NCBI GenBank assembly: GCA_965645245.1
Contig: OZ287083.1
Coordinates: forward strand, 992,001-1,056,000
Direction of reading: 5' to 3'
Length of the DNA stretch: 64,000 nt
Origin: Massalongia carnosa
Taxonomy: Eukaryota
Shown piece by piece: positions 1 through 64,000 of the stretch (position 1 is the stretch's first letter; each line of letters begins with the position of its first letter). A model generated the notes under the pieces. It was not told the origin of the DNA. It saw only the letters and a program-made list of their open reading frames with translations, and ran no database searches. The position numbers and the translations under genes are program-made.

Positions 1-1101
1 GGAGCCTGCTATCTGTCCGTATCCCATCATAAGAGTTTCGGCTGCTTTTTCACTGTTCATGGGACCAAGCAGTGATAATTGGCGCGCATGAGGTCCATTA
101 GTTGACAAGCGACTTGGATCTTGGGAAATGTATTCTGAAGCTAACGTTTCTAAGGAGTTGTTGCTAGTGGTATAAAAATCTATGCTGCTTCTAGGCGTGC
201 CACTCATACTTATCGGTGACAGGATTCTAGTAATGGGTTTGAGCGATTCTGTAGCGTTGACAGACTCATTGTTTGGAGACGGAAATCTTAACGATGGATC
301 CACTAACTCGTATGGAGAGGTTTCAGAGTATGAAGCGACGGAATTTGGGAACCTGAAGCTTGGAGAGGTTGGCTCCAAAGCTTTTCGTTCAATGCTTGAA
401 CCATTCGTGCTTGTTTGCCCACTAGATTGTATCCTCACTCTAGCCTGAACCCTGGGATGATCAAAGGACACAGACGCTCCCAACGAAGAAGGTATCCCAG
501 CGACATATCCATTTGCTGCCGCTGTCAAAAACTATAATAAATAAGAATTCCGCAGAGAATCCTTACCCAATAATGCTCCCGGGTCTGCTCCATTCCTTCG
601 AGGCAAAACCTGCAAGCTGGCTGCCCGGTTGTGACTCCTGCCCGGACGATTGGTTCCCTGCGGTTGACCATCTGGATAACCATTTATGGGATTGGTCGCT
701 TCCCCTCCTAATGACACAATTGAAACCGATCTCTTGTGATTATGTCCTTTCGAGCTGAAGTCCTTCCATGGTTGTTCGGAAACCTCTGTGCTCTGGATAT
801 GCCTTGTGGCTACTGAAGAGCCGAGTGACCATGTAGGTCTATGTGCGGCAGTAATATGATGGAACGTCTTCGTAGTCGTTGCAGTGGGGCTTTGAAAGTG
901 ACCCGCCGGGATTTGTAAGGGCAGTGAGTTCTTCCATCGTCCTCGACCTGAACCAGCACTCTTTAGCCGGGGAATGGGCGATTGTGGTTGACGAGCGCGC
1001 GAAGTTTGAGAAACGTTTTTGAAAGTTATTTTACACTCAATCTCCTCACCCGCGAAAACCGTTGAGTTTTTCCATTGGACAAAGACTTGGATGTTGGACA
1101 T
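1..1101 (-). CDS. RGP1: Rgp1-family protein (Ric1-Rgp1 GEF subunit), 5' part; gene runs off the window start
   Basis: N-terminus MSNIQVFVQWKNSTVFAGEEIECKITFKNV is typical of fungal Rgp1; intron after ~560; downstream exon reaches ETLMMGYGQI near position 20. Confidence 0.8.
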
Positions 1102-1524
1102 CTGCACAAATTAGCGGAACAAGGCTCCGCTTGTGGAAAGTCTAGGGTCACGCTGCATGGAATAGCATTTTGACAGAGTACATAGTAAAGATATGACAGA
1201 CCGCATGCTTAAGTTTAGGCTATGTATAAAAGTACTTCAGACACTAAGTTGGGATTCGTTTTCATAACGTTTGCCTTGCTCCTATGCAGCGATGTTATAT
1301 ATAAACATAGATGCGTGTTGATAAAAAGCTGCTTCTACAAATACATCCTATACAAGAGCCGAGAAAAGTCGAGGGAAAATGTGTTTGAGTTGTGATCTAT
1401 GCACTTGCATGGTGAAGGGCCCTTGTATTGACCGTTGATATGGTTTTAGTTCGGTACTGAGTCAGTCCTTGAGGTTGTTGAACTCTGCGGCACAGTATCT
1501 CCCCTCAACACTTTGTATCCCTGC

Positions 1525-2589
1525 TCAGAGTATCCTCTCCGATAAAGGCGATGAAGAGCTAACTATTGAGCGCTCTTCTGTTGTCGGATCCAAATCCCAG
1601 GGAACCTTTCTAGTTTTCAACGCTCCAAGGATCTGTTCTCTTAAGGGGATGTTCCCTTCTGGGCTCTGTCCATTAGAACGCCGGTTAGCCTTTCCGACGC
1701 CCATAACCCTCCATTTCTTAGGCGGTTTTATTCCAATCTCGACCATTTGGCCCCATATGTTTTCCCCTCGCCGGTCCCATCTTCGCCGCCTCTCCGCCTC
1801 CTCCTCTTCATTGGCTTTCCACTTGCTCTTCAGTATCCTCCGGATGGCCTCCGGTGAAACCTGAAAATGTTCCGCAAGTACGGGAGTGGTATACTTATCT
1901 GGATACTGAGAGCGTAGAGTCCTGATCCCCTCAAGCGCATCTGGCGAAAGCCGCTTGCGAGGGGACCAGCCAGAAGAACCAAATTTCTTCAGCAGAGCCG
2001 TTTTCTGAACTTGCCACGCCTCGCGCGTGACGTATGAATGTGGTGAGTGGTTTCCCGTGGAAGCATGGGATTCCAATTTAGAACCTCTGCCTGCCGTGCT
2101 TCCTCCAGCAACCGAAAATGTGGTTGGGCGGCGGGCACTATAAGACTGTTCTTTGAGACCAGAGCTATCATATTTTCGCGCTGAAACCACGCTCCCATGG
2201 GCTTCAGTCTCTTCTTCATTCCAAAGTGCCTTTTCGGAATTTCGTATTACACGCCCATCTCTTGGCGTGCTAGCCTTGTATGATTTGGCGTGATCTTCGC
2301 CATAGATAGTATCAGATCGGTAGTTCCCCTTTCTTTTGGGCATGATGTGACGGGGTTGCTTGGTTTCAGGCCCATGGCAATGGACATAAATATCGTTAGT
2401 CTTGCCTGAGCCCTCCTGCAAAGGACATGAGACTTCGCTTGCTGCGAGTAAGCGGCTTGAATGGTATCGATATCTCCATTGTTCCCCTACTCTCCCTTGA
2501 GCAAACCATTCGAGTTTGCAGTGAAGGTGGTGTGTTAACAAGTTCCGAGGTGCTAGAGGTGCAATCGCTAGGGGGAGCACCGATTTCAT
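1525..2589 (-). CDS. RRG9: Neugrin-family mitochondrial protein Rrg9
   Basis: [16 protein letters not shown]...[25 protein letters not shown] signature; exact start uncertain. Confidence 0.85.
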
Positions 2590-2981
2590 TAAGGTCGGGA
2601 GAGTTTGGTGAATGCGAGGGCTGGAAGGGGTAGAGACAGGGTGGAGGAAAGAGTCGATGGAAAGAAAAGTGAAAATATTCGTTCTCTCCAGCGGGCCTTT
2701 ATGTACTTTAGACCATTCCCAGTCCTATCCATAACAATTACTCGAGTATTCATATTCTATAGAGTCCAATTGAGAGATCATCTCACTCGGTACACCCTTG
2801 ACATTTCTCACGTGTTCTCTTCGTGTTTTCATTTCTCCATGCACTTTACTTCGTAAAGCAAGAATATTCGGTGTAGAATCGAAGCTTCAGAGCATCAGCT
2901 TATGATGTGGTAGGTCGATGATTCGTCGTTGCTTTGCCATTCCCGGACTTCCCGACTCCGCATCAACTCTCCATTGCCAGG

Positions 2982-5900
2982 ATGAGCACTCTCACCCCAA
3001 AAAGTCGCTTCTATCCAAGTCGTGGTGCTAGAAGATCCTCTCAAGAAGACCTTGGCGTCCACCTTGGCTTGAAAACGGTAATTGGGACTACGACCTCCAC
3101 GCCCAATGCTTTCGATTACCTTCCTGAGAACAATGTGTTTGCAGTCTGTGCCGGCTCAGCGGTTATCGTGGGTCAGGTAGATGCGGATACCAACGTTAAA
3201 CAACGTCTCTTTCGTGCTAGACCAAATGCACGACCAGTCAACGAAATATCTTCTTATTACAACGCCTCTACGCCGCCTGCCACAGTATCAAGAAGCCGAT
3301 TGGCTTCGTCTCTGAGAGACGGCGGCTACGGGGGAGGTTACGCTGTGGAAGACATTGCTACAGAATCCCCCAGCGCGAATCAATTAAGTAAACGTACCAG
3401 AGAGACAACCTGTATCTCATTAAGCGCTCAGGGAAATCTCTTGGCCGTAGGCGAGGTGAGCTCGTTGAGATCGAACTCGTGGTCCGCCAATCTCTAGCTC
3501 ACATATCAAGAGAGGGAAAACTCCTCGAGTACTTATATTTTCTACTGCTGCTGATGCTTCGTCGGAATTTCCTCTCTCTATTTTAACCGACCACAGTTTC
3601 GGCGTTCGTTCGGTCGCGTTCTCCCCCGATTCGCGCTGGCTATGTTCGCTGGGCGACCTACACGACGGGTTCCTCTATTTGTGGGCTGTTCACGAGAAGA
3701 GCGGTGCTGGCAAGCTGCAAGCAAGCAATAAATGCCAAAATGCTCATGATATTGCTTGGGTTGGGCGCCATCTCGTAAGCTTTGGAACTCGCCATGTAAA
3801 GGTATGGAGTCTTGAAGAGATCCCCCCTGCTTCGCCGTCGAAGACGCGCTACGAATACGACAGCCTGGTTGAGAAGAAAAATAACTGCGTTGGACCAAAA
3901 ACCTTCTGTGGTAGAAACTGCCTACTAGGTCCTCTAATAGACGCTGTCTTTACCTGCCTAGTATCTATATCTGATTCCAAAGCGATTTTATGTACTGATC
4001 AAGGTGATGTATGTTTGCTGCGACTTGATCAGGTTGGTCGGACTCAGCGCCTTCATAGAGTTGCAAAAGTTGATTTCAGCGTGACTTGCGTTACGGTAGA
4101 GAAAAGCGACCAGCTCGTATGGGTCGCTGGGAAGAACTACAAGATTGAGGCATTGGCGTTATGTGATCTGGATCGTGCTGTGGTTCCTTCGAGTTCCCCT
4201 CGATCTTTCACAGCCTCTGCTCCACGATGCAGCATGATTCAGGAGATGGAGCAAGGTATTTTGGCCATCGGTATGGTGCTGGGCCGGATTGTCACCATCG
4301 ATTCCGCTCACATCATTGAAATAAAGGATATCGAAAAGAGTGGTGATGCCGGTACAAACATCGGTAAAATGACTCGGCTGCCTGCTCATAGTAGTCCTGT
4401 TCTTGGAGTCACAATACTTCAGCGACCTAATGCTCATGAATCTGATTTTCTCACCTGGTCTACCAATGGTACTGTCTTTTTTTGGACATTAGAAGGTGCA
4501 TGTCAGGATGAGATAAATGTTGAACTAGACCCCCCATCCCACCAAAATGATCAAGAAAGCAACGAATTGAGAGTCTTCCGGGCCGCCGATTGCAATGACT
4601 TTTTCGTATCGGGGGACAAGGAAGGTTTTTTGAGGTATGTTCAAAACACTCCGGCGGAGCATATTGCTCATTCATTATTCCAGGCTCATCAACCACCGAG
4701 GGGATAATGTTTTTACCATAAAAGCTCATAACGGCGACGTTAACGACGTTGCAATAAATAGAGGACGCCTTGATGGTGTTCTCGTAGTGTCTTGCGGCAG
4801 AGACAGGACCTTACAACTTTTCCAGAGCACTAGCGAGAAGCTAATTCTTCTTCAAACTATTCTAGATCATGTTGCTTCTGTGAACAATGTTGTGTTTTCG
4901 AACGAGTCAACACTACTCTCCGCCTCCTCGGATCGAACAATCTGCGTACGGACTTTAGCGGTTGGAACGGATCAATCGTACGCTCTTGTAGTAACGCGAA
5001 TTATAGCCCTTAAGGCAAGTCCCATTACTCTCGCAGTCGTGCCCAACCATTCAGATATAGTAGTCATCTCAACCATGGACAGACAAATTCATAAGTATGA
5101 TATTATCTCTGGGCGCTCTATACATGCTTTCAAAGCTTCAGACACTCCAGGAGGGGACTCTGTAATCCTGGGCTCTCTCTCAGCGCAAAATGTTGGTGGC
5201 GGCAGCGCTGGTGATCCAAATACTTGCGTGCTTCTAGGAGTGTCTTCATCGGACAGGTCAATCAGAATATATGACTATGACACCGGCTTGATGCTTGCCA
5301 AGGAGCACGGACAAACAGTGGTTAGTAGCATCGGTTTCGCTCAACGAACCAGTGAAAGCGGCTGTGCTACCAATAGTGTTGTCAGCACTGGTTTGGATGG
5401 CACGGTGATGATATGGGATCTGGCCATACGATCACAGCAATTGAATGGATCCTGTGAGATTTCAACCCGAACTCAAAATATAGATCCTTTGGCGTCACCT
5501 ATATCGATCCAGCCACTCCGACGGATTCTATCTAAAGCCGAACTCTCGGGTTTCCAGCATTCATTAGAGAGGGCAGGAGACTCTATTAGTCCAACAAAAA
5601 GCCGGTCTCCATCACGGCTTCACAAGAAAACATCCCGGTATAATATGGTCAACACACCCAAAGTCGCCGTCCAACCCCGAGCTACGCACAAAGCCCTCCG
5701 CCCTTCATTAGCAGCGAGTTCTGATCACAGACAAGCGCCACAAGATCGATCACCTACTCCACCGAGCCCAAAAATGACAATAATCACAAATACCAGGCGC
5801 TCTTCTCTAGATGGGCGTCACCGCGTTAAGAGTACCGGGAATCAGTCCTCTAATCTTAACCTGGCTGCGGAACACATCTGCACCTCGCTGCGGTTGTACC

Positions 5901-6166
5901 GCAAACGACTGAGCTCATCGACAGGAAGCCTTAAGCCGCACACGGCACAAGAACTCGAGCGTGAGCTGAAACTTACCATCCACGCCATAGACGAGCAGAC
6001 GAGACGAAGCCAAGTCGCAAATGGGATGATCACGGGAGATCTACTGGATGAGTATCTTGCTCGCATGATCGACGAGAGGCTTGCCATCAAGGCGAAATCG
6101 GTAGACGCGCAGGACGTGAGCGCTGAAACTAAAATAGCGGACGAAGCCAGTCCTCCCAAAGGATAG
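2982..6166 (+). CDS. WD40-repeat protein, MAPKBP1/WDR62-like, spliced (introns ~3456-3510 and ~4636-4683)
   Basis: LKTVIGTTT N-terminus, LLAVGE, multiple WD repeats (SCGRDRTLQLF, SASSDRTI, STGLDGTVMIWD), S/P-rich tail. Confidence 0.75.
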
Positions 6167-6848
6167 GTACGGCCGAGTAACTTATGCACGAGCTATGGCA
6201 TGCATCCCGTATGCGATTTGTCATTAGGGTTTACTCTCTAGGTGAGAAGGAGCCTTAGGGGAAGGGTTTTGCGATTTTGGGTGAGGATGTATAGGGGTTT
6301 CGATAGGGGGTACTTTGGTGGACGGCGCTTGTACGAGTACTCGTACATAGATGGAACCATCCGAAGAATTGGCACTTATGCTTAAGCAAATGAATCATGA
6401 TCCTCATGGCTTTGTGGGAACAAGGAAGCTGCATGCATTCATACTCGATCTACGTCGTCTTCAACAGTCGGTCTGCCTTTTCCCATGGAGCGCTCAAGGG
6501 GCTATTTTTTCTTTCCAGACCCGGGAATCCGTTTCGTCAAAGATTGCATCTCTCCATCTTTACCTTGTGTCTATATCTCTGCATTAACAATCACCGCTAT
6601 GAAACCAAGTCAAGTGTTCGATTTTGGCCCCCTGAAAGCATGGTATTCACTGCGTCACTAGATAAATACTTCGTATAGCACTAGCCGCCAGGTCTCATGA
6701 ATCCATCCCCTGCCCCCTTCAAAGGTGAGAGTCTAAAGCTAGTATCGTCCTGCCAAATAAATACGAGCGCTGTTTCGAAGCAAAAGACACTAGGGGTTTT
6801 TTGGGGGGGTGGGCAAATCCGCCGCACTATTCTCCGCTCGCTGCCGAA

Positions 6849-9800
6849 TCACCCACCCCACGTCAGCCCTGTGAACTTATGTTGTAGCAGCGCATACAGC
6901 GCGCCTCCATCATCGCTCAGCTGCGCCACGCTCAACGCCTTCTCCGCCCATCGCCGGCACTCGGCGTCTTGGGAGGCACTGTAGAAATCCACCGTCTTAT
7001 TGTACGTTGTCGTAGCGATCCATTCGAGTTCTTCGGCGGGGTATGGCTTGGAGGACTGTTGCATGGAATCAGGATTGCAACTATCAGGGCGGAACGGGGA
7101 AGCACAGTTGGTTTTTGCCAAGGGAGGGAGGGCAGGCATAACCATGATAACGAGATCTACCGACTAACCTTCTTCGCATCTCCCGCGATGGTGACGACCT
7201 GGTCCAGCAAATGCTCCACCATGTCGAATCTGGACGTAAGGGCTAGCGAGAATAAGCAGCGAATCCAACGTGAGAGCTTTTCAATGTCGCTGGCCTCAAG
7301 TCGCCAGGTGGCGTTGATGATTTGCTTCCGTAGCCGTCAATGATGGGAAATTTATACCAAGGCTCGTAACAGGCAAACCCACCTGTAACGTTGCGATGAT
7401 GACTATTCCAGTCAGCATTTAACCAGTTCAATCAAATAGGAAGGAGAGTGCACCGTGGCTTGGCGCAGCAGATGATAATATAATATCAGCTGCAATACTG
7501 TAGATCTTATAATCTCGGCATTCCTGAAAATCCTTCCCCCGTAAGAATTAGCGATATAGGTAGGTTATAATCCTTATCGGGAACTAATTACTTGGATAAG
7601 CTGGTCTAAGCTGTCCCAGGATTCCAGTCCTACTGCAGCCTCCATGTCAAAAGCTAAGAGACACGAGTACTTGCACAGGAGATCAGTCACGGTGCCATCT
7701 TGCTGCCAAGTAAGGTGCTGCGGCAGCTGTGTTCGAAAATCGTCCACATATTTGCGGACATCTCCATAGTGTTGCAGCTAACAACGATTAGCTTCGATAT
7801 AAAAGTACCGCGTAGCAGCGATACGTACTTGAGTTTCTATTTGGCTCTCATTTCGTGCCATTACCACCAATAGTGAGCTACCGAGGAAACTGCAAAACTG
7901 CCTGTGAAGTGAAAGATCTGCGGTAATGTTGGTATCCATATCAGTAGGAAACAGGTCAATGAACTAAAAAAGCGTCAGCCAAGGAGTTTTAGGATAATCC
8001 GAACGATTACCTTGAGACACGCTCGAACCAAACGTAACGTCTGCGGTGGATCCCAATGGGTGCAGACTTTAACAGCGAGATTATAACTTTTCCTAGAGAA
8101 CCAGCTAAGCTCTGCTGAAGGGAATAGCTGAAGCCCTGGGATTCCTGCTGAGCATTGCGCATGGGCAGCAGCTTCCAAAGTCATTTTCTAGAAGCCTATG
8201 CAGATAACCTGACCCACCTGCATCAAAGAGTTGACAGACTTCATTGGCTATGTCTTTGGCCTCGGTATCTTCGTTTTCGATTTCTCGAAGGAGAAGACTA
8301 GCAGTACATCTGATTAAATGAGTAAATTTGGCGTGAGATAGGTATGTTTGGGCATACCGGATAGTCGTTGGGAGATGGACTAAATCTGGAGCTTCCCCAG
8401 CAAAGGTGCTAGGAACCCGTTGTAAAGCCTTAATGGTTAAAATATGTTCCCCTGCCTGTTGGGCCTCCAATACACATGCATAAAGCACTGTGAAGTTTTG
8501 TGGGCAGCCGGAGATGCTGTCAAGGCACTCAATAGCTGATCAATGCTAGCGTTAGGAGAAGCTGGACCCGTAACCCGCAACCCGTACGAGTACTTACCAA
8601 GCTCTTGATTTTTGCTTCTCAATGCTATTTTGTAAAGTAAATACTGGGTCGAGGGATCGCGTTGATTTATTTGGGACATCTGCGTATATATCTCGCGAGC
8701 TTGCACCAGATTTGACATGCCAAGGGCGCAGAGCATCAGTTTTCTAGTTAGGGTGAGACACAAATCATGTCTTAAACAAAAGGTGCGGATATACCTTTGA
8801 AGTTTACCTACATTGAGAATTCCGGAATTGTCAAATATTTCATGCAGCGCGAGACGGCACCACACCTCCGCACGTTCGTAAACCTGCTGGGTGAAACTGG
8901 CTGCTATCCGTTTCCATAAAAGCTGTTTGAAGATTAGCCGAACGAGAGGATACCTTAACCACCTACTTTGTAAAATTGGAGTGAAGCGTACAATGTGTGC
9001 TGCATGGGTTGCAGGAGGGCTTATTGATTTCTGGAGGCCAGTAAACACAGAGTCAAGCACATTGGACAACAAACTTGGCGCCTCCGCGAAATCTGCCGAA
9101 GCTGTACAATTCCAAGTCATGGTGAGGAGGACGTTCTCCAACCAAACCAACTCTTCAGAATCAACTAGTCTTTCCAAGAGAAGAGTCTCAAGGCTCGTAT
9201 GCGCCATAAGTGGATCTTGTTCTCGAAGTTTATATACATGATGTAAGATCGTCTTCAAGTTTGAATCCGTAAGATGTACACTACGGGTAATCTGTTGAAG
9301 TATACCGCAATATTCTTTGGCAGACGACGATGGTTCAAGGGCGTAAAGCTCAAGCTTCAGTAAAAGGACCACCAGTCTTTTTTCAAAACTAACTTCGAGT
9401 TCACCGACGATGTTCCATGCTTTGTTTCTGTTTTCGGGGCCTGGGAGTTTGACGAGCGCCCTTGCCAAAAGATGCATTATGCTGGCCTGAAGTTCTCCAG
9501 CGTCACTACTTCGGACCTCTCGATCTTGACCTGCGAGGACATCGTACGCCTTTTCCAACCACGATACTGCTCCCACAAATGACGATTTCTTCCACTCGCT
9601 ATTACCAATTTCGAACAGTAGGTCCGCTAGAGTCTCGGCAAATGAGTTATCAAGCTCCTTCACTGTTGAACCTAGCTTCGTAAACATCAGCTCTGCGAGG
9701 TCCAGGCGATTTTGTTGCCATGCCTGTCCCTTGTCAATCAACAGTAGCAATAGCTGACAGCACATCGGGGAGTTTGAAGCTTACCAGTGCTATTCGTAAG

Positions 9801-10556
9801 GCTTGGTATTCTTTTGATAAACGCTCTATGGGTACCGCTGATTCATAATCAGTGTAAACGCCTGTTCTTGTAAGCTTTTCTTCGTAGAAAGCCGCCCTTT
9901 CCACCACACGTTCAGCTAAGCTGAGTTGATGCTGATCTAATCCTCATTAACCCCCTAAAGCAAGTAGCAAAAAGCCAACATTGTTACAAACCCAAACAGT
10001 ACTTGGACGCTCTAAGGGTCAATCTCAGAACTCGAACATTATCTAAGGTTGGTGTCAGACATCAAATGCGTATGCACCTTGGCCCGAATCATCTCACTCG
10101 GGTTAGCGTCTTCAGTCCATCGCTGCGCACAATCCAGGAGCAAACATGAAAAGACTCGCACTGTGCTTGTAAGTTAAAGCGATGGAAGAGCAGAGCAACA
10201 GACGATACATAGACAGGTTAGCTCGGAATTTATAGAGCGACCCTTGCCGTGCTTGGAGATTAGATTCCACAACTTGGTTCCTTGGCTGTCCAGTTCACGA
10301 TACTTGCTTGCCGAAGATGTCTTTGAAATCAAAAGGACAGCGTCGACATGTTTGTAAAGATCGGTGGCGAGAGAAGAGGACGGAATGATGTCCGCACTCA
10401 ACCTTTCTTCCAGGTCTTTGGCAAACGCTGTAATGGTCAGCTCGGAGGACGATGGTAGACGATTTCCTTGAGCCGAAGTTATGCCAGAAAGTAAGACTGA
10501 CCAAGTGCGGCGGTAAGTCGATGTTCTTTTTCCACGCGTTTGGTAACAGATCCCAT
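6849..10556 (-). CDS. SPO22: Meiosis-specific TPR protein Spo22/Zip4, multi-exon
   Basis: AWQQNRLDLAELMF...LADLLFEIG...WLEKAYD SPO22 region; C-terminal YPAEELEWIATTTYNKTVDFY...CRRWAEKAL; many GT-AG introns; not every exon traced. Confidence 0.8.
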
Positions 10557-11044
10557 TCCTGCGGCGGCAGTGAAGCCGCGAGAACGGCGAAAACTCGAGC
10601 AATTTCATAGTACTCTCGTATTGTGAGGAACGACCATACGAAACCCTTAGCGGGTAGAGCCTAAATAAAATCAGGCAAGGTACCCAGTACCTCGTACCGT
10701 TTCTGGTACACAATCTGTAAAGTTACCATTCCAGAAAACAGGCGGTTGGAAGGAGACTTTGGGGGCATCAGCAGTACCCCAACTCCATTCAATTAGCTAC
10801 CTCATCTTTGGTACGCAATTAGTTATTTGAGAATCGTGCGATGATAGGTACTTAACAGAGGCCAATGAGGGCCCCAAGCGAGCAAGTCGGAACGGGTACA
10901 GAGGTATTCGTACATCATAGAAATCATCCTACATAACCCTTGATTCAATCAAGCTTGTCATCCGTTTGATACAAAACCAGCCCATCCAAAATGAGACGCC
11001 TGACACCGCTCTTCCATGCTTTTCCAGGAGAAAAATTATCCGAA

Positions 11045-13064
11045 TTACCCCTTGCTTGGTTTCATGGGTAGAAAGTTGCCTACAATAAGGGAAGGACTTG
11101 TACAGTTTTAGAATTATGCAAACGCCCTCGGAATGGATAGACGTACATATTGTGGGTATCTCGTCGAATGGTAAACGAAAAGCAACAACGGATCTCGGGG
11201 TCTGTGGACTTCAGGTCTGGATTCTTCAAAGAACAACTGGTCAATAACGCTTTTTGTGAATTATCAAAGGCAATAGCTTCGAACTTTTCCCAGTAGCTCA
11301 CAAGATGATCTTCTACAATGATCTCGTGGATGGCCAACTTTCCCTGAAACAACATTAATTAGCCAGAGAGACGCTCCCTTGACTTTTCGCCGTTTGACTT
11401 ACGTCTCGAAGATTCTCGATCGGTACGTGAATGAGTTGCGCCATTTCCTTGTTGCCTCGAAAAATCTCTCCTGTTCTCCTCCAACAGCACGCAGGAACTG
11501 CCATGCTAGCAAATACTCGATCGTATTCCATCAAGCTTCTCTCAAACCACATTTCCACAAGCACCAACTCAATATCTGTCAAACTTTGCATTCGTTCCCG
11601 GAATTTGGGCCGGAACCTGTCAAGTTGCCTCAGAATTTTCTGGCGAGAGCTTGGCTGCATATTCTGCTCCATGTAGCGGTTCAATCGCAAGTAGCCCTTG
11701 ACGTAGTTGAAGGGCCGTAGCATTCCCGCATCATACTTGGCTTTTAGTAGTTTGTTCATGCGCTCCTCAGGGGCGTCACTGCCAGATGGGTCCGCTGCGG
11801 TCATGTAGTAGGTCTCCCGAGCTTTATCGATCGGCATGATAATTATAGGTTTCAGGGTATCGCTTCCAGGTGCGAGCAAAGCGGTTGGGGTGCCTTCTTT
11901 CTGGCTAAGCTGCTGAGCCCCAAAATACTGCCTACCGCTGCCGTTTGGAGGTGTGGGGACAGGATTGAGGTTGGGTGGACCAGAGTACAGACTGGGGGGT
12001 TCGTCGCTCGTGAAGGGTGCCGCGTCGTCAAGTAAGCTGGAACTGAGAAAGTCGTTAAGGAGGTTATATTCATTAGTGACCTCTGGTGCGTTGAACATAT
12101 ATGATGGATGAAGGCTGTGCATGTCCTGAAATTGGTTTTGTCCTCCAAGACTCCAGTCGCTGTAACCCAAGACTGGAACCAGGTTAGCAATTTCCAGAAT
12201 CTCCCGTCCCAAGTATCTGGCATGTTACCCACAAGGTTGACTTTTGGTCCCTTGCCCCTTACTTTGAGTTCCAGACGTTGATGGGGAAAGGGCGAGCTGC
12301 GACAAATCTCTTTGACCATTTATAGGTGACGTTGTTGTCGTCACAGTCACTCCTACCTTGTGTATCAATTTAGGCTCCTCTTGTCGTGCTTCGATTGAGG
12401 ATGGGCGGTCGGAGGGCATTTCCTCGGGCTTGAGCGAATCGTCGTTCTCCCTCGCCACCGTATCCTGCTCACCCTTGACAGCCCTCACAGGCTCCCGTGG
12501 TTCATCATGGCATAGGTGGCTAATATTGCGTTTGACGCATCTTGTACATGGGCGTTCCTGTGTATCCATGTGATCCAAAAATCAGTCAAGTGCCACCAAC
12601 CGGGTGCGCAGTCAGGCACCAACCCAATGAGAGGGCTTACCAAGTCGCATGTCATATGCTGTTATTGGCACAGCAACATCTTGGGAATCAGTCCTTCCGT
12701 CCAAGGCCCACTAATGTCAAAAAATGGGAAGACGCCGTGTAGCAAAGGGGGTGCAGAGACGAGAGCATTTGGGGGAAAGCAGCGAGAGGAGCGGTAGCTC
12801 ACCGAACGTCGGCAGTAAATACATGCTGATATATAGATGCGTATGTGTCAGCGCATGATTCGAATGTGAGGAAAAGTCCAAAACCGAAGCATGCCGATCT
12901 ACCCTACCATGATTGACCTTGCGCCGCTTCTTCGGGCTCGTGCTTCTTGTGCTCTCATCCTGCGGACTAACCGCCGGTTGGGCATGCGGGCTTCCATCGA
13001 TTTCCATTACATTACCTGTCCGTTTATCCGGTCCTCCATTCCTTTGGGTAGCTTGATGTTCCAC
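11045..13064 (-). CDS. acuM: Zn(II)2Cys6 transcription factor AcuM/Rds2 (gluconeogenesis regulator) with C-terminal PAS-like region
   Basis: Spliced KKRRKVNHACIYCRRSHMTCDLERPCTRCVKRNISHLCHDEPRE; FNYVKGYLRL; VPACCWRRTGEIFRGNKE; CCFSFTIRRD. Confidence 0.88.
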
Positions 13065-13512
13065 GATTGGAAAACAAGCAGAAAAGACTACTCAATTGAT
13101 TACCGTTTAGAAGCAAGCGACTCACGACATGGTTTGGGGGGATTTTTTTATTTTGGGGAGGGGACACCGGAAAGAAGAGGGGTTGTTGTGCACGCGACGC
13201 TGATATGTTCAGTCGTTAATACGGAGTACTTCATACAAGAATAGGTATCTAACTACTCTATACAGAGTACTCATTCATCATAACGACGGGCAACAGCATA
13301 CAGATTAATGAAGGCAAGGTGAACAAAATAGAAATTGCACGGTTAGTCATTGTTACTGTCTATCGTAGTTCTAGCTGTGTCAACTCCATCCATTTAGATA
13401 TATAGATACCACTCTGAGCGAAACGACAGAGTACGGAGTAGTAGTACGGAGTAATGTAGCGTACTTAGCTCGCCGAGGTACTCCGTATGACTGCACAATA
13501 CGGATACAGAGC

Positions 13513-14839
13513 CACGCGGGTGACAAAATAAATTGCAACGTGTAAGCGAATTTACCCCTGAATGCCCCATCAAAACACCCTCCTTTTTTTCAACTTTTTA
13601 TCTCATCATCAATGTCTCGACCCACAAAGCCTCATTATGATACTCCCACAAAGGCCAAAGTTCAAGGAGCTTATCAATTTCTCATCTCACATGCAATTCC
13701 ATTCGATCCACGGGCCATTTTTCAGGAATTTGGCGTGGCCGAGCGCGCGGGCTATAACATCATCAAAAGCGGAGCTTCTTCTCGCACACGTCACAATTCT
13801 TCTCTCGTTGAGACTCGGGGTCGAAAGCGAAAGATTAGTGATGATCAGCTGAAGGAGGCAGATCACATTCTGCAGGATCAAGATCTACAATTGGAAGGAA
13901 AACGCTACACATGGGATGCTTTAGCACAGGAGATTGGGGCCGACGTGATGGGACGTACAATGAAGAGAACTCTTACAGCTGCCTTGAATTATCACAAATG
14001 TCTAGCCTGTGTCAAAGGGTGGCTGGCAATGGCATCAGAAGAAAGAAGAGAAGAATTTGCTACAGTTATGTTAAATAAATATCCTCGGTCCGAAGACTGG
14101 CATCGCGTACGATTCAGCGATGAGATTCATTTTGGCTACGGGCCTGAAGGACAGTTACGAATCATTCGTAAGCCCGGAACAAGATATCGTTGGGATTGTA
14201 TTCAGCATCGTGATGCACCACCTGAGAAAGATCGTAAAAGAAAGCACTGCTGGGCAGCAGTTGGTTACAATTTCAAGTCGGATATCTACTTCTACGATGT
14301 GCCCAGCAATAGCAATGGAAAAATGACTCATCAGGTGTATATTGACGCTATTCTTGATCCCGTTGTCAAGCCCTGGTTGGAGCGTGGAGATGACTTCGTA
14401 CTTGAAGAAGATGGAGACTCTGGTCATGGCACGGGCAAGACACGAAACGCGGTCAAAAAGTGGAAGTTAGATCACGATTTAGAGCACTATTTCAATTGTG
14501 CTTCATCTCCTGATCTAGCCTCCATTGAAAATTGCTGGCAGCCCGCAAAGCAGCATGTTCGTAAATTTCCTCATTGGGACGATGCAAGTTTGGAGCAGCT
14601 GATTAGGGAGGGATGGGCTCGAGTCAGTCAGGAATTTATCAATGAAAGGGTGTTATCCATGCCCAAAAGATTGAAAGAGGTAAAAGATGCAAAGGGGGCG
14701 ATGACTGGTTATTGATCTCATGTAATTTAGATGAATTTTATCAGCTATGCAGATGATGGTTGATGATGAGATGAAAATTTGAATAAAAAAGGGGGGGTAA
14801 ATTCGCTTACACGTTGCAATTTATTTTGTCACCCGCGTG
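13513..14839 (+). mobile_element. Tc1-like DNA transposon, 1327 bp, perfect 46-bp TIRs, apparent 5-bp TSD AGAGC
   Basis: TIR CACGCGGGTGACAAAATAAATTGCAACGTGTAAGCGAATTTACCCC at 13513-13558 and inverted at 14794-14839; AGAGC at 13508-13512 and 14840-14844. Confidence 0.92.
13612..14715 (+). CDS. IS630/Tc1-type DDE transposase (DD38E), intact, 367 aa
   Basis: GRKRK linker, RFSDE, EEDGDSGH, SPDLASIENCW, C-terminal GAMTGY; 38 residues between second D and E. Confidence 0.92.
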   Translation: MSRPTKPHYDTPTKAKVQGAYQFLISHAIPFDPRAIFQEFGVAERAGYNIIKSGASSRTRHNSSLVETRGRKRKISDDQLKEADHILQDQDLQLEGKRYTWDALAQEIGADVMGRTMKRTLTAALNYHKCLACVKGWLAMASEERREEFATVMLNKYPRSEDWHRVRFSDEIHFGYGPEGQLRIIRKPGTRYRWDCIQHRDAPPEKDRKRKHCWAAVGYNFKSDIYFYDVPSNSNGKMTHQVYIDAILDPVVKPWLERGDDFVLEEDGDSGHGTGKTRNAVKKWKLDHDLEHYFNCASSPDLASIENCWQPAKQHVRKFPHWDDASLEQLIREGWARVSQEFINERVLSMPKRLKEVKDAKGAMTGY

Positions 14840-15085
14840 AGAGCACAGAGTACTCTGTACTCTGTACCGTTGTTAACCTTTTGGGGGCTGGGTACGCCGT
14901 AACGTTTACTAACTAGTTCTCTGTACTCCGTACTCGGTAGCATAGTCCGTAAACTTCCATACGAAGCCCGCTAGCTATCAGATAGATAACGAAGGCTTTC
15001 GCATGCCCTGCGAAAAAAAGTTGAAATAAGATTCCCCACTAAATCTTCAATACACGACTTACTTCTATGATTTGTTTTAAAGGTA

Positions 15086-16958
15086 CGGAGGCGAATCTCA
15101 AAAGTAATGATAATACGCTAAAGACTAGCGCCGTAATTTAGATTTTCCATACCGAGCCTGAAATTCTACCAACTATCTATATATGCCATTACCAACCATC
15201 TAATCAACGTCTTTTTGGTCTGAAACTGGCTGCAGTACGAATAACCTTCTGAATGCGTGGGGGAAGGTGATTTTTCGGAGATAAAACGGCTCTTTTTCTC
15301 AATAAGGGGGGTGTCAATGGCTTCTGTGTAGGGGGCTCAGGGGTAACTGCCCTGACATTCAACGGGCTGGGTGTATCATCCTTTGATTGTCTGGATGATG
15401 GTCTCGTTGACGCCACAGAAGAAGAAGAAGAAGAAGAAGAAGAAGAAGCTGGTTTTGCTGTATTACTGAGCAATTCTTCCCTCAGCTGTTGAAGTCGCAT
15501 TTTTCCTTCTTTGGTCCGTCCATCAACGTCCAAATGTCCTTCGCAATACTCATTTCCACCTTCCAATTCAATGACTTTTGCAATGTGACGTGGAATTCTT
15601 TCAATCCATGCCTGAATATTCTCCTGAGGTAGATCGTCCCAAGTGCGATGCCACATAGATTCAGCAATTAACCGAGAACTAGGAGGACCTTTGGCAGTTG
15701 TACGTCGCTTCATCCAGGGCCAGCAGGGTTCAATCATGTTGAGATCAGGAGAATTTCCGGGCCATAAAAGACGCTCGATGCCATGACGAGAGAAGATGGG
15801 AATCTGATGCTTGGAAGCATGAGACGGAGCCTTATCTTCCTGTACGATCATTTCAGACAATCCGGCTTCTCTTCTTTTTGCATTGCATTGCTGAGCAAAA
15901 GGAATCAGTTTTGGCAGAAGTATGACGTTTTGATACCGCCACCAATCAATGCCTCCTTTACCTTCTTTTCTGATCATCTTTCCATGTTCCTCATCCCATT
16001 TCCATTGCGGCTTTTTTCCTGGTAAATTGCGAGTTGAAAGACGTCTCATTCCATTGGTCAGCTCCCAATTTAATCTCTCACTGGCTTCCAATGCAGCATT
16101 CATCTCGTCAAGCTTGGTTTTGGCTTCCGCTTTTTCCGCTTTTGTCTCCGGTTTCCAGCAATGACATGGCCCCTTCCAATCGTAGGAAAAGCATCCCCAA
16201 AACATGAATTCATGAGCCCCATGCCACCTGGCACGTACGGTGGATTTGACTGGTCTTCTTCCTTCCTTGGTTGTACGCCAAATTTTGACAGCTCCGCGAC
16301 GGTGACCAAGCACTATTGCTGTTTCATCTGACCAAATAACCCGCTTCCAATCCTCCACGGTCCAGTCTTTATACAGGAGACAAAAAGCCAGTCTAGCCGC
16401 TTTCATTTCAGGAGTAAGCCCTGGTCTATACGACGGTTTGACTTTTTTATAGCCTCTTTGTTTTAGGATTCTCCACACGGTGCATCTGGACAGTCCAACT
16501 TCTCTTGCCAACTGGGCACTGGTTTTTTCACGGGCGTATCTGTCTTTTATGACTAGATCAATGACTTCATCTTCTTTCTCAGTAGTAGCCTTTCTCGGTC
16601 GACCAGATTTTTCTTCATGACGGGCGTATTTATCAAGCACCTGCAAAGAAATGGCGGGATCAAATCCTCGATCCCTGGCAATGCGACGAATACGATAAAT
16701 GTTGGGGACAGAATAACCTGTAGTAGCTGCAATAAATTCAATTGAGGCCGGGGTGCAATAAGACAACGTCAAGACCTGAGCCCGCAAAGAAATATCAGCT
16801 GATTTATTGACCATGATGATGATTTGATCAAATGTTGGTTCGTAATGATTTGGGATGAGAAAAGGGGAAAGAAAAGGGGAAAATTTGCTCGGTACGGAAA
16901 ATTTAAATTACGGCACTAGCTTTTAGCGTATTATCATTACTTTTGAGATTCGCCTCTG
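15086..16958 (-). mobile_element. Tc1-like DNA transposon, 1873 bp, 72-bp imperfect TIRs, TA TSD
   Basis: TIRs at 15086-15157 and 16887-16958 with about 6 mismatches; TA at 15084-15085 and 16959-16960. Confidence 0.93.
15204..16814 (-). CDS. Tc1-type DD34E transposase, 536 aa, with catalytic-domain insertion and low-complexity C-terminal tail
   Basis: SGRPRK, WSDET, QEDKAPSH, WPGNSPDLNMIEPCW; 34 residues between D and E. Confidence 0.92.
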   Translation of the reverse strand: MVNKSADISLRAQVLTLSYCTPASIEFIAATTGYSVPNIYRIRRIARDRGFDPAISLQVLDKYARHEEKSGRPRKATTEKEDEVIDLVIKDRYAREKTSAQLAREVGLSRCTVWRILKQRGYKKVKPSYRPGLTPEMKAARLAFCLLYKDWTVEDWKRVIWSDETAIVLGHRRGAVKIWRTTKEGRRPVKSTVRARWHGAHEFMFWGCFSYDWKGPCHCWKPETKAEKAEAKTKLDEMNAALEASERLNWELTNGMRRLSTRNLPGKKPQWKWDEEHGKMIRKEGKGGIDWWRYQNVILLPKLIPFAQQCNAKRREAGLSEMIVQEDKAPSHASKHQIPIFSRHGIERLLWPGNSPDLNMIEPCWPWMKRRTTAKGPPSSRLIAESMWHRTWDDLPQENIQAWIERIPRHIAKVIELEGGNEYCEGHLDVDGRTKEGKMRLQQLREELLSNTAKPASSSSSSSSSSVASTRPSSRQSKDDTPSPLNVRAVTPEPPTQKPLTPPLLRKRAVLSPKNHLPPRIQKVIRTAASFRPKRR

Positions 16959-17158
16959 TACAAAACGAACAATTACTGCTTAGATTCATGATTTAAATTA
17001 GTTGTCTGACTTTAATGATCGTACAGAAAGAATAATTTTGCAATTGTGTTTTGAGGAGTAAATTAATAAAATCCTGATTTTGGTGTGTCAACTTTTTTTC
17101 GCACCACGTGCCCTGCTCCAGGATTCACAAAGTCCATCCTTTGTATAATCCGACAATC

Positions 17159-18231
17159 ATGGTGCGAAACCCTCCCGTAAAGTAAACCCACGTTCCAATT
17201 GGCTGATTTATCTTGTAATTGAAAGGCTAAAAGAAAGAGCATAACCGGAATCCGCAAGAAGCGCCCAAAACTTACCAACACGGCGCTCCCGGCCTTTTCC
17301 TTGCCGTTAGGGCACGTTACTTGTACGAATTCATCATCCCACTCCGATGATGAGCACGGAGAAACGGCTGCTTCTACTGTACCCTTGGGCCAGAAGGGGA
17401 ATCGTCGCTCAAAGAAAAATGAGCGAAACAGCATTGACAGCAGGTCTCACGAACATCGACCAATAGTTGGTAAGTGCTGAAGCCCAAGAACCATGTCATG
17501 CATTGCTGAATATATTCAGAAGACCGATCGCGTCATGCGTACGCACCCCTCTCGCCACGAATACGACATATCTCCCAAGACGTCGTGCGGTTTAAGTGGA
17601 AATGCGTTCCAAAGCCTATCGAGGAGAAGATCCAAGAACTTCTACGATCAATTGAAAGGCCAGTCCTAGCTCGGCACGCGGCGGAGTCGAGAAAGATCGA
17701 GGCCCAACAGGCCATAGCCTCCATCGCTGCAACGTGAGTCGTATTTGTAATGATGTTGGTTGATCCTCAATCTGCTGCTGACGTTACATCAAAGGCTGGA
17801 GAGACGGCTTCCTCGCATACCATTTCCACCCAGAAGAAGAGCCATCGATTTTGACTATGAGGGACTTCTCAAGGATAACGTATGTTCCCAGCGTGATCAC
17901 TGAAGCTGATTCGCTAGGATTGTAATTGATAAACAAATAGCGGATGCTAGAGCAACATCTAAACCGCACCGACGAATCAGTTCGAATCCTTAGCGACCAA
18001 ATCAGACGAGAAAACGCATTGCTAGACTTGGATAAGGAGAATCTTGAAACCGTTCGCAGTAAGGCCCAAATTGACGACGAGGTGCTTGAATGGCAGGTAA
18101 GGAACCCCATGGTCCTCGAATCATGACCGGATTTCGTTACAGATAGCTGAGGGTCTGCTTTACATAGCATCATCATTCATACGCTCAACAAACCCTGGGC
18201 AATGGCGACAGCCCCGCCCAGATCACCCTAG
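17159..18231 (+). CDS. CENP-Q/Okp1-like kinetochore protein, spliced; 3' end uncertain, possibly truncated
   Basis: Exons join to YAPLSPRIRHISQDVVRFKWK...LRSIERPVL...RKIEAQQAI...LERRLPRIPFPP...FDYE...LEQHL, a pattern I recognise from filamentous-fungal CENP-Q proteins. Confidence 0.65.
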
Positions 18232-18390
18232 AACGGCCTCCGCATGTAGGGGGGGTGGAGTCTTGGGGAAGGGGCTGATTGTTTGGTTGACAAGGCGTAT
18301 TGGCGTATCGAGCAGGGAGATTGTGAGGATCGGGAATGGTTGATTGGATGAGTGAATGAGTAGGAGAAATATTTTGTTGTGAAATAAGAA

Positions 18391-18994
18391 GGGAACTAAT
18401 ACCGGGACACCCCTTTTCACTACCTTGACACCCTCATTCTCTAGGTTAACACCCCCAAGTAAGCTAACTCGATTGAGTATAAATTTCCCTCGGACGCAGA
18501 AACAACTGAAGAAAACATTCTCGATTTGATGAAATTCTAGACAGTCGTTTGATGCTTCCTCGATGATCGTTTTCAATGAATTGAGCTTCATTTCGTATTT
18601 ACATTCGAAAGGCCTAAATCAAATCCACTTCATCTACTTCAATCGATTGGATAGCTTCACCGGAGACCACCTCTTCATCTTGTGACGGCTCATCATTCCT
18701 CTCTCTGCCCCGTCCTCGCCCTCGCCCCCGTCCTCGATCTCGCCTCCGCCTCCGCCTCCGCCCCCGCCTCGGAGGCCCATTCAACATCTTCTCGACATGT
18801 TCGAACTCTGATAACTCCCGTTGAGTAGAGTTATCAGCCTTTCGTTGCTCTTTCCGATTGTAAATGCATCGCGATTGTAGGACGCCCTATGAAATGCATA
18901 CAGGTGAGTTCCAGCTCCGGAACGGATAAACTATCCAATCGGGTTAGCTTACTTGGGGGTGTTAACCTAGAGAATGATCCCGGTATTAGTTCCC
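18391..18994 (-). mobile_element. Non-autonomous Mutator-like (MULE) element, 604 bp, 8-bp TSD AATAAGAA
   Basis: TIR GGGAACTAATACCGGGA...TCATTCTCTAGGTTAACACCCCCAAGTAAGCTAAC at both ends; AATAAGAA at 18383-18390 and 18995-19002; internal minus-strand remnant GRP...STQRELSEFEHVE...RGRGRG resembles fungal MULE transposase C-termini. Confidence 0.8.
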
Positions 18995-19942
18995 AATAAG
19001 AAACGGGAAATTCCTATTTAACATTGATCTCAAATTTCCCAAATTTCCCCTAAACATCAATGCTTCTTTTTTCTCGACTTTTCCGCCCACGCAACAAAAT
19101 TTGATTTATTGAGTTTAACCGACTTATTTTTTTTGGAATTTCGTCTTCAAATTATTATTGTACTATAGTTATCGATTGTTATTTTGCAAAAGCGTGAATA
19201 AACTCTAATTTATCGGCAACAAATTATCACCACGTCAAATGTACTATGTACATAGAGTATGTATCTCGAAACCAAAGTTCTATTGATCCAAAATCTACCG
19301 TTTTCAAACACCGATACAGTTGATGCATGGATTACCGGAACCAAACCCATTATCCGACAAAACCACCGAAAATCATAACGACATTTGAGATATGTTGAAA
19401 AGTCTGGCAACGTGATCTAGTTAGAAGTGTGTCGGAAATGCAAGTAGGTAGGTACTGATGCGGACTGCCAATGGTAGGCAAAACGGTAAAGGAGGGAGGC
19501 CGTGGACAGCCGAAGAAGGCCGAAGAAGGCCGAAGGTGGATAACTTAGCCGGTGGAGGCCGAGGTTCGAAGGGAATGATGTCCAAATACCTTGTTGGACG
19601 AAGAGAGGAGAATGAGGGCATGAGAGCTTGTATATGTAATAGTCTGTTGTAGGGGGGATTGTTACGGGGCGTGCAGGCCGAAATCCATGGAGCAGAGAAG
19701 ATATATAGAAAAGACCCTCACATCAAGAGAAGGCACAGTAGGCACCCGTACACACGATGAGGAAAGACTCTGTTTGGTGTTATATCCCGAAGTGACGAGG
19801 TGTAGAAAGTATAACTATTTTTTTTTAAAACCCCAGCTTTATACTCCTTGTGGCCCTGTGGTTCCGAAGCTATGTATCATTCGATTGGCGCCGATTTTTG
19901 CGAGATCCTTACATGCTCCCGTTCTATTCCCTCCACGCTGTC

Positions 19943-21160
19943 CTAGTCGTACGGTTTCGAGTATATGTCAAAGAGCCCGAGACAGGGACGTCGACGGGCA
20001 CGGAGAACTGCGTCGCACACGCTTTCTAGATCTAAGATTGTCCCTTTCTCTTGAAATCCTTGTCCGACACCGTGTCTGACCGTGATCCGGTGCTGGGCGT
20101 CCCGCTTCGCGATCTCGTTCCTGGTTGCTTTGTTAAATATGAGTTGCATTCATCTGGTGGCACTACCCGATGCTCTCCTGTTGATAAAAGCAAATCTCGA
20201 GACGCCGGCTGCCAGAAAACCTTGAAGAAATGGAAAAACGGACCAAGCAAACCGGGTAAACAGGAACTCGGGAGCTACCCCGTCAATGAAGTGCAGCTTT
20301 GTGTTATGATACAGTTTGCCCAACTCCTGTGAATCCTTGAGAAGATGAGTAACTAAGTTTGGCGCTTCATTCGCTGCGGCTTTGGGGTCAAAGACAAATT
20401 GATATCGATCAAATGCAGTGCGCAGATCCTCCCGAATAAGCATGACATTGGCGGGATCATTGATAGCGCTGAAGCCGGCTTTGCTTGGATCATTTATGTA
20501 AAGCTGCATCACGTTGTCAAGGAACTAACGAGTTTCGCTGCGAGGGCAAAGATGTGCTTTCTCGCAGCTTTCTCGGTTAGCGCTAACTCGGCATGAGACA
20601 TCATGGAGAGCCACTCCTTTTGATGCGTCGTCTAGTCCAGAATCGCTTGGGCGAGTTGCAGAGGCAAAAGACCCGTGATCCCACAATGACGGAAGATTGT
20701 TATGTGGAAACCGCCATTCCCTAAAACAAGGAAAACAGGATACTTGAAGGAATCCAGGCAGGGTTCTTTGGTATCTAGACACATTACTTATCAACATTCG
20801 GAACAAAACAGAGGTGCCTTGCGTCTAACCTAATGTTGGAGACGGAACGTGAAAAAAAGTACTCTGAGTTTAATAATATGCCATGAGGGGGAATGACCAC
20901 ACGAGGCCCATTTAGATTCTCAGTAAAATAACCATCCCATCTGTTCCCTGCAACAATTCCACAAGCAATTCGGGCTGTTTCATGATGTATGCCACCTTTC
21001 GCATGATCCCGTGCCCCAAAAAACAGTAGAACATTGTGAGGAAATGAATATCCAGGATGTCGAATGAATACCCGATGCCGAAATTCAACGGAAATTGTAG
21101 AAGTGTCAATCACATGCGTGCGGAATTGTCTGCATCGGACGGATCGTAATTGTTTGATTC
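19943..21160 (-). pseudogene. Fungal HNH endonuclease-like (HNH_2-type) pseudogene
   Basis: IRHPGY, GGIHHETARIACGIVAGNRWDGYF, WRFPH, SCRVS...AHLCP, DPANVMLIREDL, LYHN, RFAWSVF motifs lie in different frames; T7 frameshift at 20852-20858; TAG at 20525-20527 where W is expected; no in-frame ATG found. Confidence 0.8.
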
Positions 21161-22799
21161 ATGGAAGTCGAGAGCAAAAGTAGATATACGTTGAGTAATG
21201 ATCTCTGGACTTCTTAGGTCTTTGATTAGATGAGGGTGAGAGAATGGAAATGGGTATCTATCATATTTAATGGAGGGAAAAGACACAAGAAACAAAGAAG
21301 CAAGGAATCAGCGTGTTATCTAGTTAGTTGTGCGTGCATTTCATTCCAGGGTTAGAAATGTCTCAACGTAAATCAATGTCTTATATCAAGTGCCTTGCAG
21401 ATACTCGCTATTTGATGGAAATAAATGTTCGACATAATCGGTAAATTTGGTTGATTTCTTGATATTTGTCTTGATTCATGAGGGTTGTCCATATAAATGA
21501 TCGTTGCTACCTTCGAAAACGCTCATTTAGGATAGATAAGATTGTAGAGTGCTCTAAAAATCTGTTGTTGTCCTGTCTCTGCTTTGATTGTCTCTCTCTC
21601 TCTGTGTCTGTTTCTGTTTCTGTAAGTGATCACCACATCACAACCGAAGAAAGAAAGAAAGAAGAAACTGTGGAACTCAAGGCGTAAATATAGTACACTC
21701 CTTTCAACCTCTCAGTAAGAACACTACCTAAGAATTTTTCCCTTGGGCGCCTTGAACGCTAGTTCACTCATCTGAGATGAAGGGGGTGTCGGTGCACTAT
21801 CCTGTGGGTAGAGGAAACCAACCATCTATCATTTCAGACACATTCATATGAAAACTGCTATGCATCGTATCAATGACTTCGCAAAGCGCCGAATGCACCG
21901 CAACGGGTAGATTGAATATTAGAGTTGAAAGAGGCAGAGGCGAGGGACTTCGGCCAAGTATTGTAAAAGAAGCTTCCATGCCTTGTCTTGGCAGTTGATT
22001 TGATGCGTTTTTTTTTCACTCCGTGAGATGGGTCTCTTGGCCATGACATTATTGTACCGAGAAGAGCAGCGCGGACGGTATGGAACACGGATTTTAACGA
22101 AATGAACAAAGATCAAACATTTTACCGTTAATATCCTGAGTCCAAGCATGTACGACGATACCTATCAGAACAATTGTGTATCTCATAAATGAGAAGCTGG
22201 ATAGGGGTGTCAAATGCAGAGTTCTCTCCTGTCAACTAGGCGTGAGTGATCATGGCGTGCTCTGTATGTATGAGGGGATGTCTGTTCGTAAGTACAAGCT
22301 ACATACGCGTGATGTGGTTTAACCAAGGGTTAGGTAAAGGACAACCGCTACTATTTCTATGGGGCCTACTCTATGACACAACTGCACTATATATTTACTG
22401 TTAAGTTGCTTCGCGTGTTAAGGATGAATGACGAAATATCAGTATTTTCATTCCTCCTACTATATCTACCAGTTGGCCAAAGCCGTTCGGCAAAACCATG
22501 GCAGGATGGGATTGCGGACAAGCGATGCAGATGTTATTTTCTCTTCACGTCATTTCCAAGCAGTGTACAATGTAATGGTCTCGCATTTGGGTTAAATACA
22601 ATCGAGTCAATTCAAAAAGAGTAATTTATACAAACGCCTTGTGCAGCACTTTTGCAATGATGTTTCAAGTCCCCCCCCTCCCCGAGAAAGCAAAGACACT
22701 AATAAAAAAGGGGCAGGAAAGCACGGCTGTTATGGTGGCCTAATTGTCCGCTGGCTGGAACTTCAGAGATATTGTGTTGGTGGGATTATCCAATACTTC

Positions 22800-23567
22800 C
22801 TACCTCTCCGCGTGTTGCGCGGAAAGGAGTGGGTCCGCATTGGCAGTTACACCCCCGTCGACAAGGGCCTGGTGCAAGGTAAGGTTATCTTGGAGATAGG
22901 CCTGGAGCCAGTCGAAGCCGGCATTCACCGCATTGCTTTTTTTCGGTTTAGTGCCCTGGGTCTCTACGAGGCCTGGCACGGAGGCGCAGAACTGGGCAAA
23001 TGCTTGTTCTGCTTCGTCTCTCCTCATCTGCTCGGCCAAATTATGCCTGAGTTTTTTCTCCTCTCTCGACAGGATTATCCGTGGGACTTTTTCTATACGA
23101 GGAGAAGAATCGAGTGTATTGGCGAGCTTGCGTTGCTTTGGCCGGGGGGGAGAGGAGACGGTGGGTGACTTGCGCTTCTGACCAGTGGTTGGGGGTGGTT
23201 GGGGTTGCTCATGGTAGATAGCACCGTCTCTACCGTTCCCAGTTGTATATTCGGCCAGAGCTATGGTCCTCTGGTCCGCCGGGAAGTTGTAACTCCCATT
23301 CATCCCCATTCCCGTGCTTTCTGGGTCGGGGTAAGCAGGCGCTGGCTCCGGCGCTGGCTCCGGCGCTACTGCATACTGTTGGACAAACGATTCTGCCGCC
23401 GGTGCTGCTGGGTGCATTTCATCAAAGTCCAACGTCCACGGTGCTGGTTCATACAGCTGTTCAAATGATACTGCCGCTGGGTATGCTGTATTCGACAGCT
23501 CAAATGGTTCTGCCGCCGGGTATGCTAAATTCTGTCCATAGTATGGAGCATTAGCGTATTGGTCCAT
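22800..23567 (-). CDS. Intronless bHLH transcription factor-like protein, 255 aa
   Basis: REEKKLRHNLAEQMRR basic region (H-E-R), helix ending in VPGL, KSNAV second helix; acidic/aromatic N-terminus; KRK/PKQRK possible NLS. Confidence 0.7.
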   Translation of the reverse strand: MDQYANAPYYGQNLAYPAAEPFELSNTAYPAAVSFEQLYEPAPWTLDFDEMHPAAPAAESFVQQYAVAPEPAPEPAPAYPDPESTGMGMNGSYNFPADQRTIALAEYTTGNGRDGAIYHEQPQPPPTTGQKRKSPTVSSPPRPKQRKLANTLDSSPRIEKVPRIILSREEKKLRHNLAEQMRRDEAEQAFAQFCASVPGLVETQGTKPKKSNAVNAGFDWLQAYLQDNLTLHQALVDGGVTANADPLLSAQHAER

Positions 23568-24933
23568 GCTGCCTTTACTTGTGCAAGGTTGAACCTGGGT
23601 TGAAGAGGAAGTGAGAAAGAATTGGAAGGCGGAAGTAAGGATGGAAGGTATATAATATAGCAGTAAAGGCTCAGTAAACCCCTAATGGAAGTAGTGAATA
23701 TAAGTGAGGATAATGATGTAGACGTGGGAGCGAAATTAAGGACGAGAAGTTGTAATGTAGTCAAGTTGATGTTGGGGATGAAGGCGAGGTTGAAATGACA
23801 AAAGGCAAGGAGCAATATATAGGAAACCGCGTCTCACACACTACCTGTTGGGGTTTGATCTGGGCGCTTTAGGAATCAATCAATCCTTGCAAGACATCCA
23901 CCCAGTCTCCTGGTCATCTAGTCCACCATCTACACTATGAAAAAAAAAATCCCTTATCTGTCCCATCGTAGCGTTGATGGCTTGACGATCTGGCATGATT
24001 TGACTGGGATAGCCCATTGCGTTTGGGTTAGCGAACGACGAGCAAACTCAATTTGGAGGGCTTGCACCTGAGGAGGGGGAAAGCAGAACAAGATGAGGTT
24101 GGTTGATTCTAGTGGAAGGGTTCGCGAGTTACCATATCGACAAGATCCAGGAAAAGTCAAAACCAAATCATGTGAAAGATCACAATCTTTACGACATCGA
24201 GCAAGAAATGAATATTTTGATGTAAGATAGAGTTTATGATGCATTACACTTATGCTTTTTCGACAATAGTTTCAACAGTGGATATGATATAAAATAAACT
24301 TTTGGTATCTTCCAAGGGAGAGAATACGAAAAAATAAAATATCGACATCCATACAGAGTGTTCTACTTATCAATAGGAGGATCGGTAGGTCAGGTAGGAA
24401 GTAGCATCCCCAAGGTACCCAGGTAGGTACTGATACTATGTGCACATATGACCCATCCGTCATCAGCCACCGTTCCGGGCATGAAAGTTTTCCAAATAAG
24501 ACTCGAAGTTCCGATCGTCACTGAGTCTGCTAGGCGTTACGCCACATTCAGCCAATCTCACCTATCAACCTCACGGGAAAGTTTGTTCTCATCTTCCACC
24601 AACATGGTTCCGTTCAATCTGTTTGGAAAAGCTATCAGCGTACGGTACGGACAGTGTAAGTAAACATGTGATTATATATCTCGACTTCCCGGCATTACAT
24701 ATCGGCGCTATATACTTTGACCGGAGAACGTCATGGACCCCCGTCACCAGGACTCGGAGGCTGTGTTGAATACCAGTTGAGCGGCAAATTTTATCGGCTC
24801 TGGACCATAGCAGGCTTTGCATGTGTGCTTTAGATGCTTCAACATGGAACCAAGCGCGTGGAAACGGGTATTCATTCAACCAAAGCCAATTGCTATGCTG
24901 ATTAATCTCGACATCTTCACACAAACTCATGTT

Positions 24934-26558
24934 CTACGCCAAGACCCCATGCAGCAACCGGCCCAGCATTCCCCGAACCTTTGCGGAATCATGCTGCGCG
25001 AACGAGAAAAGTACCCCTATGCTCACTGAGAATGCCGCCTTCTCTCGCCATAGATACTATCCGTTCTTGTCAGTCCAAGGGACCGTTACGCGGTCAGGGA
25101 GGACGAACCTTTCTATCATAGCTCCTGGGAAGAAGAGTGGCCGCAGCTTTAGGTGCAACGAAAAACGCCACTTCTTGCCGTCGCTTTGCAGCTTCAATCA
25201 ATATGGACCAACCACATAGCACACACCCTGCACGGATGCAAAGACCTCCATCCCACATCATGGGCGTCACTCTTTTTGAACTCAATATTCGAGGGCCCAA
25301 TTGGGTCCGCGATAGGCAGACCCCATACCAGAAAAGTCCCACAAATGCGCCCAAAAACGCCGAAGACCGCAACGCTTCCTTAAGAGCCCGCCAGAACGCC
25401 TTCCAAGACGGGCTTCTCATTTTTATAAGGAGCTGGAGAGGTAAATATGTGGCCAACGCAAATCTAAATGTCCTCAGAAACCGCACTGCAGCGTGCCAGT
25501 GACATGACGGGCCGAGACCAGTATGTACCACTTCGCAAGGGATTGGGATTGTCTTAGACGGATCACCCCATTCCAACGGCCACTGGAATTCTCTACACAT
25601 ACTTTCTAGAATGAGAACACCTTCCGCCTTGCGCCCGTAGACAAACTCTCCTCTCCGGGCTTGGCGTAGCACTTCAATGAGACGGCGATCAACCTGAGCC
25701 GCTCCTTTGATCCATTTATCATAGGCACGTGGCAGCTTGTACGGATAATAAATCCACGCCCACATTATCATACCCGAACTAGCCGCAAAAACAGAAGCAT
25801 CCACATAGCGGGAGATGAATTGCTCGAGTTGTGTCCACCTCCCATGGGCAGCTCTAGAGGACTGATGGCGAGACCATATGTTGCCGATAATGGTTTCTAT
25901 TGACCGTACCACGGCAAATAGGGTAAGATCCATTGTTCGGCCCGCTATAGGCTTGGAGCAAATGCTAGCCTCGGCGTGAGGTGCTTCGGGAATATTTAGA
26001 TGCGATGATGGTTTCTTACTTCCGGAAGGCTTATTCAACATTTGAAGGCTGAACCAAGCAGCGACCAATGCGGCAAAAAATCGGGATGCTGTAATAGCGA
26101 TCCATGAACGATCTCGCGAGCTACCGCCTCGAAACTTCAATAAAGCCCAAGAGAATACAAACCGCAGCGGTAGCTGGAAAAAGGTATACATTCCTACCAG
26201 GGCTCCGCAAAATGTCGGAAATCTTCCTAGGGCTAGAGGTTCAACCAAAATATGCCGGAGCTAGAAAGGCACATAGCGTTAGCATTATCCTTGACAGATG
26301 GCATATTGGCGAGCAAACCAAGGTAGGCTATCCTAGTCAACCACGTGCGTTTCGTATACAGTTTGGCCTTGAATATGACCATGACAATCTGAGATCATGC
26401 AATCTCAGAGGTTTGTGATGGTGACTTACAGTTTTCATTACCCGCCGGTTTCGTCGATCAGTTTGTAGGCACGAGACCAAAACGCTCAAAACCTTTGGGC
26501 TAGTACTGTAGAGGTAGGCAAAGCCATACGCTTTCAAAAGACTGTGCCATGCACCCAT
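24934..26558 (-). CDS. TMEM135-like integral membrane protein, 3 exons
   Basis: AGRTMDLTLFAVVR, IMWAWIYYPYKLPRAYDKWI, IPIPCEVVH...SCHWHA, RSSAFLGAF, CGWSILIE...RRQE; final exon ends GVLA-TAG at 24934. Confidence 0.72.
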
Positions 26559-28394
26559 AATCAGCCTTGCATCAGACCATGAATGATCCAGGGCTGGAAA
26601 CCCCTTTCTTGAGTATGTCTATGATAGTAGGTAAAGGTTAGAAGAAAATAAGCTCACGGTTGTAGCAAGGGGGCAAGGTAGGTCGGAGTTCTGGACGCAT
26701 GGCGGAGCATTTTCCGTGTCATAATTATGGTTTCGCTAGGTCAGCCAGCTTTGAATATCCCCTCAATTGATTAGCCCGGCCATTGGTTCCACGGTGTTCT
26801 CCATCTCTTCATCGTGATGTTTTCGAGTGTGTATGCTTGATTCGAGAAAGAATTACCATTCTACGTGCAAGGGTTGGTTATTCCAACCTAAACTGCAATA
26901 CTGGCCCACTTCAGTTTTTACCCGGAAGGTCGGAAAGGAGGCTATTTCTAAGTAACTCGGTACTTGGTTAAGTCAAAAGGATAAACTGGAACTTATATTG
27001 AGCTGAAAGAAAGAAAATTAAACTTGGTATTGAGTACACGGTACCTAACCACCTAACCTCGGTACTCTATGAAGTGAAAATAAAGATCTAAGCGAGCTCC
27101 CTGAGATTGATGATCCTTGCAAAATCAATGCACTAGGTAACTTTCGTGCATGAAATCTTCAACGGCGTGTTGTTTATTTTGACTGCACAAATCTTGGAGT
27201 CAAGATTGTGTACTCCGTAGGTTCTCTGCTACTCGCACACTCTATGTGTATATGATATTCCTACTCCGTACACCCCTTCATCTAAGGCAAACCTCTCTTT
27301 CACCAACCATATTTTCCTTCGATTTGCCTGCGATAAAGGCAGCCAAGGGCGATGGAGTTAAGGACGATAACTGGAAGCGCAGAAGGTGAGGGAAGATAAT
27401 GTTGTTATCATTTCGCAATTGATATCGGATTAGCGAAAGAAGTCAGAGACTGTATTTCCAAGGGTTTAGGTTTGTAGCCTGACAAACTGGAGGTTTTTAT
27501 CTTTTCCTATCGGAGACTTTAGAGTTTTCCAAATGAATGTGTACAGGGCGTGTACTCCTTACCCACATAAAAAGTGAATGCTTGGATGGATGGCTTGTTC
27601 TACCGACTTAAGAGAGACTAGCTAAAATCGAAGGGGTAACGATCACGTGGGAGGATGGCATGTTTTCTCATTTATTATGTAAGCCTTGTGTACATTGGGC
27701 CACCACTACTTTCGCTGTCTTTTTACTTGCTGAAATTTGCTTTCACTCAGCTAGATTTAGATGCCGAAGTTTTTAACTATGGCTTATCGGCTGTTGCACT
27801 CTTGGATGGCCGACCTCGCTTCTGCAGGCTCAAACAGAACTTTAGGACCAGCTCCTTCTACGCCCAAACCAGACCTGGCCATCTAGTTGTTTATCATGAG
27901 TTATAACCTGTAGTAGACGTTCACGAGTCTGTCTGTGCGCTTGTATCGGATTTTGGAAGTAATTTCCACAAATTATCCTCGTTTCTGTTACCCTGTCTTT
28001 ACGGAAATGCCTCGTAGAACTGGTGTATGGCTGAGCCTACGTTGCTTGTTCGTAATTGCTTTCGCGGGACGACCAATCTCCAGATCGTACAACCTTTCAC
28101 CTCGTTGTCCCCTGTCTCAAGTACGATATTCGTATAGTGTATATAAATACTAGATTGAGGGTTGACGAAGACTGGACTTCTCCCCCGTCTTAGCTCTTGT
28201 ATGTAAAGTAATGGCCGGCTGGATTGGCCATGGACCACCTCCTCAGAGAAATATCCCTCTTTAGTTGTCTGACTACCAATGGACTCTATGGCTGCTCTCC
28301 GAGAATGACTCCCACCGGCGAAGGTAATATCCACTATGCTAGGATACGTAGATTTATTATTATTCGCTTTCCTCGGCACCATCTCTGAATTTCA

Positions 28395-30625
28395 TCGGCT
28401 CAAGCCCGATAAAGCACCAGGTCCTGACGGCATATCTAATAGAGTACTCAAGGCATGCGCGGAAAAACTTGTTGAATTATCAACACCTCTGTTTCAGGCG
28501 TGCGTTATGTACACTTTCGTACCATCCCCGAGCCTTCAAAATGGCAAACACAATAACATTAAGAAAATAGACAAATGAAATTACACCACGTCGAAGGCTT
28601 ACCGACCAATTGCATTACACAACACGCTCAGCAAAGTAATGGAATCTATCATAGGATCAAAAATAACCCATTTAGCGGAAACACATCGGCTCCTACCCGA
28701 CAGACAGATGGGAGCGAGAAAGGGCAGATCTACAGAATCAGCTCTGGAGTTACTAACCGAACAGGTTCACACGATTTGGGGACAAGGAAAAGATAAAGTA
28801 GCCACGCTTTTAAGCATGGACTTCGCCGGCGCGTTTGATACAGTTTCACACCAAAGACTAAAGCACAATCTACGTAAAAGAAAAATCCCGAAATGGATCA
28901 CTGATTGGTTAAACAGCTTTTTAGATGATCGTAGCACAACTCTAGCTATAAATCGAAAAGCGACCGGACGATTCGCGGTGAGAACTGGCATACCACAGGG
29001 CTCCCCTCTCTCATCCATTCTTTATCTATTCTATAATGCAGACCTATTGGAAATATGTGAGCGACCAGGCACAAACACAAGTGCCATAGGATTTGTAGAC
29101 GATGCCAACATTTTGGCATACGGAAAAAGCACCGAAGAAAATTGCAAGACTCTGGAGTCAATACACAGACAATGCGAAAAGTGGGCTTCCCGACACGGAT
29201 CCCTATTCGCTCCGACGAAGTACGAACTCATTCACTTGTCTAGAAATCCCAAAAGATTCAATATGGCTGCATCCATCAACATTGCAAGCATCGAAATTGA
29301 ACCCAGAACGGACATTAGAGTCTTAGGCTTACAGATTGACACCAAGTTGAAATGGGGGCTGCACGTTCGCAAAACTCAAAAGAAAATGATCAAACAATCA
29401 ATGGCATTGACAAAAATCTCCACATCGACCTGGGGTGCCACCTTCACCAAAGCAAGGCAAGTTTACAGCGCCGTAGTGCGTCCGGTCATGACATACGGGT
29501 CAATCGTATGGCACATGCCCAAAGAAGTCAAAAAGTCAAAAACGTCAACGAGTAAGCTCTCCGTTATGCAAAACAACTGCCTTCGCACCATAGCCGGTGC
29601 CTTTAAAGCCACTCCCATTCCAGTTCTTGAAGCAGAGACATACATAGCACCCATGGATGTACACCTCGACACGTTACAGGCGCAGGCCAGACATCGACTC
29701 CGAGCCGAAGGTCAATCGAAGGTCATTTCTTCCGCATGCAGCAAAATAGTTAACAAACTCCGAGGCAAGGCAGGTCGCAAACGCCTTCAAAAATCCACTC
29801 CGGGAGAGCTGAAGCACACCTGGGCCAAAAACCTACTGATCGACGCAAAAATCGTTCAACCACCCAAAGCACACCCACCATGGTCCGACCCCCCCCCCAG
29901 CGCATCTCCGCGAAGTCTCCGTAGCAGCGTTGGCTCGTCAAAAACAAATGCAGACAATTAAAGCACGACAGCTGAAAGTCTGGAACGACTCGTGGAGCGC
30001 ATATCAAAATCGCGTCACCGAACCCTCCATAGCGCAATCAGTCCCAATGAGCAAAAAACGACTGAAAATACACACGCTGCTAAAAAAGGCAGAAAGCGCC
30101 TTGACAACACAGATCCGCACCGGTAAGATCGGTCTAGCTGACTTCCTCTACCAGCGACGGGTCCCCGCCGTCACCTCATCGGCCTGCCCATGTGGCTGGC
30201 ACAGACAAACTCCAGAACACGTATTCATGTTCTGTAGACTTATTGACAATAGAGAACAGATGTTTCGCGCCGCTGGCACGAACAACTATCAACAGCTAAC
30301 TGAAACATCAAAAACTCTAAAGATATTAACTGCTTGGCTAATGAAAACAGGTCTACTGACCCAATTCTCACTGGCGTCTACACTATTGTACAATCAACAG
30401 TAGTTTCACTTCTCTTTTCCTTCCCATCTCACAAGGCGTCACAGTTCTCAAAATATTTTCGCTCTGCGTCTCCTGTGCGACGTCGACCCGGTGTCACATC
30501 GGACAGGTATCAAGGGATATGGTTTTTACACCTGAAAAAGGTTTTCCATGTAACATAACTTAGATAGCTTTGCCCGCATAGGCCGGCCTACGGCCGGTGA
30601 CATATCGGAGTATGAATACATCATC
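28395..30625 (+). mobile_element. 5'-truncated LINE (Tad1-like non-LTR retrotransposon): RT plus C-terminal zinc knuckle, degenerate
   Basis: KAPGPDGI, MDFAGAFDTV, GIPQGSPLS, GFVDD, CPCG...QTPEHVFMFC; frameshifts near 28510-28590 and ~29890; (CAT)n tail; possible TSD ATTTCA at 28389 and 30626. Confidence 0.9.
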
Positions 30626-32067
30626 ATTTCACGACCCCGAATAAAGCGGCTCTAGCTCGCTCGAGGCTGATCGGGTTCGATAATTACCCGGGGATCGAAG
30701 TATAGCTCATCCCCTTCGCTTGCGTAGAATGCTGGAAGCCTTGATTCTAGTGTAATTCCTAAGAGTTTCTCTATGAACCTAAACTGTATATCGTACTCTA
30801 GCCCTCCAAGTCGGGACTCGGGTCGATAAACTTTGCTAGTGATCTTAAAGTCCAGTCCCTTTCGCTTCAGGTCCCTAGGAAATTTTGGCATGGCGAGAGC
30901 AGAACTTATCATCATAGGGTGTCAGTATAATAATAACTTTCTTTGCCGTCATAGTAAGGGAATTTGAAACCGTTTAAAACACCGAGACTATGTATCCAAT
31001 TGAAACCACCTACTTACCGCTCACTCTGCAGTAATAGCTCTAGCTAAATCTATAGCAAATCTTCTTGTTTGTCTAGATATCAAGAATCCAACGTAAATTA
31101 ATGACGGATCTAAGAAACTGGTCCGGAAAAGCAATTTCAAACTTCGATATGAAATTAAGCTTCATATTAACTCAAAAAGAAAAACACGAAGAAAAGAGAT
31201 TTTAGAGACAAATAGAAATACTGCAATCTTTATAAAGTCTTGCAGGGCACCATTATTTCTTAACTTGTTTCACAGATGATGCTAGCATTAAATTCTAATA
31301 AAGACTTTTCTCTGAGTTCTGATGTAGATACGTGGCTATTACAATGATTAGAGAAGCCTGCTAGGTCAGAAACCTCTACGTGGTGCAGGCTATCAAACCT
31401 CCTCGGAAGTGGCCAATATCTGATAATCGCCAACGCGGAAGCCCACCTTGGTGGCCGTTTGAATGATCAACGTCTCTACTGATCATTCACCACTTCGAAG
31501 GCATACAAAGCCCATTCATTCGGAATGGCCACACTTCCACACCTTCATTTATACGACACCACGATCTGCCCTCGATCACGGTCAGTCTTTCCTTCATTGA
31601 GTCAAAACGGTTAAAGAGAGAGAATGTTCGTCGAACGTGTGGAGATACACTGTCTAGTTCATCGAGTCTACAGGATTCCTAGCGCATGAAGATCTGAGTG
31701 TATGCACCGCGTGGTAGAAGAACGATTTCGTTGCGTTCAATATGGGAATAAGGGAGTGGTTTTACCCTGGGGGCCAGGTTTCCAATTCCTGACTGTTGTT
31801 ATGTACATAAATAGCAGTCACAGCGTCATATCCTTAGGATGCATACGCTTAATGGAATTAATAATATTAAAATGATAAGAAACTAAGTGTTGAACTATTC
31901 TCACGAAATAAGGTGAAGCGGGCGATGAATGTGCCACACCCACTTGTGGCACGATGACTCGGGTAAATATTTATCCAAACGCGCGGCTGTATTGATGTTG
32001 CCGTCATAGCTTTATAGAACAATTAACTTAAGGATAGAGTAAAGTGCTACATTTTATACACCCATCT

Positions 32068-32979
32068 ATGAATAGATCTATATTCTCAGGAAAATGGGTA
32101 CACATTACTTTGCCCAGAGTTGCAGGACGGCAAAGCTCTCAAACGCTTATGTCATCAAACACTAGGCGGGTCACAACTGCATCCAAATCACGACAAAATG
32201 CGGTGCCTAATATGTACCACTTACGAGCACCATTTTCCCATAGAAATACCTCGACACTGTGAGTGGACCGGGCCACAAAGTATTTTTGTTGCTAAATGCA
32301 CTAGATACTACTCACTTAGCATTATACTCGGAACTGTTGCTCTTTCTTATGGCTCCGTGCCGATGTATAAAATGGTTAGCCGATCCGATAATTTTCGCGT
32401 TGAAAAATCTGCTCATGTTGCAACCAGATATGCCAGCAAACCGGCTGGGGCGGCCAGCCCATCAAAGCTTCCATTCACTCATCTGCAGAAGATCCTTCAG
32501 CACGGTTACAACCCGTTACCTCTTCTCGTCGCCTTCGGATCACTTTCAATGGATCTGTATCAGACGTTATGCCATGGAAATTTGTTCCCCAACAGCGAGA
32601 AGTTCGAGTCCTTCCTGGAGAAACTGCCCTTGCCTTTTACACAGCAACAAATAAGAGTGACGAGGACATCATTGGGGTTGCAACCTACAGCGTCACGCCT
32701 GCGCAGGTCGCCCCATATTTCAGCAAAATCCAATGTTTCTGTTTTGAGGAGCAAAGACTCAACGCCGGAGAAACCGTGGATATGCCTGTTTTCTTTTTCA
32801 TCGATCCAGATTTTGTTAATGATCCAACCATGAACAAAATTGATACCATTACGCTATCTTATACTTTCTTCAGTTAGTCTTCTTCGTCCACAAATACGGC
32901 CGTATAAACTAAACCGAAATCAGAAGCTAGATATGACAAAAACGGTAATTTAACGCCGATGCCGATAGGGATGGGATAG
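32068..32979 (+). CDS. COX11: Cytochrome c oxidase copper chaperone Cox11, 4 exons
   Basis: SYGSVPMYKM/ICQQTGWGG, WKFVPQQREV, YFSKIQCFCFEEQRL, MPVFFFIDP. Confidence 0.95.
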
Positions 32980-33458
32980 TGGAATCTCAATCCGTATTAT
33001 TAGCACTTGAATTCAAATCTCATCAAGAGAGTTGAATAGTATCAGTGGTATACCTAAAGGACTTGCATCCCCCAGAATATCTGGTCGCAAAATTCAGATT
33101 CAATTAAGCATACAGCTACTGGGTTTATGAAGCGCCGTGGGTAGACTCTAAGGCTGGGTTACATAACTCCGTCTCGCCCGAGAGGTGTCGCATTAGGCTT
33201 CCGCAGAGCTGCCCCTAAAGAACTTTGTACAGCGGCTTAAAGCATACTTGGGCTTCTATAGATAGATAGATAGATATATTCTTACGCCGATATGTCAGCG
33301 GCCGAAGGCCGGCCCATGCGGGATGGACTACTATGCTACAGGAAAAACCTTTAAGAGGAATAAAAACCCATTGCCAACGCTGCGCGTACGAGGTCCCAAC
33401 GACCTCCAGCTGTGCTGCTCGTGTGCTTTTTCGATGAGTCCCTTGAATGAAAAGAAAA

Positions 33459-36400
33459 TTATTGCTTGTATAGCAAGCTTGCCGATAAAGAAAATTGCGC
33501 CAAAACGCCAGCTTCGATAATCCATCTCGTTACCTGTTTCAATGTTTTGGATGTTTCGAGTATCGTACGATATTCGTTGGTATTTATACGCCGATACAGC
33601 TCTTGTCTTCCCGCCATTAATGGGCAGTGCATGATTACGTGTTTGGCCGTTTGCTGGGGCCAACCACAGCTGCAGGCCGCCGTCGTCACGTTGGGAACTC
33701 GTCGTTTAAATAGAAAACTTGCCAGACCTATTTTTTCCGTGCGAATTTGGGTAGCTAACGCGCTTTCCGCTTTTGCCAGATTGTCGTGTATTTTGATTCT
33801 TCCTTTGGTTAAGGAAGCGCGCTGTGCTTCGGTGGGAAAGGGTACGCGATCTTGATATGCTTTCCAGGTTGTCTGCCATTTCGTTTTGTAATGCGCTTTT
33901 GTGGCTTTCGTGTGAGCGTTGCGACTCATCCTTACTGCATTGGCTGTGAGCATGTGTTGCTCCGTAGGCGTGATCTAGGGTGGGTGCGGCGTTGGGGCTG
34001 CGGTGGGTATGGCGCTGATCACTGTGGTTTTGGCCCATTCGTGCTTGAGCATTCCTGGGGTCGGTTTCGGCGATCTTTTCTTGCCCGCTTTTCCGCGCAA
34101 CTTGCGTTCTATCTCCTTGCAGAAAGACGAGATGAGTCTCGTTTGCCCGGCGGTTCGTTGGCGATATCTCGCTTTGACTTGTAATTCTTCCAAATGCGAT
34201 TCTATAGACGTCACGTGCGTTTCGGTTTCCAATACTGGAATCGGGGTGGCCCGAAATGCACCCGTTATTGTTCGCAAGCACTTGTTTTGCATGACCGCCA
34301 GCTTGCTCGTCGCGGCTTTGCTTTTCCCTATTTCTTTCGGTGTGTGCCATACGGCGGATGCGTAGGTCATTGCCGGACGAACGACTGCAATATAAACCTG
34401 TCTGGCCTTCGAGAACGAGGCTCCCCATGTGGACGCGGAGATCCTGGTCAGTGCACCCGATTGTTTCGCCATTTTTTCTTGAGTTTTCCGTACATGGGCT
34501 CCCCATCTCAGTTTGGTGTCGATTTGTAGACCCAGCACCCTGATATCCGGTTTGGGTTCGATCGTTTTTGTGCTTATCCTGATGGTGGCCGTCATGTCGA
34601 ATTTTTTCGGATTTCTGGACAGATGAATAAGCTCGTATTTGCTCGGGGCAAACACGGAGCCGTGGCGTAAAGACCATCTCTCGCATTCCTTGTGAATTCT
34701 TTCTAGCGTTCTGCAGTTTTCCTCGGTGCTTTTGCCGTATGCCAGAACGTTGACGTCGTCTACGAAGCCCAGTGAGCTTGTATTCGTGCCTGGTCTTTGA
34801 CATATTTCCAGCAGGTCTGCGTTGTAGAATAAATATAGAATCGGGGAAATGGGAGAGCCCTGAGGGATCCCTGTTCTCACATCGAATACGTCGGTGGTGC
34901 GTCGTTGGATCGTAAGCGTTGTCCTTCTTTCGCTCAAGAAGCTCTCGGTCCAATCGGTAATCCATTTGGGAATCTTTCTCTTTCGCAGATTGTGTATCAA
35001 TCTTTGGTGAGATACGGTATCGAACGCTCCTGCTACGTCCATGCTGAGCAGTGTTGCCACCTTGTCGTTGCCCTGGCCCCAGACCGTGTGCACCTGTTCC
35101 GTGAGAAGTTCCAGTGCCGATTCGGTGGATCTTCCTCTACGAGCCCCCATCTGCATGTCGGGTAGCAGGTTATTGCTCTCGGCCATGTGGGTGATTCTTC
35201 TTGCGATCACTGCTTCTAGTACCTTGCCCATTGTGTTCAATAACGCTATCGGTCGATAGGCTTTCGGGGTCGTGTAATCGTCTTTGCCCGGTTTTTTCAG
35301 CGTGATTGTGTTTGCGATTTTGAAGGCTCGAGGATGGTACGCGAGCGTTACGCAGGCCTGATACAGTGGGGTGAGTAGGTCCGTTAGCTTCTCGGCGCAT
35401 GCTTTTAGGATTCTGTTGGAAATGCCGTCCGGTCCGGACGCCTTGTCCGCACTGAGTCGTTGGATGTTCGTAAGAACCTCTTCTCTCGTTATTCTCTCTG
35501 GGCATTCGATTTCGGCGGGATAGAACGCTCCGGGTATGTCGCGTAGATCCGCCGGGGGCGGTGCTGGAAAGAAAGTGCTCTTAAGCATTTCTGATTTCTC
35601 TTCGAATGTGAACGCTTTTTGATCGTTGAATTCGAGCGATGGCATTTTCGGTACTTCGCGGCCTGCATTGCTCTTGTTTTTGGCCCATTTGGCGAGTTTC
35701 CAGATTCCCTGGGGCGATTCGGTGGCGCGGCTTATCTCTTTACGAAACGAGAGCGTTTTCGCTTTTTGAATTATCTTTTGTTTTTTGTCGTTCGCCTTCA
35801 TGTACGCTATCCAATCTTCCCTGAGATGTGTGGCGCTCCATATTCTGCGCAGTCTGCGGGATTGCTTTGTGGCGTCGTTGCATTCGGGATTCCAAAAGGG
35901 TTTTGCGTGTGCGCTTGGTTTCGCCCACGGGACGGAAGCGGCGATCACCCGCTGAAGAAACTTCTGTATGGCGTGAGTGTATTCGTCAATCCCCTCGCGC
36001 GAGCGTGGGTGACTCGTAGGGGGGGCGGTCTGCTCAGCCTCTCTTAGCTTTTCCATGTTCAGAAGCTTCTAGGCTCGGCGTTTGATGGGCGTAGGTATCT
36101 CGTAGCCTAGTAGGATGCGGGTAGATATCGGGATGTGATCTGACGATTGATTCAAGTCGGGTCTCGTCTTGCAATGCTCTACTCTTTCTGCTAAGTATTC
36201 CGACATGAATACTAGATCTATGGTGCTGAACGACCCTCGAGCTTCCCACGTCACTGAGCCTTTGGGCAGTGTTAACGATAGGTCGTGATTCTCTACTAGA
36301 TCTAGCAGATGGTCGGCTGCGGTGTGCTGAGTGGGCCTCGTAAGGCCGTTCCAGAGCGGATGGTGTAGATTGAAATCGCCGATCACAACGTGTTCCGCCT

Positions 36401-36821
36401 CGGCGGCGAGTTGGCGACTCAATATCGGTATGGACGAAGGGCTATCTATGGATGAATAGGAGATTGGAGAAGGATTATACACGTTGTGTATATGCATTGT
36501 TTTCTCGTTTTCTTGTTCTTTGATTTTTATTTTCAGCGTGCATATGTCCGACGAGGGAAACTCAATCTCCCAGCTTTCCGGATCGATTTTTTCGTTAATA
36601 TAGAAGCACACTCTTGTGTCGCCACCTGGGCGATATAGAAGATGGAATCCACTTTGAAAGGAACTAAGCGTGGTCGGGCCGTTGGGGTTGCGCCACGGCT
36701 CTTGAATCGCTATTACATCGTAATTTTGTACTCTCTGATCTGCTAATAACGGTATCATGGTTGTTACGCGGTCATTTCTGACGTTGTACTGTAATATGTT
36801 GATAAAGTGTGTGTCCGTCAT
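33459..36821 (-). pseudogene. LINE ORF2 (APE endonuclease, reverse transcriptase, zinc knuckle) broken by two in-frame TAG codons
   Basis: QYNV, IQEPW, GDFNLHH, IDLVF, SDH (APE); GIPQGSPIS, GFVDD (RT); CSCG..QTAKHVIMHC; TAG at 36069-36071 and 33975-33977; three ORFs share one frame. Confidence 0.92.
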
Positions 36822-38475
36822 AGATCAGTTTCCATGTTTTCCGTTTGCGGGGGAATCGTTTTCGGTTCCACATTGAGGGGGACTTCGGGGGGAGAGGGAG
36901 GGGAGGGGGGAATCGTAGAGGGGGCGCGGGGGGGGGGATGGGTGGCTTCTGTCTCCGGCGCTGCTGATGCGGCGGGAGCCTGCTGCGCGGTTGCTACGTT
37001 TGGGGGTCTACCCAGAGTTGGCTTGGCCATCGCTCTTTGCATATTGCTAGGTTTTATAATCTCGATGTCTTTCCACGCTCCTCCTTGGACGGGGCCGGGA
37101 GGGGCGGAGGACCGGGGGTTGGGCGTGGTGGGCGAGGCAGCGGTAGCTACCTTTCTCTTCTTGTTCGTGATTACTTTGTTTGGGGTGAACGGTGGCGGGG
37201 TGGGATTGCTGACGGTGTGTGGTGTCGTCGGGGCGGTGGGTGGGATCGTTGGGTTTTGAGTGAAGACGAAAGTGGGGACCGGCATTGACTCGTTCACGGT
37301 GTACAGATATGCTTTGTTTTTTCTGGATTTTTCGATCTTTTTCTTCTCCAGTATTCTCACCTTGCAGTAAGGGACCACGCGACGTGCCCCCGCGAGTCGC
37401 AGCCCGCGCAGGCTGCGGCTCCGCCTGTAATTTCTGCGCTGCATTCGTCCGTCAGATGTTCTCCGGCGCAGCGGCCGCATCTCGTAGGAAGCTTGCAGTA
37501 TCTGCTTTTATGTCCATATTTGTAGCAGTTGAAGCACTGCATCAGTTTGTTTCCCTTTGAAAGCTTTTCGCAGTGCTTGATTTCGTAGTCCACCAGTAGG
37601 CCTTCCGTAATCAGGCGGTTTGCCATCGTTGGGGTTGCGACTTCCAGGCGTAATGTGGAATACAGTTTCTTTTCTCTGATTGCTTTGGTGGACCAGGAAA
37701 TCTTCACGATCTTCAGATTCGGATGTAATCGTGCGTTTACTGTGTGCAGATATTGAATTGCTCTGTCCTGATCGCTCGTTTGAACGTGTTCGACCTTTAC
37801 GTCGCTTGCCTGCACTATGTAGGTTCTTCGTTGGACCATCGCTGACGCGGCCATTCCGGTTAAGAACTCCGAACTTTCGCTCAGAGTCTTCTTGGCTTCA
37901 ACTGATTCGGTGTGTATTCTTATGTCGCCACTTGCAAGTCTCGTTACTCCGTGTATTCCTGGAGCGTTTCTCTGCAACGTTTCGACCAATTCTTTAGTCG
38001 ATAATCGTCTCAATTTATCCTTTTCTTCCTCGACCGAGATGGTTACAGTGAACACCCTAGCCTGCGTCGCTTCGTTGACTGCCCGTTGCGTGAGGTCTGG
38101 CCTGTTGGGCCTTCCGGCGGTGGTCGACGTTGCGCGTCGGTCGCTCTCTTTACGAGCCCCCTCCGCGGCGGCGCCTGCATAGCTTTTGGGGATTTTCGCG
38201 ATGTGTTTTCCTTTCTCGATGCGTTCTAGCGATTGTTTTATCTCCCGCAGGGTGCTCGAGACGTCGCCCTGTTCGTTGGAGGGTTCGTCGTCTTCTATTA
38301 GTTGTTGCGTTTGGAACGCGTTTCTTGCTTCAAGCAATAGACGTAACGCGTCCGGGTCGCCCACTTTTCCTACACGATTCAAGTACGATTCGATACTGGT
38401 TTGTAAAGAGTCTCTGGTTTTCCTATGATTATTCTTGCGTTGCACGTGGTCGTTTTCAGTTTCATCGTGCGTCAT
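36818..38475 (-). pseudogene. LINE ORF1 (gag-like, three zinc knuckles) with one frameshift near 37365
   Basis: QCFNCYKYGH..C, RCGRCAGEH...C, CAGCDSRGHVAWS; the final C-KVR continues in another frame (36818-37480 ORF). Confidence 0.85.
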
Positions 38476-38725
38476 TTTGCTAAGAATTCACGTTTTTCCT
38501 TGGGCTTCTATATTCTCTATGGATATAATGGATAAAATTTAGAAAATGCATAATATCTGCCATGGTGATTTGATAATACTGTGTATCAATCATAATTGCT
38601 GTCACTTCCCTTGACCACTTAACTGTCAGAGTAACTAATAGAGAAATTCGTGTACGCCAGCAAGTTAGTCTAACTGGAATAGGAAGTGAACAGACACCTT
38701 GGCGATGAGTAGATCTGGATTAGTT

Positions 38726-38731
38726 ACGCGT
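38726..38731. promoter_or_regulatory. MCB-like box (ACGCGT) upstream of RFC5
   Basis: ACGCGT about 80 bp before the ATG of a replication gene; a hexamer can occur by chance. Confidence 0.4.
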
Positions 38732-38808
38732 AGGCGTCATTTTAATTTTCATATTAAAATGGCTTAAACCAATGTTTCATTAGCTTCTCTTCAATTTGTA
38801 AATGGATA

Positions 38809-40163
38809 ATGGCTTTGCTCGTTGATAAATACCGACCCCGGTCTTTGGAATCACTTACATATCATGAAGATCTTTCGGGGCGGTTGAAGAGCCTGGTATG
38901 CATTATGCGAAAAATGCGAAGCAGTTGCTGACATCCTGTCTGAAGGTCCAGAGTGGGGATTTCCCCCATCTACTCGTATATGGACCTAGCGGAGCAGGCA
39001 AAAAGTACTTCAGGGCATGAATATCAGAGTTTTTGTCACTAAAGCCGCTGTAGAACTCGAATAGTTGCAACCTTGAGGGAACTTTATGGACCTGGTGTAG
39101 AAAAGATCAAAATCGATTCTCGGGTGTTCCAGACTACATCGAACCGAAAGCTTGAATTCAATATCGTCGCTTCAGTGTATCATCTTGAAATCACACCATC
39201 CGACGTTGGGAACTTTGACAGAGTGGTTGTCCAGGATTTGCTGAAAGAAGTTGCTCAGACACAGCAAGTTGATCAATCCGCACGACAACGGTTCAAAGTA
39301 GTTGTTATCAATGAGGCAGATCACCTTACTCGCGACGCCCAGGCGGCGCTAAGGAGGACTATGGAAAAATACAGTCCAAATCTCCGATTGATCTTGCTGG
39401 CCAATAGCACCGCAAACATAATTGCACCGATCCGCTCAAGAACGCTGCTCGTCAGGGTCGCTGCACCAACAGAATCAGATATTTGTAAGGTTCTGAAGAA
39501 AGTTGGAGCTGCGGAAGGATGGTCTGAAGCCGAGGGGCTAAACAGGAAAATTGCAAAAGAGAGCGGGAGAAATCTTCGGCGAGCATTGCTCATGTTTGAA
39601 GCTGTCCATGCTCAAAAGTATGAGAAGCGTTTCATTATCTATGGACCCTGCTGAATCGTGTCTAGTGAAAAGGTCACGGACGAAACACTTGTCCCACCAC
39701 CGGATTGGGAGGCTCTGATCGCCCAGGTGGCAGAGGAGATCATGGCGGAGCACACACCAGCAAGGATTCTACAAGTTCGTGCAAAGCTCTATGACTTATT
39801 GAGTCATTGTATTCCACCTACGACTGTGTTGAAGGCATGTTATGTATCTGGCTGCTTTCAACCCCTTTCTAACTGCTTGTAGACTCTCACCTTCAAATTA
39901 ATACCTAAAATCGACGATGCGCTGAAGGCAGACGTAATAAAATGGTCTGCATTCTATGAACATCGAATAAGACTAGGCAGTGTACGTTTTTTTTTAATTC
40001 ACATTGATGATTGGCTTGCTAACTTTGTAGAAACACATTTTCCACCTTGAGGCGTTTGTTGCCAAGTTCATGAGAATATTGGAGAGGTCAGCTCTTGTTT
40101 TATGAAAGCGGAACAATATGCTAATGAAATTACTACAGTTATCTTATGGGAATAGGGTTTTGA
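38809..40163 (+). CDS. RFC5: Replication factor C small subunit Rfc5, multi-exon
   Basis: MALLVDKYRP, FPHLLVYGPSGAGKKT, VVINEAD, AQAALRRTMEKYS, IAPIRSR, FHLEAFVAKFM. Confidence 0.95.
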
Positions 40164-40938
40164 GATATTTGGTTTGCCTGAGGCGCAGATAGGGCAAAAG
40201 GTGTCTCGAGTATCTAAGTTTACGTCATTTTAAGGTTCCGTCCACAGTCTACATATTCAAATGATATCATCAAAACGGAGAAATCTTTTAAGGGACATCT
40301 ACGTGTATTAATTGCCTCTGATCTTTGTGAAGCCTGGAAGATATGTCTTCAAACCTTATGGAAACTACGCCTGGCGGAGAATCATCTCAGTATTTATCTG
40401 CATTGTATAGTTGGCGCCCGAGCTCGAATTAATGCCAATATAGGTACGAGTCAATAAAAACCGTCACCAAGCCACATCCTAAACAAAATGGTCAATTAGG
40501 TAGTGAGTAGTCACTCTACTCGTTGAGAGCCTTAATTGGGAAGTTAGGCGTTTATACTTTCATCAGATGAAGAGATACAATCTGAAGAAGTATCGTCGCA
40601 AGACCAACAGCAGAAAGCTGAGCAAAGCAAGACGGCGGAGAAAATCAGATACGGACAGGCAATATCTGAGCAAGGCTTTGGCGGTAAAACAACGGAAGCG
40701 GCTAGGTTTTCAAATCAAGGTACCTAAAGTCCTCGTAACAGCATGCTGGCATGGGTTCTTCACTGTTCCCAGCTAAAGATTCGCAGATGGACTAGAGCCC
40801 GCGACTACTTCAGCTGCAGATAGTGAAGCGATTAAGAGCAGGCAAGATCAAGGTTACGGTCCAGGTTCTGGGGTGGGTGCATAGGTTTATATAATGCACC
40901 TGGCTCTGTACATTAGAGCGACTTCTGTACATACCCAA

Positions 40939-41744
40939 CTATGGCGGTGTAATAGAGCGTAGATGATCAGCTTCGACCTCTAAGGGAAGCTTCAACCAGG
41001 GTCTTTTCATCTCTTCCAGTGTCACGCCTTCTGGAACTTTGGTGAGCCCCATAACTGGTGGGTCTCCCTTCTTTACAAACTCATACAATCCTGTGTTTGA
41101 TTAGCCACAATTCCTAGTCGGGTTTAGAAAAATCCCTTTGGCTTACCCGGAAGCTTGTTGGCTGCCAGCCTGAAAGCATCCCTAACGATCTGCTCGTGCA
41201 GATCTCCTTTCAACTCAAAAATAATCTTACTGACCGCAATCCTGCTTGCCCAATAATCAAAGCTGCCTTTGCCTTTTCCCATACGACTTTCATTCCCACT
41301 GGTGTAAACCCCAATGTTGGCACACACCCTTGTGTAAAGTCGGTATTTTTGTCCTCGTAACCTTTTCTTGATGGCCTCGGCACCAATAGAAAGCTGTGAG
41401 GCGGATACACGACGGTCATGATCCCGCATTCGTAGACCATAGTCTCCCATTACTAACGTGGTCCCTCGTGTGCTACCTCCTGTTGGGACCCTACATCGTC
41501 CTTTTCTGTTCTTCTGCGTATGTCCCCGTCTGGGAACAAGCCAATTCCGGTTCCAAGGAGTTGTGGAAAAGGCTCGAAATGTTGGATGCTGGAAATAATC
41601 GGCGAATGCTTGAGAGGCTCGATTAGCGTTGGTAACTTGAATTTGAACTTGGTTGAATATCTTACGCAGAAAATTTAACCTTGGAACAGCGCTCGCCGTT
41701 GGAGTCCTCGAGAGCAATTTACAAGGCAACAGTCGAGGTTTCAT
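40939..41744 (-). CDS. MRPL16: Mitochondrial ribosomal protein uL16m, 2 exons
   Basis: KGRCRVPTGGSTRGTT..GDYGLR, RMGKGKGSFDYW, AFRLAANKLPG/LYEFV. Confidence 0.93.
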
Positions 41745-41846
41745 TTTGTGAACTTGTGAGCTGGACTAATCCCTAGGAAAGTCCCTTTCTAAAAGCCGCA
41801 TTTTCAAAGGCTGGCGCACGGGACTTCCCGAAGTTCCGTCACCACC

Positions 41847-41860
41847 ACGCGAAGCGCGTT
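41847..41860. promoter_or_regulatory. Paired CGCG (MCB-like) cores in the 211-bp divergent MRPL16/RFC1 promoter
   Basis: ACGCGAAGCGCGTT. Confidence 0.35.
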
Positions 41861-41955
41861 TGGAGTTCCCATCAAAACGAACCGTCCACCATAAAAGATC
41901 CTTTGATAGTAGCACTCCATTCTTTACTCCATAGCCCTAAACTCATACCATAATT

Positions 41956-44900
41956 ATGCCGCTAGACATTCGGAACTTCTTTGGTGGGAGAGGGGGAAAT
42001 AGCTCTAGCCAAGAACAACCAGCTGCGAAAAGTATTGTATGTATGCCTGTAATGTCTGTCATATTACCCAAACTCAACACTCGTTCTTTTATACTTGGTC
42101 CTGCTAGGGAATCTAGCGGTATTCACTATTATTGGAGTGAATGCTATTTTGCGCTGCACTTTCTATATCTTCAACGGCAGGCAGGCAGCATATCTCTCTA
42201 CGTATGATATGCTTGAAATATCTTCATACAAACTGATTCTTACTCGCAGCCCAGCGTAAAAAACCCCAAAACTCGAGGTACGGCGGGACGAATTCAACGG
42301 GCAAACTGCATACAAGTCTGATACGTATTAGGCAAAAGAAAGGTTGTCAGTGATAGCGATGATGAGGAGCAGGAGCAGACGTAAGAAGATTGTTATGAAT
42401 TCCTTAGTCTAGTCAAATGTCTTACGTCTGGCAGCGCCAAGAAACCCATACCTAAAAAGCCTCCATTTAAGAAACATATGTGAGCATATCATTACCGGAC
42501 GGCTGATCCGCATGGTATCCAATTTTGACGAGTTAAAGCAGAAAAGAGTCCCCTACTGGAGAAGTAACCACAACTTCGGACTATTTCGCTTCTAGTGGAA
42601 AATCGAAGCCGTTTCGTTCAACACCCACTAAGTCCAAATCGACATCTACAAAACCCGCCATTCAGACCACTCCCCAACCGTCTTCCATGAATAGCGCGAC
42701 TATAGCCAAATCCACGCCTTCCCTTAAGCCGCCCCAAAACACTAGGAAATCATCGCGGAAGAAGAGCAAACCAACTTATGTCACCGCCCAATCAACTGAA
42801 GAAGTAGCTCCCAAGAGCGAAGCTGACAGTGATTTTGACTTAAAGTTTGTCAAGGAAGATAAAGATTCTGGAGATGATATATTTGGTGCAGATTATAAAA
42901 GTCATAGAAAGGGGGCTGAGGATGATTATCCGATTGAAGACGCCGAGGACGAAAACATTCTACCAACCCCTAGCACTACCATGAGGGGTAATAAAGTAGT
43001 CGCCGCTAAGAAACAAAAGCCAAATGGTGACACTGGCGTAAAGATAAAAGATTCCAAATCTAGCAAGAACCTACTAGATGGTGGTAGACTGACTAATGGG
43101 CGCAACTTATCGAGAGGTCGTAAACGCAAATCCGTTGAGCTTGCAACTGAAGACGACGAGGAAGAAGACGACTTTGCTCCAGCACGCAGTCGGGCAAACG
43201 GTGCTGCATCAAAATTATTTACCAAGAAACTAACCCCGAAGAAAATACGCAATGGGCATAAAAAAGTAGACGCCAGCGAGAGGACCGAGGTTCAAGACAT
43301 CTTTGATAGCATCCCCACAATCAGACCGCCAACACCACCTACGCGAGATGAACCAAAGAAATTCGATTTTCGAGCTGCTGGCCAACGGTCTCAAGTTACC
43401 CCAACTACCAGCTCTACTGAGGCTCCGGTTGGTGCTGAAAACTGCCTGGCCGGACTGACATTTGTTTTCACCGGTCAATTGGTCTCGTTACAACGAGACG
43501 AAGGCACAGAGATCATCAAGCGCTACGGAGGAAAGGTTACAATGTCTCCAAGCACGAGAACAAGTTACGTAATTATGGGAGCTGATGCTGGACCTAAAAA
43601 GCTGGAAACTATTGCTAAGCTTGGGCTGAAAGTTATCAACGAAGATGGTTTGTTTGAGCTTATACGTAGGCTCCCCGCAAATGGTGGAGATGGTAAAGCT
43701 GCAGAGAAATTCGAGGCGAAAAAGAAGGAAGAGGAGAAGAAAGTGGCATTGCTAGCAGCGGAGATGGAGAAGCAAGAACAAAAGGCTACCAAAGAGGTTG
43801 CAGCCGCTAGGGAAACAAGCGATATTAGACTTAACAAGGACACAGATGGAAAATCCAAGAACAGTAGTGCACCAAGCATTGACTCGCGTTTATGGACCGT
43901 TAAATATGCGCCGACTGCCACAAGCATGATCTGCGGTAATAAAGGCCAGGTAGAGAAATTGCAAGGCTGGCTAAGAGCATGGCCGAGTAACGTCCGGACT
44001 AAATTCAAGAAAGCTGGAAAGGATGGCTATGGATCGTACCGTGCTGTCATGATCCATGGTCCGCCTGGTATTGGAAAAACGACCGCGGCACACCTTGCAG
44101 CAAATCTGGAGGGCTATGACATTGTCGAGAGTAATGCCAGCGATACGAGAAGTAAGAAGTTGGTGGAGACTGGATTAAAGGGGGTGCTCGATACGACTTC
44201 TTTACTTGGCTACTTTGCTGGAGACGCAAAGAAAGTGGAAGCAGAGAAGAGAAAGCTTGTCTTGATCATGGATGAGGTTGATGGGATGTCTGCTGGTGAC
44301 CGAGGCGGTGTAGGTGCTCTTGCAGCTGTGTGCAAGAAAACAAGGGTCCCTATGATACTGATTTGCAATGACCGCAAATTACCCAAGATGAGACCATTTG
44401 ATCATGTTACCTACGATTTGCCATTTAGAAGACCTACGGTTGACCAAGTACGGTCAAGAATCATGACAATATGCTTTCGAGAAGGTCTAAAGATTCCTCC
44501 CAATGTGATTAATGCCTTCATAGAAGGAAGCCGTGCAGATATTCGTCAGATCATAAACATGCTCTCAACGGCCAAACTTGACCAAGATGCTATGGACTTT
44601 GATCAAGGGAAGAAGATGTCAAAGTCTTGGGAAAAGCATGTTATCTTGAAGCCATGGGACATTGTTAGCAAGATTCTGGGTGGGGGCATGTTCGCGCTAA
44701 ATAGCACCTCTACTTTGAACGACAAGATTGAGCTCTACTTCAACGATCATGAGTTCAGTTCCCTCATGCTTCAAGAAAACTACTTAGGGACTAACCCCAT
44801 CCTCTCGAACACATCGTCTGGTAAAGAACGGAATCTCAAACTCCTGGAACTCATTGATAATGCTGCTGAAAGCATTAGCGATGGGGATCTTGTAGATCGG

Positions 44901-45793
44901 ATGATTCATGGCTCTCAACAACAGTGGAGCCTCATGCCTACGCATGCTGTATTTAGTTTTGTGCGGCCGGCAAGCTTTGTATCGGGGAGTCTAGCTGGAC
45001 ATCAAACACGATTTACTCAGTGGTTGGGCAATTTCAGCAAGACAGGTAGGAATCGTTATGAAGCTCTAAATCCTTAGTTTTGTTAACAAACCAACCAGGC
45101 AAGCTCTTGCGTTTGGTTAAGGAAATTCAAGGACATATGAGACTTCGTGCCTCAGGCGATCGTCATGAGATCCGACAACAATATCTCCCAGTTCTCTGGT
45201 ACAGGTTGATTCAAGATCTCGAGCGACGAGGAAAGGACTGCGTGGAAGATGTCATTGATTTAATGGACAGTTACTTCCTCACTAAAGACGACTGGGATGC
45301 CATCCTAGAACTTGGTGTCGGACCCATGGCGATGGAATCCGTCAAGCTGGAGGCACAAACCAAAGCCGCCTTTACCCGCCTTTACAATCAACAATCACAT
45401 CCCCTTCCCTTCATGAAGGCAAGCAGTGTTGTTGCTCCCAGGAAATCGAGCAAGGAGAAACCGGACTTGGAAGAGGCTATCGACGAGTCTGAAAGTGATG
45501 GCGATGCGATTGTGGAGGCAGACGCCGATGACGACGAAGACGATGCCCCGCTGGATCTCAAAAAGGACAAATACGTTAAGGCACCGAAGAAGAAAGCTAT
45601 ACCCAAAAATCTTAGCGCGAGGAAAGGCGGTTCGAAAGGGAAGAGAAAGCGGAAGGATGAGGAGATTGGCGATGAAGAGGAAGACAATGGTGTTGAGGAT
45701 GAGGAAGATAGCGAAGAAGATATCAAGCCGAAGAAAGGCAGAAGGCCTGCGAAAGGGAAAGCGATTGCTTCGAAGACGAAAGGTAAAAAATAG
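41956..45793 (+). CDS. RFC1: Replication factor C large subunit Rfc1, multi-exon
   Basis: MPLDIRNFF N-terminus; BRCT (CLAGLTFVFTG), LWTVKYAP, GPPGIGKTT, MDEVDGMS, RFC1 C-terminal domain, acidic/basic tail. Confidence 0.96.
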
Positions 45794-47232
45794 GCATGGA
45801 ATTTATGGAGCAACGGGTATGTTTCTCCTCTAACTAATCACCGGGGCTGGAAGACTAACATTGGGTGTTCAGCATAACTCAAAACCTATCAGCACATATG
45901 TTTTCTCATGTATTCTATATATTAAACTCCGGATCGGCGACTTGAAAAGGCATATTTACGCTTTGGAATCCTTTTCACAATGCCCTCTGTCTACGTCTTA
46001 AAAGGTTTCCTGTCACTTGGACTCTGAACGGCCGGTGGTTGGATTGGTAAATTTATGAAGAAGAATACATTTCCCTTCAGGTTTCTACTTCACTGTTTCA
46101 CAAGCCACGTTACTACCATACCCAAAACACAGCTCCCAGTCTCATCCCCTTTTTAACTCCACAATATTCTTTGCCCCAAGGCCAATTTCCTTTCCTCCCA
46201 GATCCTTTTAGCCCATTCGACATCTTTTTCGTACCGTATCCTTTGTCTCTTCCCTTTTTGTCATGCCTATGCTGTGAAGACCTACCATCCTCAGCAAATC
46301 TATCCTCATATTCTTAGGGATAGGTTTACGTTGGAAAGTGGGAGAAGGCGTTTTGTTGCGTCGTCTTTATAAGGGAGTTTTGGGTGAAGGTCAGTAGCGG
46401 ATTGGAAAGGATTGAATTGCTGGCAGTAGAAGAACAGCAAGAAACTATATAGTGGATTACATACTAACAGGCCACATCGCTGAGCCTTGAAACAGGGGGT
46501 CTGGGACGAGGAGTGCCCCAACAATAGGGGTCCCAATGAGAAGCCTAATGAAGAGAAAGAAGGGAAGAACGTGTAAGACAGCTACAGAATAAGATGAGAG
46601 CGTTGGGCAATCATTTGCCTAGATATATGGTACACCGTCTACTCTTGTTTATTCTTCTTCGTCCATATGCCAATGAGACCGCGGCTGGTCGTTCCATGTA
46701 GGATACGCAGCCAACTAGGTTCAATTGCCGATTCAATGCTGACCATGAAACCCGGAAGAAGGCCAGGGTGAGCGAGGGCCAAATTCAAGATCATGCCATA
46801 CGGGACTCACATGCCTTGTCCGAAGGGGCGGGGGCCTCGACATGGATAGCGCATGGCGGGATCGTCTTCGTGATTCATACAATACAGAGTCCTCCGTACC
46901 TACCTGTAACTTTACCGCGTAACGTTGTACAGAAAATGCCATGACCAGGGCCCGGCTGTTCAATCGAGGGTTTCAGCCCTTGGCACCGCCTCATTTGCAT
47001 GCTTCCCCGCTCCGCTCTTTTATGCGGTATTACGCCACATACCTGCATGGTTCGATCCTCAATCCGGGTTTCTTCCGTTTCTCTGAGCCTCATCCCTGAG
47101 CCTTTGGCTTGACGCTTATCGAGCATCGTGTTTCTTCTCCTTGTCGTTCCCTCTTAATTGAACAGCCTTGAGCCTTCGTTCATATCCGTTTGGTTTTTTT
47201 TCCGGTCTGATTTTGGGTTTCGCCATATACAT

Positions 47233-49578
47233 AATGGATAGTAGAAACGGGGACAGCGCCTCGTCTGCTGGCTCGGAGAGCAAAACCCAGTATCACTCGA
47301 GGCAGGACAATTATGAGCGGAACCATTCTACAGCGTCAACCCGCCATGGCTCCACGACGGCTGCTGAGTTGGCACGCAATGTGAACGCCAAACTAGCAAA
47401 TCCACTCACTGGGAAAAGCCATACGGAGCTCGAGACTATGGGCGCTTTGTACGCCAGAAAGCACCAGGTCGGCGACGACAAGGACATTCGAGCTTTCCAG
47501 AAAGGCGCATGTCTCGCTCAGGATCCTGCAAAATACGAAAATGTTGCTGGTCTGACGGAGAGAGAGCTGGAAGTGCTCCGGAGAGAGACGACGAATCGTT
47601 GGTCGCAGCCGAAGCTCCTATACGTGGTCATTGGGATCTGCTCCATGTGCGCAGCCGTTCAAGGAATGGGTGAGTAGTCGATATGACGGGCGTTTGTTAT
47701 GTGTATATGCTAAACAGGATCCAAGATGAGACTGTGGTGAACGGTGCACAAATATTTTACCGTGGTCAATTCGGAATAGCTGGTGACGATCCCCGTTGAA
47801 CTTGGTTAACCGGTCTTCTGAATTCAGCTCCCTACTGGGGCTCTGCCCTCATCGGCTGCTGGCTAACGGTTCCCTTCAACAATATTTTTGGTCGTCGGGG
47901 AACGGTCTTTTTGTGCTGCCTATTTTCCGCGGTGGCTTGCTTTTGGCAAGGCTTTGTTAACACTTATTGGCACATGTTTGTTGCAAGATTTTTCTTAGGC
48001 TTCGGAATTGGCCCCAAGTCTGCGACTGTCCCAATCTTCGCTGCCGAAACGACACCTCCGGGTATCAGGGGGGCGTTGGTTATGCAATGTAAATGGATCT
48101 TAGAAGCAAAGACCCGCATCATCTGCTGATTCTGGACTGTTATAGGGCAGATGTGGACAGCTTTTGGATTGATGGTCGGGTATGTGGCCGACTTGACCTT
48201 CTTCAAAGTCAAGGATCCGCATGGCATCGTGGGGCTCAACTGGCGGCTAATGATGGCCTCTGCCATGCTCCCAGCTGTGATCGTCTGCTGCTTTGTTTTC
48301 ATGGTGCCTGAATCGCCACGGTGGTATATGAGTAAAGGTCGGCATTACATGGCCTATAAATCCATGTGCAAAGTTCGGTTCGATAAGCTCCAGGCTGCTC
48401 GAGATGTTTTCTATATGCACACTCTTCTGGAGGCGGAAGAAGAAGTCCGTGGAAGACGGAAGAACATTGTTTTGGAGCTCCTCACGGTGCCTCGCAACCG
48501 TCGAGCGTTAATTGCTTCTGAAATCGTAATGTTTATGCAGCAAGTGAGTAAAGCAATTTACCTTGACAAATTTTACTAAGCACCTGTTTACTCTTTCACC
48601 CTGTCATGAGTTCATCGTCTTGCGTCAACGCTTCTATGAGCGTTTGTGTGTACTTGTATAGTTTCATGATTTTATAACTGCTTAAGATAATACAATCGCT
48701 AGCTCCAGGGAAAGGGCTGGCTGGGCCTAAAAAGCATACTAGATCAAGCGAATGAAGAAGCTAAAGCTAACATGGACTCTAGTTCTGTGGTGTCAATATA
48801 ATTGCATACTATAGCTCCCAAATCTTCCTGGACGGTGGTTTCTTGCCGATTTCTGCCTTGTCGGCCAGCCTTGGATTTGGGATTATCAATTGGCTTTTTG
48901 CGATCCCCGCCATATATACAATTGATACCTTTGGCCGGCGTAATTTGCTCTTGACAACGTTCCCCCTGATGTCAGCTTTCATGTTCTTTACCGGCTTCAG
49001 TTTTTCTATCCCCCAGGGCACCATGATGAAGGCAAGAACGACATGCATTTGCCTGGGAATATATCTTTTTGGTATCGTATACTCGCCCGGTGAGGGTCCA
49101 GTACCGTTTACCTACAGCGCGGAGGTGAGTAAAAAATCATATCAGGGGCTTGCACGGAGTTGAAACTGATACAAAATGACAACCATAGGCATATCCGCTC
49201 TACGTTCGATCAGAAGGCATGGCCCTCGCAACGGCAACCACCTGGTTCTTCAACGCCGTCCTGAGCATCACCTGGCCCTCGCTGCAAACCGCATTCACCA
49301 CGCAAGGCGCGTTCGCGTGGTACGGCACGTGGAACATCGTCGGTTTCGTCCTAGTGCTACTATTCCTGCCAGAAACCAAGGGGAAGACGCTGGAGGAGCT
49401 GGACCAGGTGTTTTCCGTGCCGACGCAGGTCCACGCCGCCTACGGCCTGCGCCAGGTGCCCTACTTCTTCAGACGGTATCTGTTGAGGCAGCACGTTGAG
49501 CCCGAGCGGCTGTACCAGCGCGACGACGGTATTGACGACGGCGTTGGGTACGATCATGATGCAGATAAAGGCGCATAA
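47233..49578 (+). pseudogene. MFS sugar porter (polyol/inositol-transporter-like) with an in-frame TGA in exon 2
   Basis: CAAVQGM/DETVVNGA, FGRRG, GIGPKSATVPIFAAE, PESPRW, MQQ/FCGVN, GEGPVPFTYSAE, PETKGKTLEELD; TGA at 47797-47799; could also be a sequencing error in an intact gene. Confidence 0.75.
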
Positions 49579-50351
49579 GTGCGGAGGATTCTGGGTGTGA
49601 GCTGTCTTTCTTTAGGGCATTGTGGGACAGCGGGATTTATGAAGTGATGTGAATTAGCGTTCGGATGTCTTTACGATCATAGACTTACGACGAGGAGGGA
49701 GGGAATACTCCAATTTATGTTGATAATGTTACTATAAATTGGCCGGGAACCACAATATCCCCTTTTAAATCAACTTCTCGTTCGCACATAGCCTACGGGT
49801 TTTCGGACCCCCATCATCCTTCCCTCCCGCCTCCTCGACACAACGCCAGAGTGGGTATAATAGGTAAAGAGCAAAAGGCTCTCGTAAGCTGGGTAGGGAA
49901 AAGCTGCACAGAAATTGGAAAACGACTTGACTTGGATGATCAGCAGCTTCATACCTTGTCCTTTTCCGCATGACGAGTTTGTTGGTTGGCGAAGATTGAC
50001 TTATATAGTCAAACCCTAGCTAATTATCCACTGTCAGATCAATTTAGTGTTCTAGTTCATGTACTTTACAAGAGACCTATCAAAGTGTAATCTATGATCT
50101 GTAATATTACAGGCTAGGATAATCAACATAAAGTACTCTCTAGGTAAGTTCTTTGTAGTCGTACAGAGTATGCGGTAACACAAAGAGACTACATCAATCC
50201 CCCCAATCATAAGTCAGACAATGGACTCCGTAACGCGATCTCAACCCTGGCATTCTGGCCTGTCAGGCGTCCGTTTTCTTCTACAAACACAAACACGAAG
50301 CTAGATACCAACGCGGCTCCCCCAGGCCGCCGCGGTGTAGATCACGCAAAC

Positions 50352-53300
50352 ATGGAAACAGAGTCAAGCAGTACATCGAGTTTGATGGAAAGTAATCAGA
50401 TCAATTATGGCGTTCCGCAGCTTCAACTCCGCTCATACCAGCATGAGATGCTCGAGGAGAGCATGCAAAAGAATATCATTGTGGCAGTATGAAAGAAAGT
50501 AGCTCCCTGGCACTTACCAATGACTGACTATGACTCAGATGGATACTGGATCAGGCAAGACTTTCATGTAGCTGATTGATCAACAAAATGAAATGGAGGC
50601 TGTCTAAACCTACGAACAGAGCAGTTTCACGCATCAGTGCAGAGCTCGAGAAATGCCCAGCAGATAAGGTAAGAGATATCTTGGAGATTGACCATTCTGC
50701 AGTGTACTCATGCTACTTGGCTTTGTGGTACAGCTTGTGTGGTTTTTGGCCCCGAACGTGGCTTTGGCAGAACAACAGCACGACGTCCTTTCCAAGTATC
50801 TTCCTAGCTCTCCGTCACGCCTTCTCATCGGTGCTGATGGAGTTGAGCGCTGGAGCGACCAAAATATCTGGGATGAGGTGCTGCATAACATCAGAATTGT
50901 CGTTTCGACCCATCAGGTAGTTTTCCGCGCTCACGCTCTCAGCCTGTATGACTCACGAGGTAGGTGCTGTTGGACGCTCTTACGCATGGATTCGTCCAAA
51001 TGACCAGCCTAGCATTGCTAGTATTCGACGAAGGTGTGTGATCCACCCCTGGCCGCATTGCCTAATTTCCTCTGAGCCCAAGATATAGCCCATCATTGTA
51101 CCTTGAAACATCCTGCCAATAAAATCATGCAACGCTTTTATCATCCCTTGAAAAAGGTCACAGGCCAGGTACCAGCCGTACTCGGTCTGACCGCCAGTCC
51201 TGTGATAAATAAGAAAATTAAAGGCCTAGAGTGAGTTTTATCAATCAAAGCAACGTGCTTGTCCATTGCTGAGCTATGAAAGGCTTATTGAAAGCAACAT
51301 GAATGCAATCAGCGTCACGCCTAAGCTCCATCGGGAAGAGTTGCTTCAGTTTGTGCATCAGCCTGATATACTGATGTTATTATATCCTACCAAATCCCTC
51401 AGTCTCAAGAAATCCCAGGTTCTGGAATCATTACATTTTCATTATGGAAATATTGATATTGAGCAAGATCCATATATAATCAAATTGAGAGCCGCTTCGG
51501 ACAATGACAGCTCTAGAAAGCTCCGTAATGCCTTACCCGGCCGAAAAACGTATTGTCATGATTATATCAAAAGCCTGTGTTGCAAAGCTTTGGATGTGTA
51601 TAGTGAGCTAGGCTCATGGGCTACGGATTATTTTATCAGATCCTGTATCGATAGATTTCAAAATGGCGCTATCGATGGCTATGCTTCCTTCGATGCCTGG
51701 GACGCCGCAGAAACAATATACCTTAAGAAGTTTTTTGGACGCGTTAAGGTCTTAACCTCCGACATGGAATGTCTACAAGAAGAAAACCAAGTTTCACCCA
51801 AGGTGCAGAGATTAATCAACTTTTTAAAGGAACGAGAAGATCCAAGTTTCACTGGTCTAGTTTTCGTTCAAACTAGAGCTGCGGTCGCTGTGCTTGCTCA
51901 TCTAATATCGATGCATCCTAAGACGAAAGACGCTTTTACCGTTAGCACTTTTGTGGGCACCTCGTACAGCGTGAGCAGAAAATTTGCCATTGGTGAACTC
52001 GTAGATATCAAGAATCAACGGGACACGCTAGAAGATCTGCGTCTTGGAAGGAAAAATCTTGTTATTGCAACGAGTGCGCTGGAAGAAGGAATAGATGTGT
52101 CAGCCTGTAATCATGTCATTTGCTTTGAAAAGCCTATGAACCTCAAATCATTCATACAACGAAGGGGACGGGCAAGACAATCAAAATCTACGTATGCTAT
52201 CATGTTTGAGGATAAAAGCGATTTGGCCGCAATGGCTACATGGCAGGATCTTGAGGAAGAAATGCGGCAGAACTACATGGACGAGATGAGGCAGCTCCAG
52301 GATATCCAAGATCTTGAAGATAAGGAAGTCGGATACGAAGAGTTCCAAATAGAGTCAACAGGGTGAGTTGCCTCATTTGGGAAACTTACCACAGCATTGA
52401 AAGAGGAGAAGACTAAGGTGAAACAGCGCAAAACTTACTCTCGATGATGCGGTACAGCACCTGTACCACTTTTGTGCCACGCTACCTGCGACTCAATATG
52501 CAGATCTCAGACCAGTTTTCACATTTTCTAAGACCCATGAAAAGGCCATCACAGCAAAAGTTGTACTTCCTAGTTCTGTGGATGCTTCTGTACGCACGGC
52601 TTATAGTAGCTCTGAACGGACTTCGGAGAAGCTTGCTAGAAAAGATGCTGCATTTGTTGCTTACATAGCATTGTACCAAGCAAAACTTGTAAATGACAAC
52701 TTACTTCCTCTCCGGTTTGACGAAGTAGACGAAGCGCGTTCGACGGTGGAAAAACGACCTAGCCTCGTCGCGGTGCCTGCCCAACTGGACATATGGTCTG
52801 ATTTGGTGGCCAAGGAGTGGCAAGAGCAACCCAAGCTAAACGAATCATCCGTCTTAGTGGTTACTGATGGAGTAGTGATTTCACAGATGCTGATGATTCT
52901 TCCAGTGGAACTTAAAGGTCATATTGATCTTAAGCTATATTGGGATGTTACAAAATCGGTCACCATTGTCATCAGACCTATGCAATCCGTGCCTTTTGGC
53001 CAGGAGCGCTTAGCTTCATGTGCTCAGTGTACGGACTTACTACTTCGTTCCATTTACCAAGGGCGTATGGAGCATGGCGGTATTGATTTTGCTTGCCTCT
53101 TCATACCTGCCGGTGTCGGTGACCTCCAAACCTGGCTGGAAGGTGCCACCGGTTCGATTCCCGCAGGGTCTCTCGTGGGCTCTAGTTTGAACTCATCGCA
53201 ACTTGGTTTGGTCCGCGACCTTACACGTAGTCGGATGCCGCATATATTTCATGGTATCGAAGCTGTACCAAGCGATCTTGAGGGCAGGTCTTGGAGAGGA

Positions 53301-55133
53301 GCTCAAGCCACAGGTGGCGAAAGCGTAGATGTCGGCCCCTATCTGAAAGTTACCAAATTGCCCAAGAGAGCCGACTTTCTACACGAAATCGCGAGCCAGG
53401 CTTGTGACATCGCTGTCAGTACAGGATGCAAGTATATTTACCTACCCGCAAGCCATTGTGAGGTCGATAAACTGCCAACACAGTATTCACAATTCGCGAA
53501 GCTTATTCCCTCCATCATGCATCAAGTCGAGATACAAATTGCCGCAGAACAGTGCCATCTTAATCTTCTACATGCTATTCAAATCAACGACTTGAACATG
53601 ATCATCACCGCAACTAATGCTTCGGTAGCTCGGGAGCAAACCAATTATCAACGTCTTGAATTTTTAGGCGACAGTATCCTCAAGCTTTTTACCTCGCTGA
53701 CTCTGATGGCTGAACATTTAAACTGGCACGAAGGTGTACTTTCAGGGAAAAAAGACCATATAGTCTCAAACGCAAGACTTGCCTCCTCAGCGCTGCAGCT
53801 TGGGCTGGCACAGTACATCCGAACGATTCCATTCACGGGTCACAAATGGCGGCCTCTGTACACTTCTAAACTCCTGGATCACCGAGTCAAAAAGACCCGT
53901 GAGATATCGACTAAGACTCTTGCCGATGTTGTAGAAGCTCTTATTGGCGCTTCATATCTTGACGGGGGTTCTGAGAAAGGTTTGAAATGTCTGGCGCTTT
54001 TTCTTCCAGAAATACCATGGGCTCCGCTATCGCAGCAAAACCAAACACTTTACAGCGTATACGATATCGGGGTCTCCTACCCTCATCAGTTCTCCAATCT
54101 CGAGGACCTTATCGGTTACAAGTTCAACGCCAAAGCCCTTCTGGTTGAAGCCATGACTCACGCCTCCCACCAGGGCCCAACCACCAGTGCTTCTTACCAA
54201 CGTCTAGAATTTTTAGGAGACTCCGTTCTTGATAACATCATTGTCACCACCGCTTACAGCCATGAACCTCCCATTCCAACGCTGGCTCTCCACCTTATCC
54301 GCACGGCGCTTGTCAACGGCTTCTTCCTCGCTTTCCTTTGTCTCACCCACTCCATCTCCATACCTCACTTCGACCCTGTCATGGACCAGGGTGGTAATTG
54401 CTCTACCGTTGAGACTCCGATCTTCCAACAAATTTGGGCTTTTATGCGCCATGCGTCACCATCCATACGCTATGCTCAGCAAGGTTGTGTCGCCCGCTAC
54501 AATTCCCTCCGTGACCCGATCGCCGCTGCTCTCCATCACGGACAGCATTACCCATGGGCCGAACTTGCGCGCCTTGAGGCCCCGAAGTTCTTCTCTGATC
54601 TCATCGAATCGCTCATTGGCGCCATCTACATCGACAGCCACGGTTCGTTGGGAGCGTGTAAGGACTTCCTCGAGCGTCTCGGCATGATGGCATATCTGCA
54701 GCGAGCAATGAGCGGAACGGTGGCGCTGCTACATCCGAAGGAGGAAGTGGGACAGGTGGCTGATACAGAGAAGGTGAAGTACGTCGTTACCGAGGATATG
54801 GATAAGCAAGAAGACGCAGAAGGGAGGAGACTGAGTTGCGCGGTGTGGGTCGGGGAGAGGGAGGTGGTGAAGGTTGGAGACGGGACCAGTGTATTTGAGG
54901 TGGAGACGCGAGCGGCGGCGGCGGCGGTAGTGGTTTTGAAAGCGGAAGGGAAGAAAAAGGTGGGGACGGCGCAAGCGCACATGCAGGAATCGATGATGAA
55001 AGAAGAAGACGAAGACGAAGACGAAGGCGATGTCGATGCAGAGATGGGATTGGATAAGACATCATCTGAAGAAATGGAGCTGGATAGCGTGGCTGCGGTG
55101 GATATCACGGAGAGGAGATGTATGGTTTTTTGA
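50352..55133 (+). CDS. DCL2: Dicer-like protein 2, multi-exon
   Basis: [44 protein letters not shown] helicase motifs; Dicer dimer region; two QRLEFLGDS RNase III motifs; HPKEE dsRBD-like end. Confidence 0.92.
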
Positions 55134-55574
55134 TGGAGTAACGGAGAATCTTAGTGGGAATGAGGGGATTTCTGGAGAGTAGCGTTCTTTGTGAGGATAA
55201 AAATTATGATAACGATTATGATAACGAGTTATTACAATTTCGAATAGGCCCCTCTTATTTGGGTTGAGGCTCCCCAGTTAGTCTTCGAGACTTGTTTGAT
55301 GGGACTGAAGAAGCGCACGGAAGCACAAGGTTGTTTCCTTTCCTTTCCTAGAGGGTAGGGCAAGAAACACCCCCAAGAATGAAGAAGGAGCGGGTGGGCT
55401 CGATAAAGAGAAGACGACACCCATCCTACCTGGCATGAATTGATGACCGATCCTACGACGAATTGCGCGCGCATCTTTGCCTGCCTTCCCCCCCGGGCGG
55501 TTCTATAAAGGTATCATCAACATTTGAGCTCCCCGCACGGGACGAAAGCGTCCCCGGAACTAAGTAGCTCTCCG

Positions 55575-56686
55575 TTACAGATTGGTCAAATAATCCTCTA
55601 TCTCCTCCTTGCTGAGTTTCCGGAACCGCGGGCCTTGCGCGCCTTCCACACCTTCGTAGCCCAGGAGATGGTCCGCTGGTGGGCCAACGATGCCTAATAT
55701 CAAAGACTTGTCAGTTTAGGTTATGTATGGCTTCGGTCTTGGTTAGATAAAAGCTTATCTGTTCTTTAGCTCACACTCACCAATTTCGACCGTCTCCCCG
55801 TTCATTTCTCCCTCGATGGTTTCCTTCAACGTTAACAGAGCAATGTGTACGGCATCCTCCAGCTCCAAGTCATCTTTATATCTCTTCTCCAAAAACGTCT
55901 TCGCACTCGTCGCACTCTTTCCGATCGCCGTCGCCTTCCACGGGAAATAACTCCCGCTAGGATCCACCTGATATAGGCTCGGGCCCCCTTTAAGTATCCC
56001 CCCCGTCTTCCCGGCCGCCTTCTTCTTCTCCGCTTCCGTCTCGAGCCCCTGGTCCGCCAGCTCCTGTGTCTGCGGCTCCACGCCATCGTCCCACCCCGCA
56101 ATCAGCAAGCTCACGCCATACGGCCGCACGCCGCCAGATTGCGTGGCTTCCTGCATCACGCGCGCGACGTCCTGGACCAGGATTCGCGTCGGAGGGTATT
56201 CGTTGTAGACGCGCTTGTAGCCAGAGTGGGAGACCTTCCGAGCTTTGTCGACTAGGATGCGGTAGTCCGGGCCCATGCCAGAGTAGACCATGCCGATGTT
56301 TGGGGTGATTAGGGAGATTTTGGAGAGGGAGGGGGGGTCGATTAGGGGCGACGAGGATTTCTTTTCTGTGGCAAGGACGATGCCATTGGTTGCTGAGTGG
56401 AGGCGTTTCAGCAAACTGGTTTTAGAGCTTTGAAGTGAAAAGATGAGAATGCAATATGTACCTTTAATACCTAGGGAGGTGACTCCTTGGTTTACCGCGT
56501 TAAGGGCGTACTCTGGAGTGAAATGAGCTCTGGGGTAACGGATCACGGGTCTGCCGTAAGCTGACCTATTTGAACTAATTTTCCACTGTGTAAAATTTTG
56601 GTTACTATCGTTTGCATTTGCATACACTGTATGAAGACTTACCTTGGGGAGAAAGTCGTCAATGAGAAGGAATACCTATCCGCCAT
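55575..56686 (-). CDS. PRE8: 20S proteasome subunit alpha 2, 5 exons
   Basis: [57 protein letters not shown]. Confidence 0.96.
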
Positions 56687-57193
56687 GGCAGAGATTGAGA
56701 AGGGAAAGGGAAAGCAGCAACTATGAAAGGAGCCGGTACTCCAAGTGCTTAACAGAGATTAGCTTTTTGATAGAAGAAAATGGCAAGAGGAAGGTATTTA
56801 GTAGAGCTCTCTTCGAGGGAGATATTGGAGCTGATGATAATTCTAATGCTGTAAAGGCTACAGCTCTTCGTACGCGTTTCTCGATACAGAGTACAGAGTA
56901 CATGTATCTCTCTACTCGTAAGTTTGCAGTAGCGTATAGATCATTAATATTTTACATTACATGACGGTATTGCACTGCCTCCAGCAAGTCAGGGGTGGAA
57001 CGTCGATTGTTCCGAAGCCGAAATCTAAATTCCAAGGACAACAACGTTGCCTCATCTACTTCACGCCGAACGATTGCCTTCCGTAACATGTCTCTCAGAC
57101 TCTTAGAGGCACTTCAATCCCAACAACTATTTGGTTTAGATCCTGGCTAGTCGTCTGATCAACATAACATTGGCTATTGTCCCGATTATAGCG

Positions 57194-58376
57194 ATGGCAT
57201 CAACTGGGTTTAACCCCTATCCCGAATGGAAATGGCCCCACGATCTTCCCACAGCTTCCAGTACAGCTGAGGCTCATCGGAGTTCCCACATACCTGGTGC
57301 CTTTGGAGAAGAGGACACATTCCCCCGCCAGCCGTCAAATCTCGGTGCCAGAGCTGGCGACGTCAACGGCAATAAATATTCAAGTCCCATCGACGCTACC
57401 TCGAGTTCTCGGTTTAACCCAATACCTGCTCCCGATGCAGTCCCAAACGCTGCTCCAAAGCTAGAAAAACACTGGCCTCCGAGAACATGTCGTATTTGCC
57501 TGGAGACGGTTCAGCCTACATATCATGCACCACCTGATAGTATTCCGGGTATATTTCAACCTCCACCCAACGTGACATATGAGTCGGAGGATCCCGCTTC
57601 AGGTCGGCTACTTCGCCCATGTAAATGCAAAGGTTCCTCGAAGTATGTTCATGAAGGTTGTTTGCAACAGTGGCGTTACGCAGATCCTGGGTTTGCCAAG
57701 CGGAACTATTGGCAATGTCCAACGTGTGGGTTTCGCTATCGTCTGCAGAGAATGAGATGGGCTGCATGGATTAGCAGTGTCACTAGTCAAATCACCCTGA
57801 CCATAGCAATCTTCTTTCTGGCCATGTTTATCTTTGGCTTTGTTGCGGATCCCGTTATCAATGTATATCTTGACCCTTACTCAGCGATTTCTTCTGCGTC
57901 GAAACTTGGAACCAAAATCGAGCCTATTTTGACGGACGATGAAGTTACTTCGTGGCCGGAGCATTTTCTCAAAGGCCTTGCGGCAATCGGCCTGCTTAGT
58001 TTTGTGAAATTCCTGTTTGCACTCTCACCGTGGCAGTGGTGGAATGTACGAAGTTCGGGGATCATGAGCGGCAGTGGACGGACAGGAGGCACCGGACGAG
58101 ATCGGTTGGCAAGTATCAGCTGGGTCGTGGTTCTCGTGGGTGTGGGCACTTTTCTCTGGGTGGGTAATTACGTCTGGTTTCCTTACATCTTTGGCTAACA
58201 AAGTATAGGCTGTGTATAAGTTTGTTCGTGCTTGGAGCCGTCGAACGTTGGAAAAGGCTGGGGAATCCGTCATGGATGTTGCTGCCGATGACGATGAAGA
58301 TGAAAGCATCGATGAGAGCACACGTGGACCCGATACTTCTACTGCAGGCACCGCAGGATCAGCAAAGGCTCTATGA
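57194..58376 (+). CDS. RING-CH (RINGv) membrane E3 ubiquitin ligase, 2 exons
   Basis: CRICLE...RPCKCKGSSKYVHEGCLQQW...CPTC (C4HC3) followed by hydrophobic segments. Confidence 0.88.
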
Positions 58377-59206
58377 AGCTATCTGTATTATTATGTTGTG
58401 GCAGAAATGCTATCCTAAGATTCCGATATCCAGGCTTGTTTTGATGGAATTTACTATCAACCTCCAGGATGTACTTTAAGACTTATAATCAATGATTTGC
58501 AGCCACAAATCTCAGGTACACTCTCAATCGCATTACTTAAGTTGCCACAGACCACATCAATGGAGTGTCAATTAGTCAGTGTGCGAAGATTCACATCTTG
58601 ATTCAGGTTCAGAGACCACAGCGTTATGCACGGCTCAGTGATCTCCCAAGTATGACCACTACGATCTTGCCATTCACGTCTTTGCTTTTGCTCTGACTCC
58701 ATGGGGGCCGAATCTTCTCGAAGAATGCACAGCCTCTATGTCTGGCAGAGGTGGAAAACTTTTGTTATCTGTTGATCAAGTCTTCCTGATAGTTAGCAAT
58801 ATTAAACACATCTACAATAACTCTCTTCTAGACCCGCGATGGTCGTTGGGCAAGACTTGCTTGGCGGTTCTGGTGGCCTTGATGAAGTGATTTGGACTAC
58901 TTCGAGGAAGCCTTTGTCTTTTCTGTTACCGCGCTTTGGACATTTTCATGAACTGAAAATGTGGATGCTGATATATGGCAAGTACGTGGTTGTTTGACTC
59001 TATGATTGAGCCATTGACCTAAGACCCGACCCCGATATTAGCGTAACCCTAACAACTTCTCGCTTGTTTGTGTTGAGGGAGGATTTTCCTTGTCAACGCG
59101 TGTGCATTCTTCTTTTGATAGCACAGCGTGAGAATTCTTTCGGTAATATTCAATAGCATCAAGTTGCTCATCTTGTCCACTTTCCTTCTTTTCCCGTTTT
59201 ATAAGC

Positions 59207-60676
59207 ATGCACACGGTTCTCCTGGAGCCCCAGATGGACGAGGTATATGTAAACTATGTCACTGGGGAGGTCACGATTTTAATCGCCTACATCAAGTCGG
59301 CGCGTGGTACCACCCTAATCGTCAGTCAACGCGACAGAAACCGGAAACCTCGCTACAAGCTCAACGTCGTGGAATCTCGCTTTGGCTTTGAGTCACAATC
59401 GAGTATGAGTGGGCCAGACCTCTTCGCAGGTCTCTCGGACTTTGCTCTTTCCCCGGATGAGGATGATACCGAGAACGCGCCTTCACCTCCCACAGAACCG
59501 TTAACGGCCTTCAGGTTGGACGCTCCAAGCCACTGTGATCGAGAGACCTTATTCACAGATCCGGCTCCCCTCTCTACAGGCAATCGTCAACGTTTCAAGC
59601 CCTCTCCTTCGCCCGACCTTCTCACATATATTCCATATCTAGACCGTGTTGAGGCCATCGAAAAAAGGACGAGACAACGCGTCGAGAAGGATTGTGCCAC
59701 CGGAGCCTATTTGCTGGGGCTTTTAGACAATGACGACTTTGACAAAGCTCTCGTCAAAGAGTTCAAGAGCATGATCAACATGGTGAGACATATGAACTTG
59801 ATGCTGTTCAAAGGAGACAAAGCCTCGGGCTTCAAAATTAGGCCTCGTACGTTGGAACAGGTCGAAGTGATTGCGGTACAGGTTATTCACTACTTCGACA
59901 GGCTGGGAGATAAGTTTGATCATGCAATCGATGCTGTTGCCGAAGTCAAATCCTACTTGCCAAGCCTTGGACCTGAAGTTAAACTATCTCACATCAGAGT
60001 TGCGCTCAAGGTCTGGAACACTCAGATCATGGGGTATTCCCCCTCCATAACACGCATTCAGTGTAGAAAGCAAACGCTAAGCCCTAGTTTCAGTAATCTC
60101 GCATGCCCCCAGCAGTACGAAAAGGATTTATTTGACGGGTTTGCCGTATTTTTTGACGCGCAGATCTACCACGCATTCATCCAACTACGCCGGGAAAACC
60201 GCCAGCACGAGATCTGCCAGTTGACAAAACATCTCGACGCCATTGACCACTCCCTCGGACACGTGTGCGCGTCCTATGACGCGCTCATCGGCGCGACGAG
60301 GCAATTTGCGGCTGCCATCCACAGCGCCCGGCAGCGCCTGCTGGCCAACAAGGACGTCTGTCGCCAGATCATGCACAGCGAACGGGCGACCAAACGCGCG
60401 ATCGCGGACATGAGGCGGGAGTCGGAGTCGGAGCGCGTGACGGCAAACGTCTACAAGCATCAGCCGCCCCCTCCCCGCCAGCGGGGAGATTCGAGCGGTT
60501 CCGAAGCCGGCCACGGGAAAGACGGCGCCCACGCGACCATGGACCAATACCTGGAGAAAGTCAGGGCGCGGAAGGCCTGGACCAAGGAGAAATCCTCGGG
60601 GAAATCGCGCTCGCCTACGGCCGCGCGAAAGGCAAGGGGTGGCGGGCACGATTGGGTTTCAGGCCAAAAGCGATGA
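59207..60676 (+). CDS. Hypothetical protein, 489 aa, helical; true start may be the ATG at 59406
   Basis: Long uninterrupted ORF with coding-like composition; no motif recognised. Confidence 0.6.
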   Translation: MHTVLLEPQMDEVYVNYVTGEVTILIAYIKSARGTTLIVSQRDRNRKPRYKLNVVESRFGFESQSSMSGPDLFAGLSDFALSPDEDDTENAPSPPTEPLTAFRLDAPSHCDRETLFTDPAPLSTGNRQRFKPSPSPDLLTYIPYLDRVEAIEKRTRQRVEKDCATGAYLLGLLDNDDFDKALVKEFKSMINMVRHMNLMLFKGDKASGFKIRPRTLEQVEVIAVQVIHYFDRLGDKFDHAIDAVAEVKSYLPSLGPEVKLSHIRVALKVWNTQIMGYSPSITRIQCRKQTLSPSFSNLACPQQYEKDLFDGFAVFFDAQIYHAFIQLRRENRQHEICQLTKHLDAIDHSLGHVCASYDALIGATRQFAAAIHSARQRLLANKDVCRQIMHSERATKRAIADMRRESESERVTANVYKHQPPPPRQRGDSSGSEAGHGKDGAHATMDQYLEKVRARKAWTKEKSSGKSRSPTAARKARGGGHDWVSGQKR

Positions 60677-60819
60677 TGATGATGATGGATGGGACGTCAA
60701 ACCGCGAGGGGTTGTTGATAAATAGATAGAATCCGGAACATCGGCCTGGCATGATGATTAGTAGACCCCTAATAAGGAAAGCCTCAATCGCACATATTCC
60801 TCCCAAACTCTCCAATCCC

Positions 60820-61090
60820 CTCCTCGCTCACTCACTTATGTAACCTACCTAAAACCTAACCCAACCAATCCAATATACCATATCTATGTAACCAACAAAC
60901 AACCCCCTTTTGCCCCCCCCCCCCTCCCCCCTCAAACCACTCACACACACACTCACATACTCACACTCGCTCGCTCACTCACCTAACCAAACTCACCTCC
61001 CCGCCACGAATTCCTCGCGCTCAGCCAACTCGCTCACTCACTTATCCACATCGCGGCGTCCCAAGGTCAGCCAACCAACCAAACATGAAA
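60820..61090. repeat. C/A-rich low-complexity tract (CTCA/CTCG/ACCA/CTAA tetramers, poly-C)
   Basis: ctcactcac, cactcgctcgctcactcacctaacc, cccccccccc. Confidence 0.6.
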
Positions 61091-61943
61091 CTCAGCACGC
61101 TTGGGGGGGAGGAAAGGAAAGGAAGAAAAATAAAAATAAAAACAAAATCTCAAAGCCAGGGCACCCAACACTTACGTTTAGAAACGGCCTGCCTACAATG
61201 AATAGAATCCCGGGGGGGGGAGGGCGCGCGGGGGAGACTTAGAATCTCTAGGGCGAAAGCGGAGTCTCGGAAATGCGGGAGAGAGACGGAGGGAGGGAGG
61301 AAAAATGGGGAGAGGAAGGATAAAGAACGGTAGGTAGGATAAGATAACAAAAACAATCTACTCGTCCTACTTAGCCATCCACGTAACATCAAGGAAACTA
61401 GGCGAATAAAGGGGGCGGCAAAGCCAACCTTATCTACTATCAATACGAAGGTATCAATCTTTGATAACAAGGGAAGGGAAGCCACGGGCGTAAGGGGGGA
61501 TACAGAATACAATCTACTCCTCCATTCCTCATTGAATCGTCCCCCGAGCCCCACGCCCCCCGCCCTAGCTATGCAAACCCCTCTCCTTCCCAAGAAAGCC
61601 ATGTTTTGCAAAGCTCCGTCAATCCAGCTCGTGGGTTTTATGATCTTCGTAATTCTGAGATACGGACATAATGTAGGAAAACGCCCTGCCCCGCCCCCCT
61701 CGGAGGGAAATGAGCCCAGCGGGAGCAAACTCACTTAACCTCTTCCATGCAAGATGCAACGGGCACAGCTATTCCCAAATACCTCCGTCGCTATGCAGCG
61801 TTATGATAAGACGATGCAAAGAAGAGTGCTATTTTAAATCTATGGGTGAATATCTCGTAGATGGAAATACGGAGATGAGTTATTAAAGAATGGCAAGGGA
61901 ATTATTTGCTCGCCCAGGACCGAGAACTCAATGCGTGTTCCAG

Positions 61944-64000
61944 TCACTCGTCCATAGCGGCGTCTAGTTCTACTGTAGCGTCATGAGGGTCAGACACCTC
62001 CTGGCCTTCGATGTTTACCACAATTCGTCGTCCTCGTTTGTGCTCAGGAACTCCGTCTCTTGAGGCGCCAAAATCAAGAACCTAGAATCGCAGATTAGTG
62101 ACCTATTAGTCCAAGGATAGAAGGCAAGCAAACCCACCTCTATATATGTCAGATTATTCCTTTGAACTGCGGCCACACATCTCCGTTCGTTGAATTTAAC
62201 CTGCCAAACGCCGCTCAGGTCGGTTAATAAATCCTTAACAAACTCTCCCGTCGTCACGTTCCACATCTTGAGCGTTCTATCGGACCCGGAAATAACCTTC
62301 TGACCGTCATGTTGGAAGCATGTTATGGCGCCTGTGTGGGCACTTAGGATACTCTTGCATTGGCCGTTCTCGGGATCCCATATGCGAAGAGTGGAGTCTG
62401 CTGCGGCCGATACCAACCGATTCTGTTGAAGATCCAGCAAGCCCACTAGCGACGAGTGGCCTTCGAGATTAAATAGAACCGAGCCAGTATCGAGAGACCA
62501 CACCTTAACCAGAGTGTCCATTGATCCGCTAATACAGCGATTGCGCGTGTGATCCAAAACGACGCTATAGACCTTTTGTGTGTGTCCCTGTAAACGATGT
62601 AACGTCTCACCAGTGGATATTTTCCAAACCCGGACGGTGTAATCGTAGCTTCCACTCACGAGCGTGTCAGCGTGCGCAGCGATAGCCCGTACTGAATGAT
62701 GATGACCGGTAAGTACACGAACAAAATAAGGGCACTCAGCATCATCTGGTGCAGGTCCGGTCTGAAAAACTTGCTTATCGTCGCTTTTGGGAAGCTTCCA
62801 GACCCGGAGATTGGAATCCCGAGAGCCAGTGATGATCAGAGGTTGTTTGGGCATCATGGTAGTCTTACCGTCTCCGCTCTTGATAGCTGTAGGCATCAGA
62901 ATCTGCAAACATCTTACAGTAGACGTGTGGCCCTGAAAGACTTGTGTGCAAACACCCTTTTCGATGTCCCATACTCGCACGGATCTGTCTGTGGAGCCAG
63001 AAACCAGCACGTTCCCCTCGTATTGCAAAGCCCACACGCCTCCCTCATGCCCTTCGAGCCGTGCTCGCAGAGCGCCTGTCTGGGTGTCGTACACGTTTAT
63101 CTTCGTATCGTCACTACCTGTAAGTATCTTGTCCGTGTCAAATTGCAAACAAGTCACGACATGACGCTGATGTGCTCTGAAAGCTATGTGACGGGGTTTG
63201 GTTTCGTCCTGCATCCAGCTGTTACGAATGATGTGATGTCGCTGGTAGATTGACTTGAACAGATGAAGATTCTTGAGGCGGGGTAGGCCAACACGAGGAT
63301 AAGGCACAGCCATGGCGGCAGCATTAGCGGCGGCATAAGGGCCGTCGGCTGTAGACGTCCCGAAACCTACATTGATCGCAGTAACCGTATTCGTCGCGGC
63401 TCTTTTCTGTTGCTTTCGAGGTTTGGGTTTGAACTTAGAAGGGGCCTTTCTCTTTGACCGCTTAGTCTGGGGAGTTGAAACACCGCTGGCTGGAGCGGTA
63501 AGAGTGCTGAGTCCCGATTGTCCAGCATGCGCGGAAGACACTGACCATTCTGTGTCGGAGGGTATAAGCCCAGAAGCACCAAGGTCCTTCTCCCAATCAT
63601 CAGGACGAGATGCATGTTGCCAACCCCAGCCTTCACGAATTGCTCTCTGAAGCTCGCCGTCTGGCAACCGATATCCATCGGCATCAAACAAGCGTTTCCA
63701 CGCTTCTTCGTCAGAGTCAACTATTTCTCTCCATTTTCTCGATACTTGAGCTGCGCGACAGAGAGTCTTGACATCCAGATATCCAACAATGTTCAAGCAG
63801 AGTTCTATCGGGAGCAGAGAAAGAAAATCGCACTTGAGCGCTGGGTTAACGGTGTCGGCAACGAAATGTAGCACCGGTTTCGAGCAGCGACGTAAGAATT
63901 GATGCATCATGTAGAGCTTCATCTTCTCTGGCATGGCTTCAAAAGAATCCAGCATCGTGGGTATACTCATCATCGAAGGGTTAGCAAGCTGATTATTGCA
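61944..64000 (-). CDS. CDC4: F-box/WD40 protein Cdc4; 5' end lies beyond the window
   Basis: LKCDFLSLLPIELCLNIVGYL F-box; VVTCLQFD, GHEGGVWAL, GHTSTVRCL and further WD repeats; last exon VLDFGASRDG ends at TGA 61944. Confidence 0.93.

Follow-up and report, generated by a model that had tools for sequence, protein, structure and literature searches.

We interpret the DNA between positions 13513 and 14839 of the window, i.e., the whole 64-kb (64,000-nucleotide) stretch that was analysed, as an autonomous cut-and-paste transposon belonging to a large Pezizomycotina family, whose transposase would fall in the Tc1 branch and whose insertion duplicates five GC-rich target bases, not TA; we assign this reading a probability of roughly 0.9. 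The use of TA as target, and its duplication upon insertion, are described in excerpts of PMC7325037 and PMC8533490 as common to the whole IS630/Tc1/mariner (ITm) group, and as features that serve to define and recognise its members. By its predicted enzyme the window element is a Tc1 descendant, yet it departs from this target-site definition: its empty site holds a single AGAGC, and among 31 insertions of the family 19 are flanked by exact 5-bp repeats and none by TA on both sides. These results bear out the initial annotation, which had proposed a young fungal lineage of Tc1 type that makes a 5-nt stagger and does not require TA.

Anatomy of the element and its empty site

The element lies where it was originally placed; the span then given (13508-14844) includes both copies of AGAGC, and the bounds of the transposon proper are 13513-14839, a length of 1327 bp. 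The perfect 46-bp terminal inverted repeats (TIRs) and the uninterrupted transposase recognised at that stage were both found again, the former at 13513-13558 and 14794-14839, with 100% complementarity over 46 nt starting CACGCGGG, and the latter as a single open reading frame (ORF) of 367 aa on the plus strand. The following features were recognised, with coordinates referring to the window:

13508-13512, no strand: left copy of the target-site duplication (TSD), AGAGC; read directly, with one copy kept in the empty-site contig
13513-13558, plus strand: left TIR, 46 nt, starting CACGCGGGTGACAAAA; 100% complementary to the right TIR, with a pattern unique to the two ends
13584-13612, plus strand: left subterminal inverted-repeat block, 29 nt, ending at the start codon; 90% complementary to 14760-14788
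13612-14715, plus strand: transposase gene, 367 aa, uninterrupted; identified by its ORF, Pfam DDE_3, conserved residues and fold matches
14760-14788, minus strand: right subterminal inverted-repeat block; identified by complementarity to the left block
14794-14839, minus strand: right TIR, 46 nt; identified by complementarity and the unique end pattern
14840-14844, no strand: right copy of the TSD, AGAGC; read directly, and supported by the empty-site contig

As first described, AGAGC directly abuts both TIRs, and TA is absent at either TIR boundary, the bases touching the element being GC on the left and AG on the right. A 24-nt terminal pattern occurs at just two places in the 64-kb window, both of them ends of the element, and none of 100 shuffles gave a match; further, the terminus type of the left TIR (C[A/T]NG.. 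followed by ..ACAAAA) recurs in relatives. The presence of one transposase gene between TIRs, as well as the size of 1327 bp, within a range of about 1-2.5 kb, agree with the general architecture of ITm elements.

Public sequencing runs were searched, and four of them were compared with window positions 12800-15600. In run X1, labelled as a lichen metagenome, one contig of 29,059 nt aligns to 12800-13507 with 1 differing letter, and to 14840-15052 with 1 differing letter and 1 gap. This contig joins position 13507 to position 14840, skipping 1332 bp (1327 + 5), with five letters at the joint assignable to either flank. The empty site that had been predicted for another strain, bearing one AGAGC, was therefore found, in one contig from another public sample, and since just this one copy is retained, the 5-bp target duplication at the window site is real. 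In run X2, a contig of 28,902 nt crosses from the left flank into the element, covering 26 nt of it, and the insertion is therefore present in this sample; the insertion is thus polymorphic between samples, being present in X2 and absent in X1. Runs X5 and X7 gave just short pieces over the element, with no bridging contig.

The empty site bears directly on the placement of the element ends. In an alternative considered from the start, the element would be a classical, TA-duplicating Tc1 transposon with an indel in its right end, and its true ends would be TA followed by CAGAG (13505) on the left, and CTCTG followed by TA (14859) on the right. The TA dinucleotides and the short CAGAG and CTCTG words near both ends favour such TA-bounded limits, and the short inverted repeats listed in the flanks were also counted in their support. 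However, the X1 contig keeps the sequence up to 13507 and from 14840 on, which assigns the outer CAGAG, CTCTG and TA to the host; because these words remain in the empty allele, the TA-bounded ends are refuted, and we consider a classical element at this site virtually impossible.

A second element, of another Tc1 lineage, is located about 240 bp downstream of the first. Its TIRs are placed as follows:

15083-15157 and 16887-16961: TIRs of the second element, 75 nt

The ORF of this element encodes 536 aa on the minus strand, with a DD34E spacing by residue count, and its transposase is 22-26% identical to that of the first element. Its flanks display the classical arrangement, i.e., TA, then CGGAGG...CCTCTG, then TA, and the same genome region therefore holds both target types.

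Regarding age, the window copy is young, as indicated by its perfect TIRs, its intact ORF with a conserved catalytic triad, and its presence or absence between samples. The protein cluster at 98% identity contains 43 member sequences. In X2, summed contig depth is about 5,200-12,900 over the element vs 161 over the flank, and in X5 it is likewise far above the flank, although in both runs this depth is not a copy number; the window copy differs from the dominant letters of X2 at a handful of positions only. Many near-identical copies of the element seem to exist in its host, and the window copy, a candidate active copy on the evidence of its sequence, may still be mobile.

Five-base duplications across the family

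An alignment-based scan of metagenome contigs recovered 80 loci, with relatives 37-64% identical; these loci derive from few record series, and their host diversity is limited. To locate TIRs, the sequences on either side of each ORF were compared with each other by blastn, and the resulting pairs were trimmed from the outside until the first 5'-C[A/T] was reached. A TIR score of 40 bits or more was obtained for 41 of the 81 sources (80 loci and the window), from which we dropped 4 without a C[A/T] terminus (L015, L041, L042 and L072), 3 without flank (L013, L020 and L045) and 5 that duplicated the same insertion (L009, L011, L039, L051 and L080). The resulting 29 unique insertions, together with 2 pairs found by terminus pattern (L049, and a miniature element in L012), constitute a set of 31 independent insertions, from relatives 40-60% identical and from the window, which are distributed as follows:

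19 of 31: exact 5-bp non-TA flanking repeat, each a different 5-mer
5 of 31: 5-bp repeat displaced 1-3 nt from one terminus
7 of 31: no flanking repeat (among them L077, in which 4 of 5 positions match)
0 of 31: TA on both sides (L014 and L023 left out as unclassified)

Exact repeats include ACCCC, CCTGC, CTACC, GTACG, CCTGG, CCCGG and CTTGG, and two loci were checked by direct re-reading of the sequence. The seven insertions without repeat and the five displaced ones may reflect decay, exchange between copies by recombination, or chimeras formed where the metagenome assembly crossed repeats. The miniature element in L012 measures 79 bp.

As a null, the left flank of one locus was compared with the right flank of another, which gave 3 exact and 8 displaced repeats in 930 pairs. 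When other repeat lengths were considered in the 29 insertions, exact matches of 2, 3, 4, 5, 6 and 7 bp numbered 3, 2, 0, 18, 1 and 1, respectively. The C[A/T] trimming rule was set post hoc, after the data had been seen; when it is not applied, 14 of the 18 exact duplications of the 29-insertion set stay exact, and in the other 4 the apparent TIR is extended by complementary end bases of a palindromic duplication.

These counts allow a further explanation to be weighed, namely that the AGAGC pair is a coincidence in a repeat-rich flank, that the X1 allele arose by microhomology-mediated deletion, and that duplication length is not fixed in this element. Short ACAGAG/GTACTC repeats abound in the flanks, which raises the odds of a short chance match, and a deletion between direct AGAGC repeats would likewise leave one copy. 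Nevertheless, exact 5-bp repeats of differing sequence in 19 of 31 insertions, vs 3 of 930 shuffled pairs, together with a length distribution that peaks sharply at five (18 of 29), make coincidence extremely improbable. The relatives also speak against the TA-bounded ends discussed above, as their homologous termini lie at the same position within unrelated flanks, none of which is of the TA type.

The 5-bp duplication is, moreover, a property of the whole family: every major branch with flank data contains the 5-bp state when 67 transposases are arranged in a maximum-likelihood tree. A four-member outgroup (L058, L067, L069 and L079; 37% identity) is represented by contigs too short to cover both ends. 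Two loci, L014 and L023, were considered as relatives of TA type, since they first looked TA-flanked; the tree places both inside 5-bp branches, and, their termini being ambiguous (TA may replace the usual CA/TG), they were left unclassified and excluded from the counts. A recognisable TIR pair was absent in L004, L022, L048, L052 and L078, despite their full-length ORFs and long loci; of these, L004 keeps the left terminus only.

With respect to target preference, GC content reaches 74% in the 18 exact duplications of the 29-insertion set, as compared with 50% across the 24.6 kb around them. C stands at the first position of 11 of these duplications and at the second position of 11, G at the fourth of 11, and either C or G at the fifth of 17. 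The target is a GC-rich pentamer with a loose CCNGG-like (C-C-N-G-G/C) tendency, which we treat only as a lead given the small sample; the AGAGC of the window fits this tendency poorly. Two side observations concern the surroundings of the duplication. The third base downstream of it is A in 14 of 18 cases, with no mirror signal upstream, a pattern from a small sample that is hard to reconcile with a symmetric enzyme. Furthermore, in five insertions the duplication is separated from the terminus by 1-3 additional bases, in four of these on the side upstream of the transposase, which is again a lead from a small sample.

The transposase and its proposed mechanism

Judging from profile comparisons and a predicted structure, the window transposase is of Tc1 type by descent. 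The protein matches Pfam DDE_3 with an E value of 2.5e-9, above the cut-off, and this domain was found in 34 of 35 aligned relatives; HTH_Tnp_Tc3_2 matches 20 of the 35 relatives, the window's own protein being unmatched at E 0.01. The NCBIfam model of the IS630 transposase aligns to the window protein over positions 16-298 of 299 (E 1.7e-15), below the cut-off. A profile of the 35 relatives matches the catalytic domain of Sleeping Beauty (5cr4) with an E value of 2.6e-19, and the SDE, DxDxxH and SPDLxxIEN motifs are in register in this alignment; the match of the same profile to Mos1 reaches E 0.33 only. An AlphaFold model of the window transposase (mean pLDDT 78.5) returned the Sleeping Beauty catalytic domain (5cr4) and the Mos1 complexes as top Foldseek matches, and the protein accordingly displays the DDE/D transposase of DDE_3 type, with an RNase H-like fold, that is characteristic of ITm elements. 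As candidates for the bipartite N-terminal HTH domain of ITm elements, helices are modelled at residues 11-52 and 77-125, and a putatively GRPR-like RGRK motif (residues 69-72) sits between these N-terminal helices.

The catalytic triad corresponds to D170 (14119-14121), D267 (14410-14412) and E306 (14527-14529). Across the 35 aligned relatives, D267 and E306 do not vary and the conservation of D170 reaches at least 90%; such a conserved triad speaks for selection on the function of the transposase. The family profile retrieved 465 clusters (50% identity) at E<=1e-30, and the named relatives belong to Dothideomycetes, Leotiomycetes, Sordariomycetes, Eurotiomycetes and Orbiliomycetes. None of these database relatives is named impala, and a protein search with an outgroup member gave just 'Tc1-like transposase DDE domain' or hypothetical entries, without the name of any described transposon.

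The initial annotation had tentatively linked the stagger to the four extra residues that separate the second D from the E, a proposal that did not hold. Residue counting gives a D-to-E spacing of 38 in the window transposase; the family consensus is 37, the window's subclade having one extra residue, and the members with exact duplications display spacings of 37, 38, 39, 40, 54 and 55 (11 of 18 were measurable by motif pattern). Because the spacing ranges from 37 to 55 among members, the 5-bp duplication is not tied to DD38E. The DD34E spacing of Tc1 sensu stricto was found neither in the window protein nor within the range of these relatives.

In the mechanism that we propose, the 367-aa enzyme would contact DNA through an N-terminal helix-turn-helix (HTH) part and carry its DDE catalytic domain at the C-terminus; the HTH would bind the TIRs of about 46 nt, a paired-end complex would form, and excision would be catalysed by the DDE domain. 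The two 3' ends would then be joined to target phosphates staggered by five nucleotides, and gap repair would copy the five target bases, here AGAGC. Strand-transfer points five nucleotides apart, instead of two, would require the target to be positioned differently in the dimer. Both the 5-nt staggered strand transfer by a Tc1-type enzyme and this dimer geometry we infer from the insertion products.

A different assignment of roles would have an unlinked enzyme, e.g., a Transib-like or integrase-like one producing 5-bp duplications, mobilise the TIRs, so that the Tc1-like ORF would not be the inserter. The termini beginning with CAC and the GC-rich 5-bp duplication do bring Transib to mind. 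Conversely, the 1.3-kb element contains a single ORF, its catalytic residues are kept across 35 relatives, and ORF, terminus type and 5-bp duplication travel together down to 40% identity. We therefore regard mobilisation by an unlinked enzyme as very unlikely, and the element's own Tc1-type protein as the probable inserter.

Relation to described transposons and significance

The window family resembles Tc1 and Sleeping Beauty in its small size, in having a single transposase gene enclosed by TIRs, and in the DDE_3 domain, shared motifs and predicted fold of its enzyme; a Tc3-type HTH is matched in 20 of 35 relatives, and RGRK is putatively GRPR-like. Unlike Tc1 and Sleeping Beauty, the window family duplicates five GC-rich bases and not TA, and its D-to-E spacing is 38 (37-55 in relatives) and not 34. 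Among fungal elements, impala is placed as the DD37E group within Tc1 in an excerpt of PMC7325037. Likenesses to impala of Fusarium oxysporum include the fungal host, a length of about 1.3 kb, a transposase of about 340-370 aa and, in most relatives, the spacing of 37. Impala duplicates TA, a duplication that is lacking in the window family, which was compared with the impala-type DD37E group by description only.

The spacing of 38 is shared with Intruder (DD38E), an animal family listed among those with TA targets in an excerpt of PMC8533490. The window element differs from Intruder, which is sister to DD34E Tc1, in that it has no TA duplication and, judging by its named relatives, a fungal host; the shared spacing is probably coincidental, since 38 results from a single added residue, 37 being the spacing in most of the family. 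Sailor (DD82E) departs from plain TA, with a duplication that is mostly TATA (excerpt of PMC8533490). It is a separate superfamily with an 82-residue spacer and still targets TA-containing sequence, whereas the window family has dropped the A/T target, with duplications at 74% GC against a 50% background.

Outside plain TA duplication, a few ITm-related elements (ciliate TBE1, nematode Tc4/Tc5 and Zator) produce 3-bp duplications. Transib and RAG-type transposons have 5-bp GC-rich duplications and termini beginning with CAC; unlike Transib, the window family has a transposase of predicted Tc1 type that is about half the size, and just the DDE_3 and Tc3 HTH families were matched by the protein searches, with no RAG1-like family among them; the resemblance would be convergent. 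TSDs of 5 bp are mentioned in PMC1131882. In the full-text literature, with Repbase, Dfam and subscription journals outside its scope, no description was found of any Tc1-type transposon whose duplication is GC-rich, 5 bp long and not TA, nor is one mentioned in excerpts of PMC7325037, PMC5751038, PMC8533490, PMC11544213 and PMC2851567. The mentions of 5-bp duplications that were found concerned LTR elements, Transib, Ginger or solo-LTR-like repeats. The RepeatMasker class 'TcMar-Sagan' was seen only in repeat tables of genome papers.

A Tc1 clade with a 5-nt GC-rich target is apparently undescribed. In its broadest form, we lean slightly towards the view that a widespread clade of filamentous ascomycetes' transposons, of Tc1 descent, has abandoned TA and integrates, through a 5-nt stagger, into GC-rich pentamers of loosely CCNGG-like sequence. 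If this is true, an ordinary Tc1 scaffold of about 370 aa permits the spacing between its active sites on the target to be re-set. The family offers a natural comparison for studying how a Tc1-type transposase sets its stagger and chooses its target, with an enzyme that is small and near enough to Sleeping Beauty for modelling. As a tool, a compact cut-and-paste system preferring GC-rich pentamers would complement TA-restricted vectors. Annotation is also affected, as both automated tools and manual curation lean on the TA rule, which this large fungal family breaks, and TA-based pipelines will mis-bound or mis-classify such elements. For the host genome, the element is a source of variation that is polymorphic, probably present in multiple copies and possibly active.

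A DD34E-type element nested in a miniature relative

Downstream of the 5-bp family member at 13513-14839, the window holds a second transposon, from another Tc1 lineage, which is nested within a ~235-bp miniature relative of the 5-bp family; the features concerned are as follows.

15009-15024 and 17088-17110: termini of the miniature relative (inverted repeat and right end)
15083-16961: second transposon, with 75-nt TIRs (92%)
15204-16814, minus strand: 536-aa ORF of the second transposon

This ORF contains the motifs WSDET, QEDKAPSH and NSPDLNMIE, whose catalytic spacing, by our own count, corresponds to DD34E, and TA flanks the element on both sides (15084-15085 and 16959-16960). Depth over 15083-16961 was high in the public sequencing runs X2 and X5, where summed contig depth does not equate to copy number. 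Within the ORF, an (AAG)n run at ~15421-15448 codes for poly-serine.

Regarding the surrounding miniature relative, a repeat search joined 15009-15024 and 17088-17103 by a perfect 16-nt inverted repeat, and the right terminus reads, as reverse complement, CACGTGGTGCGAAAAAAAGTTGA. This copy seems to have lost its left terminal ~9 nt, and copies with an intact terminus exist in other samples, according to the run comparison (loose end at 15023). Around it, CCCTG occurs at 15006-15010 and 17111-17115, a pair that, if the left end is truncated, could speculatively be taken as a 5-bp duplication.

Terminus diversity and transposase genes within the family

Among the relatives encoded in metagenome contigs, five loci (L004, L022, L048, L052 and L078) carry intact full-length transposase ORFs of the 5-bp family, and no recognisable TIR pair was found in their long contigs; they may have lost mobility or, possibly, have been domesticated. 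The L035-L080 subfamily displays CAAGCGG termini, and in many of its members the match to the query is broken in two close to residue 122 of the query, which suggests that the transposase gene of this subfamily harbors an intron or a frameshift. Locus L012 includes a miniature element located 61 bp upstream of a full-length member of the family:

L012 240-318: miniature element of 79 bp whose termini are of the family type (CACGCGG...)

Two extra bases lie between the left terminus of this element and its 5-bp repeat, CCATG.

Insertion sites and their asymmetry

Both flanks of the element at 13513-14839 (13220-13500 and 14845-14940) are crowded with short, almost palindromic words such as GTACTCCGTAC / ACAGAGTAC and their like, which the repeat search recovered in direct as well as inverted order.

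In five insertions (L003, L021, L028, L031 and L012), 1-3 additional nucleotides separate the 5-bp duplication from one terminus, at the transposase-upstream end in four of them; these nucleotides might represent filler or donor-flank bases carried along with the element. With respect to the 18 target sites with exact duplications, A stands three positions downstream of the duplication in 14, and a mirror-image signal upstream was absent from the same sites. The downstream bias is an orientation-dependent feature of the target, not expected from a symmetric dimer.

Follow-up and report, generated by a model that had tools for sequence, protein, structure and literature searches.

A nine-letter word, TACRGAGTA, recurs in this DNA in overlapping units upstream of a regulator gene and beside two Tc1-like transposons. 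Understanding whether the word was left behind by transposon excision or serves the host as a protein binding site was thus the question raised by this locus. The preliminary description had read the units as footprints of repeated insertion and excision in a local hotspot, with a host binding site as the alternative. Its eight sites at 13220-14932 were all recovered at their positions and on their strands, as were its three strings with a shared TA (13427-13440, 14846-14866, and 14919-14932). In the following, the window means the whole 64-kb stretch of DNA that was analyzed.

The word, its array, and its surroundings

The comparison with a dinucleotide-matched null, proposed in that description, was run on the window. 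TACRGAGTA had 13 exact matches, against a mean of 0.45 in dinucleotide-preserving shuffles (sd 0.66, largest 2), and 13 copies were reached in 0/100 shuffles. When one mismatch at most was allowed, 49 matches were found against 16.0 (shuffle largest 26; 0/100), and the two TACRGAGTA words ranked second and fifth among the over-represented 9-mers of the window (32-fold and 22-fold). Chance clustering, which has only the shortness of the word in its favor, was refuted by these shuffles and by 100 simulations, in which three-unit chains were absent; moreover, the over-representation was independently reported in another fungus, as the excerpted text of PMC12153272 states. Eight of the 13 copies were located within 13220-14932, and the remaining five (27211, 27262, 50162, 56885, and 56892) were 12-42 kb off. 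This dispersal, together with the published occurrence of the word in Aspergillus fumigatus, contradicted the claim that it is a product of a local hotspot.

All 13 sites had the strict form of TA, 5 nt, and TA. Among the 202 TA-N5-TA sites in the window, the CRGAG core was found 13 times and the next commonest core three times, while 13 of the 272 CRGAG cores had TA on both sides, against 3.0 expected with independent flanks. Units were joined through a TA at five junctions (approximately 0.06 expected; as strand counts, 10 against 0.12, largest 4), one of which, CAGAG-TA-CTCTG, was inverted. The outer TA was absent in three chains, which had GA, CA, or TT instead. The array and the element inside it are made up of the following features.

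13220..13228, plus strand: TACGGAGTA module, 213 bp upstream of the ATG (13007, minus strand) of an ERT1/AcuK-family gene
13261..13269, plus strand: TACAGAGTA module
13427..13440, plus strand: two-unit chain CAGAG-TA-CGGAG-TA with a common TA and with GA in place of the outer 5' TA
13432, plus strand: TACGGAGTA match in this chain
13445..13453, plus strand: TACGGAGTA module, 13 bp past the preceding module
13479..13487, minus strand: module reading TACTCCGTA on the plus strand; opens the block of opposite orientation
13499..13512, plus strand: TACGGA-TA-CAGAG-C, a 4-nt variant and one unit, adjoining element 1
13508-13512: AGAGC, left copy of a 5-bp direct repeat
13513..14839, plus strand: element 1, a 1327-bp Tc1-like element interrupting the motif chain
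14840-14844: AGAGC, right copy of the direct repeat
14840..14866, no strand assigned: AGAGC, then the three-unit chain CA-CAGAG-TA-CTCTG-TA-CTCTG-TA, with TACTCTGTA at 14851 and 14858
14840-14863: 24-bp near-palindrome
14917..14939, minus strand: chain TT-CTCTG-TA-CTCCG-TA-CTCGG-TA of two units and a one-mismatch unit, with TACTCCGTA at 14924
14893-14901 and 14943-14951: degenerate copies before and after this chain

Tandem Repeats Finder reported two arrays of period 7, one at 13429-13453 and one at 14850-14867 with 2.6 copies that match at 100%, and a 19-nt two-unit segment recurred 66 bp away with 89% identity. The orientation of the sites in the array was blocked (++++----, P=0.028), with P=0.11 when the one-mismatch copies were added. 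Such regularity would be produced if replication slippage or unequal exchange had amplified a few seed copies, of whatever origin, on the spot and CpG transitions had then diversified them, the arrays being tiny satellites. Five of six neighboring unit pairs, listed by eye, had the same orientation; two pairs were identical and two differed only by a CpG transition, which also favors this explanation. However, slippage cannot yield the inverted junction or the 24-bp near-palindrome, no single unit length divides the spacings of 13, 41, 51, and 171 bp, and the isolated copies at 13220, 13261, 27211, 27262, and 50162 would have no explanation. The same is true of the genome-wide abundance of the word in A. 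fumigatus and of its identity with the transposon tips described below. Local multiplication was considered improbable.

Two further origins were evaluated. The CAGAG variant TACAGAGTA was found six times in the window, against once for TATGGAGTA, the CpG decay product of the other strand, and this 6:1 asymmetry weakens the view that CAGAG is a simple decay product of CGGAG. A larger repeat or MITE was rejected: likeness among the copies ends at 9-12 nt, so that they are not fragments of a longer repeat, and self-BLAST of the window returned there only the inverted repeats of the two elements.

The genes around the array and around the other clusters were as follows.

11355..13007, minus strand: ERT1/AcuK-family Zn2Cys6 + PAS gene, its zinc-cluster exons read by eye; the array is in its 5' region
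27211..27270, minus strand: two TACTCCGTA modules (27211, 27262), intergenic, on the upstream side of a TMEM135-like ORF (25094-26248, minus)
50162..50170, plus strand: TACAGAGTA between sugar-transporter ORFs and a Dicer-like gene (both plus), with a one-mismatch copy at 50224
56885..56900, plus strand: TA-CAGAG-TA-CAGAG-TA chain in the divergent promoter of a proteasome subunit ORF (minus) and a RING-variant ORF (plus)

All 13 copies were outside ORFs of at least 130 aa (56.3% of the window). The five clusters were all compatible with 5' regions, and none was found in the three recognizable convergent 3'-3' gaps of the window. The four clusters away from the array had no Tc1 element nearby. 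The array had been placed upstream of acuM; its position 5' of an ERT1/AcuK-family gene was confirmed, while acuM and acuK are not distinguishable here. The nearest named relatives of the window were lichen-forming Lecanoromycetes, not Aspergillus.

The two Tc1-like elements

The neighboring transposon to whose termini the core of the word had been likened is the second of the two elements.

15084..16960, minus strand: element 2 with its TA duplications (15084-85 and 16959-60); the body is 15086-16958

Element 2 has inverted repeats of 72 bp (66/72 identical; 75 bp at 92% by BLAST, including G-TA), and all six mismatches are transitions, three at CpG, with the tip among them. Its transposase is encoded by an intact 536-aa ORF (15204-16814, minus strand) with the Pfam domains HTH_Tnp_Tc3_2 (2.1e-11) and DDE_3 (5.2e-11), and it aligns to the Sleeping Beauty catalytic domain 5cr4 (8.3e-18). 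The triad D163, D327, and E362 has a D-E gap of 34, that is, DD34E. Judged from these sequence features, element 2 is an intact Tc1/mariner DD34E element, with TA duplication, inverted repeats, and transposase all present. It is similar to the fungal Tc1-like DD34E transposons of Fusarium, Penicillium, and Pyrenophora (approximately 50% identity) in its TA duplication, long inverted repeats, transposase domains, and triad. Unlike in these relatives, its D-D spacing is long (163 residues), and its C-terminus is extended by approximately 110 aa, including a poly-serine run for which a GAA/TTC repeat codes. The protein cluster at 99% identity with the transposase had 46 members, which suggests a young, multi-copy family. 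Among the 120 matches listed, no Aspergillus appeared as a named relative of the transposase.

The claim that the tips of this element are the two variants of the word was borne out. Element 2 reads TA followed by CGGAG at 15084-15090 and CTCTG followed by TA at 16954-16960, and the CGGAG and CAGAG cores of TACRGAGTA are thus both of its tips. The number of sites composed of TA, the first k nt of the tip, and TA was compared with 100 Markov simulations. For k=3, 4, 5, and 6, the observed numbers were 10, 5, 13, and 1, and the expected numbers were 7.2, 2.4, 0.41, and 0.11, respectively. Only the 5-nt length was enriched, with non-canonical lengths barely so. By a rough estimate, a top-ranked word would match TA, tip, and TA of some resident family by chance in about 2% of cases. 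Scars with both tips filled in were found 0 times in the window.

The insertion site of element 2 was G-TA-C; its immediate flanks were without the motif, and the last degenerate unit was approximately 130 bp away. The reverse order was also considered, in which the word came first and Tc1-type elements were drawn to it by a GTAC target preference or by tethering to a bound protein, without scar formation. This order would fit the position of element 1 inside a chain with motif units on both flanks, the G-TA-C site of element 2 at that short distance, and the placement of both insertions in one intergenic region. However, the sample consists of two insertions, the motif is absent next to element 2, and the other four clusters are without a nearby Tc1 element. 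Moreover, targeting would not account for the identity of the core with the tip of the transposon itself. Attraction to a pre-existing word was regarded as very improbable.

Element 1 has perfect inverted repeats of 46 bp (13513-13558 and 14794-14839) starting with CACGC. Its intact transposase ORF (367 aa, 13612-14715) contains DDE_3 (2.5e-09) and aligns to 5cr4 (1.4e-10), and its triad was D170, D267, and E306, with a D-E gap of 38 and the first D assigned by eye. No TA duplication was found at element 1, where GC precedes the left inverted repeat and AG follows the right one; instead, the 5-bp direct repeat AGAGC flanks it (13508-12 and 14840-44). The direct-repeat reading was preferred, although it conflicts with Tc1 biology. 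As the tips differ from those of element 2 and the 5-bp repeat flanks it, element 1 interrupts a pre-existing chain. The earlier proposal of a hotspot that had received both elements did not hold for element 1, which has neither CRGAG tips nor a TA duplication. Its own would-be scars, TA-CACGC-TA, were found 0 times in the window against 0.19 expected.

Two other delimitations of element 1 were rejected. If CAGAG tips and a TA duplication are assigned to it, element 1 needs a 12-13-nt tip indel in otherwise 100% identical repeats, and its outer 5-mers, compared by hand, run in the same direction and are not inverted. Outer sub-terminal repeats of a larger element were discarded as well, since no extended inverted similarity was found outside 13513-14839.

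The same word in Aspergillus fumigatus

The word is known from A. fumigatus in two settings. According to the excerpted text of PMC7667024, GTACTCCGTAC ranked first among the motifs from SomA ChIP-seq (119/476 peaks), and recombinant SomA gave gel shifts (EMSA) with the motif that were lost on motif mutation. The second setting is that of the Tardis Starships, with direct repeats of ctacggagta and empty sites of tactccgta in the supplement of PMC12153272. The excerpted main text of that paper places the 10-mer above the 99.99th percentile of 10-mers in Af293; the over-representation was reported as unexplained, with a transcription-factor site suggested and a JASPAR zinc-cluster matrix cited. 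Tardis-family captains occur in lichen fungi (PMC13486527).

The SomA motif contains the 9-mer exactly, and the promoter location is alike. Its flanks are also frequent in the window: G stood before 8/13 sites, C after 9/13, and both in 4/13, so that the 9-mer core was present at 13/13 sites and the full 11-mer (R allowed) at 4/13. However, the SomA motif comes from another fungal class (Eurotiomycetes), with binding shown only in A. fumigatus, and the CAGAG variant, 6/13 in the window, is unmentioned for it in the excerpts of PMC7667024, where the motif is treated as regulatory without discussion of its origin. In four SomA supplements of that paper, acuM, acuK, and the motif had 0 matches, which carries little weight, as gene identifiers may differ. 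The Tardis Starship site is the same 9-mer, strongly over-represented by the excerpts of PMC12153272; a tyrosine recombinase uses the word there, yet this explains neither its abundance nor its chaining. The literature search returned no paper tying TACRGAGTA to transposon excision and no Aspergillus Tc1 tip sequences, and such tips or footprints are also absent from the excerpts of PMC2836289 and PMC10512250.

The host protein site, initially offered as an alternative, thereby received direct published support from another fungal class (excerpts of PMC7667024). Under this explanation, the word is a cis-regulatory element, the site of a SomA/Flo8-type complex or of a zinc-cluster factor, which is maintained in promoters by selection and predates the split of Lecanoromycetes and Eurotiomycetes. 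The array would be a homotypic site cluster, both transposons would have landed in open promoter chromatin, and the likeness to TA, Tc1 tip, and TA would be coincidental, or the transposon junction would partly imitate the host site. The ChIP-seq motif with its mutation-sensitive gel shifts argues for such a site, as do the abundance in Af293 with the suggested transcription factor and the presence of the same word in a Lecanoromycete-like window. The avoidance of long ORFs, the 5' placement of every cluster, the blocked orientation, and the start of the array 213 bp from the ATG point in the same direction. However, the ChIP motif by itself is weak evidence, as MEME on promoter-rich peaks finds any abundant promoter word; the gel shift is stronger. 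A host site also leaves unexplained why TA stands on both sides with C...G inside, why that frame alone is enriched, and why both tips of a resident Tc1 element are identical to the core. Units sharing a TA, direct and inverted, cannot all be occupied together, which is unusual for a site cluster, and the transposon junction (the tip followed by GC, not TA) matches 7/9 positions, so that the imitation is incomplete. A host regulatory site is a serious possibility, although its chance falls clearly below even.

Excision scars as a proposed origin of the word

The single likeliest explanation, held tentatively and at slightly under an even chance, is that TACRGAGTA is the excision scar of a CGGAG-tipped DD34E Tc1 family, with element 2 as an intact member, produced by a 5-nt staggered cut with reinsertion at the TAs of the scar; the host binding site is a close rival. 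Tc1 transposase cleaves the transferred strand at the tip, whereas its cut in the other strand falls within the element. TA and a short 3' overhang would then stay on either donor flank; in the family of element 2, the internal cut would lie 5 nt from the end. These overhangs would pair at their outer C:G positions only, and repair would fix one of them, yielding TA-CRGAG-TA or TA-CTCYG-TA. A scar in a G-TA-C context would offer new G-TA-C sites, and reinsertion and re-excision at its own TA would give chains with common TAs. Since element 2 sits in G-TA-C, a scar there would be an 11-mer with G and C flanks. CGGAG may be the older tip, from which CAGAG arose by a CpG transition; the 6:1 ratio of TACAGAGTA to TATGGAGTA fits a filter through functional transposon tips. 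As the inverted junction cannot be made by slippage, the chains count in favor of excision. SomA or zinc-cluster factors may later have become protein partners of the scars, and a Starship integrase may have come to use them; this adoption would reconcile a scar origin with the Aspergillus literature.

Several observations count against this origin. The word is over-represented in A. fumigatus, a Eurotiomycete, and in the Lecanoromycete-like window, so that the same tip and stagger would be needed in both classes over a long time, and no Aspergillus was among the listed named relatives of the element 2 transposase. A stagger of 5 nt is described in none of the excerpts on related transposons. 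Independent scars predict random orientation, against which the blocked orientation stands. The SomA ChIP motif and gel shift (excerpts of PMC7667024) also weigh against it, as do the absence of copies from long ORFs and their 5' placement, which a promoter element predicts too. In addition, chains without an outer TA, the lack of two-tip products in the window, the barely enriched other lengths, and the different tips of element 1 without a TA duplication are unfavorable. Of the array reading originally proposed, the TA-5nt-TA module, the tip match, and chaining above chance stood, while the local origin and the role of element 1 did not.

A broader claim appears doubtful: the SomA and Tardis word, among the most over-represented short words of Eurotiomycete genomes and, by the evidence of the window, of a Lecanoromycete-like genome, would primarily not be regulatory code. 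It would instead be the scars accumulated by a DD34E Tc1 lineage with a cut 5 nt in from either end. Every scar would restore the preferred G-TA-C target and thereby seed further insertions, up to whole chains in promoters, and host factors and the recombinase of a giant transposon would have adopted the word later. If the scar origin is true, it would show that the past jumps of cut-and-paste transposons can be read and counted from what they leave in promoters, and a transcription-factor site family and a Starship attachment site would have a concrete origin. Caution would then be necessary, since motifs discovered by ChIP in these fungi may be transposon scars. Even if it fails, a published Aspergillus promoter word is extended to a second fungal class, and an unusual architecture of overlapping arrays is documented upstream of a gluconeogenesis-type regulator gene.

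The footprints of related transposons were compared with the word. The excerpts of PMC7827188 give an overhang or stagger of 3 nt for Sleeping Beauty and mariner; Sleeping Beauty footprints enclose a few terminal nt between two retained TAs (excerpts of PMC7827188 and PMC2874221), and the Minos footprint is 6 bp (excerpts of PMC10992017). As stagger length varies among these relatives, this was counted in favor of a scar origin, which, if true, would extend the range of Tc1/mariner cleavage staggers to 5 nt. Like the footprints of Sleeping Beauty, mariner, and Minos, the word keeps TA on both sides and terminal transposon nucleotides between, and its core matches the resident DD34E tips, with C as the first base and G as the last. 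In contrast to them, five nucleotides are kept here, not 2-4, and the word is a standing, dispersed genomic word with chains, not a set of sequenced revertants. The Minos footprint, quoted in the preliminary description as TA-CGAG-TA, corresponds there to a reading of the 6-bp footprint as 4 nt plus TA (excerpts of PMC10992017).

Abundance and placement of the TACRGAGTA word

Across the 64 kb of the window, the 9-nt word TACRGAGTA (TA-CRGAG-TA; reverse form TA-CTCYG-TA) matched exactly 13 times; in 100 dinucleotide-preserving shuffles the mean was 0.45 and the maximum 2, and none reached 13. With up to one mismatch, 49 matches were obtained, compared with 16.0 in the shuffles (largest, 26). 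Among all 9-mers of the window, TACGGAGTA (7 copies, 0.22 expected) ranked second in over-representation and TACAGAGTA (6 copies, 0.27 expected) ranked fifth. The preliminary description is confirmed and statistically robust; every site listed there was recovered at its coordinate and strand, and the quoted strings in which units share a TA are present. The exact matches were located as follows.

13220-14932, ++++----, main array of eight copies
27211 and 27262, two copies, upstream side of a TMEM135-like ORF
50162, one copy, between sugar-transporter ORFs and a Dicer-like gene
56885 and 56892, two copies, divergent promoter of a proteasome subunit ORF and a RING-variant ORF

As five of the 13 copies lie outside the main array, the word is dispersed, and the earlier view of the array as a local product was not upheld. 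ORFs of 130 aa or more occupy 56.3% of the window, yet none of the 13 copies falls inside one. A gene whose exons, read by eye, spell a Zn2Cys6 cluster has its ATG at 13007 (minus strand), and the main array begins 213 bp upstream of it. The C-terminal ORF of this gene clusters with PAS proteins of the ERT1/AcuK family (score 0.96), so the former label acuM holds at the family level and no finer. Window-wide, TAC[AG]TA was moderately enriched (59 strand counts, 32 expected), and GTACATA/TATGTAC was among the enriched 7-mers (14 vs 3.9); thus, other TA- or GTAC-containing words may share the process behind the 9-mer.

Tc1-like elements at the main array

15086-16958, element 2, TA duplication, 72-bp inverted repeats (66/72 identical)
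13513-13558 and 14794-14839, perfect 46-bp inverted repeats of element 1 (13513-14839), starting CACGC (self-BLAST)

Judged by its sequence, element 2 is a canonical Tc1-type element. Its intact 536-aa ORF carries HTH_Tnp_Tc3_2 and DDE_3 domains, is homologous to the Sleeping Beauty catalytic core and has the triad D163/D327/E362 (DD34E). The termini TA|CGGAG and CTCTG|TA were as first reported, and the insertion site is G-TA-C. Because all six inverted-repeat mismatches are transitions and three, the tip included, are at CpG, CGGAG is probably the ancestral tip and CAGAG the derived one. For the transposase, a protein cluster at 99% identity comprises 46 members; further relatives follow at 78%, 73% and then about 45-56% identity, including named Fusarium, Penicillium, Pyrenophora and Cladobotryum proteins. 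A GAA/TTC trinucleotide run in the ORF (15420-15450) accounts for a poly-serine stretch within the ~110-aa C-terminal extension, and relatives of ~430 aa without this extension cover ~79% of the query.

Element 1, whose DDE_3 transposase has a D-E spacing of 38, had been misread: its tips are CACGC, and instead of TA the 5-bp direct repeat AGAGC lies directly outside its inverted repeats (13508-13512 and 14840-14844). A TA duplication is expected for the Tc1-like superfamily, and a 5-bp one is unexpected. The repeat reflects a real 5-bp duplication, capture at a break within the chain of motifs, or coincidence in flanks that are repetitive. Removal of element 1 and one AGAGC copy would join 13499-13512 to 14845-14866 as an unbroken series of units, which indicates that element 1 interrupts a pre-existing chain.

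Module structure and possible origin of the word

TACRGAGTA is a strict module. The CRGAG core occupied 13 of the 202 TA-N5-TA sites in the window (runner-up core, 3), and of 272 CRGAG cores on both strands, 13 had TA on both flanks, against 3.0 expected from flank frequencies. When the terminal k nucleotides of element 2 were placed between two TAs, only k=5 stood out (13 vs 0.41 in 100 first-order Markov simulations); the other lengths, barely enriched, gave 10 vs 7.2 (k=3), 5 vs 2.4 (k=4) and 1 vs 0.11 (k=6). Units share a TA at five junctions (13427, 14846, 14853, 14919 and 56887), giving 10 strand counts vs 0.12 expected. A chain of three units and two strings of the form TA-unit-TA-unit-TA were present, and the simulations produced neither. 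The copies were rejected as pieces of a longer repeat, as their likeness ends at 9-12 nt. Local slippage could have multiplied the same-orientation tandem pairs, but it leaves the isolated copies and the inverted junction CAGAG-TA-CTCTG, within a 24-bp near-palindrome (14840-14863), unexplained and is considered unlikely.

We tentatively favor the reading that the word is an excision scar of the CGGAG-tipped Tc1 family. A cut 5 nt inside each element end would leave donor flanks with TA and CRGAG overhangs. By analogy with Tc1/mariner chemistry, these would pair at the outer C:G positions, and the product would be TA-CRGAG-TA or its complement, depending on which strand guided the repair. The 3-nt overhang of Sleeping Beauty likewise pairs at its outer C:G, whereas the proposed one has 5 nt. 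With G-TA-C as the target, as at element 2, each suitably flanked scar would be a new target, which would account for chains that share TAs in either orientation. Of the 13 sites in the window, 9 have C directly after them and 8 have G directly before them. The other-strand CpG product TATGGAGTA occurred once and TACAGAGTA six times, and this 6:1 excess agrees with filtering through functional tips. The chance that a top-ranked word equals TA, tip and TA of a resident family was put at roughly 2% by reasoning rather than computation, with the many transposon families and the several enriched words and possible stagger lengths taken into account. Transposon targeting of a pre-existing word would account for their co-location but not for the identity of core and tip, and is very unlikely.

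The excision-footprint interpretation of the preliminary description is partly supported, in that the anatomy fits; excision itself is seen nowhere in the data. Against scars, no excision event was observed, the Tc1/mariner literature searched describes no 5-nt stagger, the outer TA is missing from three chains, non-canonical TA-tip-TA lengths are barely enriched, and the orientations in the main array fall into two blocks instead of varying at random (permutation test on the eight perfect copies, 2 runs, P=0.028; P=0.11 with one-mismatch copies included). Moreover, the position of every copy is compatible with a 5' region, the word is abundant in another fungal class, and its binding by a protein, SomA, is directly evidenced in A. 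fumigatus. The main rival, which follows closely in probability, is that the word is a long-standing promoter element of the host and resembles the transposon junction by coincidence or by partial imitation. Both readings are compatible, as scars could have been adopted as binding or attachment sites.

Published occurrences and neighboring repeats

The wider identity of the motif had been missed earlier. In the excerpts of PMC7667024, GTACTCCGTAC was the top motif under A. fumigatus SomA ChIP-seq peaks (119/476), and recombinant SomA bound it in gel shifts, binding being abolished by motif mutation. According to PMC12153272, Tardis Starships target TACGGAGTAG, and CTACGGAGTA lies above the 99.99th percentile of Af293 10-mers; its authors suggest a transcription-factor site, cite a JASPAR zinc-cluster matrix and defer motif characterization to future research. 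In its supplement, direct repeats are given as ctacggagta and empty sites as tactccgta. The Tardis family includes a captain clade from lichen-forming fungi (PMC13486527, excerpt), and the 11-mer also appears in excerpts on A. flavus, A. oryzae and Coccidioides (PMC2212646, PMC4035902, PMC8486383). As for footprints, the corresponding excerpts describe nicking 3 nt inside Sleeping Beauty and mariner, with end-joining footprints identical to the overhangs (PMC7827188), footprints with the TA duplication on the flanks (PMC2874221) and a 6-bp Minos footprint (PMC10992017). The literature searched yielded no link between the word and transposon excision.

The RFC1-like ORF (42687-45077) had best non-identical matches at 73-74% identity, and its named matches (25 of 120 listed; 65-72%) are apparently lichen-forming Lecanoromycetes, with lineage checked for two. 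As these are the nearest named relatives among the matches listed, the fungus is not an Aspergillus, and TACGGAGTA, known from Aspergillus, is over-represented outside Eurotiomycetes too. The over-representation in A. fumigatus is already published; within the literature searched, the proposed scar origin, the chains and the Lecanoromycete-like occurrence appear new.

Several other features were observed. The 544 bp at 18434-18977, between 42-bp inverted repeats (97.6% identical, starting TCATTCTCTAGG), resemble a miniature inverted-repeat element, with no target duplication clearly visible at these bounds. The gene-poor stretch right of element 2 holds a 120-aa ORF (20150-20512, minus) matching the HNH_2 endonuclease domain (9.4e-06). 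A transposon-rich block at 28-36 kb adjoins the motif pair 27211/27262. Two reverse-transcriptase-bearing copies in inverted orientation (28420-29624 and 34234-35435; 71.6% identical over ~1.2 kb) are old retroelement insertions. A further DNA transposon may be present at 30573-33322, a 2.75-kb stretch with 54-bp inverted repeats at its ends (GC-rich, 87% identical, starting CCCGCATAGGCCGGCC); its 237-aa ORF (32120-32833) had no Pfam match.
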